64,000 nucleotides of DNA from Trichoplax sp. H2 (lineage: Eukaryota). This document shows positions 1 through 64,000 of this stretch, one piece after another (within the stretch, counting starts at the first letter, position 1; every line of letters starts with the position of its first letter). Position numbers and translations under genes: made by a program. Under the pieces are notes generated by a model, which saw only the letters and a program-made list of their open reading frames with translations, was not told where the DNA came from and ran no database searches. Where the stretch lies: NCBI GenBank assembly GCA_003344405.1, contig NOWV01000132.1, forward strand, positions 1 to 64,000, written 5' to 3'.

Positions 1-671
1 TCTTCAAGATTTGGTCATAAAAACAACATTCTAGCTAACAATCAACACAACCTGCCAATTTCCATCTTATTTTCTATTTTCCTCACTAAATCTCCTAATG
101 TGACTTCAAGTCACGTCATAAAATTCCAAAGTTTCAAATTCATAACAAAAAGTCCAAATCTCAAAAATCAACTCTTACGATATTTTTTACAAATTAAAAT
201 AAAGAAAACAAATCCGAATTTTTGTAAAGATTACAAGACTCGCTTTTCGCTGATCAAAAAATTTTATATGACTATCACAATTACTTTTCTGACATTAGTA
301 TCGCTGAGTATTGACAGTTGATGTTTTAGCGTCAGGTTGTACTATAACTGTACGATGATAGACTACATTATAGTACTTTACCGTCATGTTATAAATCCCC
401 TTTCTCTAAGGATAGAGTTTTGCTACTAAGTTAAATTTAGTTACAATTTGAATAGACGATCAAACGCCCTTTCTTTAGATTAGGCATTTGCAACTTCTAT
501 ATTAATCTATATAATACCTTGTAAAATAATGAAGAAGAAAAGATGGCGACATGATGATTTGGCAGGGTAAAACTTAAAGACACTATCACTTTCTAGGTAT
601 TTTCTATAGTAAAATAATATTAATTACATACTAAAAACTACAAAGGACTCTACTTTTTAGTCCTTTACTAC

Positions 672-1141
672 AGTTATAATAAGGAATGCGAATTATCTAC
701 TTACAGTTCGAATCATTGTGATTGTAACTTACTTATGATAGATTGTACATTATCGTGGAAATGCTCCGTGATAGGACATATCGTAATCTGACTATTCTGT
801 ATTGGTCATCAGATGTTTATGTTTGTAAATACTGTTGTCTACATTAAGGGAGCAGTAGCTAAAATTAATATCTAATTTAGTGAATGATTCCAAAGTTAAT
901 CGTACTAACTATGACTCATGAACTATTGAGGAAGAGTATATAAATGCAATATATCGTGTAATAAAGTCGATTCTTAAACTTAGTGTTTAACGTAAATACG
1001 AGGCGTTTAAGTCTTTGAGTAGTCTGTTAGTAGAGTAAAAGTGTTTCTGATAGTGCGGATATCGTTCCTTGATAAGTGGTTCAAGGAATTGACTTATTGA
1101 TCGCATATTACATTATCTTGTTGCAAAGCTGTTTTGTGACA
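672..1141 (+). mobile_element. Solo-LTR-like element, family A, 5' end missing or replaced
   Basis: Aligns to the 36357 and 40181 copies from about 672; TATATAAA ~937, AATAAA 960, ends GCTGTTTTGTGACA. No TSD pair found. Confidence 0.8.
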
Positions 1142-3479
1142 GTATTGTAACTTTAAAAAGTAACTTAACTTGGGTTTAACTACCGTAGGTTCTACTTATT
1201 GTTTTAGTATATCGTTAACTCGACCACTTTATTCGGGTTAGAGTTGAATAACTTTCAATAACTTAACTTTGTTAAGAGTTATACAATGTAACATTGTGAA
1301 TTTAGCTATATGTTAAGATAACATAGTATTTAAGTTGCAATCTTGATTAAAACTACCAGCTAATTTTGATTAAAAGTTACAGTAGAAATGATGCTACTTT
1401 GTAATAAAGTACAGTAGAAACTCGAACATTCTAATTAGGGTTCTAATTTAAGATAAATGATCTATTATGATGTTTTATTATAGTTGCATTTTGTATATTG
1501 TAGAAAATATTTTTTGTAGTCGAATTACGATAAATTATTATTAATTTGATCATTCCGGAATCTAGGGTATAATTTGTCTAGTCAAATGTATTTAATTGCT
1601 AGTTTGATTTGGTTTACCTTAGAATTAAGAGATGGTAGTCTGATACCAGCTACTGATCTGTGTAGCAAATAAAAGGTGCCATAATTCAGTAGTTTAGGAT
1701 TTTCCTAATTCGAGAGATATCGTATTTTACGTTGGTAGCTTGATAGGTTTAGGCAATAATTTTGCCCTTTTTATAATTTTTTAGTACAATTGATAAGATT
1801 TTTAGATAATTTATTACAATAAATTGGTGATCTTTCCTAATTTCCTTATCTTGGAATTGAAAGCTGGAAATTTGACTTGAATTTTTCGTTCATTATTACT
1901 TATATATGTATGAAATCACAGATTAACCATTAAAGACTTCTGCACATAACAATTTAAGAAAATGAACTTAAAACTGATAATACTTTACTTAATTTTATCT
2001 CACTATTCAAGTAGCCACGCACCTTCATTCATTGATATCGCATGGACGACAGTATTCACGATTAAGTAAAAAATAGTATAATAATAAATTTACTAAAATT
2101 AATTATATTCGCACTACTAAGCATATAGAATGGCAAATCTGTAACGTTCTCAATCGTTACGTCTATTAGGAGATTGTATTAGTAGTAACATACATAAGAT
2201 GATAAAGAGGACAATAAGATCCATCATATCATTGATCAGATCAGACATCTTTTATCTCCATCGAAATATAGAATAGCATACGAAAAGTTTCATTGACACT
2301 ATTAATTAAATTGACAGGAAGTTGCTTCATTAACTAGAATTAGATTATATGAAATTGGTATCATATCTATTCCTATAAGTGACAGTAAATACTGATGTAA
2401 AAATACGCTTAAGGATGCTATGCCATGGTTTCAAAGCATATTTTTTCTTAAATACGAACGATTAAAAATGATACTGGCTGTTTAATTAAGAGGTAAACTA
2501 CCTATCAATTAAAATATGTAGTTTTTAGTCCATTTGAAGGACAATGAAAGACCGAAATATTAGTTACATTTTATGATTGACAGAAAACAGTCAGATTCGT
2601 ATATATAAATTTCCAGGAATTACGTATTTGGCGTTGCAAGCTGATATTTTTACCGTATCTGAAATTTATCAATAATCTCAAAATGTTTTTCAAAAATTTA
2701 CGGTTAGTCTTATTTGAAACCCTACTAAGACAATTTCATCTGACGGTCAATATGCGACAAGCATCAATATTAGAATTGAAATCTTAGAAAAACTACGTTT
2801 TGAATTCTACCTTACGAAAACTTTATTTCATATTTAATTCTTATTATTGACTAAAGTAACAGATAAAATTCAATAATATCTAACAACTTAGATGCCAAAT
2901 AGCTTGTGATAATCCTACGATTTTATCATCTTGGAAGGAGTAGAGAACATCTGTTTTGAAATCAGCACTCAGACAGTATATCCAGTATTTTAAGGCTTAC
3001 GAACAAGAATTTAAAAATATAGGTAAAGTTTGATGATATTGCAGTTACAGTTGAGAAAATGATGCCTTTAACTAGACATGTCATGCCACTTTGATTGAAA
3101 GAGAAATTCTGCAATAAAAACTTCTCGTTTAGGATTTAAGATACTGTAATGCACCATTTTTTAATGTACCTGGTATAGCTGCTAGACAAGACTCTTCCAA
3201 ATTTAAAGCTATTCATGCAATTGTTTACGAAGTCTGTTTTATGCTTTTTGTTGGATATACTATACAACTGTATATAGTTGTATTTGATTTTGTTGCCCAT
3301 CTGTATTTTCGATCTTTGTTTCGAGTATCTATTTTGTAAACATTAGTTTAATCTTCATAGACTTTAAACAATCTAGTATTTTAATATCGTAAAATCCAAT
3401 CACTGCTATCTAGTCCAATATTTCATAAAATTCAGAACACCATTACTACTTCAGCTTAGTATACGCAAAGGAACTGAAG

Positions 3480-3752
3480 GTAAGTAATAGTATGAAAATT
3501 ACAACAAATGATAGCTATCGAATATGTAATTCTGAATCTTGTATACCAATGTACTTAACGTTGAACTCTTCATATTTTAAAATTCACTGCTACATGAACC
3601 TTATAGAAGAGTTTCCGATAATTCTGTATGAAATAATCTGATTTTATATGTTAATGTTTTTGAAAATATTTTAAAATAAATCTTATTTATTTAATCAGCT
3701 TAGAGTCAATAATTTATAACTTATATGTGCTAAATTCTCTTTTTATTTCTAG
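3480..3752 (+). other. Putative 5'-UTR intron of GPCR paralog 1
   Basis: Consensus donor AAG|GTAAGT at 3480; polypyrimidine acceptor TTCTCTTTTTATTTCTAG| ending 3752, about 210 nt upstream of the ATG. Confidence 0.5.
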
Positions 3753-3963
3753 AAAACTTGCAAGATCTTATGAACTTATTTGGCACTAAATAAGTACGAT
3801 TCTTCTTGAACTCCTTGTATTGATCTTTCAAGTACATTTCATTGATTGATTTCTTGTTGCATTGGAAAGAATTCGATTTTTAACCGAGTAATGTGAAATA
3901 ATTAAACTCCCCTTCCAGTAATAATCCTGTAGTGTTGGTAAGTCCTAGCATAAATTCATTGAA

Positions 3964-4929
3964 ATGGAAGGCAACTATCGAGATCAGAGTCAAAGCGAAT
4001 TTTCACCTTTGCATAATCTCACGGAGACCGGTATTAATTTTACTACAGTTCAATACCTTCTGCCAGGGGTTATCATCTCATTAACTGCGTTACTTGTTGA
4101 CTTTGCAGTAATAATCCTGATTTTAGCCAATCCTCGAGTAAGAAAGATTTCTAACTCCATTTTTTGTAGTAGCTGCTTCTGTGGCCTTCTTTCTTCAGTT
4201 CAAACGATAGCAGTTGTCTTAAATCTTCTTTATGAAACGGATTACTATTTCAATGACTTTATAGAATGTTTCCTGGATGAAACGATAGAGTTATCGTTAT
4301 TTGCAGTCTTTAATATTCATGTTACGTTAATAAATCTTCAACGATGTTTATCAATCATATTTCCTTTCAAATATCAGCGTTGGGCTACTCGAAGAAACGT
4401 CGCCATTGCAATAATTTTAGCTTGGATTGTTCCAATTGGAGTAATTTTTATGTTATCACAATTCATTTCTCTTGTCACTTTTGGAAATTGCTCGGAATGG
4501 TATCAAGTAAGCAGTGCTAACATTATTGTAACTCGCATTCTGTTACCAATTACTTTCGTCTTGCCTCCTTTAGTCACCATTGTGACTTATAGCATAATTA
4601 TTAATAAAGTTTACTCGTTCCAGAAAAAGTTTAGGAGTCAATGCAATTCTACACCATTGCCCCAGTCTTCATCTAGCCATCAATTAATGTTCTTGCACAG
4701 AAAAGCTCTCATTCAAATGGCTCTGGTCTTAGGGGCATATAGCCTGTCTTTGTTTCCATTATTTACAGTATTAACTATCCTTACGATATCCCCTAATTTT
4801 TCACTATATGCTGCTAGCGAAGTCACATATTGTATAGCTGCAACGTATATCTTTATTCACCCCATTTTGGTTGTCTACTTTACGGTAGATCTTAAAGCGG
4901 AGATAAAAAAGAGACTTACACGCTATTAA
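3964..4929 (+). CDS. Orphan rhodopsin-like (class A-type) 7TM GPCR, paralog 1 (321 aa, intronless CDS)
   Basis: Seven hydrophobic segments; N-terminal NxS/T sequons (NLT, NFT); TM3 Cys (ECF) and ECL2 Cys (GNC); QRC..IIFPFKYQR at the DRY/ICL2 position; TM4 W; TM5 LPP..Y; HRKALIQM; TM7 HPIL. Most divergent of the paralogs. Confidence 0.93.
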   Translation: MEGNYRDQSQSEFSPLHNLTETGINFTTVQYLLPGVIISLTALLVDFAVIILILANPRVRKISNSIFCSSCFCGLLSSVQTIAVVLNLLYETDYYFNDFIECFLDETIELSLFAVFNIHVTLINLQRCLSIIFPFKYQRWATRRNVAIAIILAWIVPIGVIFMLSQFISLVTFGNCSEWYQVSSANIIVTRILLPITFVLPPLVTIVTYSIIINKVYSFQKKFRSQCNSTPLPQSSSSHQLMFLHRKALIQMALVLGAYSLSLFPLFTVLTILTISPNFSLYAASEVTYCIAATYIFIHPILVVYFTVDLKAEIKKRLTRY

Positions 4930-5036
4930 TTACAAGGAGAATCAGTAAGCGTCGGGTATGAAAACTCATTGTCATTATCAAATAATCAACGACTACATTA
5001 AATATTTCATCGCGAATAGAATACAAGATAACAAAA

Positions 5037-5590
5037 TGTCACAACCAAACACTGTGGCAAGCAAAGGTAAAGTCTATAAGTAACAACTGACTTTAATGCT
5101 TTTTTACTAAATGTAACATACAGTATACATAGCAAATTACTGGTAAAATGGAACTTTTATTTGCATAGACACATTCACAACTTTGCACAACCACTTCCTA
5201 CTCGAAATGCTGTTGTTCATATAGGAGTCATCGAACTTGTAAACAGTAGTTTTATTATTATCCGTTGCTAGCAAAAACATCTAGACCTGAAATGTTTCAT
5301 TCTTATATAGCTTTTCTATCAATGAATATTCTTATTCTATTAATCATACAAAATGTTAATCTAGTCATAAAACACTGTTTAGCTCAACTATCTTAAGCTA
5401 GAACTTGAATCACCTTATTTCTATCTATGTTCGTAATAACAATCAATATCAAAATATGTAATAAACTATTATAAATAATTTCCCGTTAAGGCATTACTTG
5501 TCTTTTCTAGCACTATAATTATAGACATTTTCCATTATTAATAGCTACCGTTCTATTAGCCTATTCTAACGACAAGGCAACACCGCAACA
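5037..5590 (-). mobile_element. Solo-LTR-like element, family B
   Basis: Reverse complement begins TGTTGCGGTGTTGCCTTGTC, ends TTGTGACA, and is homologous along its length to 30238-30784. Flanks CAAAA/TAAGG do not form a clean TSD. Confidence 0.8.
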
Positions 5591-6965
5591 TAAGGTTACC
5601 AATTCTATTGATAATCCTTAACTAGTACCGCATCGATCATACCTTTACTCACATTGATTGATATTGGCCAATAACAATCCTAAGAAATGGAATTCATGAA
5701 TAAAATTTAAATCTTGATATTCGCAATACATTTGCAGGCAGATTATGGATTGGAAAGTAGGCTAGCCTTATTATTCTTAGCTACAACTAAACTACTTTTT
5801 TTTATATGTTGTAGTACTTTAAAACTTTTTTGACTTTCAATTGTCGAATTATATAAAGAAATTTAGCTGATTCTCCCTACTATATAAGATACATTTAAAG
5901 CTTTCAAAATTTCTTCCAGTACGGATACAGAGCAGCCTTTAAAAGTAGAAGTTGCATTAAATTTATAGTCAACAAACTGAATCTATTTCATTTGCGTCTC
6001 AACGCTAACAACGCCAGCTCACGCCGAAAATTTCATAATGCTCTATGCACTATCATAAATAGTTTATAAAGTGAAATTATGATAAATTGAGACTTAAATG
6101 CCATTGTATTGATCTAAACCTGTTATAAAGGGGCTATTTTAGGAAAAATTTGTACAACTTCTTCTCACTTTTATACACAAAAGTATATGATAAGCAAGCC
6201 ATTTGTAGCCTCATTTTAAATCTATCAATCTACTTACATCAACTATGTTATCTTGATTATTCAAATACAACTTGATTATTGATGTCTAAAAGAGCAGATT
6301 TTATATCAAAAAGTCTAGAATTAATCAGCTGGCGAGATAAGATTATAATTCGTATAACTGATTCACAATACTAATTTACTAACGCAGTACTTAGTACTAT
6401 TGTCCTTGCTTTAGGAAATTGAATCGACTAAAGGAAATTAATTTCAGCAATGTGTTCTCTGTTACGATTGCTAGTAAGATTAAGCCCAATTGAATCTCTT
6501 TCAAAAGCTCAAAAATACTTCAAATGACCCTGCCGATAAATAATGCCATAGAAGAATACTTTTACAGAATTTAATCTCTGAAGCAAACGGAAGGAAAAGA
6601 CGATGCTTTTGATGCTTCGTAAAACTTTAGTACGTTTTCTATATTATTTTTTAACTCGCAGTCTATCAGAAATATTAAAATAAAAATCATTACAATAAGT
6701 ACTTTAGATTCCACGGTAACGATAAAACAATTCAAGAAATGTGCTTTTGAAATTCTCGTGTCTTCAAGCGTGACAAAATAATTAATCATTCTTAAATCAT
6801 TTCGATAATACCAAATCAACGCCATAAATTTATCAAAAGTCAGCACAAGATAAGAAAAACTTTTAGCAGTCAAAGTAATCAGAATTTATAAGTTAAAATC
6901 TTTCTATATTGCAAAATATAATATTCTACTATTGCGCTAGCTTGTGTGCAATTGCCAAGAATAAG

Positions 6966-7245
6966 TATCACTCACACCCCACTACCTACTCTCTTCTAAT
7001 GTGAGTGATCAACTAATTTACTAGCTACTTAGTCACTCCAACTAACTACGGAGAGATTTTGTAAGTAAGACTAGCAACTTCCTCACAAGTATAATAAGCG
7101 GCTTGTTGTAAGATTAGTTTTATGAGTTTTTAATTCTATACATACAACGAAAGTATAGTACCTTGTCGTACTCTAGAAAAGTATCAACTGAGCGATATAT
7201 TTTCTGCTTGGGCTTATATACAGTCGCCACACGTAAACAACGAAT
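6966..7245 (-). mobile_element. Solo-LTR-like element, family C (degraded)
   Basis: Reverse-complement match to 23142-23439; right boundary approximate. Confidence 0.75.
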
Positions 7246-7628
7246 ACCATTTATAATTTCCAGAATCAATTAACAATATTTATAGGAAGAAAAACCTGCA
7301 AATTCATGATTAAATCTATTATTTTCTGTCACAGTACAGCATCACCAATTAAGTAATGATTGATCAGTAAATAATAAATAAATACCTAATAAAAGTCTAG
7401 ATAAGGCTATATGCTATGTTTGATGTTTAATTTTGCTGGGCTTGCAGTTAATATTTTGGTAGTAGTATTATGATATGAAATATAAACTATTGCAAGCTAG
7501 TTTACTATAGGTAAAAGATAAATTAAGATCTAACAATTGAACCCAACATAAACGAAGAATGAGCGTTTTAACACCCTAAGTTTCAGAATATCAAGATACT
7601 TGTATCTATTTACTAGTTCTATCTAACA

Positions 7629-7845
7629 TAAATGCCAATCTATGCAAAGGTGTAAAATATGTACCGCACCAATTAACTCTGAAATTTACTGTAGAAATCT
7701 ATTTAAGTGTATTTAATTGTAAATAAAAGTAGCATTTATTAAATGCCAATCTATGCAAAGGTGTAAAATATGTAACGCACCAATTAACACTGAAATTTAC
7801 TGTAGAAATCTATTTAAGTGTATTTAATTGTAAATAAAAGTAGCA
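7629..7845 (+). repeat. Tandem duplication (period 111 bp, 2 copies) inside family G LTR
   Basis: 7629-7734 is nearly identical to 7740-7845; the unit carries TATTTAAG and AATAAA. Confidence 0.9.
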
Positions 7846-8006
7846 ATTGCTTAAGAAGCGTAGAGGAGCTGTAAGATGTAGAAAATTGCGAAATCAGTCG
7901 TCTGCGGAGTACAACCAAGAAATCGAGTACACATATGTCCCTCACATAAAGAATATAAAATACTGCAGGAAAAGTCTCAGTCATCAAAGTAACTTATATA
8001 TGGATG

Positions 8007-9082
8007 TGTTCTGTACTTTATGATAACATTTTGTTTTGAACTTTTTAAAAGTACGAACTACTACTTTAGGATTTATTATTGTTAGTAATAAGCAAAATTA
8101 TTATGGAATTATGATGATATAGTAATATGTTACAAGTATCAAGAACATAGGAGCTCGAAAGAATTTACAGTCGAAGTAGATTTACGTATGAAATTGTTTA
8201 TTATCTTGAATGTCCGTATTTGATAATTCAATCGTAATAACATAATTGTTATTGAAATTTGTTGATAGCATAGTAAATATACTTATAACTACTGAAAGAG
8301 TATATAAGAAGGACTGAGATCAATAAAAAGTGATCTAGGTTAAGGCTAAGTTGTGTGATAGTTTTATGCCGTTGTAACGAAACTTAGTATTGCGATCGTA
8401 GACTTTTAGCCATGTTTAGTAAGATGTACGGAAGCGTAACTTTCTATATTTATCTTAAGACGTGTTTGGTAGCTTGCTACTATGGACTGCAACGCTAGAT
8501 TCTATGATACAGTACAGATGACTATATATAGTAAGGTTTGGAGTTACTATTAAGGCTGGAGGTAAAAATAGAACTGTAATTCATATGAATATTAAGATAA
8601 GCTTAGTTTACCGTACTTTGAATGATAAGAATAATATCTACGGAAATACCGTGGCAGTTTTCATATCGGGATAATGATGGGCCGCTGTAAAATGTTATAG
8701 CTAATAATAATTAGACTATGTGCAAATTATGGTAGAATGCTGCTATGCTAATCGTAGCTGCGAAAGCTACGGAGAGTATAAAAGCAGGAAGACAATAGAT
8801 TATCCGATACTTATTTCTAGAAGTCTTTCAGTAGCTGTATTCGGCTAATGTAGAACTGTGTGTAGCTAGTCTTTATATTAGATCTAATAAAGTTCTAATT
8901 TTCTTCAACTTGGAATATTCATGGTCGGATTTTATCATATCTGTATATTGTGTAGAGCGAGTTAGTACTTCGCAAGGATTCTAGTTACTATACCACAGGC
9001 TAGATAAGTAGTTCTGCGGATTAAAGTAAAGTTTATTATAAGTACTGTGTTGTTTTCTTGTGTCGCAAGGGTAGTTGTGGCA
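8007..9082 (+). mobile_element. Solo-LTR-like element, family F (single copy), nested in G and host of E
   Basis: TGTTCTG start, GTATATAAG ~8300, AATAAA 8322, terminal hairpin TGTCGCAA-GGGTAG-TTGTGGCA; flanks GGATG/GGAAG. The 5' boundary is less certain. Confidence 0.55.
8373..8939 (+). mobile_element. Solo-LTR-like element, family E (diverged copy)
   Basis: Homologous to the reverse complement of 17547-18098; TGTAAC start, GTATAAAAG ~8776, AATAAA 8886; flanks GCCGT/TCTGT (decayed TSD). Confidence 0.8.
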
Positions 9083-10241
9083 GGAAGTAGACAGAGTTAT
9101 CGTACCTTCACTAGAGTTCTTTGCAAATATTTACAAGTGATGGCTATGACTAACTTATCCGCTGATCCTTAATTAATCACTAATATTGTACGACTATTGG
9201 TCATAATACATTTATCTATGTGTCTATTCCTCTAATATTTTCAATAATTTATCTTATTTGCTAATTTTCAAAAAAGATCAGTCTTCAAAATAAATCAATT
9301 TAAACAATAATGTAAGTTCAAAAGTTGATCGTAACATTTTCGTACACACCTTCATTTTAAAATATATTGATTCTTAATTATTATGAATACCTTCAATTCG
9401 GAATAAAGCATTTCCTGGGCACATTTTGCACCAAAATGGTGTCTTCAGTATAATTTAATTATTATCATGATCCAGCAAATTGTAGTAGTACGTTATATCT
9501 TTAATAGGATGAAACGGTGCATTTGTACTGCTTCTAGTATAAGGAACCTAAAGTGACAGTAGGAGTCTATTGCACGATCATTGCAACTATTCTTGATTCA
9601 CATAAATTCTTAAAGAAACAGAGACTAAATAGAATTTTTAACTAGAAATGGAGATAATCTTAAACATTTTAGTTCCTTTAATGCTTATCTCCTTTCTTTT
9701 TTATAACATGCAGAATCCATCAAATACTGCACATTACTGATAAATATAATTCGATAACTTTCGTTAAACGCTGTCATCATAAAGCAAAACACATAATGTT
9801 AAACATTGATTACCACAAATATATAACTATCAAAGTCAGGTAAAAAATAACGTAAGAAATTAAAATAGCCAATTATAACGCAATTATAGATGGTCTCTTG
9901 TGAGAAAACGGTATAGCTTTACATTATCATATTCTGTATGGACCAGACAAGATTTAATTCCTCTACAACTCTGTAAGTTCGCAGCGATCTAGAAGGTTTC
10001 GTAAAATTTACAGATTAGTCCTACAAATGATTTATGATTCAAGTAGCGCATTATATATTACAGCTTGAAATATTACTTATAAGAAGCTGATCATTTTGAC
10101 TTAACAGATACATGTTAGATGAAGATACAAGAATTTACAGTTTTTTTACTATTAGCAATCAAAGACTTACTTATTTCTGATGTAGATGTCGATACAATTA
10201 TAGCGCTATCAATTTTGTTTTGATTAAAAAACATACGTACA

Positions 10242-10867
10242 TTTTACGATGTCATGCACTGTAGTGTCGAGATTAGAACAGATGTGTCTATGTTAGCATA
10301 ATTTTGTTAGCTTACCCATATTTAGAGAGTTTCTAATTTAGATATCTGGTGTTTAAATATAGCACTAGTTTTTATGATATTTATCATATACATATACTGA
10401 AATTTATAGTCAAATTAGGGAATCAAGAATAGTCTATTTACAATTCAAATCGACGTGATTGTAACTTACTTAGGGTAGATTATAGATAGTCGTGGAAATG
10501 TTCCGTTATAGGACATATTGTAATCTGACTATCTTGTATTAGTCGCTAGATTCTATATTCGTAAATAATGTTATCTTCGTTAGGTAGGAGAAAGTAAAAT
10601 TAGTTTTTGATTCATTAGTAGGTTGCAATGCTAATATTACTAACTAGGATGTCTTAAAGAATATATAAATGCGAACTACCGTATAATAAAGTGAGTTCTC
10701 AAGATGTTTGTTTAACATAAAATACGAGGCATATAAGTCTTTTTGTAGTCTGCTAGTATAGGAACAGTATTCATGATAGCGTAGTCATTGCTCCCTGATA
10801 CGTGATTCAGGGAATGGACTTATCGATCGTACATTACACTATCTTGTTTCAAAGCCGTTTTATAACA
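10242..10867 (+). mobile_element. Solo-LTR-like element, family A (old diverged copy)
   Basis: Full-length alignment to family A with decayed termini TTTTAC...TATAACA; TSD GTACA/GTATA. Confidence 0.8.
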
Positions 10868-13800
10868 GTATACTTACGTTGGTAGATGATAACTATTATA
10901 GACATAGTTGTTCTCTTGAGCTAATATTTAACATCTCGCTTTATTTACAAACAGCATCCACCTAGGTAAAATATTCATAATAATAAGGGAAGCTAACGCC
11001 TAATAAGTTAAAACATAAGTAGAAGAGAGGATAGATGGTATCCTACGGCTCCACTATTCTAATTCTAATAAGTATACACAGAAGATATGTAAAATATGAT
11101 AGTCTTGCCGGAGTTTTTAATCAAGATTCACTTTACCTAACATAGAAATTATTGGTTTAAAATACAGTCATCGAATATAAATTATAAATTCAATACTGAT
11201 AGCTGTTATGTTGGAGAAATAATTTGAATCACTATTTCTAATATAGGTACCTACGAGGACATTAGTATCTTCCTTAATGGAGAATATTTTTAAAACTTCT
11301 GACTCTATTGTAGCAATATTTAGGATTGAATTCAATTTTTGTAATCATTCAATAAATTTCATACTACACCGATTTTTGTAAATATAGAACTAATGTACTA
11401 ACTGTTATTTCACGATTTTCGCCATATATTCCTATGTTACTGAGCCCGCATAATTTAGACAAAATATGGTACAATTTACTTAATAAGACAAATGTAGATG
11501 GCAGATACTGATATACTCTTTATAAAGAAATAGATTTCATCAGCTGAATAAAGCAAGTAAAAAAATTTCAGACTTGAAGTAAAGTTATATTTATTAAGTA
11601 TTCAACAACTTGATCTAATCTTTATATTGATGAGAATTTAAGACACTATACATCAATTTTCTATTCAATTTACCCATGCATTTTAGAACTAGCATAATTT
11701 ATAGAATTATTTTAAGATTTTGAATGTACATGCAATATTCTCTTATATAGTTTACTTGAACATCATTGTAACAAATATCTTACACATTTATATGATAACT
11801 TAAGCACGTATTTTATTTGATTCTAATTTATCTCATGGAATTTTATAATGGCAGATTTAGTTAGGAATTATCTGTATGAAGTTTTACAATAATATTTATT
11901 CTTGTTGTCCTAGATACTAATTCTACGAAATAGACTAATATATTCAAAGTAGACAGAATACAAATAATTTGAAATTTTATTTATTTAGCAAAGTAATTGC
12001 TAAGCATAAATAAATCATTAGAGCACATGGCATCAATTTGTTATAAAGGATACAATAACCTTTAAAAAGAAATTCCATGGCATTATATATTCATTCATTG
12101 ATATAGGTTAAGAATTGAATCGCAATCTGGATATGATGATAAATAAAGCTAACGAAAGCTACTATTGTAGCTACGATAAATCCTGTAATTTTAATTTATT
12201 AATGGATTAATATTTATTACGTCAGCAGATATATTTTCTTGGAGGTAAAGAGAATTTTTTAAACTGAATTCTACGGACATAATCTTTAACGCCACTATCA
12301 TATGATCAATTTTCCTTATTTATATTAGCATAATACTTTGCAACTGAAACAATAAATGCTGAAACAGTGTGTATTTAATATTATTAGGAGGAACGATCTT
12401 ATTAAACACCAAGATATCCTCTGAATTTATTGTTATAGTAAACAATATTATTTTTAAATATGTCTAGTATTATTAGTACCTTCTGCATTGTTCTAAAGTA
12501 GCAAATTCTCAAGTAGTCATATTCTTTTCATGACCATGTATTAACGATAAACCCATACGTAAATTACCCATAATTATTTCTGTATAAAAATTTACTGAAA
12601 TATTTTTAGTTCTTAAAAAGTAATTGTGGTCGCGATAACGTTAATCCTACATAGAAAGTTAACTGCACAAGAGCACCCGTTTGTTGCTTTAAATTTAAAA
12701 ACTTCTATTTCAATTACTTCATCAATTCTTTATCATGATCATACAAGCCAATTAAAACTATGATAGCCAGAAGCGAATAAATTTTGCGATCTAAAACTGG
12801 GTAGAAAACAGACTGACAGAATAACGCTAATCATAATTGAAGTATTTCATACTCTTTTTAGTTCTTATTCCTCTCTCAATAAAACGATAAGTTTGCACGC
12901 ATTGGAATATTTAAAGATGTCTGTATATTAACTAAGAATACAGGAATACGACTAGATGTAATGGGTTTACTCGTTAGATTTTGGAGCAACTGTAAGACAC
13001 ATCGTGGTGCGATTTTTAAAATTAAAAGTCTTAAAACAAACTTTCGTACCTATTTAAAATAAAATACAACATGATGATATATACTTTCAAATTAGAATAC
13101 TTCCGAATTTTAAAACTTATAACTATGGTTCAAAGAATAATTGATGGAAATAAAAGTTAGTTCAATTTATGTTCATTCATTGCTTGCCAGGCATATTTAA
13201 AATAAGGAAGGAAATAATTTTTATCCATTGTAAGGCTTACAAGTGCAAGACAGAAATTGAAAGAAAAGAGTAAAAATTAATCCGAAATTTTTAAACTATT
13301 GTTATTGCTACTAATACTATTTAGCAACGCAGTTGCTAAATAATTAAATGAAGTCTCAGTTTAAACATACTAAATTAGAACAACTTTAATTTTAAATAAT
13401 TACTATGATAAGAATTGCTCTAACAATATAGAAATTTAAAATTTTTAATATATTCACGGTTCATTAATTAATAATTGCCCTTGTCATTAACATAATAATC
13501 ATTTACTGTCCACCATAATACCAAAAGGAAATACTCCTATAAATATATATGCCATCCTTTTATGGTTTTGTTGATTGAAACGGAACAATCATGTATTCTT
13601 ATCGCTGTTGCAATATGGATGTCTATTTATTTTCAATTAATCGGTGCATGGCTATAGCACTGCACACAAATACGAGGAAATAAAAATCTTGGCCTTTGCA
13701 ATTCATTTCTTCTCCTGCGGTAAAGATAATGTCTTAATATCACCAATTTTAAACTCCAGGTAATCAAATCTACGTAATTTCAGGACATAATCGCCTTCAT

Positions 13801-15501
13801 TTATAATGCAAAAAGGAATTTAGAAGCAATTAAGATGGCATTTGAATTTCTAATTAATTACAAAATTAAAGCTTTATTAAAGTAGATGGTTAAAAATTGC
13901 AGCTAAAAAGTAAAGGAGTTCTCTTAGACAATATGCATCATTAGCAAATATTAGTTCAAAAGAATGTTTTAAGTAGATAAATGGTAAAAATTAATATTCG
14001 ATGCGCCTGGCTAATCACCTTATTCTACTTGATTAGAAACATAACTCTAGTATTAACGTAGACTATGAAGTATACGAAATTAAAGTAATACAAGTATTTT
14101 CATTCTCACTAAATCGGTTAATCTGAAGGAGAAGATCACTGGATAAGAATCAGACTATTAATTTTGAATTGCTTAGAAATCTTCAATCAGTTCTCATTTA
14201 ACTTATTAGCATCTTTAATTTACCCAGAAGTGTAGCAACTACCAATAGCAGAGACTAAAAATTTTCAACATACATAGCTGGTGCGGTGCAACCTGCTCAT
14301 TTCGCTGTATTTGATACTTCAGCAATCTTCATATATTTAGAAGAAAATTAAAGAAAATTTTTACATAGGACAAGCGATATTCCTCCTAGCTTTTGAGAAC
14401 TTAATTCTACCAGTAAGGCAAGAAAAATTATCCTTTCCTTTCCGTTAAATGTACACATTGACGGAGACTTTATATGAAATCAATTAAATTTATCAAGAAA
14501 CATCCTTTCTTGCACCGATAAATTTCTAGGGAGAATTTATAACTCACATACTGAAATTACAAATTTATGTGAGTATTGAAAATGGCGAACATTGTTTATG
14601 TTATGTACAAAGATTATTTAAATCTTTTACATTAATTTCAAGCCGTAGTCAATACTGAATACCTTTTAATAGGCCGGGAGAGAAATTTTAATGCAAAATG
14701 CAAAAGCTTTTCCTAATCTATATCATCTAATTGGAGACTAAAGGTAGGATTTAATAATATTCCATCCTTATTACCTTGCTATGATAAGTAATATTGATAA
14801 AGAATTTTGCATAGATATGCAATTTAGACCCTGCAATACTACAGATACTGCTCTCAATAAATTTGAGTATTAGTTTCACAAATACAATCTCTTATAAACA
14901 ATTCTAAGAATCTCGCTTGGTGAGATGTTTAAGTATAATAATTTCAAGTTACGTAGGTATATTTAATTTTTAATCTGTTTCTACTCATAGAATGTGTTAA
15001 ATATTAGCAGTTATCAATGTACAGCTCAAACATTTTATAATTTAAAACTATCTTTAAATCTATTGATGATACTCGTATTATAAACATTTTCAATTAATAT
15101 TTTTTTCATTACAGAAGGTTAGGGATAGCATACAATTTATTTTTTATTGTTATTCTTTGCAGAGAGAATTTGGGCTAAATACAAGTTTGAATATCCAGCT
15201 ATTCTCAGATCTCTGAATGATATTTAAGCAAGACTAAGTCAATCCTGGTCACCCTATCATATTTTTTTACGTTATCAAATTTTATTGAAACTTCAATTTG
15301 TAAGCAAATAGAATATCTAGTTGGCAAAATATACGCATGCTTCAAGCTGTTAAAGATCAACATCTAGTACTCTACTAATAAGGAATAGAGAAGAAAATTG
15401 TTCAAATTAATTCTTTACATAATAAACCAACACCGAATTCAACCAACACGAGCACTAATTTTACGCTGCAAATCGAACACGCACTTACGTAGTTATCTAC
15501 A

Positions 15502-16575
15502 ATGAACTTTTACAATTATAATGCAAGCAATACAACTAGGCCCTTCGATCGCCATCAATTAGCCGCGATTATTTCTATGCCAGTTATATTAACTAACTCG
15601 GCGCTGGTAATTACCATTTGCAGTAAGAGAAAATTAAGAACACCATCTAATGCTATTATTTGCAGTAGTTGCCTTGCATGTATGGTATTAGCAATTTTAT
15701 TAACTTGCAATGCAATTGCATCTTTCTATGAGGACCAAATACAATCAACATTCTTGCTTTGCTTGCTAAACAACGCTTCTGAGTTAACTAGCTCAGCAAT
15801 TATAACATTTCATATCACTACAATCAGCCTAGAACGATTTTTTTCTGTCATCTATCCGTTCAAATATCAACGTCATGCTACTCAACGTAACACAAGTTTA
15901 TTAATAGTAGCATTGTGGTGTACACCAATTTTCATCATTTTTGGACCAGTAATTATTACATCATTATCTCTAAATGGTCATTGCAAAGATTGGTCAGAAA
16001 TAGAAGCATTAAGGATTGTCTGTTATTTTGTTTTATTTCCTATAGTATTATTTTTACCGCCAGTTATGACATTTATCGCTTATTCAGCTATGATATATAA
16101 AATTTTCGCCATGACCCGGAAAATTTGGTCACAAAGTAGTTTTATGTCGAATCAGCGACAAATTTCTAAATATCAATTAATGATGGTCCACAGGAAAGCC
16201 TTATTCCAAATGTTACTGTTATTAAGTATTTACAGCTTATCATTTTTCCCCTTTTTCACCTTTTATACTATTTATATACAATCACAAGGGCAGTTATTTC
16301 GTACAACTACGTATATTTGTTACTTAATAGCAGTGGCCTACATTCTAATCCATCCTTTATTATCGATTCTATTTACTGCTCCCATTAAAGAAGAAATAAG
16401 AAAAAAATTTAAACAATTATGCTCTTCTGCATGTTTTACACTTGGAGAAAAAACTGTCCGAACTCCGATCTCAACGATTATCGATGAAGGATTTAAATCA
16501 GTTGGACACGAATACCAATTAGATATCAGGAAAATATCACCTAATCATTCATCGAATCAAATCATCTTATTATAA
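15502..16575 (+). CDS. Orphan rhodopsin-like 7TM GPCR, paralog 2 (357 aa)
   Basis: 7TM pattern; TN in TM1, LRTPSN, LERFFSVIYPFKYQR, TM4 W, HRKALFQM, YSLSFFPF, HPLL; N-glycosylation sequons NAS, NTT. Confidence 0.95.
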   Translation: MNFYNYNASNTTRPFDRHQLAAIISMPVILTNSALVITICSKRKLRTPSNAIICSSCLACMVLAILLTCNAIASFYEDQIQSTFLLCLLNNASELTSSAIITFHITTISLERFFSVIYPFKYQRHATQRNTSLLIVALWCTPIFIIFGPVIITSLSLNGHCKDWSEIEALRIVCYFVLFPIVLFLPPVMTFIAYSAMIYKIFAMTRKIWSQSSFMSNQRQISKYQLMMVHRKALFQMLLLLSIYSLSFFPFFTFYTIYIQSQGQLFRTTTYICYLIAVAYILIHPLLSILFTAPIKEEIRKKFKQLCSSACFTLGEKTVRTPISTIIDEGFKSVGHEYQLDIRKISPNHSSNQIILL

Positions 16576-17546
16576 AAATAGAAAATTAATGATCGATAAA
16601 TTACAAGAAAAATGAAAAGTTCTTAATGTAAAACAGCTCAAGTAGAATTTAACCTATATAACGCTTTTTCATTATCAGTTTCTACCTGTAGCAGCAATAA
16701 CTTTGAAAACTTTAATAAGTATTTCCTGAAAGTACCATTTAGACGTGAATATTTATCATATCGAACACAATAAAATGGTACAGCATGTGTTAACCTTATG
16801 TTGATTTATTTCTTCCTGTAGTTAATAAGGGAAATTGATTCTCAGAGCAAATAGGATCGAAAGATAGCCTAATCGTTGCTATAAAACATACAAACTGCTA
16901 TTTCACAATCCTCTATGTTACTTTCAAATTGAGATAATGGTTTTATTACTTGTTATTCTATCTAGCTCTATACTTCAACTAACAGTGGTCATTTTCATGA
17001 TTTTCGATGATTTTAGTATCCTTATTTGCAGATTTACTCTCTGATCTGTTGCAGGTAGTTAAATAAGGCTTTACGACAGTGCTAGCATTAAAGGCAATCT
17101 GATATTTACTACGGTCTTAAAATAGAACATAGCGATAGTGAACGAAATGACCATTCATAACTTGCATCTATACAGCCATTTAAACAATTGCATTGAATTT
17201 ACTGCTATTAGAATCTGATTAATCGATTAGAATGATAACTAACTTAAAATTTGACGTTGCTTTAACGATTCGCAGTCAAAATAAATACAACTTTCTCATT
17301 TAAAATAAGTTGATAGATACTGTAAACATAATTCAAGAATCAATTCGATTCCAGAAGTACCTCTTGGTTTAAAATCACGCCAGGCAACATTTTTCTCTCA
17401 ATGCAAACAAAAAACGTCCATCAAATTCTACTTGAAGATCTAAATTTATATTTTTATTTGTATTTAGGCTTTTCAGCCCAAACTAAGAGATATACAGCCC
17501 TATTTTTACAACTTAATAAGGTGCCACAAAATGACATTTAATCTGC

Positions 17547-18098
17547 TGTGATATATACCAATCATGAGATTCCAAATTTTAGAAAAATAAGGGCTTTATT
17601 CAATCTTATACAAAGATTGACTACACACAGCTCTACTCTAGCCGAATACTACTACTAAAGACTTCTACAACGAACTAACAGAATAATCTAAAGTTGCATG
17701 CTTTTATACTTTTCGTAGCATTCGCAGCTACAATCCGCATGGCAACCTTTTACCTTATATTACACATAGTTAAATTATTCTTAGTAAGACTATTCTACTG
17801 CAGACCATCATTAATCCAATACGGATACGACTACAGTAGTTACGTAGACATTATTCACACCAGCCAAAGTACAATGAATTAATCATATCCTAATATATGA
17901 TTTACAGTTCTATTTTTACCTATAGCCTTATTAGTAACTCAACACCTTACTGTATATAATCATCTGTACTCTAGCATAGAGTCTATAACACTACAGTCTA
18001 TAGTTATAGCTACCAAATATCTCTTAGGATAAATATCTACCCCATATTATACTAAATATGGCTAACAGTCTACAATCACAATACTAAGTTACATTACA
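17547..18098 (-). mobile_element. Solo-LTR-like element, family E
   Basis: TGT...ACA termini, perfect TSD TCTGC (17542-46, 18099-103); highly similar to 39479-40028; TATA and AATAAA on the minus strand. Confidence 0.92.
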
Positions 18099-18221
18099 TC
18101 TGCTCTTTTCTCTAGAGCTTTATAATACGCCGCTTTCAATCGTACTTATTTCATATCTACATTTACTTAGTAGCGTTGTATTGAAGTTTAATTATTCTTT
18201 AACCTGATATAATTTACCAGT

Positions 18222-18680
18222 TGTAAAGAAGTGGCTTAGTGTTCGCTAGCCTTGCATCTTGCAAATGAAAGAGCGCATGCGGGCTATGCATTTTATAGTT
18301 GTTTATGTAATAGAGTTAATATGGTCTTATATTTACACCTTTGTTAAATTTAGTGTTGTTTATAAAGCGAGACTTTAATTATGATAAATAAGTATTCATA
18401 TTAAGATAAGATAAACAAGTTGACTTCGGATACTATAGTAAAGCGTATAGATTTCTTTGCTATATAGAAACCATATTCTAGAATTATGATCTGTTACGAT
18501 TGTTATTGTTTACGATCCTCGCGATGTAAACAAGTAGAGTATAAAAGATAATTCTCTAGTTTCTAAAGCTAGTCCTGAATCCGAAGATCTATAGCATTGT
18601 ATACTATCTCTTTCTCAGTATAGACACTAATAAACGATATTTCTAAAATCCTCTACCGAAACCGAATAACTTCGTTTACA
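18222..18680 (+). mobile_element. Solo-LTR-like element, family H (single copy)
   Basis: Termini TGTAAAGAAGT...ACTTCGTTTACA (imperfect inverted repeat), perfect TSD CCAGT, GTATAAAAG 18539, AATAAA 18629. Confidence 0.85.
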
Positions 18681-20280
18681 CCAGTACTGCATATTATCGT
18701 GGTATAGTTCCAAAGTAGCTTAAGAATAAAGGTATATTAATAATTTGGTAACTGAAATAATTTCTGTAGTAGAAAGAAAATTCTTGATACCATTTTTGAG
18801 GCGCTTCATTAGAGCTGAGAGTACATCGCCAATGCGATTAATCTCTTATGTCATATAAAAATTTTAGCATCAGCCATGGTCTCCTTTATCTTTCATTACA
18901 GTTACTAATTGAAAATTTAGTGCTGTCCTAATCAACACTGCGTTATGTTCCTGTAGTAATACCTTCTTATATTTTCTTTTTTGCCAGTACAATTTATAAC
19001 TGGGAAAATAAAAGCTTTAACAAGAATTTTAGACAAATCGAAGAAGATTCTAAACATTAATGATCCTAATATCACCACAAGGTTACGGTAAACTACAGTA
19101 TATATCACTCTTAAGCAAAGCCTAACCTTAACACTTTTGCAAAATTCGTCATTTTATATGGCAACCACTAAAGAATTTATTATCATTACAAATATAGATA
19201 ACATTACAAAATTGTGCAATTATCTACAATAAAGCCTAAACCATGATAGAAAACAACGGTATTATTAAGAAATAACAAATAATGTCACCCATCAAAAATA
19301 GGATAAATACCTATCAAACGAAAGTCGCTTTCCGACACTTGTATAAATGTTATCACCGATAATACTTAACCCATCAATACAGGATTGATGCTGATTTCAT
19401 TCTTACTTAAAATTATCTTGATATTCTAAATGAATTATTTATTTAAGTTTGCGATAAGTCAATTCACTACATCCTTATAGCTTAATACCTTCAATACCAC
19501 GTGAGGCTGATAAACTAATGTATTTGATATCAGATAATATTGTTAAATTTTGTTTCTCATTTAAATAACAGATGGAGATGTAACATATAGATACAGACGT
19601 CTCTTTCAATAGAACAAGTTCAAAGCTCGGTTTTATTTCATGAACATTTTAAAATTTATCTTACGAGACAGCTATAATATTTAAAGGAAACCTACATACT
19701 ACGAGCAAAATTCTTTCGCTTCTTTCGTAACTAAATACATTTTTATACATGCTAGCTAGTGCAAGTTAAAATGAATTGTTAATAAGAATAATTCTAAGGG
19801 AAGCTTATTCAAAGTTCCATACGTCCTCTGTCAAGATATCTATTAATCACTGTGGCCTACTAGAATATCTAGATTTTTCACTGATAAAGAATTCTTCCTA
19901 CTAATTTTTTAAATCTATTTTAATCTTCAAATGAGCAAATATTTCAAATTAAATATAGAAAAGAAACCTCTGAAGATATAATACGCTAGTATATTAGCCG
20001 CATTTAATCGATTAATATGAAAATTGTTAACTGTTTTAGTCTCGCTATCTAGCCCTTAAGAAACAAGATATCGGATATAAAAACAATACAACCATAAATG
20101 TTGCTGTATTTCAGTAATGATAGAAACTGTTTTTAACCTGATGGATGAAATAAATGAATTAAAGTAATGGGCATATCTTAATTATTATACAGCAATGACA
20201 ACTTGCTTCCATTTAATATCAATCCTATTATTGACTGTTATAACAAAGCTGTCATAATTAAAATAAAGGTCGTTGCTGTC

Positions 20281-20838
20281 TGTAGTGATGCGCCTACGTT
20301 TGATTATAAGGATAGCTATATTTGATATAGTTTGGTTACTTTGAATAGATATTATCGTGAAGCTAATATTAGACGATTGCTAACTACTATATTAGAAATT
20401 GTTAACGACTAATAGTAGCCAGTTGACTAATCATGGTATAAGATTTATGTTGCTAGAAACACTGTAGTCGCTAAGATGCCCTTCAAAGGGAGGACTTAGA
20501 CGTTAATAGAGGAGTAGTGACATCTTAACTAGAATGATTTAGATTGTAGAAAATATTGATGTACTATTGGAGAAAAGTGGTTTGTTTGATGACTCATATC
20601 TGATTGTAGATTTATCAAGTTGTCATAAATGGATTTAACTAAATGTATATAAGAACTGCAAAGATGAGCTCAAAAGGAGAAGAGACTTCACTTCGCTTTA
20701 AGCTAGGAATACTTTAGATTTCAGACTAGATTCTTGTAGCAATTAATTATTGCTCTACTATTCCTAAAACTCTGTAATAAAAACTTTTTAGAAAATAGCA
20801 TTTAACTAAGATAATTAATGTGAGACGCATTTACTACA
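20281..20838 (+). mobile_element. Solo-LTR-like element, family I (single copy)
   Basis: Termini TGTAGTGATGCGCCT...AGACGCATTTACTACA (imperfect inverted repeat), TSD CTGTC/CTTTC, GTATATAAG 20645, AATAAA 20776. Confidence 0.8.
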
Positions 20839-22496
20839 CTTTCATCACTGAATGAAATAATTTTCGTCAAACCTGATGATTTTTAATTGATAAAAAATTT
20901 CCATGACCACCCACGCATGGTTTATTTGCTTAATAATTTTTACTTCAGCGATATATTGATGGCGAATGTGTCTCTAGATGGAATAACCGAAAATATTTCG
21001 TCATTATTGCAAATCTAAAACTAGTCATTAAGCTAAAGAACCATCTCTAAGTATTCATAACCTACTTATCTATATTCCCGGGCTAAATTTAGCTCATTGA
21101 TTTCTAAAAATATACTTTCGATTTAAAATAAGAATTAGAGAGTCATTTTATCTATGAAAATATCTTATTAGTAATTAATGTGTGTTTAACTGAAGACTAG
21201 AACTTTCCAAATAATATTAATTTTTAGTTATTTTTATATTTCTAATTATAATTTCTTAGTTTATCAATGCATGCCAACTTAATACGTGGTATTTATATCA
21301 CCGTAACAAAATCTATTCTTCTAACTCTACTTAACGTGCAGACTGTAGATCTCCATTATAAATTCATATTTGTAATAAAAAACGTTAAGCTATTTGTTAT
21401 AATTTTTTTTTGTTTAAATGCACCTCGCAGGTATGTGCTTAGAAATGGTATGTTTAATGGAGCTAATAGTATTTGATTTCAAGTAAGCGACTGTTCATTA
21501 CCAGGCTGTATCTATACCCGTAAATTTCTTTCATAGAGTTGCAATACTATTACAGAAAACTAAAACTACGAGCCTACTGTCAAGTTTGTCCTATTAATAT
21601 TAACCTACAGTACGATTCTAATTTCTAACGATCTCCTACTGCTAGGAACAGTAAGTACACTAGTCTCTCTTGAAAAAATCTGAACCTTAAATTTATTGAA
21701 AAATCAATTAATTTACAGTGAATATCAACATTAATTATTAGTCGATAAATAATATTTTACAACTATGAAGCTATCTATTTTTTGCGGAACTCTGCTCGTC
21801 ATTTTATTTTTAGAATTAAGTAGCAATTAGAGAATAAGTGATCAAAAATGAAAATCATTAATGATCGTTATGTGTCTGACTTTTAGTATGCAACTACCAC
21901 TAATTGTTAGATAGTTATTATTATTTACGTATGACTTTGTTAATATTGATTAATATCGGTGCATCTACGTAATATTAGAATATTTATATAAGAAATATTT
22001 ATTAATTTTTATTCTCAGTTCACTGAAACTAGCATAGAGACCACTGGTACTAACGTACATCATTTATAGTCAATAAAAAAGTCTATAATCTATGTTCTGC
22101 TTTAGCTCATATTATTAGTCTGGGAAAAGTTAGTTTCCCTTACTGAGGATCCCCGAAGTAAGATGGTGATCACTTAGAACAGGAAGAGTAGCTAAACCCC
22201 AATCACGAAAGCTATTTGTGATACTATTAAAAATATGTATAACATCATAGATAAATTAATATCAACATATTCCTAAATAAGTTGTTTTATGGAAACTATG
22301 TTACCATTCCTTTGAAAAAGTTACTTGGAAACAATCACACAAAGAACTATGTAACAACAGATTTTATTATTTATTCTCTAACGATTACTACATTATATAA
22401 TAGTACAAGAAGATCTACCAGGCAAAGAAAAATTTCTTAGATCAGAAAATCTAAAAAAGAAAGGCTAAGAGCAATAATATCAGAATATTTCGGACA

Positions 22497-22580
22497 ATTA
22501 TTACTGATTATATTATTATCATACTGATTATATTATTATTATTATTACTGATTATATTATTAATTATTACTGATTATATT
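22497..22580. repeat. Short minisatellite, 4 units with core TACTGATTATATT
   Basis: Core seen four times, separated by variable (ATT)n. Confidence 0.8.
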
Positions 22581-22697
22581 TCTGACAATTCTCATACAAT
22601 ACGTCTAATTAGCTGAACGGTAGCATGTCTACAAACGCAAATCGATATGACACCATTCTCTAAATACCAAAAGAGAAAAAAAATAAACACGAATGAC

Positions 22698-23575
22698 TGT
22701 CACGGCACGAACCACAGTGAAGAGTAAATGGCTAGATTTAGTGTTTAACATTTATATATGGATAACTAATAATGACTTACAGTAAGAACTGCGGTAGTTA
22801 TTATTTTGTTATAGTAAATTATGCTGTATTGTAGCAAGAGTTCTCATAAGGAAACTAATATTAATTGATGATAGTGTTATATCTTGTAACGCTTGTGATG
22901 AATATCCTGAAGATATTCAATTATAGACGATACCATAAATAATTCTGTGTGTGGACATACTGTAGTCTAATTATCTAGAATCGTTCAGTAAAAGTCTAAA
23001 AATTTTGAATAATTTCTGTATTAATTAGTAGCTTAGCTATCCAATATGAGCTAAATTTCGTGAACTGTTATGACTCGTAGATGATAGCTGCTGCCCAAGG
23101 GTATTTAAGCTCGGTAGATAGTTGAATAAAAGAAGAGTTTTTGTTACGATACTAGTCGTCGTATTTACGTGTAGCGACTGTATGTAAGCCCGAGCAGAAA
23201 ATATATCGCTCAGTTGATACTTCTCTAGTGTACGACAAGGCAATATACTTTCGTGGTATGAATAGAAGTAAAAAACTCATAAAGCTAATCTTACAACAAG
23301 CCGCTTATTATATTTGTGAGGAAGTTGTTAGTCTTACAGCATCTCTCCATAGTTAGTTGGAGTGACTAAGTAGCTAGTAAGTTAGTTGGTCACTCACATT
23401 AGAAGAGAGTAGACAGTGGGATTACTCCTGTCAGTGACAGTTCTATAGTTTTTTTAACGTAGAAGCGAAGGCGTCTAAATTCTAACGAGGTAGTTAAGGG
23501 ATACTGCATCCAGGAGACTATAGTAATTTAGGGATTTGTTTTACGTTATCTTTATCACGAAGCTGCTTTGTGACA
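22698..23575 (+). mobile_element. Solo-LTR-like element, family D, host of nested family C
   Basis: TGTCACGG...TTTGTGACA, perfect TSD ATGAC; homologous to the reverse complement of 38982-39418. Confidence 0.88.
23142..23439 (+). mobile_element. Solo-LTR-like element, family C, nested in D
   Basis: TGTTAC...GTGACA, TSD GTTTT/GTTCT (uninterrupted D copies have GTTCT at this position); second copy at 6966. Confidence 0.85.
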
Positions 23576-26500
23576 ATGACATATTCATAAAATACTTAAA
23601 CCGAAAATTATTACTTAACAGATATTGGTCACGCCTGCTATGACTGTGCACGATAACGGAAGGAGAAATATCTTCATTTCGAATAGACTGGGAAGCAAGG
23701 CCAGAATTACTACTATATCAGAGGGCACGATCGATCTTAATCAAATGCTTGCAACTGAAACGAACAAAGCAAAGTCTTGTAGTCCACACTGTATTTAATA
23801 GTGCGTAATCCATAAGGCAAAACCATTAACATTTATAATAAATTTTAATTAGGAATATCGGTATTAAATTTTAATCCTAATAAATGTTCATTATTGGGAA
23901 GAGATATATTTAATATACAAGCGCAAATATTGATTGTTACCAAAATTTTTTCTCTATAGTTATACATAAATGCGATAAATGCTTTCACGAGTACAAAGTT
24001 CAAGTTCAGGTTCATTATTTAAAGCAAATTAAAAAATAGTTGTAGTGATATTAAGAATATATCTGCATTATAATGCCTATCAGATAAATACACCATTAGC
24101 AGAGCTCATTTAGTAACTATGGTATATCATGGATGAATCATTTCTTTAGAATAAATGTCAAATAATCTAAAAGTGATACACTACGCTTACCATTATCATA
24201 ATCAAATTATCCTTAAAATCTATAAATATTATATTGGATGAATTTACGTCATCAAAAGGTACCACTAATGTAGCACCGGATGTTACACCCTTGATATTCA
24301 AAGCTGCCAACTGCTTGACTTTAATCCGATTGTAAATTATTATGTTGGCTTAATAGCAATATTAATCGCAAAAAAACTCGCAATTCCGAAGTAAAATACA
24401 GATGGAGATCATAAATTCTAGCATTTAGATTATCGATAGAAGAATAATGACAGTAATAATTATTACCAGCAATCACTTTCATCCTTAAGTTTAAAAATTC
24501 AAAGCCATGCTTATAAAACAGAAATAATACAGAATTCGGTAACATTTCAGCAAATGGTAATCTTTGAATTTACTGAAACTTACAGTAATTTCTCTATCAT
24601 ACCCGTTCCTATCTCAAGTTTCAAACACTTTGAAAAACATTATTTTTAATGTATAACAAATGCAAAAATCTACTAACAAGTATTTAATGCGGATCGAACA
24701 CTTTGCTATCCCAAACAGTCATTCACTGTAGCGATTTATATTATAGGCACTTTCCGTGTGGCGGGATAACCCTAGAGCGATAGTAAAGCTAATTCTTCAT
24801 TCTATAAGAAAGTAACTACATACTTTATCTAATTGATCATATGACAAAAGCAGCAGTAAACTAGATAATAGTGTATATATATATAGTTAATAAAATTGAA
24901 ACTGTTCTATTAAGAGAAACTATTCCGTATCGCTGGAATTGCAAATCAAACTTTAGATAATTTTATCACTTAAATCTAAACTGATGCTATTAAAAAAACT
25001 GTAGAAGCAATCTTTATTCGACAACTATAGCTAGGGTAACACTACAATGCCTTAGTTAACGAAATAATCGAACACTTAAGAGCTGCCACCGAGGAATCAA
25101 TTATTATAATTTTCAGAAATTCAAGGAATACAGAATTTAAAGAAAAATTGAATAAGAATTACGATATGATATGAATATCCACGGTAATTGAATTTTGATG
25201 TATTTAGTAATAGCTTATCAGCCATATGCGTGTAAATTTATGACGAATATTTGCATATCTGTGGTTTATAGATAAAAACTACAGCACGTATATTTATTCT
25301 TGTTAAGATGAAGAGATCATGCATACTAATTGAATTTAAAAGCACTCAGTCATATTACACAACTAACTTGCAAGAAATTTTTGCTAAAGCCTACAAGCTG
25401 GACTCTTATCTTAAATTACATTAGCAAGTATATCTTCCTCGCTGGCAGAGTAGTACTGACGTTATTCAGCTCATTTCTAGAGTATCTTAGAGTAGTAACT
25501 TAGCATTTTATTTCTTAATAGAGTACGTAGAATAAAACAAACGGACACTAGATGAAAAATTCGAAAAAAGTTTCGATACACTACGGAGGGCGTAGAGCTC
25601 CATGTAAATAAATTACTAAATATAAGTAGATAGCATTTTAAGATAAAATTCAATTTTTATTAAGCGGATCTAAATCCAAAGGTTTATATCTGCAGTCAGT
25701 AGTATTATGAACTTTTAGCGGGGACAAATCTTTACACTATTGTTTGATCCTTAACTTAATATATTTAGGCTCCATATTATAAAGCCCCATGGGTATATAA
25801 CCGTATATACCTGCATTATAATAAAGGTTACATACGGAATGAGTTTCGATATTAAAAAGTACTGCAAAAATCTATAAAGTTGAAAAATATACCAATACTA
25901 TAGAAAATTTTTACCCACTAATGTCCAAATAATCACTACAACGGGTATCTAAGGATGCGCCGAGTCTAATAGAACTCTCAGACTCTATATATTTAAACGG
26001 AAGTCGATTTGGTAAATAGCACTATTTTTCGTTGATTTAGCTGGATCTTTTACGGTGATAAGTTTTTGAGCAATATTAACGACGTCGAGAATTGTATGAG
26101 TGTAGAGTTTGAGAAGTATCTCTTTGCTGAGGAATGTTCTAAGCACGTACTAAAAATATCCACTTCTATTATATTATATATTATCTCAGCCTATAATAGA
26201 GAAGTAAGCTGTATTATAAATTTAACATAATGTCATAAGGTATATTCGGTTACGGTACGTTACTTATTATTGGCGCTCTTACAAATCTGGAAACTGTTGC
26301 AAAAATATTTACTAGTATGTAGATACTAAATTGAATAAACTTGTTGGAGATGAACAGACCGATAAAATTCTTAACAAAATTATTCGATAACTTCAAGCAA
26401 TACAAATCAATATAAAACAATACATCTATGAGCAAGTTTCTTTCCGCTATGACAGTAATTTTAATAAATATCTTCCTACTCTGCTTCAGCAAAGGAATTA

Positions 26501-28520
26501 CTTATACATAAGAAAAGCTAGCCGGTTAAAAGAAGAATCACTACGTATAAAGCCTAGATACAAGCCATAATAAAAATGTGAGCTGCAATAAAGCGAATTA
26601 ATACGCAAACATACTGTTGATGCAAAGTAAATAGATTACTAAATGAAGGTTAGAATTATAAAACTACAATTTTGCGCTTAAAGGTAAGCAAACTACTTAG
26701 ATACGAAATTTATACGAAAGCTTAACAGTCAAGCGGTGCTCTTATTATTTGCTTTAAATTACCCATAGCTTTGTATGCTTTAAGGTGCTTTAAATTGTAA
26801 CCTAAAGCTACACTTTTGTAGATTTCAAAGTGTACGAATATCAATTCACGTTAGTCAGTATTAAAACCCGTATCTACACTCTCGTTTCTGTTCGTAAGCA
26901 AAACTACCAAGTATATCAGGCTAGCTACCTTCACATTGAAAGGAATTCTAGTTAAGAATCGAGAAAAGACTAATAATAGTGCATGATTATGTTCGAAGTA
27001 GTTAATAAGTTACTTTGGTGAACCTATAAAGGCTAATTTAGCGTTGGTTAAAAGGTATCTCTGTTGGTTCCCACGACACTAATTAAAGACTAATACTTTA
27101 AGTGATCAATAAATTTAGACCATTTTCGTAAAAGAAAAGAAACTACATAATTTGCATAGAAATTAATCTTAGGCATAAAAACATATTAGTACTATGAGAG
27201 CCAGTAATCTGGCTTAGCCTATTCATAAATAATGAAGTGTATACAGTATAGTATATGGCTAACAAATAAAGAAAAAATAATTGGGTATATCATAATTTTT
27301 CGTAGTAGCATTAGCAGTTAGGAATACAATCAAAGACAAACTCGAAAATATTCACTATTGTCTATCAAATGATTATATTAAATTCTGTTAGAGACAGAAT
27401 TCTAAGTTGATGATGCTATACTGATATAAATTACCTATAAGAAGCATATAGAACTAGATATAAGAAAATTTATCGTATATTCACTTCTAACATAACATTA
27501 ATTTAAGGACAACTAGAATAAAATGTAGGCTGCAGTTATTTTCACTCGCTTTACTAATGACCTATGAACTTCATCTAACGATTTGGCATGAGATTAGATA
27601 TATTTAATAACATTATAAATTAAATTTTGTTGAAAGAAATTCATAACCAGTTTGACAGATTACTTAATTAAACATAGGCCATAAATAATTAGCTTATTCC
27701 AGGAAATTTACAATTTACTAAAGCTCATTTTGTTATACAAGTTAAGTTAATAAGACGGCAATGTTACCTTATTTGCAAGATGAGCAGTAGATCAGTAATT
27801 TTAACGATCAATTAGTATTAATCATCTACTACTATTTTAGATTAGACTAAGCAAATAGACAATTGCAGTTTCTGCTTCGATTCATTGTATCATAAAACTA
27901 GATTTACGAAAAAAATTAAGCTAAAAACGAATGCTTTGAAGCGAATTAAATGTGATTATTTATAGCCAATGTCAAGATTCTTTCAATATTAATTTATCTA
28001 TTATCCGTGAAAGTAATAGAAAACTTGAGCATAGGTGTGGAGTCAATTAAGAAACTAGTTAATGATTTATATACAAAACCAACGGAATGCAATGATAAAC
28101 TAGCAGTAATTATTAACGAAGCCTAGCAATTTCTATGAAATATGCTATTGTTCTTATTTATAAATAAAAAATTATAATGTAATGTTTAATTAAAATAATT
28201 CCTTATTTACAAAGATATCATCATAAAAAAATACATTAAGAATGATTACATTCCAAATTTTATCGCCAGATGGAAAACTAATAAGAATCAATCAGACGTA
28301 TGATGATTACTTGTCCTGCTTTCTAGGTTCCACTTCGTTTATACTATTTATCGTTGTGCAAGAAGAACACAGGAAATAGAACACATTTAAAAAAATTGCT
28401 CTATATTCACGACCGGTAAAAATACAAGGGAGAATTAACGAAAGCGCCATTTCGGGACGTTTTAGCAAGTAAAATTTCTGTTAAAACACAAGAAAATTTA
28501 TTTAACTTTCATTGCAAGAA

Positions 28521-29525
28521 ATGAATTATTCTGGAAACTCAAGCGCTAGAGATAATTCTTCAATGGTGCCATTCAATCGTAACTTTCTGTCTGCCACAAT
28601 AAGTGCTCCAACTCTACTGACAAATGTACCATTGATTATATTAATTTTATCCAAATCGAAATTGAGAACTTATTCAAATGTACTTATTGCAAGCAGTTGT
28701 CTAGCAAGCGCATTCTATAGTTTAATGCTAATTTTACGTTATATCCTATCTTGTACAGTATCAGGCAAATTTCTTCCTTTGTTGTTTGAATACTGCATTT
28801 TTGGTCCTATATTTGAAATCACATGTGCTAGTATCTTCAACTTTCACATAACTATAATAAGTTTAGAAAAACTTTATTCTGTTGTTTATCCATTTCGATA
28901 TCAACGCATTTCCAATTCAAAGACTATAACATTGATAATAATTTTAGCATGGTTATTACCATTTGCAATTGTCTATATACCGACATTCATGGCCTCTTAT
29001 AACTCAACAATGTTATGCAGAAGCTTATATAGATCAAAAACATTGGTTATACTACTCAATTACATAATTTTACCAGCAGTTTTATTTATACCTCCACTGA
29101 TTATGCTAGTAACTTACACAGTCCTAATTATTAAAATTTATTCTATTCAAAGCAAAATATGGACTGAAATTATCAATATAAGCGGTAATCTACAAACAGA
29201 AACAGAATCAAAAATTATTCAGAGATTAATGTGGCATCGAAAGCCGATTACTCAAATGTTTATAGTGTTAGGAATCTATTCCATCTCGTTTTTCCCTTTC
29301 TTCTTCTTCTATGTTAATTTAACATCAAGTCGAAGTCAATCTTGGGTACTTCCGACGTATATAACGTATCTATTCGCGATAGCCTATTTCATATCACATC
29401 CAATATTAACAATAATGTTCAATAATTCATTAAAGGTAGAAAGCCAGAAAATTTTAAAGCTTTGCCATTACCGTATAACAAAAGTAGAACAAATGTCAAC
29501 GAAGCTGTCGGTCAATGGAGTTTGA
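28521..29525 (+). CDS. Orphan rhodopsin-like 7TM GPCR, paralog 3 (334 aa from the first ATG)
   Basis: The ORF track starts at TTG 28512; the first ATG is at 28521 (MNYSGNSS...). Motifs PFNR, LRTYSN, LEKLYSVVYPFRYQR, HRKPITQM, YSISFFPF, HPIL. Confidence 0.93.
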   Translation: MNYSGNSSARDNSSMVPFNRNFLSATISAPTLLTNVPLIILILSKSKLRTYSNVLIASSCLASAFYSLMLILRYILSCTVSGKFLPLLFEYCIFGPIFEITCASIFNFHITIISLEKLYSVVYPFRYQRISNSKTITLIIILAWLLPFAIVYIPTFMASYNSTMLCRSLYRSKTLVILLNYIILPAVLFIPPLIMLVTYTVLIIKIYSIQSKIWTEIINISGNLQTETESKIIQRLMWHRKPITQMFIVLGIYSISFFPFFFFYVNLTSSRSQSWVLPTYITYLFAIAYFISHPILTIMFNNSLKVESQKILKLCHYRITKVEQMSTKLSVNGV

Positions 29526-30070
29526 TAAAATAAGATCTAGGGAATTTAACTCATAATTCAATTTCGGTAGATATCACGCACTCTATAGATTGTACGCATT
29601 CACTAAAATTTTAAAATAAACTGTTTTATAGCTGCCTTATCCAAAATTAGAAACGAAACATAAGGATAAAAATAAGACCTTTCATTAAAGCTTATTTTAT
29701 TTACTTGTTCGTAGTAATTAATTCAGAAATTGATTAGTAGTCAGGAGATATTAAGAAGAATCATCTCTAATCTGTCTGGGGACTTTGATAAATATATTAT
29801 TGCAATTCAATTTGATATATTTTTCATTTCTGAATATATTTAATTATCTAAAACTTGCAGATAGATACTCAATTTAATATGTATCTATGCACTAAACTTT
29901 TATCCATTAGAAATGTACCGTAGGCTATTATTATATTAAGCTGTTAATGTAAGACTGTCTCTACGACTTATTGATGTTGCATTTGATAATATTTTCATAC
30001 ACTGTATACTTCCGTTTGTATAACCATATATTTATATAGGCTGTTACATTGCAAATAAGTAAGGTTAGTT

Positions 30071-31113
30071 TGTTACGCAATATTTATTGTCATCGAGCTT
30101 AAGATCATTATTCAGTATAAATACATTGCATAATCGTTGTTTAGCTGGCAGCTTGTCGTTAGGGTCATACATTGTATAACTAATTCATTTTTCAGCAAGG
30201 ACAAATGAATTAGTTAGATAACGAATTAATAAGGGAGTGTTACGGTGTTGCCTTGTCATTAGGATAGTTTAATAAGTACAGTAGCAGCTAGTATGGAGAA
30301 TATCCATTTTTGTAGTGCTAGGTAAGATAATTAATGCCTTGACGTGGATGTTGTTTGTTATAGCTCATTACATATTTGATATTTATTGTTATTGTGTGAT
30401 AGATAGCAGTAAGATGATTCAAGTTCTAGTTGATGATAGTTGAATCAGACAACCTACGAGCTTAGATTAAGATTAAGTATGAGTAAGATATTCAAAATAT
30501 TTACTGATATAAAGCTATGTAAGGAACATCTCAGTTCGAGATGTTTCTCCTAGTGAGGTATAACAATAATACTGTTGTTGTTTACAACTTAGATGGTTCC
30601 TATATAAACGGGAACATTTAAGCTCAGTAGTGGTAAAAATTTGTAGGTGTATCTTTGCGAATAAAAGTTTCATCTTTACAGTCTTTTACTGTGTGTTTAA
30701 CGTTAAGTAAAAGGGCGTTTAAGTCAGTTGCTTCTTATAGACTTTTACTGTACGTTACCTTGTCGCAGAAGTGAAATTGTGATAGGGAGCATAAAGGTTA
30801 GATCGTTTTCTAATCAAGACTGTCTCGTGAACAATGTATATACTCTAACCTATTTTAAAGTAGAGCATAAAGTTTTACAAATTTGCATCCAAGAATGTAG
30901 CTGTATACGAATATGTACAGAAGGCATAAAAGCTAATTAGTGTTTACTGTAAAGAGAGTTCATTAGCTTATCCTTTGTGCGTAAGGAAGGGTCTACGTCG
31001 TTTCTGACGCGAAATTTTGGGAAGAAGTTTATAGTTTTCACGGAGAACTGATCTTGAAAATTGGTTCGAGATAGAAAAAGACCCAGTAATATCTTCGGTA
31101 TATCTTTGCGACA
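30071..31113 (+). mobile_element. Possible solo-LTR-like element, family J, host of B
   Basis: TGTTAC start candidate, CATAAAAG ~30926, end TTTGCGACA; no clean TSD and no second copy. Confidence 0.35.
30238..30784 (+). mobile_element. Solo-LTR-like element, family B
   Basis: TGTTACGG...TTGTGATA, perfect TSD GGGAG, TATATAAA 30601, AATAAA 30660; homolog at 5037-5590. Confidence 0.9.
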
Positions 31114-34100
31114 AGTATGTATATATATGTTATGTTATGTTATATATATATATATTGGTCGCAGTATTATTGAAGTTGTAGGGACAGAAGTAGACTTAAT
31201 TATTAGGATGTTTTGACGTATTTAAGAAGATAAATTTTAGCTTACAGTAACATTAAAAGATAGGTTACAAAACACTTTAGATAAGGCTTATTTTACTTAT
31301 TAAAATCCTAGTACTTGTATGGCCAGCTTGAAGATAATGAAATACAAAATGCTTTTTTAACCTTTAAGTACAGCAAAAATGCTATTTTTATCTTCGTAAA
31401 ATTTCTAGCCTGTAATAATTGTAAATAAGTACGGTATTAAAGAATCATGATCAGCCTACATCTTGGCAATCTTTAAATCAGATGCTCGTTCTCGGAGTAG
31501 ATATATATTCTAGCAAATAAATTTAATGTATCTAATCATTGGATTGTAGATTATTAGCCATATCTAGCTTGTTGTTCTTACAGGCTGCAAATAATATCGT
31601 ATGAAGATCCTGTACTTAGATATCGAGGGCTAAAAATAGAATGTTGCTGAATTATTATTAATGGTTAATGTAGAGAGAATATATATCCCTAGTCATAGTA
31701 GCTTGTCGTACTGAAGTAGTAAATTATAATATTTACGGAGCACGATAGCTATGAATTTATTTTGTTGCAACTTGTCCGCTAAAATATATTTTACTAATTA
31801 CAATTCAGTACTGCTTGATAAACGAAGACAGTACAGCATGTTGCTCATTTGAAAATAGCCATAGAGTCTGCAAAGAATGCATATAATCGAGCAACTTCGA
31901 ATGATTTAGCAATTCTTTCTAGTGTCATTCTAGTCCTATTAGGCCAGATTCTATGTAGATCTACCTAGCAATATCTTTGTATAAACATTTAATAAATTTC
32001 TGATTTTCTATCAACATTGGAAATTTGCGATATATTTCACTCCAGTCAATTTGTAGTCACTCTAAACTAATAACTTGGCTTCGCCTAACGTAAATTAGCA
32101 AAAAGAAATAGACTTTAATCTTTTATAGTTTAAACATTGAACATTCTCAAAACATATTATTCCAGCTTGTAGAATAGCTTCTAACTGTGAATATTGTCTT
32201 AGAGCACGCTCTTGGATTAATTTAAAAGCAGCCAGTATTTATAATGGTAGTATTTATCACCGATAACGGTCATAAACTATTCAAAGTCATTTAGAATAAT
32301 AAATGAGCAGTCACAGTTCGTCTATTAATTTATTTGATGCAGAGACAACAAGCAAACTAAAAATACCTAACCGCTTTCATTGCTTAATAGTATTCCATCA
32401 TGCTTATCCAGCATGAATCTGTAGGATAGCTTATAGCCTGTATTTCTTGAACTTTAGTAAAGTTGATATTTACAGTCTGCTTATGTCTATATTCGAATCT
32501 AGTTCCAACATTTCTATTACATTAAAATAAGTATTTCTATATATAAACCCAATCAGATCTGTAGTAAAATATTGGATCACTGCAATAAATCTTATAATAG
32601 TTGCACATACGCTGATATATCCCTAACAATTTAATATGCTAAACGAACATTTTTTCTAAGCAAGTAGTGACATCTCAAATAATATGTCGCGAAAGTAATC
32701 TTCGAGACGTATACTTTATTTCTGTTACCTTCTATATATGTTTATATGTCAGAAATGTTTTACGGTCTCCTTAATTGTAATTTTAGTGGTTAACAGTTGA
32801 TATCCTTAATTTAGGATTACATAGACTAAAATAGTTATTGCCAACCAGCTAAACTCGATTATATCTATCACCTCCAAGTTGTTGAGGTTCAAAGTACAAT
32901 TCCTAAGTTTAGAGGAAATACCTTAGTAGGATAGCTTTGTATGTATCTGTTAAACTATCAATAAGTACTGATTATTTTAATACCGTTACAGTAAATTTAA
33001 TAGGGCTAGACTGTACAAATACAACCTGTATTATACATTTTAAGTATAATAAAAAATGTAATAAATAAATTTATTCCTGACGTCATATTTACTAGTCATG
33101 ATGAATAGCTTAGCAATATTACTGCATTTTAAAGAGATTTCTCAAAGCCTACTCAGAAATTTTTACTAGGTTTTTAAAGTGAATAAACATTCCTGCCACT
33201 GTATTTAATTACTGAAGGCCATAGATTTACTTTAGTTATCACCAATAACAGGAATATTTATGACTAATAACAGATACTAAGGTCTATACATATATCATAT
33301 ACCAGTTACAATAGTCATGTAATAGGACGAGTCTGCACCAAATTCTTATGATGTTATTTTTTCTCGTCTACAGGCCAGTAACATTTTAAATAAATTGGTG
33401 ACTAATAGAATGTATTATTAATGCACTGTAACAGATTAACTAGGATCTGAAAAAAATATTTACCGGAAGGGTAATTTTAAGAGCTATTGTTTTAACTTTA
33501 TCTTATTTATATCATCATCTATTATCTCTGCTATCCTAGTACATCCAATGTCTAACGTGATCCATAAGAGTCTTCGTTTAATGTATAATAGTACGTATAA
33601 ATTAATTTGATGGTAAAATATTTTATTCATGAAATTATAGAGCAAAATAATTGTTCCCACCAATGCAAAGACCTTAAAAGGTTTTCAAAAGTGAAAAATT
33701 TTGCTTAAACAGTTGATACTAGTCATTATGGCTTCATAAGCGTTTACGATGGAGCTACTTCTCAAGGATATGAATTAATGATTCTACGTAAATATCACAC
33801 TGAATAATTATTACTCATATCAAATTACTCATTCACTACCAGTTATTTAGAAATTCAATAAATAAAGTAAATTGAATTAATCTTAAAACAAATTATGGAA
33901 AATTGTGTACCTAGCGTCTATCACCACGAGGCATAAGTAAATTATACATGAGAATTTCCTTTTCAATCAAAATAATATATCCGATACATTCACAATAAGA
34001 CGGCCTAGTCGATTTTCATGAATTATAAATAATCAATTATAAAACAAGCAGCAAAACGAATTTTAGTGAATTTTATGCGAGAATATAGTATCTTATGATT

Positions 34101-36356
34101 TCAAAAGAACCTTGTATGGTAAAGAAGCTCTAGATCATGTTATTATTACCACTATTTACCTGATTTCGCTTTCTAGAATTCTAAGCATTTAAATAGATTT
34201 TAACTTTGAAGAGTATTAGAATCTGATTTATCCTGAAAAGAAGATAGCTCAATAATGTCATATTCTGTAAAGACGATTTTTTACTTCAGTTGGTTATGAA
34301 AAATATTATTTCGATATATATTTTAATCATTAGTATTTTATTACAATCTTTGCGTTATAACACTTTAAGGCCTTGAACAAGGTCTATTCCTCGTATTACT
34401 GTATTAGCAGTGTATCTCAAATATACGCTTATGCAATTTATTCAGGTATTTTGTTAATAAAAAAATACCGTAAGTGTTCAAATCAAAATTTAAAACCTCG
34501 AGTTCTTAAAGCCATAAATCAAGACTGCTCTCAATAACAGATTTGATTGTAGAGATTAGTTTAACCTATATACGGTAATGCAAGAGCTAATTACAACATT
34601 GAACTGTACCATTAACAATTATATTAAAGCTCGTTTAAACTACGAACGACAGCATCAAATGAGAGTTTTCAGTGGATAAATGCAAATCCGATCTCATTGA
34701 CATTCAACTACATTAAATGAGTTCTTGTTTTCTAGAATCAAAAAGCAGATTATCGATAATTTAAACTGCAGTATTTTCACGGTACTAAATTACCGTGAGC
34801 AATTATTTTACGTAAATTTGCTATCTAGGTTCTTATGCTATTCTATTACTGTGCTAAATGTAGTGCAAATACATGCAGTAGGAGCAGGTCGGTCATATCA
34901 ATGCTTATCGTTCATTTTATAAAGCTGTAACCTTAACTAGATATATATTATTCTATTAACTTGGTATTCCCTAAACATAGTGGTAAATTCCCGAATATTG
35001 ATGTTGAAAACTGGATTAGCAGATACTATAGTTATCTGCAGATGTATAATAGAACTGAATGATAAACTTATATGTAAATTTCGGAGGTTCTAGACTAAAA
35101 TCTTGTACTAAATGTAAGTAAGAAGTAGGATAATTGGAGATATTTCCCATATTAATTCTGTATTTAACAGGACTAGACTAGAGTTTAGAGAAATCCTTAA
35201 TGGAACATTTTGGGTGAAATACCACCTAATATGATTATATTGTAGGCTTACCCTCGAGGCTTTGATTACAGTAGTGAAATCAGTTATACGTTTACGTTTA
35301 AAATAGCTATTAAAACACTTACTAATTCGGTTAATAAATTTAATTTTGAATTTCGTTTTAAGCTGAAGATTTAACTTATTGTCTAGACCAGCCGATCAGG
35401 GTTCCGACTACTTGAGATATTTCCAGCAAAAGTAGATCGCCTAGTGACATTGTAGTATATACTAATTTTAATTAGTTGCTAGTGACAATAAAAGAGTTGA
35501 AATTACTTTCTCAACCCGTATAACAGGATAATAGATCACAATGTCTGTTTCGGCTTTAATATTAAATTGCGAGTGAATTTAATTAATCCTACGAACCAAA
35601 AGCGTTTCCGGATCGAAAGGATAACTGTTCCAGCTGTTCAATGCAAAATAGTTTACTTATTTGCTGATAATTAAATTAAGATCAGCCGCAATTTAGTTGG
35701 ATCAGGGTACTTTTAATAATTATGAGCCCGCCAATTATTTATAACAGGTATAATAGATACTGCTTAGCAGAATAAAAATTTAGTAAGAAATCGGTAAGAC
35801 AAGGAAATCTTCTGAGTCTAAAGTTCTGGCAGCTAATCTAAAGTAAATTCTAACTGCTTATAATTCATTCTTACCTTACCGATTCTGACGGCATATACAC
35901 GTATCTACGTTCTTTAGCCTTTGATAATAATCTTGCCAGTGTTATATTAATCATGTAGTTTAAATTTTATATGGGCACTTCTCATACTCTCTCTTAGATC
36001 TATAAGTCTGGCTGGATTATTTTCGGGATAAGTTATAGTAAATAGATGAAACTGCCCATTAATGTATACTACTGTAAAATCTGCTGTGTGTACAGATATT
36101 CCGTTTAAATTTCTTCTTGGTAAAGCTAAAGTATAGACTTTTTAATTGCTAGTTTATTCAACAAATTTTTCATTGCATGTGAGAATTTTGATTTACTATT
36201 TGCACATTGAAAAAAAATAACAAAAAATCCTGGAACGACTTTTTATAATAGGTTTCAGCCAAAATTTTAGGCAAAAGTAACTGATATGCTATGATATTAC
36301 TGAAGTCTACAGAAACAAACTAAGACGCAATAACAGAATAAACACGATTTCAGTGT

Positions 36357-37617
36357 TGTGATAGTGTTACATACTGTATTAGAGTAGAAATATCTATGTT
36401 AGGATAATTCTGTTAGCCTTTCCTTATTTAGTTAACTTCTAATTAGGATATACTGTGTTTTAATATAGCATTGACTTTTTATGACACTTATACGCATACT
36501 GAATTAATAGTTATAATAGGGAATGCAAATTATCTACTTACAGTTCGAATCATTGTGATTATAACTTACTTATGGTAGATTGTAAATTATCGTGGAAATG
36601 TTCCGTGATAGGACATATCGTAATCTGACTATTCTGTATTAGTCATCAGATGTCTATGTTCGTAAATACTGTTGTCTGCATTAAGGGAGCAATAGCTATA
36701 ATTAATATCTAATTCAGTAAATGATTCCAAAGTTAATCGTACTAACTATGACTCATGAACTATTGAGAAAGAGTATATAAATGCAGTTGTTACAGTGTTA
36801 AATACTGTATTACAGTAGAAATAACTATGTTAGGATAATTCTGTTAGACTATCCTTATTTAGTTAACTTCTAATTTGGATATACTGTATTTTAATATAGC
36901 ACTGACTTTTTATGACAGTGACACTTATACACATACTGAAATTATAATAGTTATAATAGGGAATGCATATCATCTGCTTACAGTTCGAATCATTGTGATT
37001 GTAATTTACTTATGATAGACTGTAAATTATCATGGAAATGTTCCGTGATAGGACATATCGTAATCTGACTATTCTGTATTAGTTATTACATGTCTATGTT
37101 CGTAAATACTGTTGTCTGCATTAAGAGAGCAGTAGCTAAAATTAATATCTAATTCAGTAAATGATTCTAATGTTAATTGTATTAACTATGACTCATGAAC
37201 TATTGAGGAATAGTATATAAATGCAGTATATCGTGAAATAAAGAAGAATTGTCCAACTTAGTGTTTAACGTAAAATACGAGGCGTTTAAGTCTTTGTGTA
37301 GTCTGCTAGTAGAGCAAAAGTGCTCGTGATAGTGCAGATATCGTTCCTTGATACGTAGTTCAAGGAATTGACTTATTGATCGTAGATTACGTTATCTTGT
37401 TGCAAAGCTGTTTTGTGACAGCAGTATATCGTGTAATAAAGAGGATTCTCAAACTTAGTGTTCGATGTAAAATACGAGGCGTCTAAGTCTTTGTGTAGTC
37501 TGCTAGTAGAGCAAAAGTGTTTATGATAGTGCAGATATCGTTCCTTGATACGTGGTACAAGGAATTGACTTATTGATCGTACGTTACATTATCTTGTTGT
37601 AAAGCAGTTTTGTGACA
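36357..37617 (+). mobile_element. Solo-LTR-like element, family A, outer copy (36357-36787 + 37426-37617 = 623 bp)
   Basis: After removing the nested copy it matches the reverse complement of 40181-40803 with 3 differences by eye; flanks AGTGT/AACCG do not match each other. Confidence 0.92.
36788..37420 (+). mobile_element. Solo-LTR-like element, family A, nested inside another family A copy
   Basis: TGTTACAGTG...TTTTGTGACA with perfect TSD GCAGT (36783-87, 37421-25). Confidence 0.92.
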
Positions 37618-38981
37618 AACCGTTTCAGCCAATTACAGTAACTGTATGCATTTAATATTGTAATCTCAACTGTGGCTGTTACTATCAAACTTACTGTTAC
37701 GGTTGCGCTATAATTAATCAACTTGAACGTGATATAAGAGTAAAATGAGAAAATCGTTTACTTTAGATTATCTTTAATTCCTGCTTGTTAAGAAATATAA
37801 TAAATATTGAAATTAGCAGTATTTAAAATATGCAAAGCAGAAATGACCGCAAGATCTCTTTTAATGGAAATACGGCTGGTAATTGTTGTTATATAACGTA
37901 ATTAGTAACCTATTAATTTTCAGTTACTATGCTTCAAAATTGTTGAAAAAAGAACAGAAAATTAAAATTTTAAATGATTGGATCATATTAAATTACCGGT
38001 AAAGCTGGATATAATGCGATTTCTAAAACACTAGTAACAATTAGTACTGTCATTACAATGTATTATTGATTCTAAGATAATTTGAAAATATGTTTAATTT
38101 CTGCTTTGACCTAGTAAGTTTCAAAGTTGAACATTTTTCATTTCATCATCTCTTACTGTAATAAAGGCAGCTGGATAGAGGTGAGCAAATCAGATTTTCT
38201 TGATAGGCATGTGGATAAATGAATTTGATTCAATAAAGGCGTATTCTAATCACTGCAAGTAAAATAAGCTAGAAGGTGCATGACAACTTCATCCCGACTT
38301 GGGTACTCGATATTGAAACTGCTATTACTTTCAACATAGTATAGATCTTCGCAAATATTTAGGATTTGCTATACAGAGCAGCGTAATTTTACGTTTTTAT
38401 TGTTCATTCCACCTTATAAATTTGTCATGATCATTAATGTATATTATTTTATGCATAATTTATAGTTTTGACGACTAGTCACGATCAAGTTTGCGAAACA
38501 AAGAGTGACCTTTATCAATCTAATAAATCTGCATTATAGCCTGCTGTTAATTAGAACCGCATTTTTAATGCTGGTATTTTGGCACTGCACTCACTTTAGT
38601 GCTCTTTCAAACAAACTTTCTGATAATTATGTTCTGTATAACTCTACCTTAGCAGGCTAAAACTATATCTATTTTTAATTAATGAATGCAATCCCTTTAC
38701 CCTTTACGTATAGAGAGACTTCCCTTTATATGATTATTAAATAAGTAGCTTTCTGAAAGAAAGCAGCAACAATAACACTTCCGTAAGATTCTGAAGTATA
38801 AGACATTAGCTGCTTTCGAAATTAGTATCATCTTCGGTCAACGTATTGCAAAAGTAATTACTGTATACGCGTATAGACAACGAAAGTATCATAACATCTA
38901 ATTGTTTGATCTATTTTAAATTATACTCTTTATTCCGGAAATAAATGATGTAGGAACTTTAATCACTACCAAAAATAGTAC

Positions 38982-39418
38982 TGTCACAAACCAGCTTCGT
39001 GACAAGGATAACGTAAAACAAATCTCTAAATAGTCTTCCGGAATTCAGTATCCCTTAACTACCTCACAAGAATTTAGACGCCTTTGATTCTACGTTAAAC
39101 TCAACTAGACAATTGAGAACTACTTTATTCAAATATCTGACGGGCCTATATACCCTTCTACAGCAGCTAACATTCACAAGTCATCTTATAAAAATACTTG
39201 GGTGAGAACATCTACTAACTAATTTTTCACAGTCGGACTACAATATGTCCATTCACAGAATCATTTCAGAGCACATTATAGCACAGCATTAAATTTACTG
39301 TAACACATTTATAATTAGAGTAATTCCTATAGTAAGTAACTAGTTGTAATATAATATCACTATATTATATTAACCAAATTTAGATATCTATTTCTTCACG
39401 GTAGTTCGTACCGTGACA
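38982..39418 (-). mobile_element. Solo-LTR-like element, family D
   Basis: TGTCAC...GTGACA, perfect TSD AGTAC; highly similar to 57177-57618. Confidence 0.92.
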
Positions 39419-39478
39419 AGTACATATAAGCTTATATCGATATTCAAGATAAAACTCCTTTAATTATTGTAGTGCATC

Positions 39479-40028
39479 TGTGATATATACCAATCACGAA
39501 ATTCCAAATTTTAGAAAAATAAGGGCTTTATTCAATCTTATACAAAGATTAACTACACAGCTCTACTCTAGCCGAATACTACTTCTAAAGACTTCTACAA
39601 CGAACTAACAGAATAATCTAAAGTTGCATGCTTTTATACTTTTCGTAGCATTCACAGCTACAATCCGCATGGCAACCTTTTACCTTATTTTACACATAGT
39701 TAAATTATTCTTAGTAAGACTATTCTACTGCGGACCATCATTAATCCAATATAGATACGACTACAGTACTTACGTAGACATTATTCACACCAGCCAAAGT
39801 ACAATGAATTAACCATACCCTAATATATGATTTACAGTTCTATTTCTACCTATAGCCATATTAGTAACTCCACAGCTTACTGTATATAGTCATCTGTACT
39901 CTAGCATAGAGTCTCTACCACTACAGTCTATAGTTACAGCTACCAAATATCTCTTAGGATAAATATCTAACGTACATTATACTACACATGGCTAACAGTC
40001 TACAATCACAATACTAAGTTACATTACA
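39479..40028 (-). mobile_element. Solo-LTR-like element, family E
   Basis: TGT...ACA, perfect TSD GCATC; highly similar to 17547-18098. Confidence 0.92.
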
Positions 40029-40180
40029 GCATCATTTGCTCTGGCAGTTGTGTCACGAGAATATACTCTTTCCGCTGGTGTTTTTCTAGATCCAATCACA
40101 TATGATCGTTGACATAGGTTAGGTCTTTCTTGGGGGTGTAAATAAGAATATCAGTAAAGACGGAATGTAAATAATATACT

Positions 40181-40803
40181 TGTCACAAAACAGCTTTACA
40201 ACAAGATAATGTAACGTACGATCAATAAGTCAATTCCTTGTACCACGTATCAAGGAACGATATCTGCACTATCATAAACACTTTTGCTCTACTAGCAGAC
40301 TACACAAAGACTTAGACGCCTCGTATTTTACATCGAACACTAAGTTTGAGAATCCTCTTTATTACACGATATACTGCATTTATATACTCTTTCTCAATAG
40401 TTCATGAGTCATAGTTAGTACGATTAACTTTGGAATCATTTACTGAATTAGATATTAATTATAGCTATTGCTCCCTTAATGCAGACAACAGTATTTACGA
40501 ACATAGACATCTGATGACTAATACAGAATAGTCAGATTACGATATGTCCTATCACGGAACATTTCCACGATAATTTACAATCTACCATAAGTAAGTTATA
40601 ATCACAATGATTCGAACTGTAAGTAGATAATCTGCATTCCCTATTATAACTATTAATTCAGTATGCGTATAAGTGTCATAAAAAGTCAATGCTATATTAA
40701 AACACAGTATATCCTAATTAGAAGTTAACTAAATAAGGAAAGGCTAACAGAATTATCCTAACATAGATATTTCTACTCTAATACAGTATGTAACACTGTC
40801 ACA
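40181..40803 (-). mobile_element. Solo-LTR-like element, family A (623 bp), inverted partner of the 36357 copy
   Basis: Termini TGTCACA at both ends on the + strand; flanks ATACT/CGGTT are the reverse complements of AGTAT and AACCG. Confidence 0.92.
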
Positions 40804-43800
40804 CGGTTATGTAGATGAAAGCTGTATAATTACAGAATAGCTAATACATAGTACGACTGGGTCGGAATGAACAAGGACAGCCGGCAAACATTAATTTTTT
40901 TGGACGGTAGATGAATAATTTATGATTTCATTGCAACGGATACTACCCATTCAAAATGTAGATGAAGTCCCAACAATACTACTTTATAAATTAATTATCA
41001 GAAATTTCGTAAGAAATATTATTAAGCCTTAACTCTCGCAAAACTGCACAATCAACTTCTGAATTGCAATTTCTTTCCTAACTCAATACAAGTACTGTTC
41101 TACAACTACTCCAATAAATTGATTGACCCATACTTTCCTCTCGACAAATATTTTATAACCACAAGTTTCGTTACAATATTGTAATATAGAATAGTACGGT
41201 ACTTACCAAAAGATAACTATTTCAAGTACAAACTATTCCAGGCGGTTAACCATTCAACGACGCTCGAAAGTATAGGTATTACAGTATGTAGGATGTTAAA
41301 ATTTTATTCAGCAAAAATTGTCATGATTGTTACGACGAATAAGTTATCTAATACCCTATAGATCATACTAAAATCTCAAAGCAAAAGCGTGTTTATTGCA
41401 CAAATGATGAGTATAACTTTACCCGATATCTAATGTAACCATAACAACAGAACTGAATTATTATATGTAAGAGATATATAATGCAGATACATCATTTACT
41501 ATATTCATTATTTAAAATCTCAAATATTAAGATCATTGCCAATATTTCCTTTCTAGTTAGGTTATCAATTACTATAATCTGCTCATACTCTTCGTCTAAT
41601 ACTAGAACAGTATCTACAAGCGATCTCATTAAACTCGATCTACTTCACTTTGGCTGTTACCACATTATGAGGGTAAATTGTTGGATGGACGGGGTCAAAA
41701 TTTAAATTTTAGATTCAATTTTTAAGATTCGTAAATTAATTAGCGTTATTTCAGATAACTATTATTCTAGTACATCTACTAATCCCTATTATCAATATCT
41801 ATTATTATTAAAGTAAAAGCAATTGATTTACATTAATTATAACGCATAAATTATTGCAAAAAATACTATATGAAAAATTGTATGATGATCCTAGATCAGT
41901 GTGAAATAAATATTGAAGTAGCTATAACAGAGTACTAATCCTATTACTCTAAATAATGGAAATGAATTAAGAAAGCCAGATATAACTAAGTTAACGACAT
42001 TTGATTCTTACTCCAAAATTGTATTCTATATATCTTACTTTCAATAAATTAGCTAGTATGCAAAATATTATCGTGAGATAATTCCAATTCCAATTGAAGA
42101 AAACACGTGTTTGTGGTAGTAGGCGCTGGAATTAAGGATGCAGATATTAATTAATTATTAAATCTAAACTAGGGATAAAAATATTTTTCCAATTCATGCA
42201 TGAAAGAGCTAAACAAGTACTTAGCTATAGCTTTCCACTATTCTATTCATTCAATTTAATAACAACAGGTATAATGAATATAAATACTTAAAAGTAGACT
42301 GACTCAAACTCGATGCTTAACACCTTTTTACATCGTATAAATTTCTAACAAAGATACGAAAACGAATATAAAATAATTCTTAACAGACAATTCGGTTCAT
42401 TCCATTCATCAATTTTTCTCTCACGATGTAATATATATATTTCTTAGTTCAATTAGGTTTACGAATGATTAGTCCCCTATTGCTACTTCATTTTTTATAC
42501 GTATTAACTACAAAGTCAAACAGAATTCGTACAGCTCTTAATCGAAACTACTGTCATTCCTTTATTTTGCTAAGCTTGAAAAGCCTTGGTAGCCTATCTA
42601 AAGTGAATTTTATCTAGAGCTACCGTAGATCGCTTATGAAAGCAATTTAGTCGTTTTAGCATGCAAATGTAATTTTTTATATGTTAAAGATGAAGTTCAT
42701 TTTTTTTTTCATAAACAGCCGTGTAACAAATTTATCAATCGATGCTTATAATTATATCCAATTCGAAAACGTTTAAAGTGTGCCATTAAGAAGGTATTAC
42801 TAACTCTTGATATATATACAATTCTTCTATCCTTCAAGATCATTCTAAAGCAGAAAATGATCTAATTTAGCTATATTAATCTATAAGATGTAGTGACTAC
42901 ACTTAAAAATACGCCATCATTACTGCATATAATGTAGCTACGCAACAAATCTATCGATTGATCCTGTTGATTATATCCAATAAAAAAATGTTTAAAATAT
43001 GTTATTAAGAACTGTAGTAAAGCTAATTGTTAAGAGCATGAACAGCTAATTATGTTAAACTACACGAGCACTGCATCTTACGGCAGCTCATATTAGCAAT
43101 TTGGGTAATAATTAAGAACTCAACTTCAGTGCTAAACTTGCGGTACTACAAGATGGTACTACAAGCCCTTGATATGTAAGTAAATTCACCTACCCTTAAA
43201 GATTTATTGGTAAACAAAAATGATTTAATTGAGCTGCGTTAAGCTATTTGATGTAGTAATCTCAATTACAGAGACGCCATCACCGCTGAATATCTTTGTG
43301 AATTGGTAAACTTCTGATAGATCCCAAACGTGATCTTATGATACATTAATGTTTAATTATACCTATCTTGAGAGTCACAAAGTAGTCACATTGAAGGGAT
43401 TACCATTAAGGTGAAATATAGCGTACTAGAAATTAGTATATCTGCGATCATATCGAACTAGAGTCTTAATCTAGCATAATTTTTCATAGTAATAAAATTA
43501 TGTATTCTTTATCTTTTATAAAATTTTATATGGTTTAATCATATTAACGAGTAAACAAGAAATAATCATACAGTGATTAAAGATTAAGTAATAAGAAAAC
43601 GAATATTCTCTACATAACTGCTATGATAATGATTAGAGAATTTTCCTAATTCACGTTACGGCAATATTTATCATCCATACATATACAGTAATCATCTTGA
43701 GACGAGATACGTACTAATCAAAGCTTCAGAAGCGATAGAGAGACTAATGATGCTTATTTAAGCTAATATTCAATGTACTATGCAACGAAATATCACAATA

Positions 43801-46800
43801 CCATCACTTTACAATTACTTCCATGACTCATGCAAGTATACTCCACAAATACAATTAATGGAATAAAGCGACTCATCATCACATGCTTATATTGTACGAT
43901 CATAATACAAAAAATTTACTATTTCTTTGCCATACTAGAATGAATTTCAAAATAGATGCGATTATGCCCAAATAAAGGTTAAAGAATAAATCACTTTTAC
44001 TGCAATAACATTGAAATATCAAAATAATTCGGTAACTTTGCGAAATTTGAATACTACTCATATATCAAAATTATCTAATCCCTAAGTTAATATATGACAG
44101 CACAGTATCTACCTAAGGTTGAAGTAAATTATTAAACGTTCGATTATGAAATTGAATTATTTATAATCAAGCATAAAGTACGATATAAATCCGCCTTTAC
44201 AAAGTTTCATGCCACTTTTGTGACTTAACTTAGCACATGAATTACAATCGCATTATTGACTTTCAAAATATTATCGAGTAAATTGTATTATCTAGTGAAA
44301 CTAAAGCAGACAGTTTCATTAATTAACAAGGCGTCCATTCGACGAAAACAGTTATTATCTTCAGAAAGATCGCACCTCTACTGATCTTTTCCATAATAAT
44401 ACTACGCAGCTCTTACAGTCAATAAAAGGAGATATTTAAAGTTACCAATTTTACAAGCTTCTTATTTCAAGTTTTGAACTGATTGAGAGCATTCCCTATA
44501 AAGTCAAATCACAACTAAATTGCGGTAGAATTTTGATAAAGTATATCAAGATTTTAGTTGAGGGAAGGTAAGTCTAAGTTTTTAAGTACATTTCGGTAGA
44601 ATATAATTTCATGGATTTATATTTCGACTGTTTCTTTCCTTCCACAGTCTTTTAATACATTTATTGTATAAATTAGTCGAATTATCTTACTAGATGGTAC
44701 AAGATTATCGTAGTCTTAAAAAAACAGCTTGGCACAATTGATGATTATATATATTATAACAATAACATAACATGTATAAGTATTGTCAGGAATATTGTTA
44801 TATTAATAAAATGCACGGTGACGATGTTCTCTTCGCTACCGATATTGTAAAAACGAAGATCGTTAAAATTTGACGATATATACGATAATATATATTTAGA
44901 TATATTTATTACTCTATTTTAGTCAGAGATAGTCTTATTAAAGCCATATTGCCACAATCAGATTTTATAGGTATCTATGAAGGAATTAAATTAAACTAAA
45001 GTAAAAGTCGTTTAAGTTAAGAGATTTCTCACTAGTAAATTCAACTTTGTAAACCTTTAACGTTGTCTAAAATTGCTAAAATATTACGAGCACAATTCAT
45101 TAGTTATTTTTTCATTCTTTTCATTTTTGATATCGTCATCGGTATCAACCATTGTCTGTTTAATACTTTAACTTAGATCAATAAGCAGATTGCCACGATA
45201 TTCGCATTACTACAGCATATGGAAAAACTGATAACAATTAGCATTACTGAATAGAAAACTACATATTGCCAGCGCTGATATTATTAGTATAGAGCGAGCT
45301 CAGCTCAATACCGTATAATGCTTAGCCTATATCAATATACGAGATGCTACGGATAAATTTATAAAGACTAATAAGCTACTTAAAAGGGTAAATCGGATGA
45401 AATCATGCATTGTTACTATTCATTCATCTATCAAGACGCACATTGCAAAATGCAATATACATTAAGGATAACAAATCTACCGCTCGATAAATTGTCCTTT
45501 TAAAAAGCTAAAGACAATTAAATACCCGTAAAGACGCATTCATTATCTCTATTACCTTAAAACGTTGCCTTTAAGATCAATTGTAATTAAGGCTGCTCAA
45601 AGCTAGAAAAATCATGTTAGTTAATTATACGTAATTATTTAAACTCCAAATTCAGGTAATACTGATAACGGTTTGATCTTTTGGAATTCTAACTATCCAT
45701 GTCAACTTCCAAGAAACAGCTATCGAAGTAGATATTTTAATAAAGGTGAGAAATGGAGAAACGGGAAACATGTTCATCTGTATAGTATTAAATACTTAAA
45801 ACGATGTACTTTAATAACTAAATCGATGTAGATGTCATTCTTAACGCTTTCCCTTACATATCATAATCACTAATACCTACCATCCTTTTAAATATAGAAA
45901 AGCATCAGTTACTGCGTCTAAATTTATGATCTTAAACCCAAAACGTTAATTCAAAGATTCATACACCATAGAGCATCAGGCTGTAGTGAAGATAGTCATT
46001 CTGAAGTTCTCTGAGGATAAAACTAAGTTCACCATGGAATAATGAGGCCAACAATAGTTCTGGCTAGCTCTGACTCATGAATTTAAATAATATACTGAGA
46101 TTAATCTTTAAAATTATCCTACAATACAAATTTGAGAGAAATTTAAATTTCAATTTTTCGGCATTATTACTAATCTAGCGGATCCAGTTACCATATTTGT
46201 CTTTAAAGATATTTGGTATTACTAAGAATTAGTACCAGTTAGTCACTGAAGTATCATCCATAAGAACAGAAAATTTATAGACATAAATTATTGAGCCATA
46301 TCTAAGCTTACCAAATACTAAAATTCTATATACCGTGCATGAATCCTCATCAAAAAAGTGGCATAATCAGAAAAAAAATAGTCGTCGGCAGAAAAACTGG
46401 TTCATTTTATCTCCATACTCTAATGATGCGCCAAAGAAAATATCAATCGATAATGTTATTATCCGAATCCTGCAGTACTTTCTTCCGCTACCTGCATTTA
46501 GTTAGGTGTTGCAAACATACTTTTCGACAGGGCAAAAAGGTTGTTATATTGAATTTTACAGATATCGTGCAATCGCTAATCGTACAGTATATATAGACTA
46601 TATATCATGAAGCTAATCCTTTCTCGACAGTAAATTATCGATATCCAATCTCTTAGTGGACTCATTAAGTGATTTTTAACTGGAAATACTATCTTATATT
46701 TTTATATAAGATAAAATAGTTTTAATTTAATTGAGAAATACCAAGAAAAGATGCATTATTCTTATCTATAATACGCTACTATCTCTATCAAGATCACGAA

Positions 46801-47585
46801 AACATTCAAAATATAGAAAATCTGTTTTGATGTCACTTCCTAGCAACACAAGCGCTAATTGCTAGCTTTTCGTCTGCCCTTGGCGAATACAGGACATATT
46901 AAATATTTATTGGATAACAGTATCGTTTGTAAAACAAAGACCTAGCTTATTTGTCAAATATTCTTTAAATTAGTATTTAATTGAAAGCCTTACTAGAAAG
47001 AGAAGATAATTAATTATTTAAAGTGTGAAAACTTTTCTTTCCTTCATCCTAGATTATAAATATCACAATTGTAGTCCATGGCTATTGTTAATCAAGTATC
47101 GAGACGAAATTTATAAAGTGGAAGCAAAGAAACCGTTATAATTTGGCATATACGGCTAAAATTTATAATTTAATAATTATCAGCTATAGCACGGATCTAC
47201 CGTATTTCTATTAGAATTATAATTGTTAAGAATAAAAATTACAATTCTAATTCTTAAATTTCAATTTTAAAATAACAGTAGCTTCAACACAATCATAAAA
47301 CCCACTCGAAATATTAACATCTTTAAGTGATTAATCGAAACTCAGTATTTACTGCTAAAATATCTAACAACATTAAATTTACGAAGAAGATTTAACCGGG
47401 ACTGAAGCTCAACATTCTCTAACCGTAGACTGATCTTGCTTATCTATTTCTTATCATGAGTATTTCAAAAGGAATCTAGCAATTTTAATCGAAAAAAATT
47501 TGGTCGCTTAACCTATAACATCACCGAAGGATTTAAAAATTAGCTTTTGTAGACTTTTTGTGAATACTGAAAGATATCTGGTAAG

Positions 47586-48584
47586 ATGCCTGATAACGAA
47601 CAAGCAGCAAGTAACATTTCACAACCACCATTTAATCGTCATCAAATGGCAGCAGTTATTACGGCTCCAGTCTTAATGACTAATATAATCTTAATACTTC
47701 TAATTTCTACACAAAGAAAGTTAAGAACACCATCGAATGCTATCGTTTGCAATAGCTGTATAGCTTGTCTCGTATTAGGAATTATTCATATTGTTAGTGC
47801 TGCTATTTCTCTCAATCAAATAAGTCAAACAGAAAATATTGCTTTATTTTGCTTCTTTAATGAATCTACCGAACTAGCTTTATCTGGTGTTGTCACATTT
47901 CATATCACCATTTTAGCTTTAGAACGTTTCTTTTCAGTAGTTTATCCATTTAAATATGAACGCCTTACCACAAATAGGAATATTGCAATCTTATTATTAT
48001 CTCTTTGGATTATTCCAATTTGTGTTATCTTCATACCTGTGACGGTAACATCGCTAAGTATTGGTGGTAATTGCGATGAATGGTCTGAGATTCCAAGCGT
48101 ACGAGTTGTTTTTCTTTACGTACTCTTCCCTTTAGTTTTATTTATCCCTTCAATTATTACTTTACTGGCATATTCGGGTATAATGTATAAAATTTATATC
48201 ATTACAAGTCAAACCTGGTCACAACAAACTTATACCAATTATCAACGAAATAGTTCACGTTATCAATTGATGGTTGGCCATAGGAAAGCATTATTTCAAA
48301 TGCTTATACTTCTGACGGTTTATTCTTTATCCTATTTTCCTTTTTACGCCTTCTATGTTATTTACATCGAATCCAATCGTCAAATACTTGCAACAGCCGC
48401 TTATGTCAGCTATTTAGTAGCAATTGCTTATTTAAGCTTTCATCCCATTTTAATCATGTCCTTTACTGCAAATCTAAAAGAAGAATTTGGCAAGCAATGT
48501 CATCGCCTACTTTTCCCCTGTTCATCCCACTCAACTAAGAACAAAATTCATGTTTCTACATTTATGACCAGTACAGCATATTAA
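47586..48584 (+). CDS. Orphan rhodopsin-like 7TM GPCR, paralog 4 (332 aa), closest to paralog 2
   Basis: PFNRHQMAA, LRTPSNAI, LERFFSVVYPFKYER, C.EWSEI, HRKALFQM, HPIL. Confidence 0.95.
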   Translation: MPDNEQAASNISQPPFNRHQMAAVITAPVLMTNIILILLISTQRKLRTPSNAIVCNSCIACLVLGIIHIVSAAISLNQISQTENIALFCFFNESTELALSGVVTFHITILALERFFSVVYPFKYERLTTNRNIAILLLSLWIIPICVIFIPVTVTSLSIGGNCDEWSEIPSVRVVFLYVLFPLVLFIPSIITLLAYSGIMYKIYIITSQTWSQQTYTNYQRNSSRYQLMVGHRKALFQMLILLTVYSLSYFPFYAFYVIYIESNRQILATAAYVSYLVAIAYLSFHPILIMSFTANLKEEFGKQCHRLLFPCSSHSTKNKIHVSTFMTSTAY

Positions 48585-51500
48585 AGTCCAGATACAATGA
48601 ATCTATCCATTTCAGTTAATAAAGAAATAATAATTAAGAATAGCATTAATTTGAGAAGCCCATATTGGAGATTATAACCCTATTAATCAATTCATAATCT
48701 GCGAGGAATTTCAGCTTGTAATACTTTCTTCATGTTATGCATGCATACTAAATACCAAAATAATCACTATCAAATGCCACCGATCTATACTAGATGGCAA
48801 TAATCAACAAGGAAACAAAGAACAAATGATTAATATCATTTACATAATTAATATCAGCGGTACAGCTTAATTTCTTTAAGCATATCGAAACGATTATTAA
48901 TAAATTCGGCATCGCATTCATACACTAATCCTTAAAATGGATTAATGATCGCCGATAACGGTTATTTTAACTGTTTTAATTAGAAATTTCATTCGGGTAC
49001 TATTGCATGGAAGCCGATTTTGTATTCGATCATTCTATCCTGAATATTAGATAGCACAATTATAAAGAAATAGTTGAAACTATGAAAAAAATAATTTGTT
49101 TCAATAATTATGATTATTAATAAACGCCAATTCTTTCCATCTTTATTTATCACTTTGTAAGAATTATTATTCCGTAAAGTGAATTTATAAATAAGCTAAT
49201 AGGGCAATAATTAATACATGAGTTAGAAAAATATGGTATTTTAGTTTAGTTTTGTAAAATAAATAAGGTAATCAAGATTATAAATACTAAAATACTTTCA
49301 CTAATTTATTCGTAATTTGCGATAGTCATCCAAATTATCATTCATTTTAACCTGTAAATTATCTCAATAGTCATTTTTTACCTTCTAATATGCTTCTACC
49401 ATAAAACTAAAGCGTAAAAATAAAATTTTTGAAAATCATAATAAGGCAATAATCTTTCTAGCAAAATTCATTGAACTATGCAAATATAAGTCTTTATTTC
49501 AATTTCAAGTTCTTAAATGACATCATAAGCCATTAATCTCCAGTACAGCTAATCTTCTAGCTAACTATTAACCAGTTAAGATAATGATTTAAGCATGATT
49601 TTAAAATCGAGTTCTACATTTATTATTTTCTCTCAGTCACTTGTAATAATATTCAAGGTTATAGTCATTGACAGCTCTAAAAGAAGCAAACCCTGACTAA
49701 TAAATCTTGAATTATTTTATGTTAATACTGCTCAACTATTTCAATGAGAGCATGGCAAAATTCACTACGTAAGGATATTAGTAATGTAATAATATCCATA
49801 ACCCTGCCTAATCGTGTACTGTAGCATGTCTATTTTCTGACAATCGTTATGATTGCATTCAATTTGATTAACGAGTATTAAAAAAATGATCTACCAGTAC
49901 ATATATCCGTCTGAAGGATTCATGTACGAGTACACAGTAATATTTTTGAAATTTATAAAAGCATAACTTTTATAATTAATACCTAGAATAATTTATATCA
50001 AACGGATAAAATCATTAATAAAGGATGATTTATGGGATCTACCCTATTATTTCTCATTCTGATCAAAGTGATATCTAGATCTTTTGTTTGTAGTTATTAA
50101 ACTTCGATCTACATTCTACGCAAAGTTCATAATTTGATCATAGTTTACCTATACGCGCTATGGATACCATCTGATATTGCTATTTCCAAAGCAAATATAA
50201 TTTATTTTTTCAGGATATAATACAACTGATATAAATTAAGTATAACCTATTATCTTTTATTGTATAAGTTCTGAAATTACTATGAAAGATACAAATCTCA
50301 AGACTATATTTCAACCAGAAAAGCCCATCGTCGGGCATTTATCACCTTGTCAAGTATCTCTTATCAGGCTTAGAATGAAACATGAGTATAAAGTTGTGGA
50401 CATTTACTAGATTATTGATAGAATAGACTATCTGCAGCATTTCGCAATAACACAAAATTACTTATTAAGATGAGGTATCATGAATAAAAAATGGTTCACA
50501 GTAGGGATATTAACACCGTAAATATCAACTATGGAATAAGATCTTAACGGTTTTATACATCAGAGCAAAATATAGTCCATTCATTTTGAATATATTCGTA
50601 ACTCTTGTAACAACGGTAAAGGTATTCTTATACTTTTGTTATAATTTATCCATAATTTTTATGCGTTCTATAAGCATAGTTAGTACGCTGCATTGTTTTT
50701 TTTCCGTGAAATAGCATAGTTTGTGGCAGTAACTAGCTGGAAGTTTTAAAATTTACTATTATAGCTAACATATAACGGTAACATACTTGTAGTCCCATTT
50801 ATATTGCTCTCACTAAAAAAACAAACTGATCTTAGAATATTTTAATAGATGATGCCGACCAAGGTACTAATACAAATTTTGTAACCTAAATAAATAAATT
50901 AAATTATATACATTTAATGCCTGAGTTACATAAATAGTATTAATCGAGGGGCTTCTGATTAAATATCCTGTGATAAAGTTGTTGTTTTCTTGCAAGTAAG
51001 CAAATACGAAGAAGTAATGCTAACGATATCGAAAGCTCACGACAACTATAATGAAAATTTGATAAATCAGAAAGTCAAATTTGATGATCTCTAAGCAATA
51101 AAGCCTGAAGTAGATATACACTATAACAACTGATTTAAAAATTCTTTATTAATTTGTTCAGCAATCTGCAATACCAAATCTTTTACAAAAATTATACGGA
51201 ACAATTTTATAGGGCTCTTTAATCTGAATATCTAGACATACGCTCATGTAAACAATGGCAATCATTTCTGTTGAATGCCAATGCTGGTGAATGCTTGTAT
51301 GCTCCAATTTAGCTTTGATTAATACCATCACGGTGAAATTATCAATAAAACATAATTATCTCACCTTGATTGAATAAGTAGCGGTACCAACTTCAATTTA
51401 TCTTGTTTATTTTGAAGATACTAACCAAAATATGTTACTCCATACATCGCTATAGTATATGCAATAAAGTATTATTACAGTAAAATAACCTATTTTTGCA

Positions 51501-52821
51501 GGTAGAGTTTTGGGAACTACTTGATAAGATTACGGTAAAGAGCTACTGGTATATTTCATATATGTAGAAAATCATAAGCCGCATAACTCTAGAATTATGA
51601 ACGATCTCATATTTCGGACTTTTAATACAACTAAACGTTCAAATTCCTTCGACAATCCGTATATATACATTGACTTATTAAACATCGTCTGACTCAAAAA
51701 GTATAACTTTTTATTTCCAGAAATTGCTAAGAATTCTTCTTTAGTTTAGTTTATAACAATGATATAAAATTTAAAGTAGCCATCATGGTTTTGACGCCTA
51801 GTATGCTTATAAACCGCATTGCCTTTATTATAATGGACAATCGAACTCGCTCAAGGTTTACAATTCTACCATATGGTATCGCACTTATTGACTAATTACT
51901 TTACTAGAGAAGGATCTACTGCATGTACTCACAATTATGGTATCATCCTTTATTATCAATTACTAGCTAATGCAAAATAAATTTCAGGTTTCATATTTAT
52001 TATAAGCGAAATTTGATACATATCGAGTGAAAATGACTTCTGAGCTTAAGCCAACGTGATGCGCTATGTTTTGATCACAATTATCAACATATGATCTGTG
52101 CATGAAGTTAATTTCAAGGACAAAACTACCTGCTCTGGTTTATAGTGAATATAACTCAATTCGATGTTGCCATGAACTGTTGCTTTGCCATGTTGATATT
52201 TAGCATGGTAATTTTCAGCACTATTGTCAAAGATAAAATTTTTCCCTTCACGTGTACAGATAGCTCTGTCTTCAAATATATGATATGATAATGATCATTG
52301 GTTAAAATATATTGAACATTCCACATTTTATGTTTCAGGCTAGCATAAGAACTAATTTTACTTACCTCTAAAGAAGATTAATCGTAAAATCGAATCCATG
52401 AGATGAATTTAAATTGGTATTAACTTGCTAATTTTGGAAAGAGTCGGTTAAAAGAGCCATCTGAAATCTTCGATAACAGTATAGAATTAATAATACTTTT
52501 AATACATAATCGCATTTACTTTTATAAATGGTAGTCCAAATTTTCTACCCGCTTTATCTAACTATTATCACCAGTAATTTGTGCAAGCATGTTAAAAACA
52601 ATTACTTGTCCTAGTTGCCGTAAATAACTCTATCAGTGACGAAAATCTACAGTAAATTAAAATCTGTTCAATCATAAATTTATTAGACAATTACTTAATT
52701 TATAGATGCCTATGGAATTACGAGTAATTCAAAACTAGCTTCCATTCAAAAAAAAGTCAGTACGGAAACTTGCTGCATCAATATTATAATTTTTATGCTT
52801 TATTGCCAAAAAATATGAAGC

Positions 52822-53408
52822 TGTCGCGGTACGCCGTTACTAATTAAGTATCTGTTGATTAATGAATGCTTATGAATAGATAAGATAAGGTTATGTGCTA
52901 TGTTTAATGCGCATGTAGCTGATAATAGGATGGTAGAAATGAGATAAAAATAGAAGTTGTTAACAGTTAATTTACTGTAGGTTTGTAAGGTGTGTTACTC
53001 TCTAAAAATTGAGCCGTATATGGACGAAGGTTAAGCGTCTTAACATCTGATAGCTTGTAGCTATCTAAGTCTGAGAATATCGACATGTATATTTAGTAAT
53101 GGTATTATACTAATTAATATAACTTGTAAAGTATGAATTCTCACTCGTTAATATTGGAATTCACTGTAGAAACCCATTTAAGCGCGTGTGTTTGTAGAAT
53201 AAAGTTAGTAATTGCTCAAGAAACGGCAAGACTCATATCGTGAAGAATAGTGTAATAGTTAGTTAGTTGTCTGTGGAGATCAGCCGAGAAATCGAGTTCT
53301 CAAATACTTCTCTCATAGAAACTGAAAGTACTAGGAGAAATAGCCCAAGTTTTAAGTAACTACACTAGAGTTCTTTACTTTCCTTTGCTACAAGTGAGGA
53401 TTGTGACA
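52822..53408 (+). mobile_element. Solo-LTR-like element, family G
   Basis: TGTCGCGGTAC...TTGTGACA, perfect TSD GAAGC, AATAAA 53198; homolog at 7327. Confidence 0.88.
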
Positions 53409-54294
53409 GAAGCTTATACCGAATTCGGTTGCATAGAGCAACGTAAAAACGTATTAGTCATTTTAGTACCGCATACATTGTAATTTAATCAAATTATGAT
53501 CGGCGACTTTAATCTTTAATTTTTGAATTTCGACTTGTCAAAACTTTTGCAGAATTCTCAAAAGTGATCAGAACTTATGGGACAGCAGCAGTCGACCCTA
53601 CATTTCTATAAAATGTCCATTTAATGTTTGTAAGACTTAGACTTACATTAATCCTTTATAATATTTAGTTTCAACTCAAGTCAGCAAAACATTAATCTGT
53701 ACCGAAGTTATTTCGCGACTAATACGTAGAAATCTATCGCAATCCCTCCAGTGGCCAAAAGTAAAAAGAGTCATATATGTAAAACAACAATAATTAATCT
53801 TTTCAGCATCTCATGAACAAACTAAGAATAAAAGTACTGTACCAGTCCAAACATATTAACAAAATATATTTTATTATTTGTAAATACAACTAGAGCAGAT
53901 GGTCCACATAGACTGTAGCTAGCGTCTCTCATGACTACCTTAGCCTGATAATGGAACTTTGACGATCAAAAATAAAATTTATGTTTTGAGGAATACAAGT
54001 ATTATAATATTCAAAATTTTCATGGCCTGAAACTGACACATAAAAACTAACTGATAGATGATTCCATACTATACCTTTATTTTTTCTCACAATATGAGAG
54101 TATTGCTAATTATGCCCTTTTATGTACCGCAATCGACTTTTGTAATCGATTATACTATCATATTTGAACCAAACCGGTAGTTTATTTTATTATACGTATA
54201 GTTAGATATGCTCAAAGACGTGATGGCTAAATGAAATCAATACTAGCAGAATACCTATTGAAGTTTAGCTAGAAAAATTTGATTTTTATGATGC

Positions 54295-54895
54295 TGTTAC
54301 GGTTTAAGATATTATGTGATAATGTTATTGAAGAAGAAATAGACGGTTACGATTAAATAATCATAAATATTATGATCTGTTAATATTGTGAGATTCAATC
54401 GTTAATGGACTTCCATTAACGAATGTGTAGAAGTAAGGTACTTAATATGCCAATGACGTGTTATAACCAAAATGGCGGTTGTCACACTTGTAGGGAATCT
54501 GTTAGATCTTAAATTGTTAATTGGCGCTATAATATTATTAGCGCATAATAATATCAATTATCACATATTTGTTCGATAGTAATTAATAGGATTACAAAGC
54601 TATAGAAAAGACTAAGTTATGCATAAGAATAATTAACAGGTGGAAAAGGTGTAGATTTGATACAAGTATATAAGAGGTTGTAATTTACCTCGCTAGGGAG
54701 GAGGAAAATACGGAGACCTAATAAAGTTAGTTTAGTAAATTTATCCAGACGCTTCTAGTCCGCCTTTACTGTTGACTGAGGTCCTTCGCTGAAGTGGAGC
54801 GAGTAGTGACGCCTGGTGGCAATCTTACGGTAGGACAGAGGAGAGTAGGATAAGTGTGGAACGGGAATCCGATTGTTGCAAACGACGTTGTGACA
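54295..54895 (+). mobile_element. Solo-LTR-like element, family K (single copy)
   Basis: TGTTACGG...TTGTGACA, perfect TSD GATGC, GTATATAAG 54666, AATAAA 54720, terminal hairpin. Confidence 0.85.
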
Positions 54896-55399
54896 GATGC
54901 AATTTAACCAATTTGCGTGATCTAATAGTATACAACATTAAGCATAAAAGTATACTTTATTTCATAGCTAATAAGATACGAATATATCATATCTCTGTAG
55001 GAAATTTTTAGCAATCCTTTCGAAATTTAATTAAAATTCTAACCATTTGAAAAAATCAGGTACAGAATTTCATAGAGCCTAAATTTTTATGGAATATCAG
55101 GGATATCTTTTCAGAGAAAGTAAGGGGTTATATTCGATATAATGGGTAATACTTTACTAACGACGATATTCTTACTAGCGTCATTTTCCAATGTCTTTGT
55201 ATCAGTTAAAGTTGCTAACCAGAACTATTGTTTATCATCCGCTAAGGTCTTTATTCCAATTCTGAACATATATTTAGTCTGTAAACGCTAATTAATAACA
55301 CCTTAAATGTAAGATCAATTACTTTGCAGAGCCTTGAGGCTCTAGTTGCTATACTAGCATATGTATACTGTACAGTGTAAGCCGCTATTTCAAGAATAT

Positions 55400-55712
55400 T
55401 CACAAGTGTACCATCGGCGAAACTATAAAAAGCGGAGCACTAGCTTAGCTTCTCAGTTCCAGTTAGTCATTTGCAGGATCTTTTGACTATTATTGCTAAG
55501 AATATTCTTACGTTTTTCTTTAGTACATTTTACGACTAAGGTTAACGAAAATAAAGTAAAGTATTTAAACCTATTACTCAATAATAGTTTTTTGTGTGTA
55601 GCTGAGAGTTATTTCAACTACGATAGGTCCCTAAGTTAGTTGGGAACACAAGTACTAGTGAAGATAGTGTTTAAGACCCGGTTTCTTGTTACAAAGAAGA
55701 AGATTTGTAACA
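55400..55712 (+). mobile_element. 3' part of a probable solo-LTR-like element, family M (5' end not located)
   Basis: CTATAAAAAG 55422, AATAAA 55550, perfect terminal hairpin TGTTACAAA-GAAGAAGA-TTTGTAACA. Confidence 0.5.
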
Positions 55713-56828
55713 CCATCACTTTCTAAGTCCTTTTAATCTAGCTGTACAATACAGCGTATTTGCCAAGCCTCTATATGTTTTACACAGAGTAAATGTATGA
55801 TTATTGTAATTATATGTCGGTTTAAGTCACATTTTTTTAAATTTTATTTATATGGAAACTTTTTTAACACACTGCACAAAATTCCCCTTACCGGTGATTG
55901 AATTTTTCTACACTTCGTTAGGTTTGTATGCCCTTACTTATTGACTAAATTCTGTTTAGATAAAAATCACAGGTACCATGTCAACGTATCGATAATTCAT
56001 TAGGGTTAAAACATAAGCTAAGTAGCCCTTACTAAAATTATGATACAACATAGACATTTATCGACCGAGTCATACTCCGAAACATTTTATCTTTATAAGA
56101 CAGTACATAAGGGCGTTGCTAGCAGCTATTGATACAGAAATTGCGTTTTTCGATTATCAGAATCAACATGAGAAGGATACCAGTACATAATATAAGGTAA
56201 CCTGACCGTAATACCATTTTATACCAATATACTATCTATAGAACTTATAAAATACTATCTAATTTAGCAATAGGAATGAAATGAAGCGTAGTGTAGGGTA
56301 ATTTTTAAAATAGTAATAAATTCAAGATCAAACATAATCGTATTCAATTAAGTTTAAAACAATAGTTAAGAGCATATTATCATCGACATATTCTGGCCAA
56401 TTTACTTTACCATAATGACTTATTTATATGACTTGATCAAATGGAAATCCGGTATAAATTGTTTAGAACATTTTCTGTTCTACTAGAAGTTCTGATGAAT
56501 AGGTGAATAGGCACCCTATCTATCTATAGAAATACTGATCCATCATAAAGGGGCCATAAAATATAAATGTGCATATTTTATAGCAATTCAGTAAAATTGT
56601 TAATATCAACTTGCGCATTTTACATTCATGCTAATTAACTTCCTCTTTGATATGGATAGTTAAGCTTCTTAAATACCTCGAAATCGTATCTTTCAGATTA
56701 TTGTTCTATTCGTCAGTTTGTAAATTATTTAAAATCTGTTTTTCGTCTCTACTATAACGATGACTCGATAAGAAAGAAGAGCTTATAGGTATTATTTTAA
56801 TAGAAGGATACAATTGATCTCGGACCAC

Positions 56829-57688
56829 TGTTACAGTGTGAGAACCGTGACGGGTAACGATGTTATATATGTGGTTTTAAGTATATCTAAAATTATATTA
56901 CTAATTTACTATTGGTAAGGGCACATAAATTAGTTAAATACTTAGTTTATTAGAGAGCTCAAAGGTCATATCGTGTTATGATTATGATTAATCTTGTGTT
57001 ATATGCGTGCTGTAACGTACTATAAAGTATTTTATAAATTTATTCTGTTTTAAATCTAAGAATAACGATAGCTAATATTGTTTACTAGTATCCATTTTTA
57101 AGTCTGTATATGCTGTAGCAACTTACGATTGGATAGAAAGTATAAAAGCGAGTTACTTTTGACAATAATGGGAAACTGTCACAAACCAGCTTCGTGACAA
57201 GGATAACGTAAAACAAATCTCGAAATTACTATAGTCTCCTGGATTCAGTATCCCTTAACTACTTCACAAGAATTTAGACGCCTTTGATTCTACGTTAAAC
57301 TCAACCAGACAATTGAGAACTACTTCATTCAACTATCTGATGGGCTTATATACCCTTCTACAGCAGCTAACATTCATGAGTCATCTTATAAAAATACTTA
57401 GGTGAGAACATCTACTAACTAATTTTTCACAGTCGGATTACAACATGTCCATTCACAGAATCATTTCAGTGCACATTACAGTACAACATTAAATTTACTG
57501 TAACACATTTATAATTAGAGTAATTCCTATTGTAAGTAACTAGTTGTAATATATTATCACTATATTATATTAACCAAATTTAGATATCTATTTCTTCACG
57601 GTAGTTCGTATCGTGACAGGGACTTAGACTAGTATCTTTGTCTAAGTCTTGCCGGAACAGTTTCAGTGTTACAAAAGTGGCTTTAGCA
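56829..57688 (+). mobile_element. Solo-LTR-like element, family L, host of nested D
   Basis: TGTTACAGTG start, GTATAAAAG 57140, decayed terminal hairpin, TSD ACCAC/ACCAT. Confidence 0.6.
57177..57618 (-). mobile_element. Solo-LTR-like element, family D, nested in L
   Basis: Highly similar to 38982-39418; flanks GAAAC/GGGAC (imperfect TSD). Confidence 0.9.
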
Positions 57689-60600
57689 ACCATGTACTTT
57701 TGTGGACGCAATTTATCACCCTGTATATCAAGATAATTTAGATAGATACGTAAAACTTAAATTGAAGTACATATCATATCAAAAGCTGGGACTTAGCTGC
57801 ACATATAAGTAATGCGAGCCTTACATAACCAATTATGTTCGAATCTCGATTTAATGCAGAAAAATGACAATAATTTTATTAAATTATCTAATACTATTCA
57901 TTTAAGCTACGAACTCACATCCAATACACCTCGCGTGAAATTTTTGCACTTTGTAATATGCATAAACTCATTTTTGAAATTTTTAGATCGAAAATCAACA
58001 CTTAATCCATATACCTATCAAGTTATAGTACGTCATCAAAAATTGTAACTACGTTATTGAACCAATAGTGCAATTTCTCTAATGAATTCAATTTTTTTTA
58101 AAGTCATATGCGGTGTTGAGCAATATCTTTTGCACTAGCCTATTTGTATAACTGCATATTATTACCCTCTATCCTTTAGGAAAATAGTTGCAGCCCTTAG
58201 TTAGAAACAATCATTCCTCCGTGGACAATTGCTAATACAAAAATAAAATTGAATAAAATCCTTAAATAACCACACCATTTATGTAACTGCTATCAGTTCA
58301 CTTGTCTAAACAGTAAGGGATAGCAAGCGACAGTCAGCATCGCATAACGCATAATGCAAAGAAACAAGCACAGATAAATAAAAATTTCTTAATTATAGCA
58401 TCCCATTCTATAAATTTTCGGTACTTGTTCTATCATGATGAAATTTGCTACTATCACGAATGGTTTAAGTTCATGTTACTCGAAAAAATTAGCACTCCGA
58501 AACTTTTTCAGGTCTACTCATATTTCAGCATCAAATGTACGAAAGTATGTACAACAAGTACTTATCTTATATTCCCCGCGACTATTAAGGTCTTCATCAC
58601 TTTAATCTTACGGATAAGCGCACAAATTTTACGGCTTCAATGTAATCCATAGGAAACGGTAACTGCCTAGCACTAAAGACTGCCGAGCATGATGTGACTA
58701 TTGCAAACTAATGCTGATCATTTTCGGCTGATAACATACGCACTTTAATATTTCTCAATATTGCCGTCACTTATGGCGTTATACTTAATTTTATAGACAA
58801 ATGATTACTTCCACATTATTACATATTTACTGGAGACTAATTTTATTCTTAGCTTGCTATAACCCAACCGATTTTTAAGTAGAAATAAGATTTGTCTATG
58901 AAAGAAATCTAGTTTACCCGTAATCTTCTGACGATGGGAGATCCTCAATATTTAGAGTTTTACGGTAGGTAAATACCGGAAATAAACGTGACGGTAGACT
59001 TATAGCGTTAATTTCTTGTAGTAGTTTTAATCCCCCCATCGCAAAGTTCGATTTGAAATCAGGCCATATTTAGACAAATGAAGGTAAATTTTTGTTACAA
59101 ATTACTTACCTTACCTATTTCACTTACAAGCCATCATTGATAATCTAATGACCAATAGCTATCCTTTCATTAATGATTGCTACTAGTAGCCGCAACATAT
59201 CCTCTTTACTTCTACACAGATATAAGAATACTATCTACATTATTCAATTCTATGCTTCCGATAATTTATGATTCCGGCTAATTTATTAATTAAATGATTA
59301 TGGTACTAAGTTAATCAGCCCAAATTTAACTACAATATGCGATCGGGCTAAAATTGTCGTAAGACATCCCTTATTGTTGCTTAGATATAGATCTGAAAAC
59401 GAATATTGTAAAATTGTCTTATCTTCATTAAATTAAATACAAATAAAGAAATTTGTCTACGTTTCCGGATATCGCCACAAAATTTGTGAATAAAACATTT
59501 GCCCAATACAGTTTTGAATTTTATAACTATTAAACTCACAAAATTCATATTCGAATAACTGACATAAGATTTATATTTTACAATTTCTAGTTTACCATAT
59601 GCTATACATTACGTCTAACTTACAACGAATAGCATTTCTAATAGTTAGCACATATGGTACTAAAATACCCATCATCAACACCATCATTTAAATTGAATAC
59701 TGAGCAACAAAATGACCGTTGGACAGTTTACAGGCAATTTGTATTCGTAATGATGCAAACAAGTTAAGTCCCTTTATAAGATTGAATTCTGAAAAAGAAA
59801 TAGCCCACCAAATTTAAGATCAAGACAAAGCTTGCTTTAGCCGAACCTAAACAGGGGATACATAAGCATAAACCTTTATACTCAGCCTATTTCAAGTACG
59901 TTAATTAACTTTATTATTCATACATGCATTTTAAACTTGTCAAAATTACGGTAACTTAAACTTACAAACAAAATTCCTTATGTGGTCCCACTTCCAATTA
60001 GAAGACCAGAGAAATATATACCAATAAAAGTTATCTGAGAATATTGACAGTCTACCTTTCGGCATCTCAGCTTATCCTTCAAAGAACTCATATCCAATAT
60101 ACTTATTTGTATATAATATTTTTCACAAGGTCAAGTACTGTGCAAAAGTAGCGGCATAGCGGAAACAAATCTAAGGCATGAGAAATAAAGCAGTATTCCG
60201 TGTTATAGGTCGTATCTGAAATTCTCCGATATATACACTCAACACAATGTCTTTTACTTTTTTCTCCGCTCTTACTAACTTACTTTGTGAAATACGTCTA
60301 TTTTGCAAATCTGTTATTAGGCATACTATTATTAGTTCCAGCATCTCATTAAACTTTTTTTTGTCCTATATCAAATAAAAAATTTAATTTAGAACCTTAT
60401 CAGAGCTGAAGGATAGTCCATCTAATCATCACCAAGACCAGTCCATTCCGAACTGCAATTCTTAGCAAAAGATTAATGGGAAAACAAAGAAGCTATAGAT
60501 TACCCTACTCAGTGGGTGCGGTACTGTCTGTAGCTAAGCAAAAGCAGTAGCTGATTGAATTTATCGGTTCCTATCCGTTACTTTTCAACACATAATTGTA

Positions 60601-61133
60601 AGTTGCGAAAATAATAGACGGTAGTTTCTGTCTAGACAGGGAACCTTACTGAAATATTTTTACGTAAGTTACTAACGAAAGCACGATTAAATACTGGTTT
60701 CGATGCAATTTTATTAATGGCATATCATTAACCTAACAGTAAATACATCAGCCTATTAGTTTTACATTTATCTAGCAACTATAGCAACCGATTAATTTAC
60801 GCCAGGGTGTGCAACATTTCTCAACGAAACCAGATGATAAAAGATGACGCAAAATGAAGCCAGTTTTTTAGATCGATAATCCGTTATAAGCCTCCTTTTC
60901 TTAAAGATAACCTATAATAACATGATATAAAATAATATTTTTCAGTAAATTTAACCCAACATATTAAGAAATGAGATAGTGAGAATGATGAAGACGGTTA
61001 AAATAAAAAGTCAGGCTAGACAGAATATTAATGTATCATTTAGTAATGAAATAAAATATATCATTTTATATTCTCCAGCTTAAAATGGATCAATCAATTA
61101 GCGTTAAAATTTTTGAAGAGTTAAAAATCACGT

Positions 61134-61170
61134 TTGTTGCAGCTTAATGGAGAACATTAAGCTGCAACAA
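61134..61170. repeat. Perfect 16-bp inverted repeat with 5-nt loop
   Basis: TTGTTGCAGCTTAATG-GAGAA-CATTAAGCTGCAACAA. Confidence 0.9.
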
Positions 61171-63798
61171 TCGAATATTCATCTACAATTATGTCTGTCA
61201 CCCTACCATATTAAATGAGTTATTGAATAGGTGCATTGCAATTCATAGGCACAATTAAATGATAGAGACACCATCCTAGCGTATCCCCCATGTTTACATT
61301 GCGATAATTGTTTAAAATTCTTTGTTAAAATCATAACGTTATTTCCACTAATAGACGGAAGTTAAGGTCATCGCGGAGCCATTTTCATTCAAATGCAAAT
61401 GAAATCTCTTATGACAGTTCTATGATGAAAGTAGCTTAGCAGACAGAGCTGTTTAACATGATCTGAGTGAGTTTTAAATAAATTATACTTTTTATCAAAT
61501 TTTATAAAGCATTTAATATTCGCTTGCCGTCAATAATCGGCATGTGATTAAATGTACCATTATATAACAATTATGATAAGTTGTATATTTATTGATCTTG
61601 AAATTTAAGGTTGATCTAGTGCACGGAAATTTACACGTAGAAGAAATATCCGTTAAATACCCGTTAAAACGCCTTTTATAATCTATTATAACTAGGTAAT
61701 CGCAAATTGTATTTTAAATGTTATTATTGTTTTCAAGTTTCTTCCATTTCGATTCTCTTTATTGAACATGTATAAACGAGCAACAACATACCTCGTACTT
61801 ATATAGGAAATAATACTTCATTGACATGATAAAGTTAGATAACGTATGATGACTTGTATCGATTTTTTTAATTTAAATTTTTTGTGATCGTTAAAATTAT
61901 ATTATATTTGACGTGAAATTATATCAATAAGTTAGATTTGCACACCTAATATCGATTTTTCTAATGATTAATGGGCCTAACATGAAATAGATATAGTTAT
62001 TCCATCTTTCAAGTATATTAGAGTAATAAAAGCGCTCAATCGCTCTCTTCAATAATTAACTGATAAGTACATCAAATGGCATATTTGTGGTAGCTTTCTA
62101 AATTTGAGGAATTCCTTACAATGTATGGACAGATTAAATTAATTAGCGGTACCACTTTGGAGAACTATTGTTACTTTAGTTTGAATACCTTATCAAAATA
62201 AACTAATCAAGGGAACCATCGCTTCACAGCCCATTTTTTTTCAATTGCACGTAATATCTATTTCATTATTAGGCTAGACAGGTTTATTTATCAATTAAAT
62301 AGCCTTTTGATACGTCAAATGTGATGGAATAACTGATTCATCATTCTATAAAAAGATAATAAATTTTATGATAGAAGAATATCATTTAAGTCCCTACTTT
62401 TTTTTCTGTAGCAAATAATCAATCGGAAAAAGTGAAGAATAAAGAAACTTCTCTTATCATATGTCCCTTTCAATCTAGGAATCGTACTTTCTTTTCATTA
62501 CCTAGAATATCGTATTGATTTCCCAATGTAGCTAATAAATTAGGATAATAATAGCTCTTATTGCTGTCAACAATCTTGAATTTGTTTTGTTTCAAGTACT
62601 CCTTTGTCAATGATACAATTCATTTCATTCTGTTTTGATTAAGATGCTATCTAGATAAATCTCAGTATATGATTGATCTTAGTAGTTGATTTTCAAATTT
62701 AACTTATGGAAGTAATAAAACAATAATAATGATGGAAGAGTAATTATTAATCAGTAACTTAATAATATAAAATAAAGTTCTTCCATCTAATAATGGCCTT
62801 AAAATTCTGATTCGTCTCCAAAAATTCAAAAAGATTTTTTTTAGAGTAATAATTTAGTGTTTAGTTTTACGGCCATCATAAAATAATATAAGATTTAAAA
62901 ATAGCATTGACATTATCACATTATAAAGATCCAACTTTAATTAAATTAAAGATAAAATAATTTGTAATCCTGACTTTGGTGCGTTCTAACTCTAAAAGCG
63001 ATATCATACTTATCAAACGGATGCAACTGCTTCCAACTTGATTCTACTTTTACTAATGAACAATTAAAGTGAATTGTTTTATTCAAAAGAGCTATTCCAA
63101 GTAATTTAATGTAAACGAACAGCATTATTCACATAAATTTATATTACATGTAAATCAAATTTGATCAATTTTAACTGCTTAGCAAATTACAATAGTATTA
63201 CATTCTCTTTCATTTCTATTTAAATAACCTATTATAAACTATAGAATTGTCTAATTCCATTATCATCTCGATATTAAAATTCAATGCATTCAATTAATTC
63301 TAAATATTAATAGAAATAAAATTTATCGAAATCACAGGCGTTTTATGTGAGAATTGTTGTAGTCTTGATGAAAAATTTATTTTATTGACAGAATGCTAAT
63401 AGATGTCTTAATTAAAATAAAAGATTCTCTGTTTTTGTAAGTGACTATTCAATGAAAAAAGCAAGTATAATTGATTGCTCTAGTGATGTTAACTGTCAAA
63501 TCGGCGTTCAGTAACTACGAATAGGATGGTGGAAGAAGTCAAAATTTTAGAAAACTTTTAAATATCTCTTTCAACGGTATATCTACGCCATTCATAACTT
63601 TTCTCCAATTCGAAGATTAAGTGATAAGGAACCGACATTTTCTGTCTAAATAGCATCAAAATCAAGCCTTACTCAAATATAATCATTCACTTTATCTGAA
63701 AAGAGAAGTTTTACAAGGCGTCAACTGTAATCAGGTTTCTAAAATATAAATAACGCTACAAATATCGTTCGATTCGTGATATTAAAATCTCGATCAGA

Positions 63799-64000
63799 AT
63801 GAGTCTAAATGCGCTTATTACATATAATACCACCAAGCCATTTAATCGCTATGCCATGGCTGCTATTATAACAGCCCCAGTCCTCGTTACCAACATCGGC
63901 GTGGTAATGTTAATAGTATGCAAAGATCGTTTGAAAACTCCATCCAACGCAATCTTGTTAAGTAGCTGTGTGGTTTGCCTCGTTTTAGCGATCGAATTAA
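63799..64000 (+). CDS. Orphan rhodopsin-like 7TM GPCR, paralog 5 (5' part only, runs off the window; absent from the ORF track)
   Basis: Manual translation MSLNALITYNTTKPFNRYAMAAIITAPVLVTNIGVVMLIVCKDRLKTPSNAILLSSCVVCLVLAIEL aligns with the N-terminus, TM1 and TM2 of paralogs 2 and 4. Confidence 0.93.
   Translation, partial: MSLNALITYNTTKPFNRYAMAAIITAPVLVTNIGVVMLIVCKDRLKTPSNAILLSSCVVCLVLAIEL

Follow-up and report, generated by a model that had tools for sequence, protein, structure and literature searches.

Anatomy of the inverted pair

The window (the whole 64-kb stretch of DNA that was analysed) holds a pair of inverted repeats located in a eukaryotic GPCR gene array. Matches in the protein atlas were confined to generic clusters of rhodopsin-family GPCRs with members in several animal phyla. 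Two homologous copies of an LTR-like unit, assigned to family A, bracket a segment of the array in opposite orientation and are identical at 620 of 623 positions. The minus-strand copy (40181-40803, 623 bp) is uninterrupted, reads TGTGACAG...TTGTGACA and carries TATAWA at 418 and AATAAA at 441. The outer plus-strand copy (36357-37617) measures 1261 bp on the DNA and 623 bp once a nested copy and one GCAGT are removed. Its LTR positions 1-431 (36357-36787, plus strand) start with TGTGATAG, show TATATAAA directly before the nested insertion and match the minus-strand copy at 429/431 positions; positions 427-623 (37421-37617, plus strand) begin with the repeated GCAGT, end with GTTTTGTGACA and match at 196/197. 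An earlier note on this DNA had described two 623-bp copies with three differences; the three differences in 623 positions were exact, while the plus-strand copy proved to be 1261 bp long and to enclose a nested LTR.

The nested element is a further family A solo LTR (36788-37420, plus strand, 633 bp, TGTTACAG...TTGTGACA) and is 92.3% identical to the minus-strand copy; it splits the outer copy between its TATA box and its AATAAA. The GCAGT repeat around it (36783-36787 and 37421-37425) is its own 5-bp duplication. The minus-strand copy has a single GCAGT at the matching place and serves as the empty site.

The family A unit has TG..CA termini (TGTGACA...TGTGACA-3'), and its terminal inverted repeat is only 7 nt long with 6/7 positions complementary. 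TATAWA followed by AATAAA at a distance of 23 nt was found, as motifs only, in 4/4 family A copies including a 76%-identical one. From this architecture, the 623-bp unit is best read as the solo LTR of an LTR retrotransposon. The ORFs within the pair are only 63-71 aa long, all inside LTR sequence. In both copies the TG..CA termini are exactly where the similarity breaks off, one further shared A being due to chance, and a segmental inverted duplication was therefore ruled out.

About 11 LTR-like units were seen in the window, all of them solo, and five of these belong to family A. A solo LTR of the related family C (38982-39418, minus strand, 437 bp) has a perfect AGTAC duplication, ends on the minus strand with GGTTTGTGACA and, like family A, has TATAWA and AATAAA 23 nt apart. 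A family B solo LTR (39479-40028, 550 bp, TGTGATAT...CATTACA) has a perfect GCATC duplication, and a second family B copy (17549-18098) has TCTGC on both sides. Perfect 5-bp duplications were thus present in 4/4 solo LTRs counted (nested GCAGT, family C AGTAC, family B GCATC and TCTGC), a count that omits 10251-10867 with its non-matching flanks and 672-1141, which is without its 5' end. Near 57177 lies a further family C copy, for which no matching flank pair was seen. No retroelement ORF of at least 110 aa and no full-length element with family A LTRs was found in the 64-kb window. The metagenome scan with a 17-nt LTR-end motif gave at least 120 loci; blastn of the LTR gave matches of 21-31 nt only, which were taken as chance.

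The putatively inverted interval (37618-40180, 2563 bp) is composed of single-copy non-coding DNA at 37618-38981 and 40029-40180 plus the two solo LTRs of families C and B. Contigs of 4 of 20 public runs (X1, X2, X9 and X11) were compared at 90% likeness, and 37576-39008 was recovered as a single-copy contig in X1 and X2. No stop-to-stop frame longer than 62 aa occurs in 37618-38981, and no Rfam family reached the gathering score in 34000-43000. A GPCR pseudogene that could mark the orientation was sought by tblastn with four paralogs (E up to 10), and nothing was detected between 29525 and 46309. The proposal that the segment serves GPCR paralog 4 as an invertible switch found no support, as the interval alone flips and holds no gene, GPCR remnant or Rfam RNA. 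There is no sign of a functional consequence, given that the flip affects only non-coding DNA and two solo LTRs.

Exchanged duplications and re-inversion

The 5-bp flanks of both copies were analysed. The plus-strand copy is preceded by AGTGT (36352-36356, plus strand) and followed by AACCG (37618-37622, plus strand), while the minus-strand copy, in its own orientation, is preceded by the identical AACCG (40804-40808, CGGTT on the plus strand) and followed by AGTAT (40176-40180, minus strand). As they stand, the pairs AGTGT/AACCG and AACCG/AGTAT match at 1/5 positions each and represent exchanged target site duplications, which confirms the swapped flanks reported in the earlier note. When 37618-40180 was flipped in silico, as had been proposed there, both copies regained matching flanks, namely AGTGT/AGTAT (4/5) and AACCG/AACCG (5/5). 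Using 200000 random pairs of 5-mers from the window as the chance model, P(5/5) was 0.0020 and P(>=4/5) was 0.028, and the probability of the swapped pattern arising by chance is about 5.6e-5. Re-inversion leaves each LTR with its own duplication on both sides, and hence the pair was ruled out as the two LTRs of one element. The re-inverted flanks, along with the perfect duplications of the 4/4 other checked solo LTRs, support an inversion of the segment that the copies enclose.

Swapped footprints on inverted copies are the textbook sign of a recombination flip, and as a rearrangement the present one is clean but ordinary. In the available text of PMC2775673, duplications exchanged between inverted copies are the accepted signature of ectopic recombination. 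The same text describes Galileo at the 2z3 inversion of Drosophila buzzatii, where two homologous copies in opposite orientation likewise lie at the segment ends with exchanged target site duplications, and other transposon insertions occur at the breakpoints as in the present locus. In contrast to Galileo, which is a DNA transposon, the present copies are 623-bp solo LTRs and the segment is 2.56 kb long and non-coding; the present copies are 99.5% alike, so that chimerism is not demonstrable, and the un-inverted chromosome is not at hand (compared with the available part of PMC2775673). The chimeric CR elements of maize centromere 10 (PMC4806543) have mismatched 5-bp duplications that were likewise read as recombination between different insertions. 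The consulted portion of that report covers chimeric elements, deletions and solo LTRs, and a small inversion between inverted solo LTRs is not among them.

A one-step event at the DNA level would leave the same flank geometry as recombination, and therefore the flanks cannot decide between the two. In such an event a single chromosomal LTR unit would behave as a transposon, its ends being joined to the nearby AACCG, so that the unit is duplicated and the interval inverted. This could take place by replicative intramolecular transposition in trans (IS26/Tn3) or by hybrid-end insertion via sister-chromatid copies (P, Ac/Ds, hobo), and the observed geometry is exactly as both variants predict in the accessible parts of PMC4471558 and PMC2775673. 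In the excerpt of PMC4471558, replicative transposition in trans of IS26/Tn4401 has the same outcome on paper, a second inverted copy and an inverted interval, each copy having one half of the new duplication as here, and the Tn3 family also makes 5-bp duplications. That system, however, is bacterial, encodes a DDE transposase of its own and follows a replicative pathway that is documented, whereas the present unit is non-coding, LTR-like and in a eukaryote (PMC4471558, same excerpt). The solo state of all the LTR-like units in the window and the lack there of a retroelement ORF of at least 110 aa would agree with a DNA-level event, and the presumed new duplication AACCG is perfect while the presumed old one has a mismatch.

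The LTR architecture, the short terminal inverted repeat, the conserved TATA box and poly(A) signal and the lack of a transposase in the unit all speak against the one-step event, and no observation requires it. No enzyme is known to nick an LTR embedded in the chromosome, since the substrate of retroelement integrases is the ends of linear cDNA. The one-step event was therefore considered very improbable. Its specific form, in which a chromosomal solo LTR was moved as a DNA transposon by a retroelement-type integrase in trans, with Shapiro-type or hybrid-end strand transfer into AACCG, is equally hard to credit. It would be compatible with the flanks, the near identity of the copies, the perfect new and decayed old duplications and the nearly private shared variants; only the placement of the three differences and enzymological priors oppose it.

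Near identity of the copies and the proposed history

With the nested copy and one GCAGT removed, which is the condition for this count, the pair differs at exactly three of 623 positions: LTR positions 6 (T/C), 172 (A/G) and 612 (A/T). Two of the three, positions 6 and 612, are no more than 12 nt away from an LTR end (p=0.0043 if placement were uniform, for an argument on three sites only that was devised after they were seen). Conversion tracts bounded by homology would leave such a crowding at the ends. Short-read polishing could also erase interior differences of close repeats and keep those near unique flanks.

The identity of other family A copies to the minus-strand copy is 92.3% for the nested copy, 92.6% for 672-1141 (5' end cut) and 76.3% for 10251-10867, compared to 99.5% for the outer plus-strand copy. 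The pair thus stands out among the five family A copies of the window, as the earlier note had observed by eye. At twelve positions the pair differs from the nested copy as well as from 672-1141. In run X1, the depth of the window's letter was 28.8/9133.9 at 36420, 114.7/14137.9 at 36692 and 78.3/5199.7 at 37557, and at the mirror places 40468 and 40241 the window's letter was without any depth. In X1, X2 and X11, family A is very abundant, with a contig depth over the LTRs of 1000-3000x that of the flanks, and yet its contigs there almost entirely lack the variants common to the pair. As these shared variants are nearly private, the near identity needs a local cause and gene conversion supplies one; it is the best explanation of the near identity of the pair. 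Close inverted repeats are known to evolve in concert by gene conversion, as in palindrome arms. The present copies likewise lie a few kb apart and are nearly identical while dispersed members diverge; the difference is that conversion here is deduced from three differences and contig depths and was not observed.

The age of the flanks was also considered. The re-inverted duplications have one mismatch in 10 positions against three in 623 LTR positions, and the probability of at least one flank mismatch is about 0.05 if the flanks decayed only while the LTRs have differed. Therefore at least one of the two insertions is older than the last moment of LTR identity.

These results were taken to favour, with a probability of about 0.72, two independent insertions in opposite orientation followed by homologous recombination that inverted the interval, along with gene conversion. 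Two family A LTR retrotransposons would have inserted about 2.6 kb apart in opposite orientations at the target sites AGTRT and AACCG, each making its own 5-bp duplication, and both would have been reduced to solo LTRs. Homologous recombination with crossover between the inverted LTRs would then have flipped the DNA now at 37618-40180, so that the two duplications swapped their inner halves. Gene conversion, in the same repair event or in later exchanges, may have evened out the LTRs except near their ends. A later family A element would have inserted into the plus-strand copy and itself become a solo LTR. The anatomy, the flanks, the three differences with the sites where they fall and the scarcity of the variants shared by the pair were read directly, whereas the original orientation, the crossover, the conversion and the sequence of these events are inferred. 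Only three differences are left between the nearly identical copies, too few for the parental blocks of a chimera, and hence a proof of the crossover, to be read. The earlier note had named recombination between two inverted solo LTRs as one route; this explanation is the standard one and agrees with all observations.

In a rival history, one source element gave rise to two recent insertions, recombination inverted the interval with no gene conversion, and the three differences are later mutations. This would give identically exchanged flanks, and close neighbours would not be rare in a family of this abundance, with its depth in the contigs and its copies in the window. This scenario was judged unlikely: no sizeable young subfamily with the pair's variants is visible in the X1, X2 and X11 contigs, the differences crowd at the LTR ends, and the AGTGT/AGTAT mismatch is improbable (about 0.05) if the insertions are as young as 3/623 implies. 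The near identity of the copies and their nearly private variants could also result from the one-step event, and identity of the copies is what separates hybrid-end insertion from recombination in the available text of PMC2775673. Mutations after such an event, however, should spread evenly, and the end placement given above departs from this. The earlier note had preferred the replicative or intramolecular route; the flank geometry being the same, the LTR architecture, the lack of coding capacity and the uneven spread of the differences led us away from it. The same note held that equally identical unlinked copies would weaken that route, and such copies were not seen, the pair's shared variants being nearly private in the contigs.

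Orientation in the assembly and significance

Each of the four junctions between LTR and flank is covered by a contig of X1 (34854-36392, 37576-39008, 40003-40222 and 40774-42162), and the X2 contigs cover three of the four among the pieces listed. None of the contigs of X1, X2, X9 and X11 spans an LTR, each stopping 30-43 nt inside, and whichever way the interval points, the sequences at the four junctions do not change. The orientation of the interval is thus taken from the assembly alone, because the public contigs stop inside the repeats. In X1 and X2, SNPs and flanks are linked at the four junctions as they are in the window, and these linkages do not test the orientation. In X9 and X11 the single-copy parts are thin (depth 0-7) and not informative on presence or absence. 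No joint marking an empty site or the opposite orientation was found among 15 of 87 joints in X1, X2, X9 and X11.

It may thus be asked if the inversion is fixed at all. The assembler could have misoriented the interval or picked one state of a segment present both ways, and the orientation is without independent confirmation from the contigs; 99.5%-alike inverted repeats are a known source of misjoins and reversible inversions, and inversions between inverted repeats are described as likely reversible in the consulted part of PMC12047244. In the other orientation state, each LTR would have its own normal duplication. This explanation was regarded as quite unlikely. Not a single N occurs in the 64-kb window although it contains families of thousands of copies, so that the reads behind the assembly were probably much longer than 624 bp, and the linkages in X1 and X2 match the window, though not as a test of orientation.

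The limit of flank bookkeeping is that recombination and one-step transposition leave the same flanks; the one-step reading, if true, would make LTR units capable of moving as DNA. On the favoured history of recombination with gene conversion, the locus would be a tidy, base-resolved, transposon-mediated micro-inversion in a eukaryotic GPCR gene array, and flank bookkeeping alone can reveal such small inversions in a single assembly.

Structure of the inverted pair and its flanking duplications

The near-identical inverted pair of family A solo LTRs was analysed by a repeat search of 35000-42500 and by searching the window with the - copy in blastn. The - copy is an uninterrupted unit of 623 bp (40181-40803, - strand), and the + copy lies in two pieces (36357-36787 and 37421-37617, + strand) parted by a nested family A copy of 633 bp (36788-37420), which shares 92.3% identity with the - copy. 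This nested insertion starts with TGTTACAG, ends with TTGTGACA and has GCAGT on either side; because a single GCAGT stands at the matching place in the - copy, the latter represents the empty site for this insertion. Once the nested copy and one GCAGT are removed, each member of the pair is 623 bp long and the two differ at LTR positions 6 (T/C), 172 (A/G) and 612 (A/T). The earlier note had thus counted the three differences correctly, leaving unmentioned that the + copy spans 1261 bp on the DNA. The nested LTR, with its GCAGT flanks (36783-37425), is inserted precisely in the space that separates the host's TATA box from the AATAAA, and thereby parts the presumed promoter of the host LTR from its poly(A) signal.

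The + copy is flanked by AGTGT (5') and AACCG (3'), and the - copy, read in its own orientation, by AACCG (5') and AGTAT (3'). A scripted reverse complement of the interval between them (37618-40180) gave the + copy the flanks AGTGT/AGTAT and the - copy AACCG/AACCG, as had been anticipated. Random 5-mer pairs from the window (200000 drawn) agree at 5/5 positions in 0.20% of cases and at 4/5 or more in 2.8%, giving a joint chance of about 5.6e-5 for the swapped pattern. Beyond the TG and CA termini, the pair has no more than one A in common, by chance. The exchange of flanks is real and far beyond chance.

Twenty public sequencing runs cover part of the stretch, all as contigs, and four of them were compared with the window at 90% likeness. 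The contigs of run X1 reach 30-43 nt into the LTRs from every flank (34854-36392, 37576-39008, 40003-40222 and 40774-42162), and three of these four junctions are likewise covered among the pieces listed for X2. Two contig ends lie exactly 30 nt past the pair differences at positions 6 and 612, which links those letters to their flanks as in the window. These contigs confirm the insertions and flanks in two studies. They are silent on orientation, as all four junction sequences are identical whichever way the interval is oriented, and no contig crosses an LTR in the four runs compared. An interval that is wrongly oriented in the assembly, or polymorphic, is considered distinctly unlikely.

In two runs, each from a different study, the single-copy contig of the interval (37576-39008) has less depth than the contigs of the flanks (21.9 versus 29.4-34.9 in X1; 37 versus 58.2-60.1 in X2). 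Its GC content is alike (0.30 versus 0.28-0.31), and over 1433 nt it differs from the window at 0 positions, versus 2-8 in each flank contig. This segment may be absent, or not alike, on some chromosome copies. In a further run, X11, the summed depth of the three LTR families over 34000-43000 is about as in X1, while the single-copy parts of the locus have a depth of 0-7 and its other contigs here 35-59; its organism seems to have the repeats in common and hardly this locus at 90% likeness.

LTR families and the receptor gene array

The family A unit has TG..CA ends, a terminal inverted repeat just 7 nt long (6/7 complementary) and no reading frame of note. In 4 of 4 family A copies from the window, including one only 76% identical (10251-10867), AATAAA lies 23 nt after TATAWA. 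Families B and C show the same build in the interval with perfect 5-bp target site duplications, namely AGTAC for C (38982-39418) and GCATC for B (39479-40028); a second B copy (17549-18098) carries TCTGC. Family C, on the - strand, has its 3' end and the 23-nt spacing in common with family A. A clean flank pair was not read at three further copies: the old copy at 10251-10867, the copy at 672-1141, which is without its 5' end, and a C copy near 57177 with flanks GAAAC/GGGAC. On this architecture the units are classified as putative solo LTRs. No full-length element with such LTRs was found within the window, and a metagenome scan gave chance matches only among the loci listed.

The summed contig depth over the LTRs is 20000-100000, compared to about 30 (X1) or 60 (X2) on the flanks, so that these families are very abundant. 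At several LTR positions where the pair agrees, among them 64, 336 and 563, nearly all contig depth has another letter. In X1 this letter accounts for 9105.1 of 9133.9 at 36420, 14023.2 of 14137.9 at 36692 and 5121.4 of 5199.7 at 37557; at 40468, the mirror of 36692, it takes up 15375 of 15375, and at 40241, the mirror of 37557, 94184.7 of 94184.7. Subject to the loss of rare variants from contigs, the pair therefore represents an almost private sub-lineage, and 12 positions distinguish it from the nested copy as well as from the 672-1141 copy of the window. In contigs of single-copy depth from X1, X2 and X11, one LTR ends and, 0-6 letters on, another (A, B or C) follows, abutting by its end or its start (window 37420/38982, 37420/39478, 37421/40803 and 39418/40803). 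These joints, with matched sides of only 21-49 nt, appear to be other loci with LTRs abutting end to end, and there may be a preference for insertion at LTR termini.

Intronless rhodopsin-family GPCR genes (Pfam 7tm_1, E 2e-12 to 2e-18) form a tandem array along the + strand of the window, at 3949-4929, 15493-16575, 28506-29525 and 47571-48584 (paralog 4), with the start of a fifth at 63784-64000. These paralogs, at least five in number, are 31-51% identical to one another, and are interspersed with solo LTRs belonging to three or more families. A tandem repeat with a 109-bp unit and 97% identity lies at 7629-7848. The interval holds no GPCR remnant and no Rfam family at gathering score, and its single-copy part no stop-to-stop frame above 62 aa. 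As only what lies between inverted repeats flips, the B and C solo LTRs are the only features changing direction. No route to an effect on paralog 4, 6.8 kb away, is apparent, and no functional consequence is visible.

Probable origin of the proposed inversion

When two inverted copies have exchanged their duplications, this is the accepted signature of ectopic recombination, and PMC2775673 sets out the test; hybrid-end insertion is named there as the rival, with identical copies, as opposed to chimeric ones after recombination. For IS26 and Tn4401, PMC4471558 describes an intramolecular replicative route of transposition with flank geometry equal to that of the present pair. Since both routes give the same geometry, the flanks cannot choose between the recombination and the one-step transposition put forward in the earlier note; other evidence does allow a choice.

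Two of the three sites at which the pair differs are close to the LTR ends, at distances of 6 and 12 nt (p=0.0043 if later mutations are evenly spread, for three differences only and a pattern noticed after the fact). Judged by the other copies in the window, the + copy has the derived letter at 6 and 612, and the - copy at 172; these letters are private and adjoin the unique flanks. Conversion tracts stop at the edge of homology, so differences near the LTR ends are expected, though short-read polishing that erases interior differences could give the same clustering. A one-step DNA-level event of the IS26/Tn3-like or hybrid-end kind accounts for the flanks equally well, but later mutations should then be evenly spread. 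The substrate of retroelement integrases, moreover, is the end of linear cDNA, and no such enzyme is known to mobilise an embedded LTR. Such an event is regarded as highly improbable.

Recombination without conversion, between copies inserted from one source, would also exchange the flanks. It is disfavoured by the near-private variants and by the AGTGT/AGTAT mismatch, as a rate of 3 differences in 623 would produce one or more mismatches across 10 flank positions with a probability of only about 5%, and is judged unlikely. The likeness of the copies therefore has a local cause, either conversion or duplication.

The reading preferred here, with a probability of roughly 0.72, is that of two old insertions and recombination between them, accompanied by conversion; we infer the ancestral orientation accordingly from the flanks. 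Two old inverted LTR insertions would have recombined, flipping the interval between, and conversion would have homogenised the copies except close to the LTR ends. The recombination route of the earlier note is therefore retained and its transposition route is not. The locus adds a further example to a type of event already described, and its interest would rise if a genome-wide census or long reads pointed to the one-step route.
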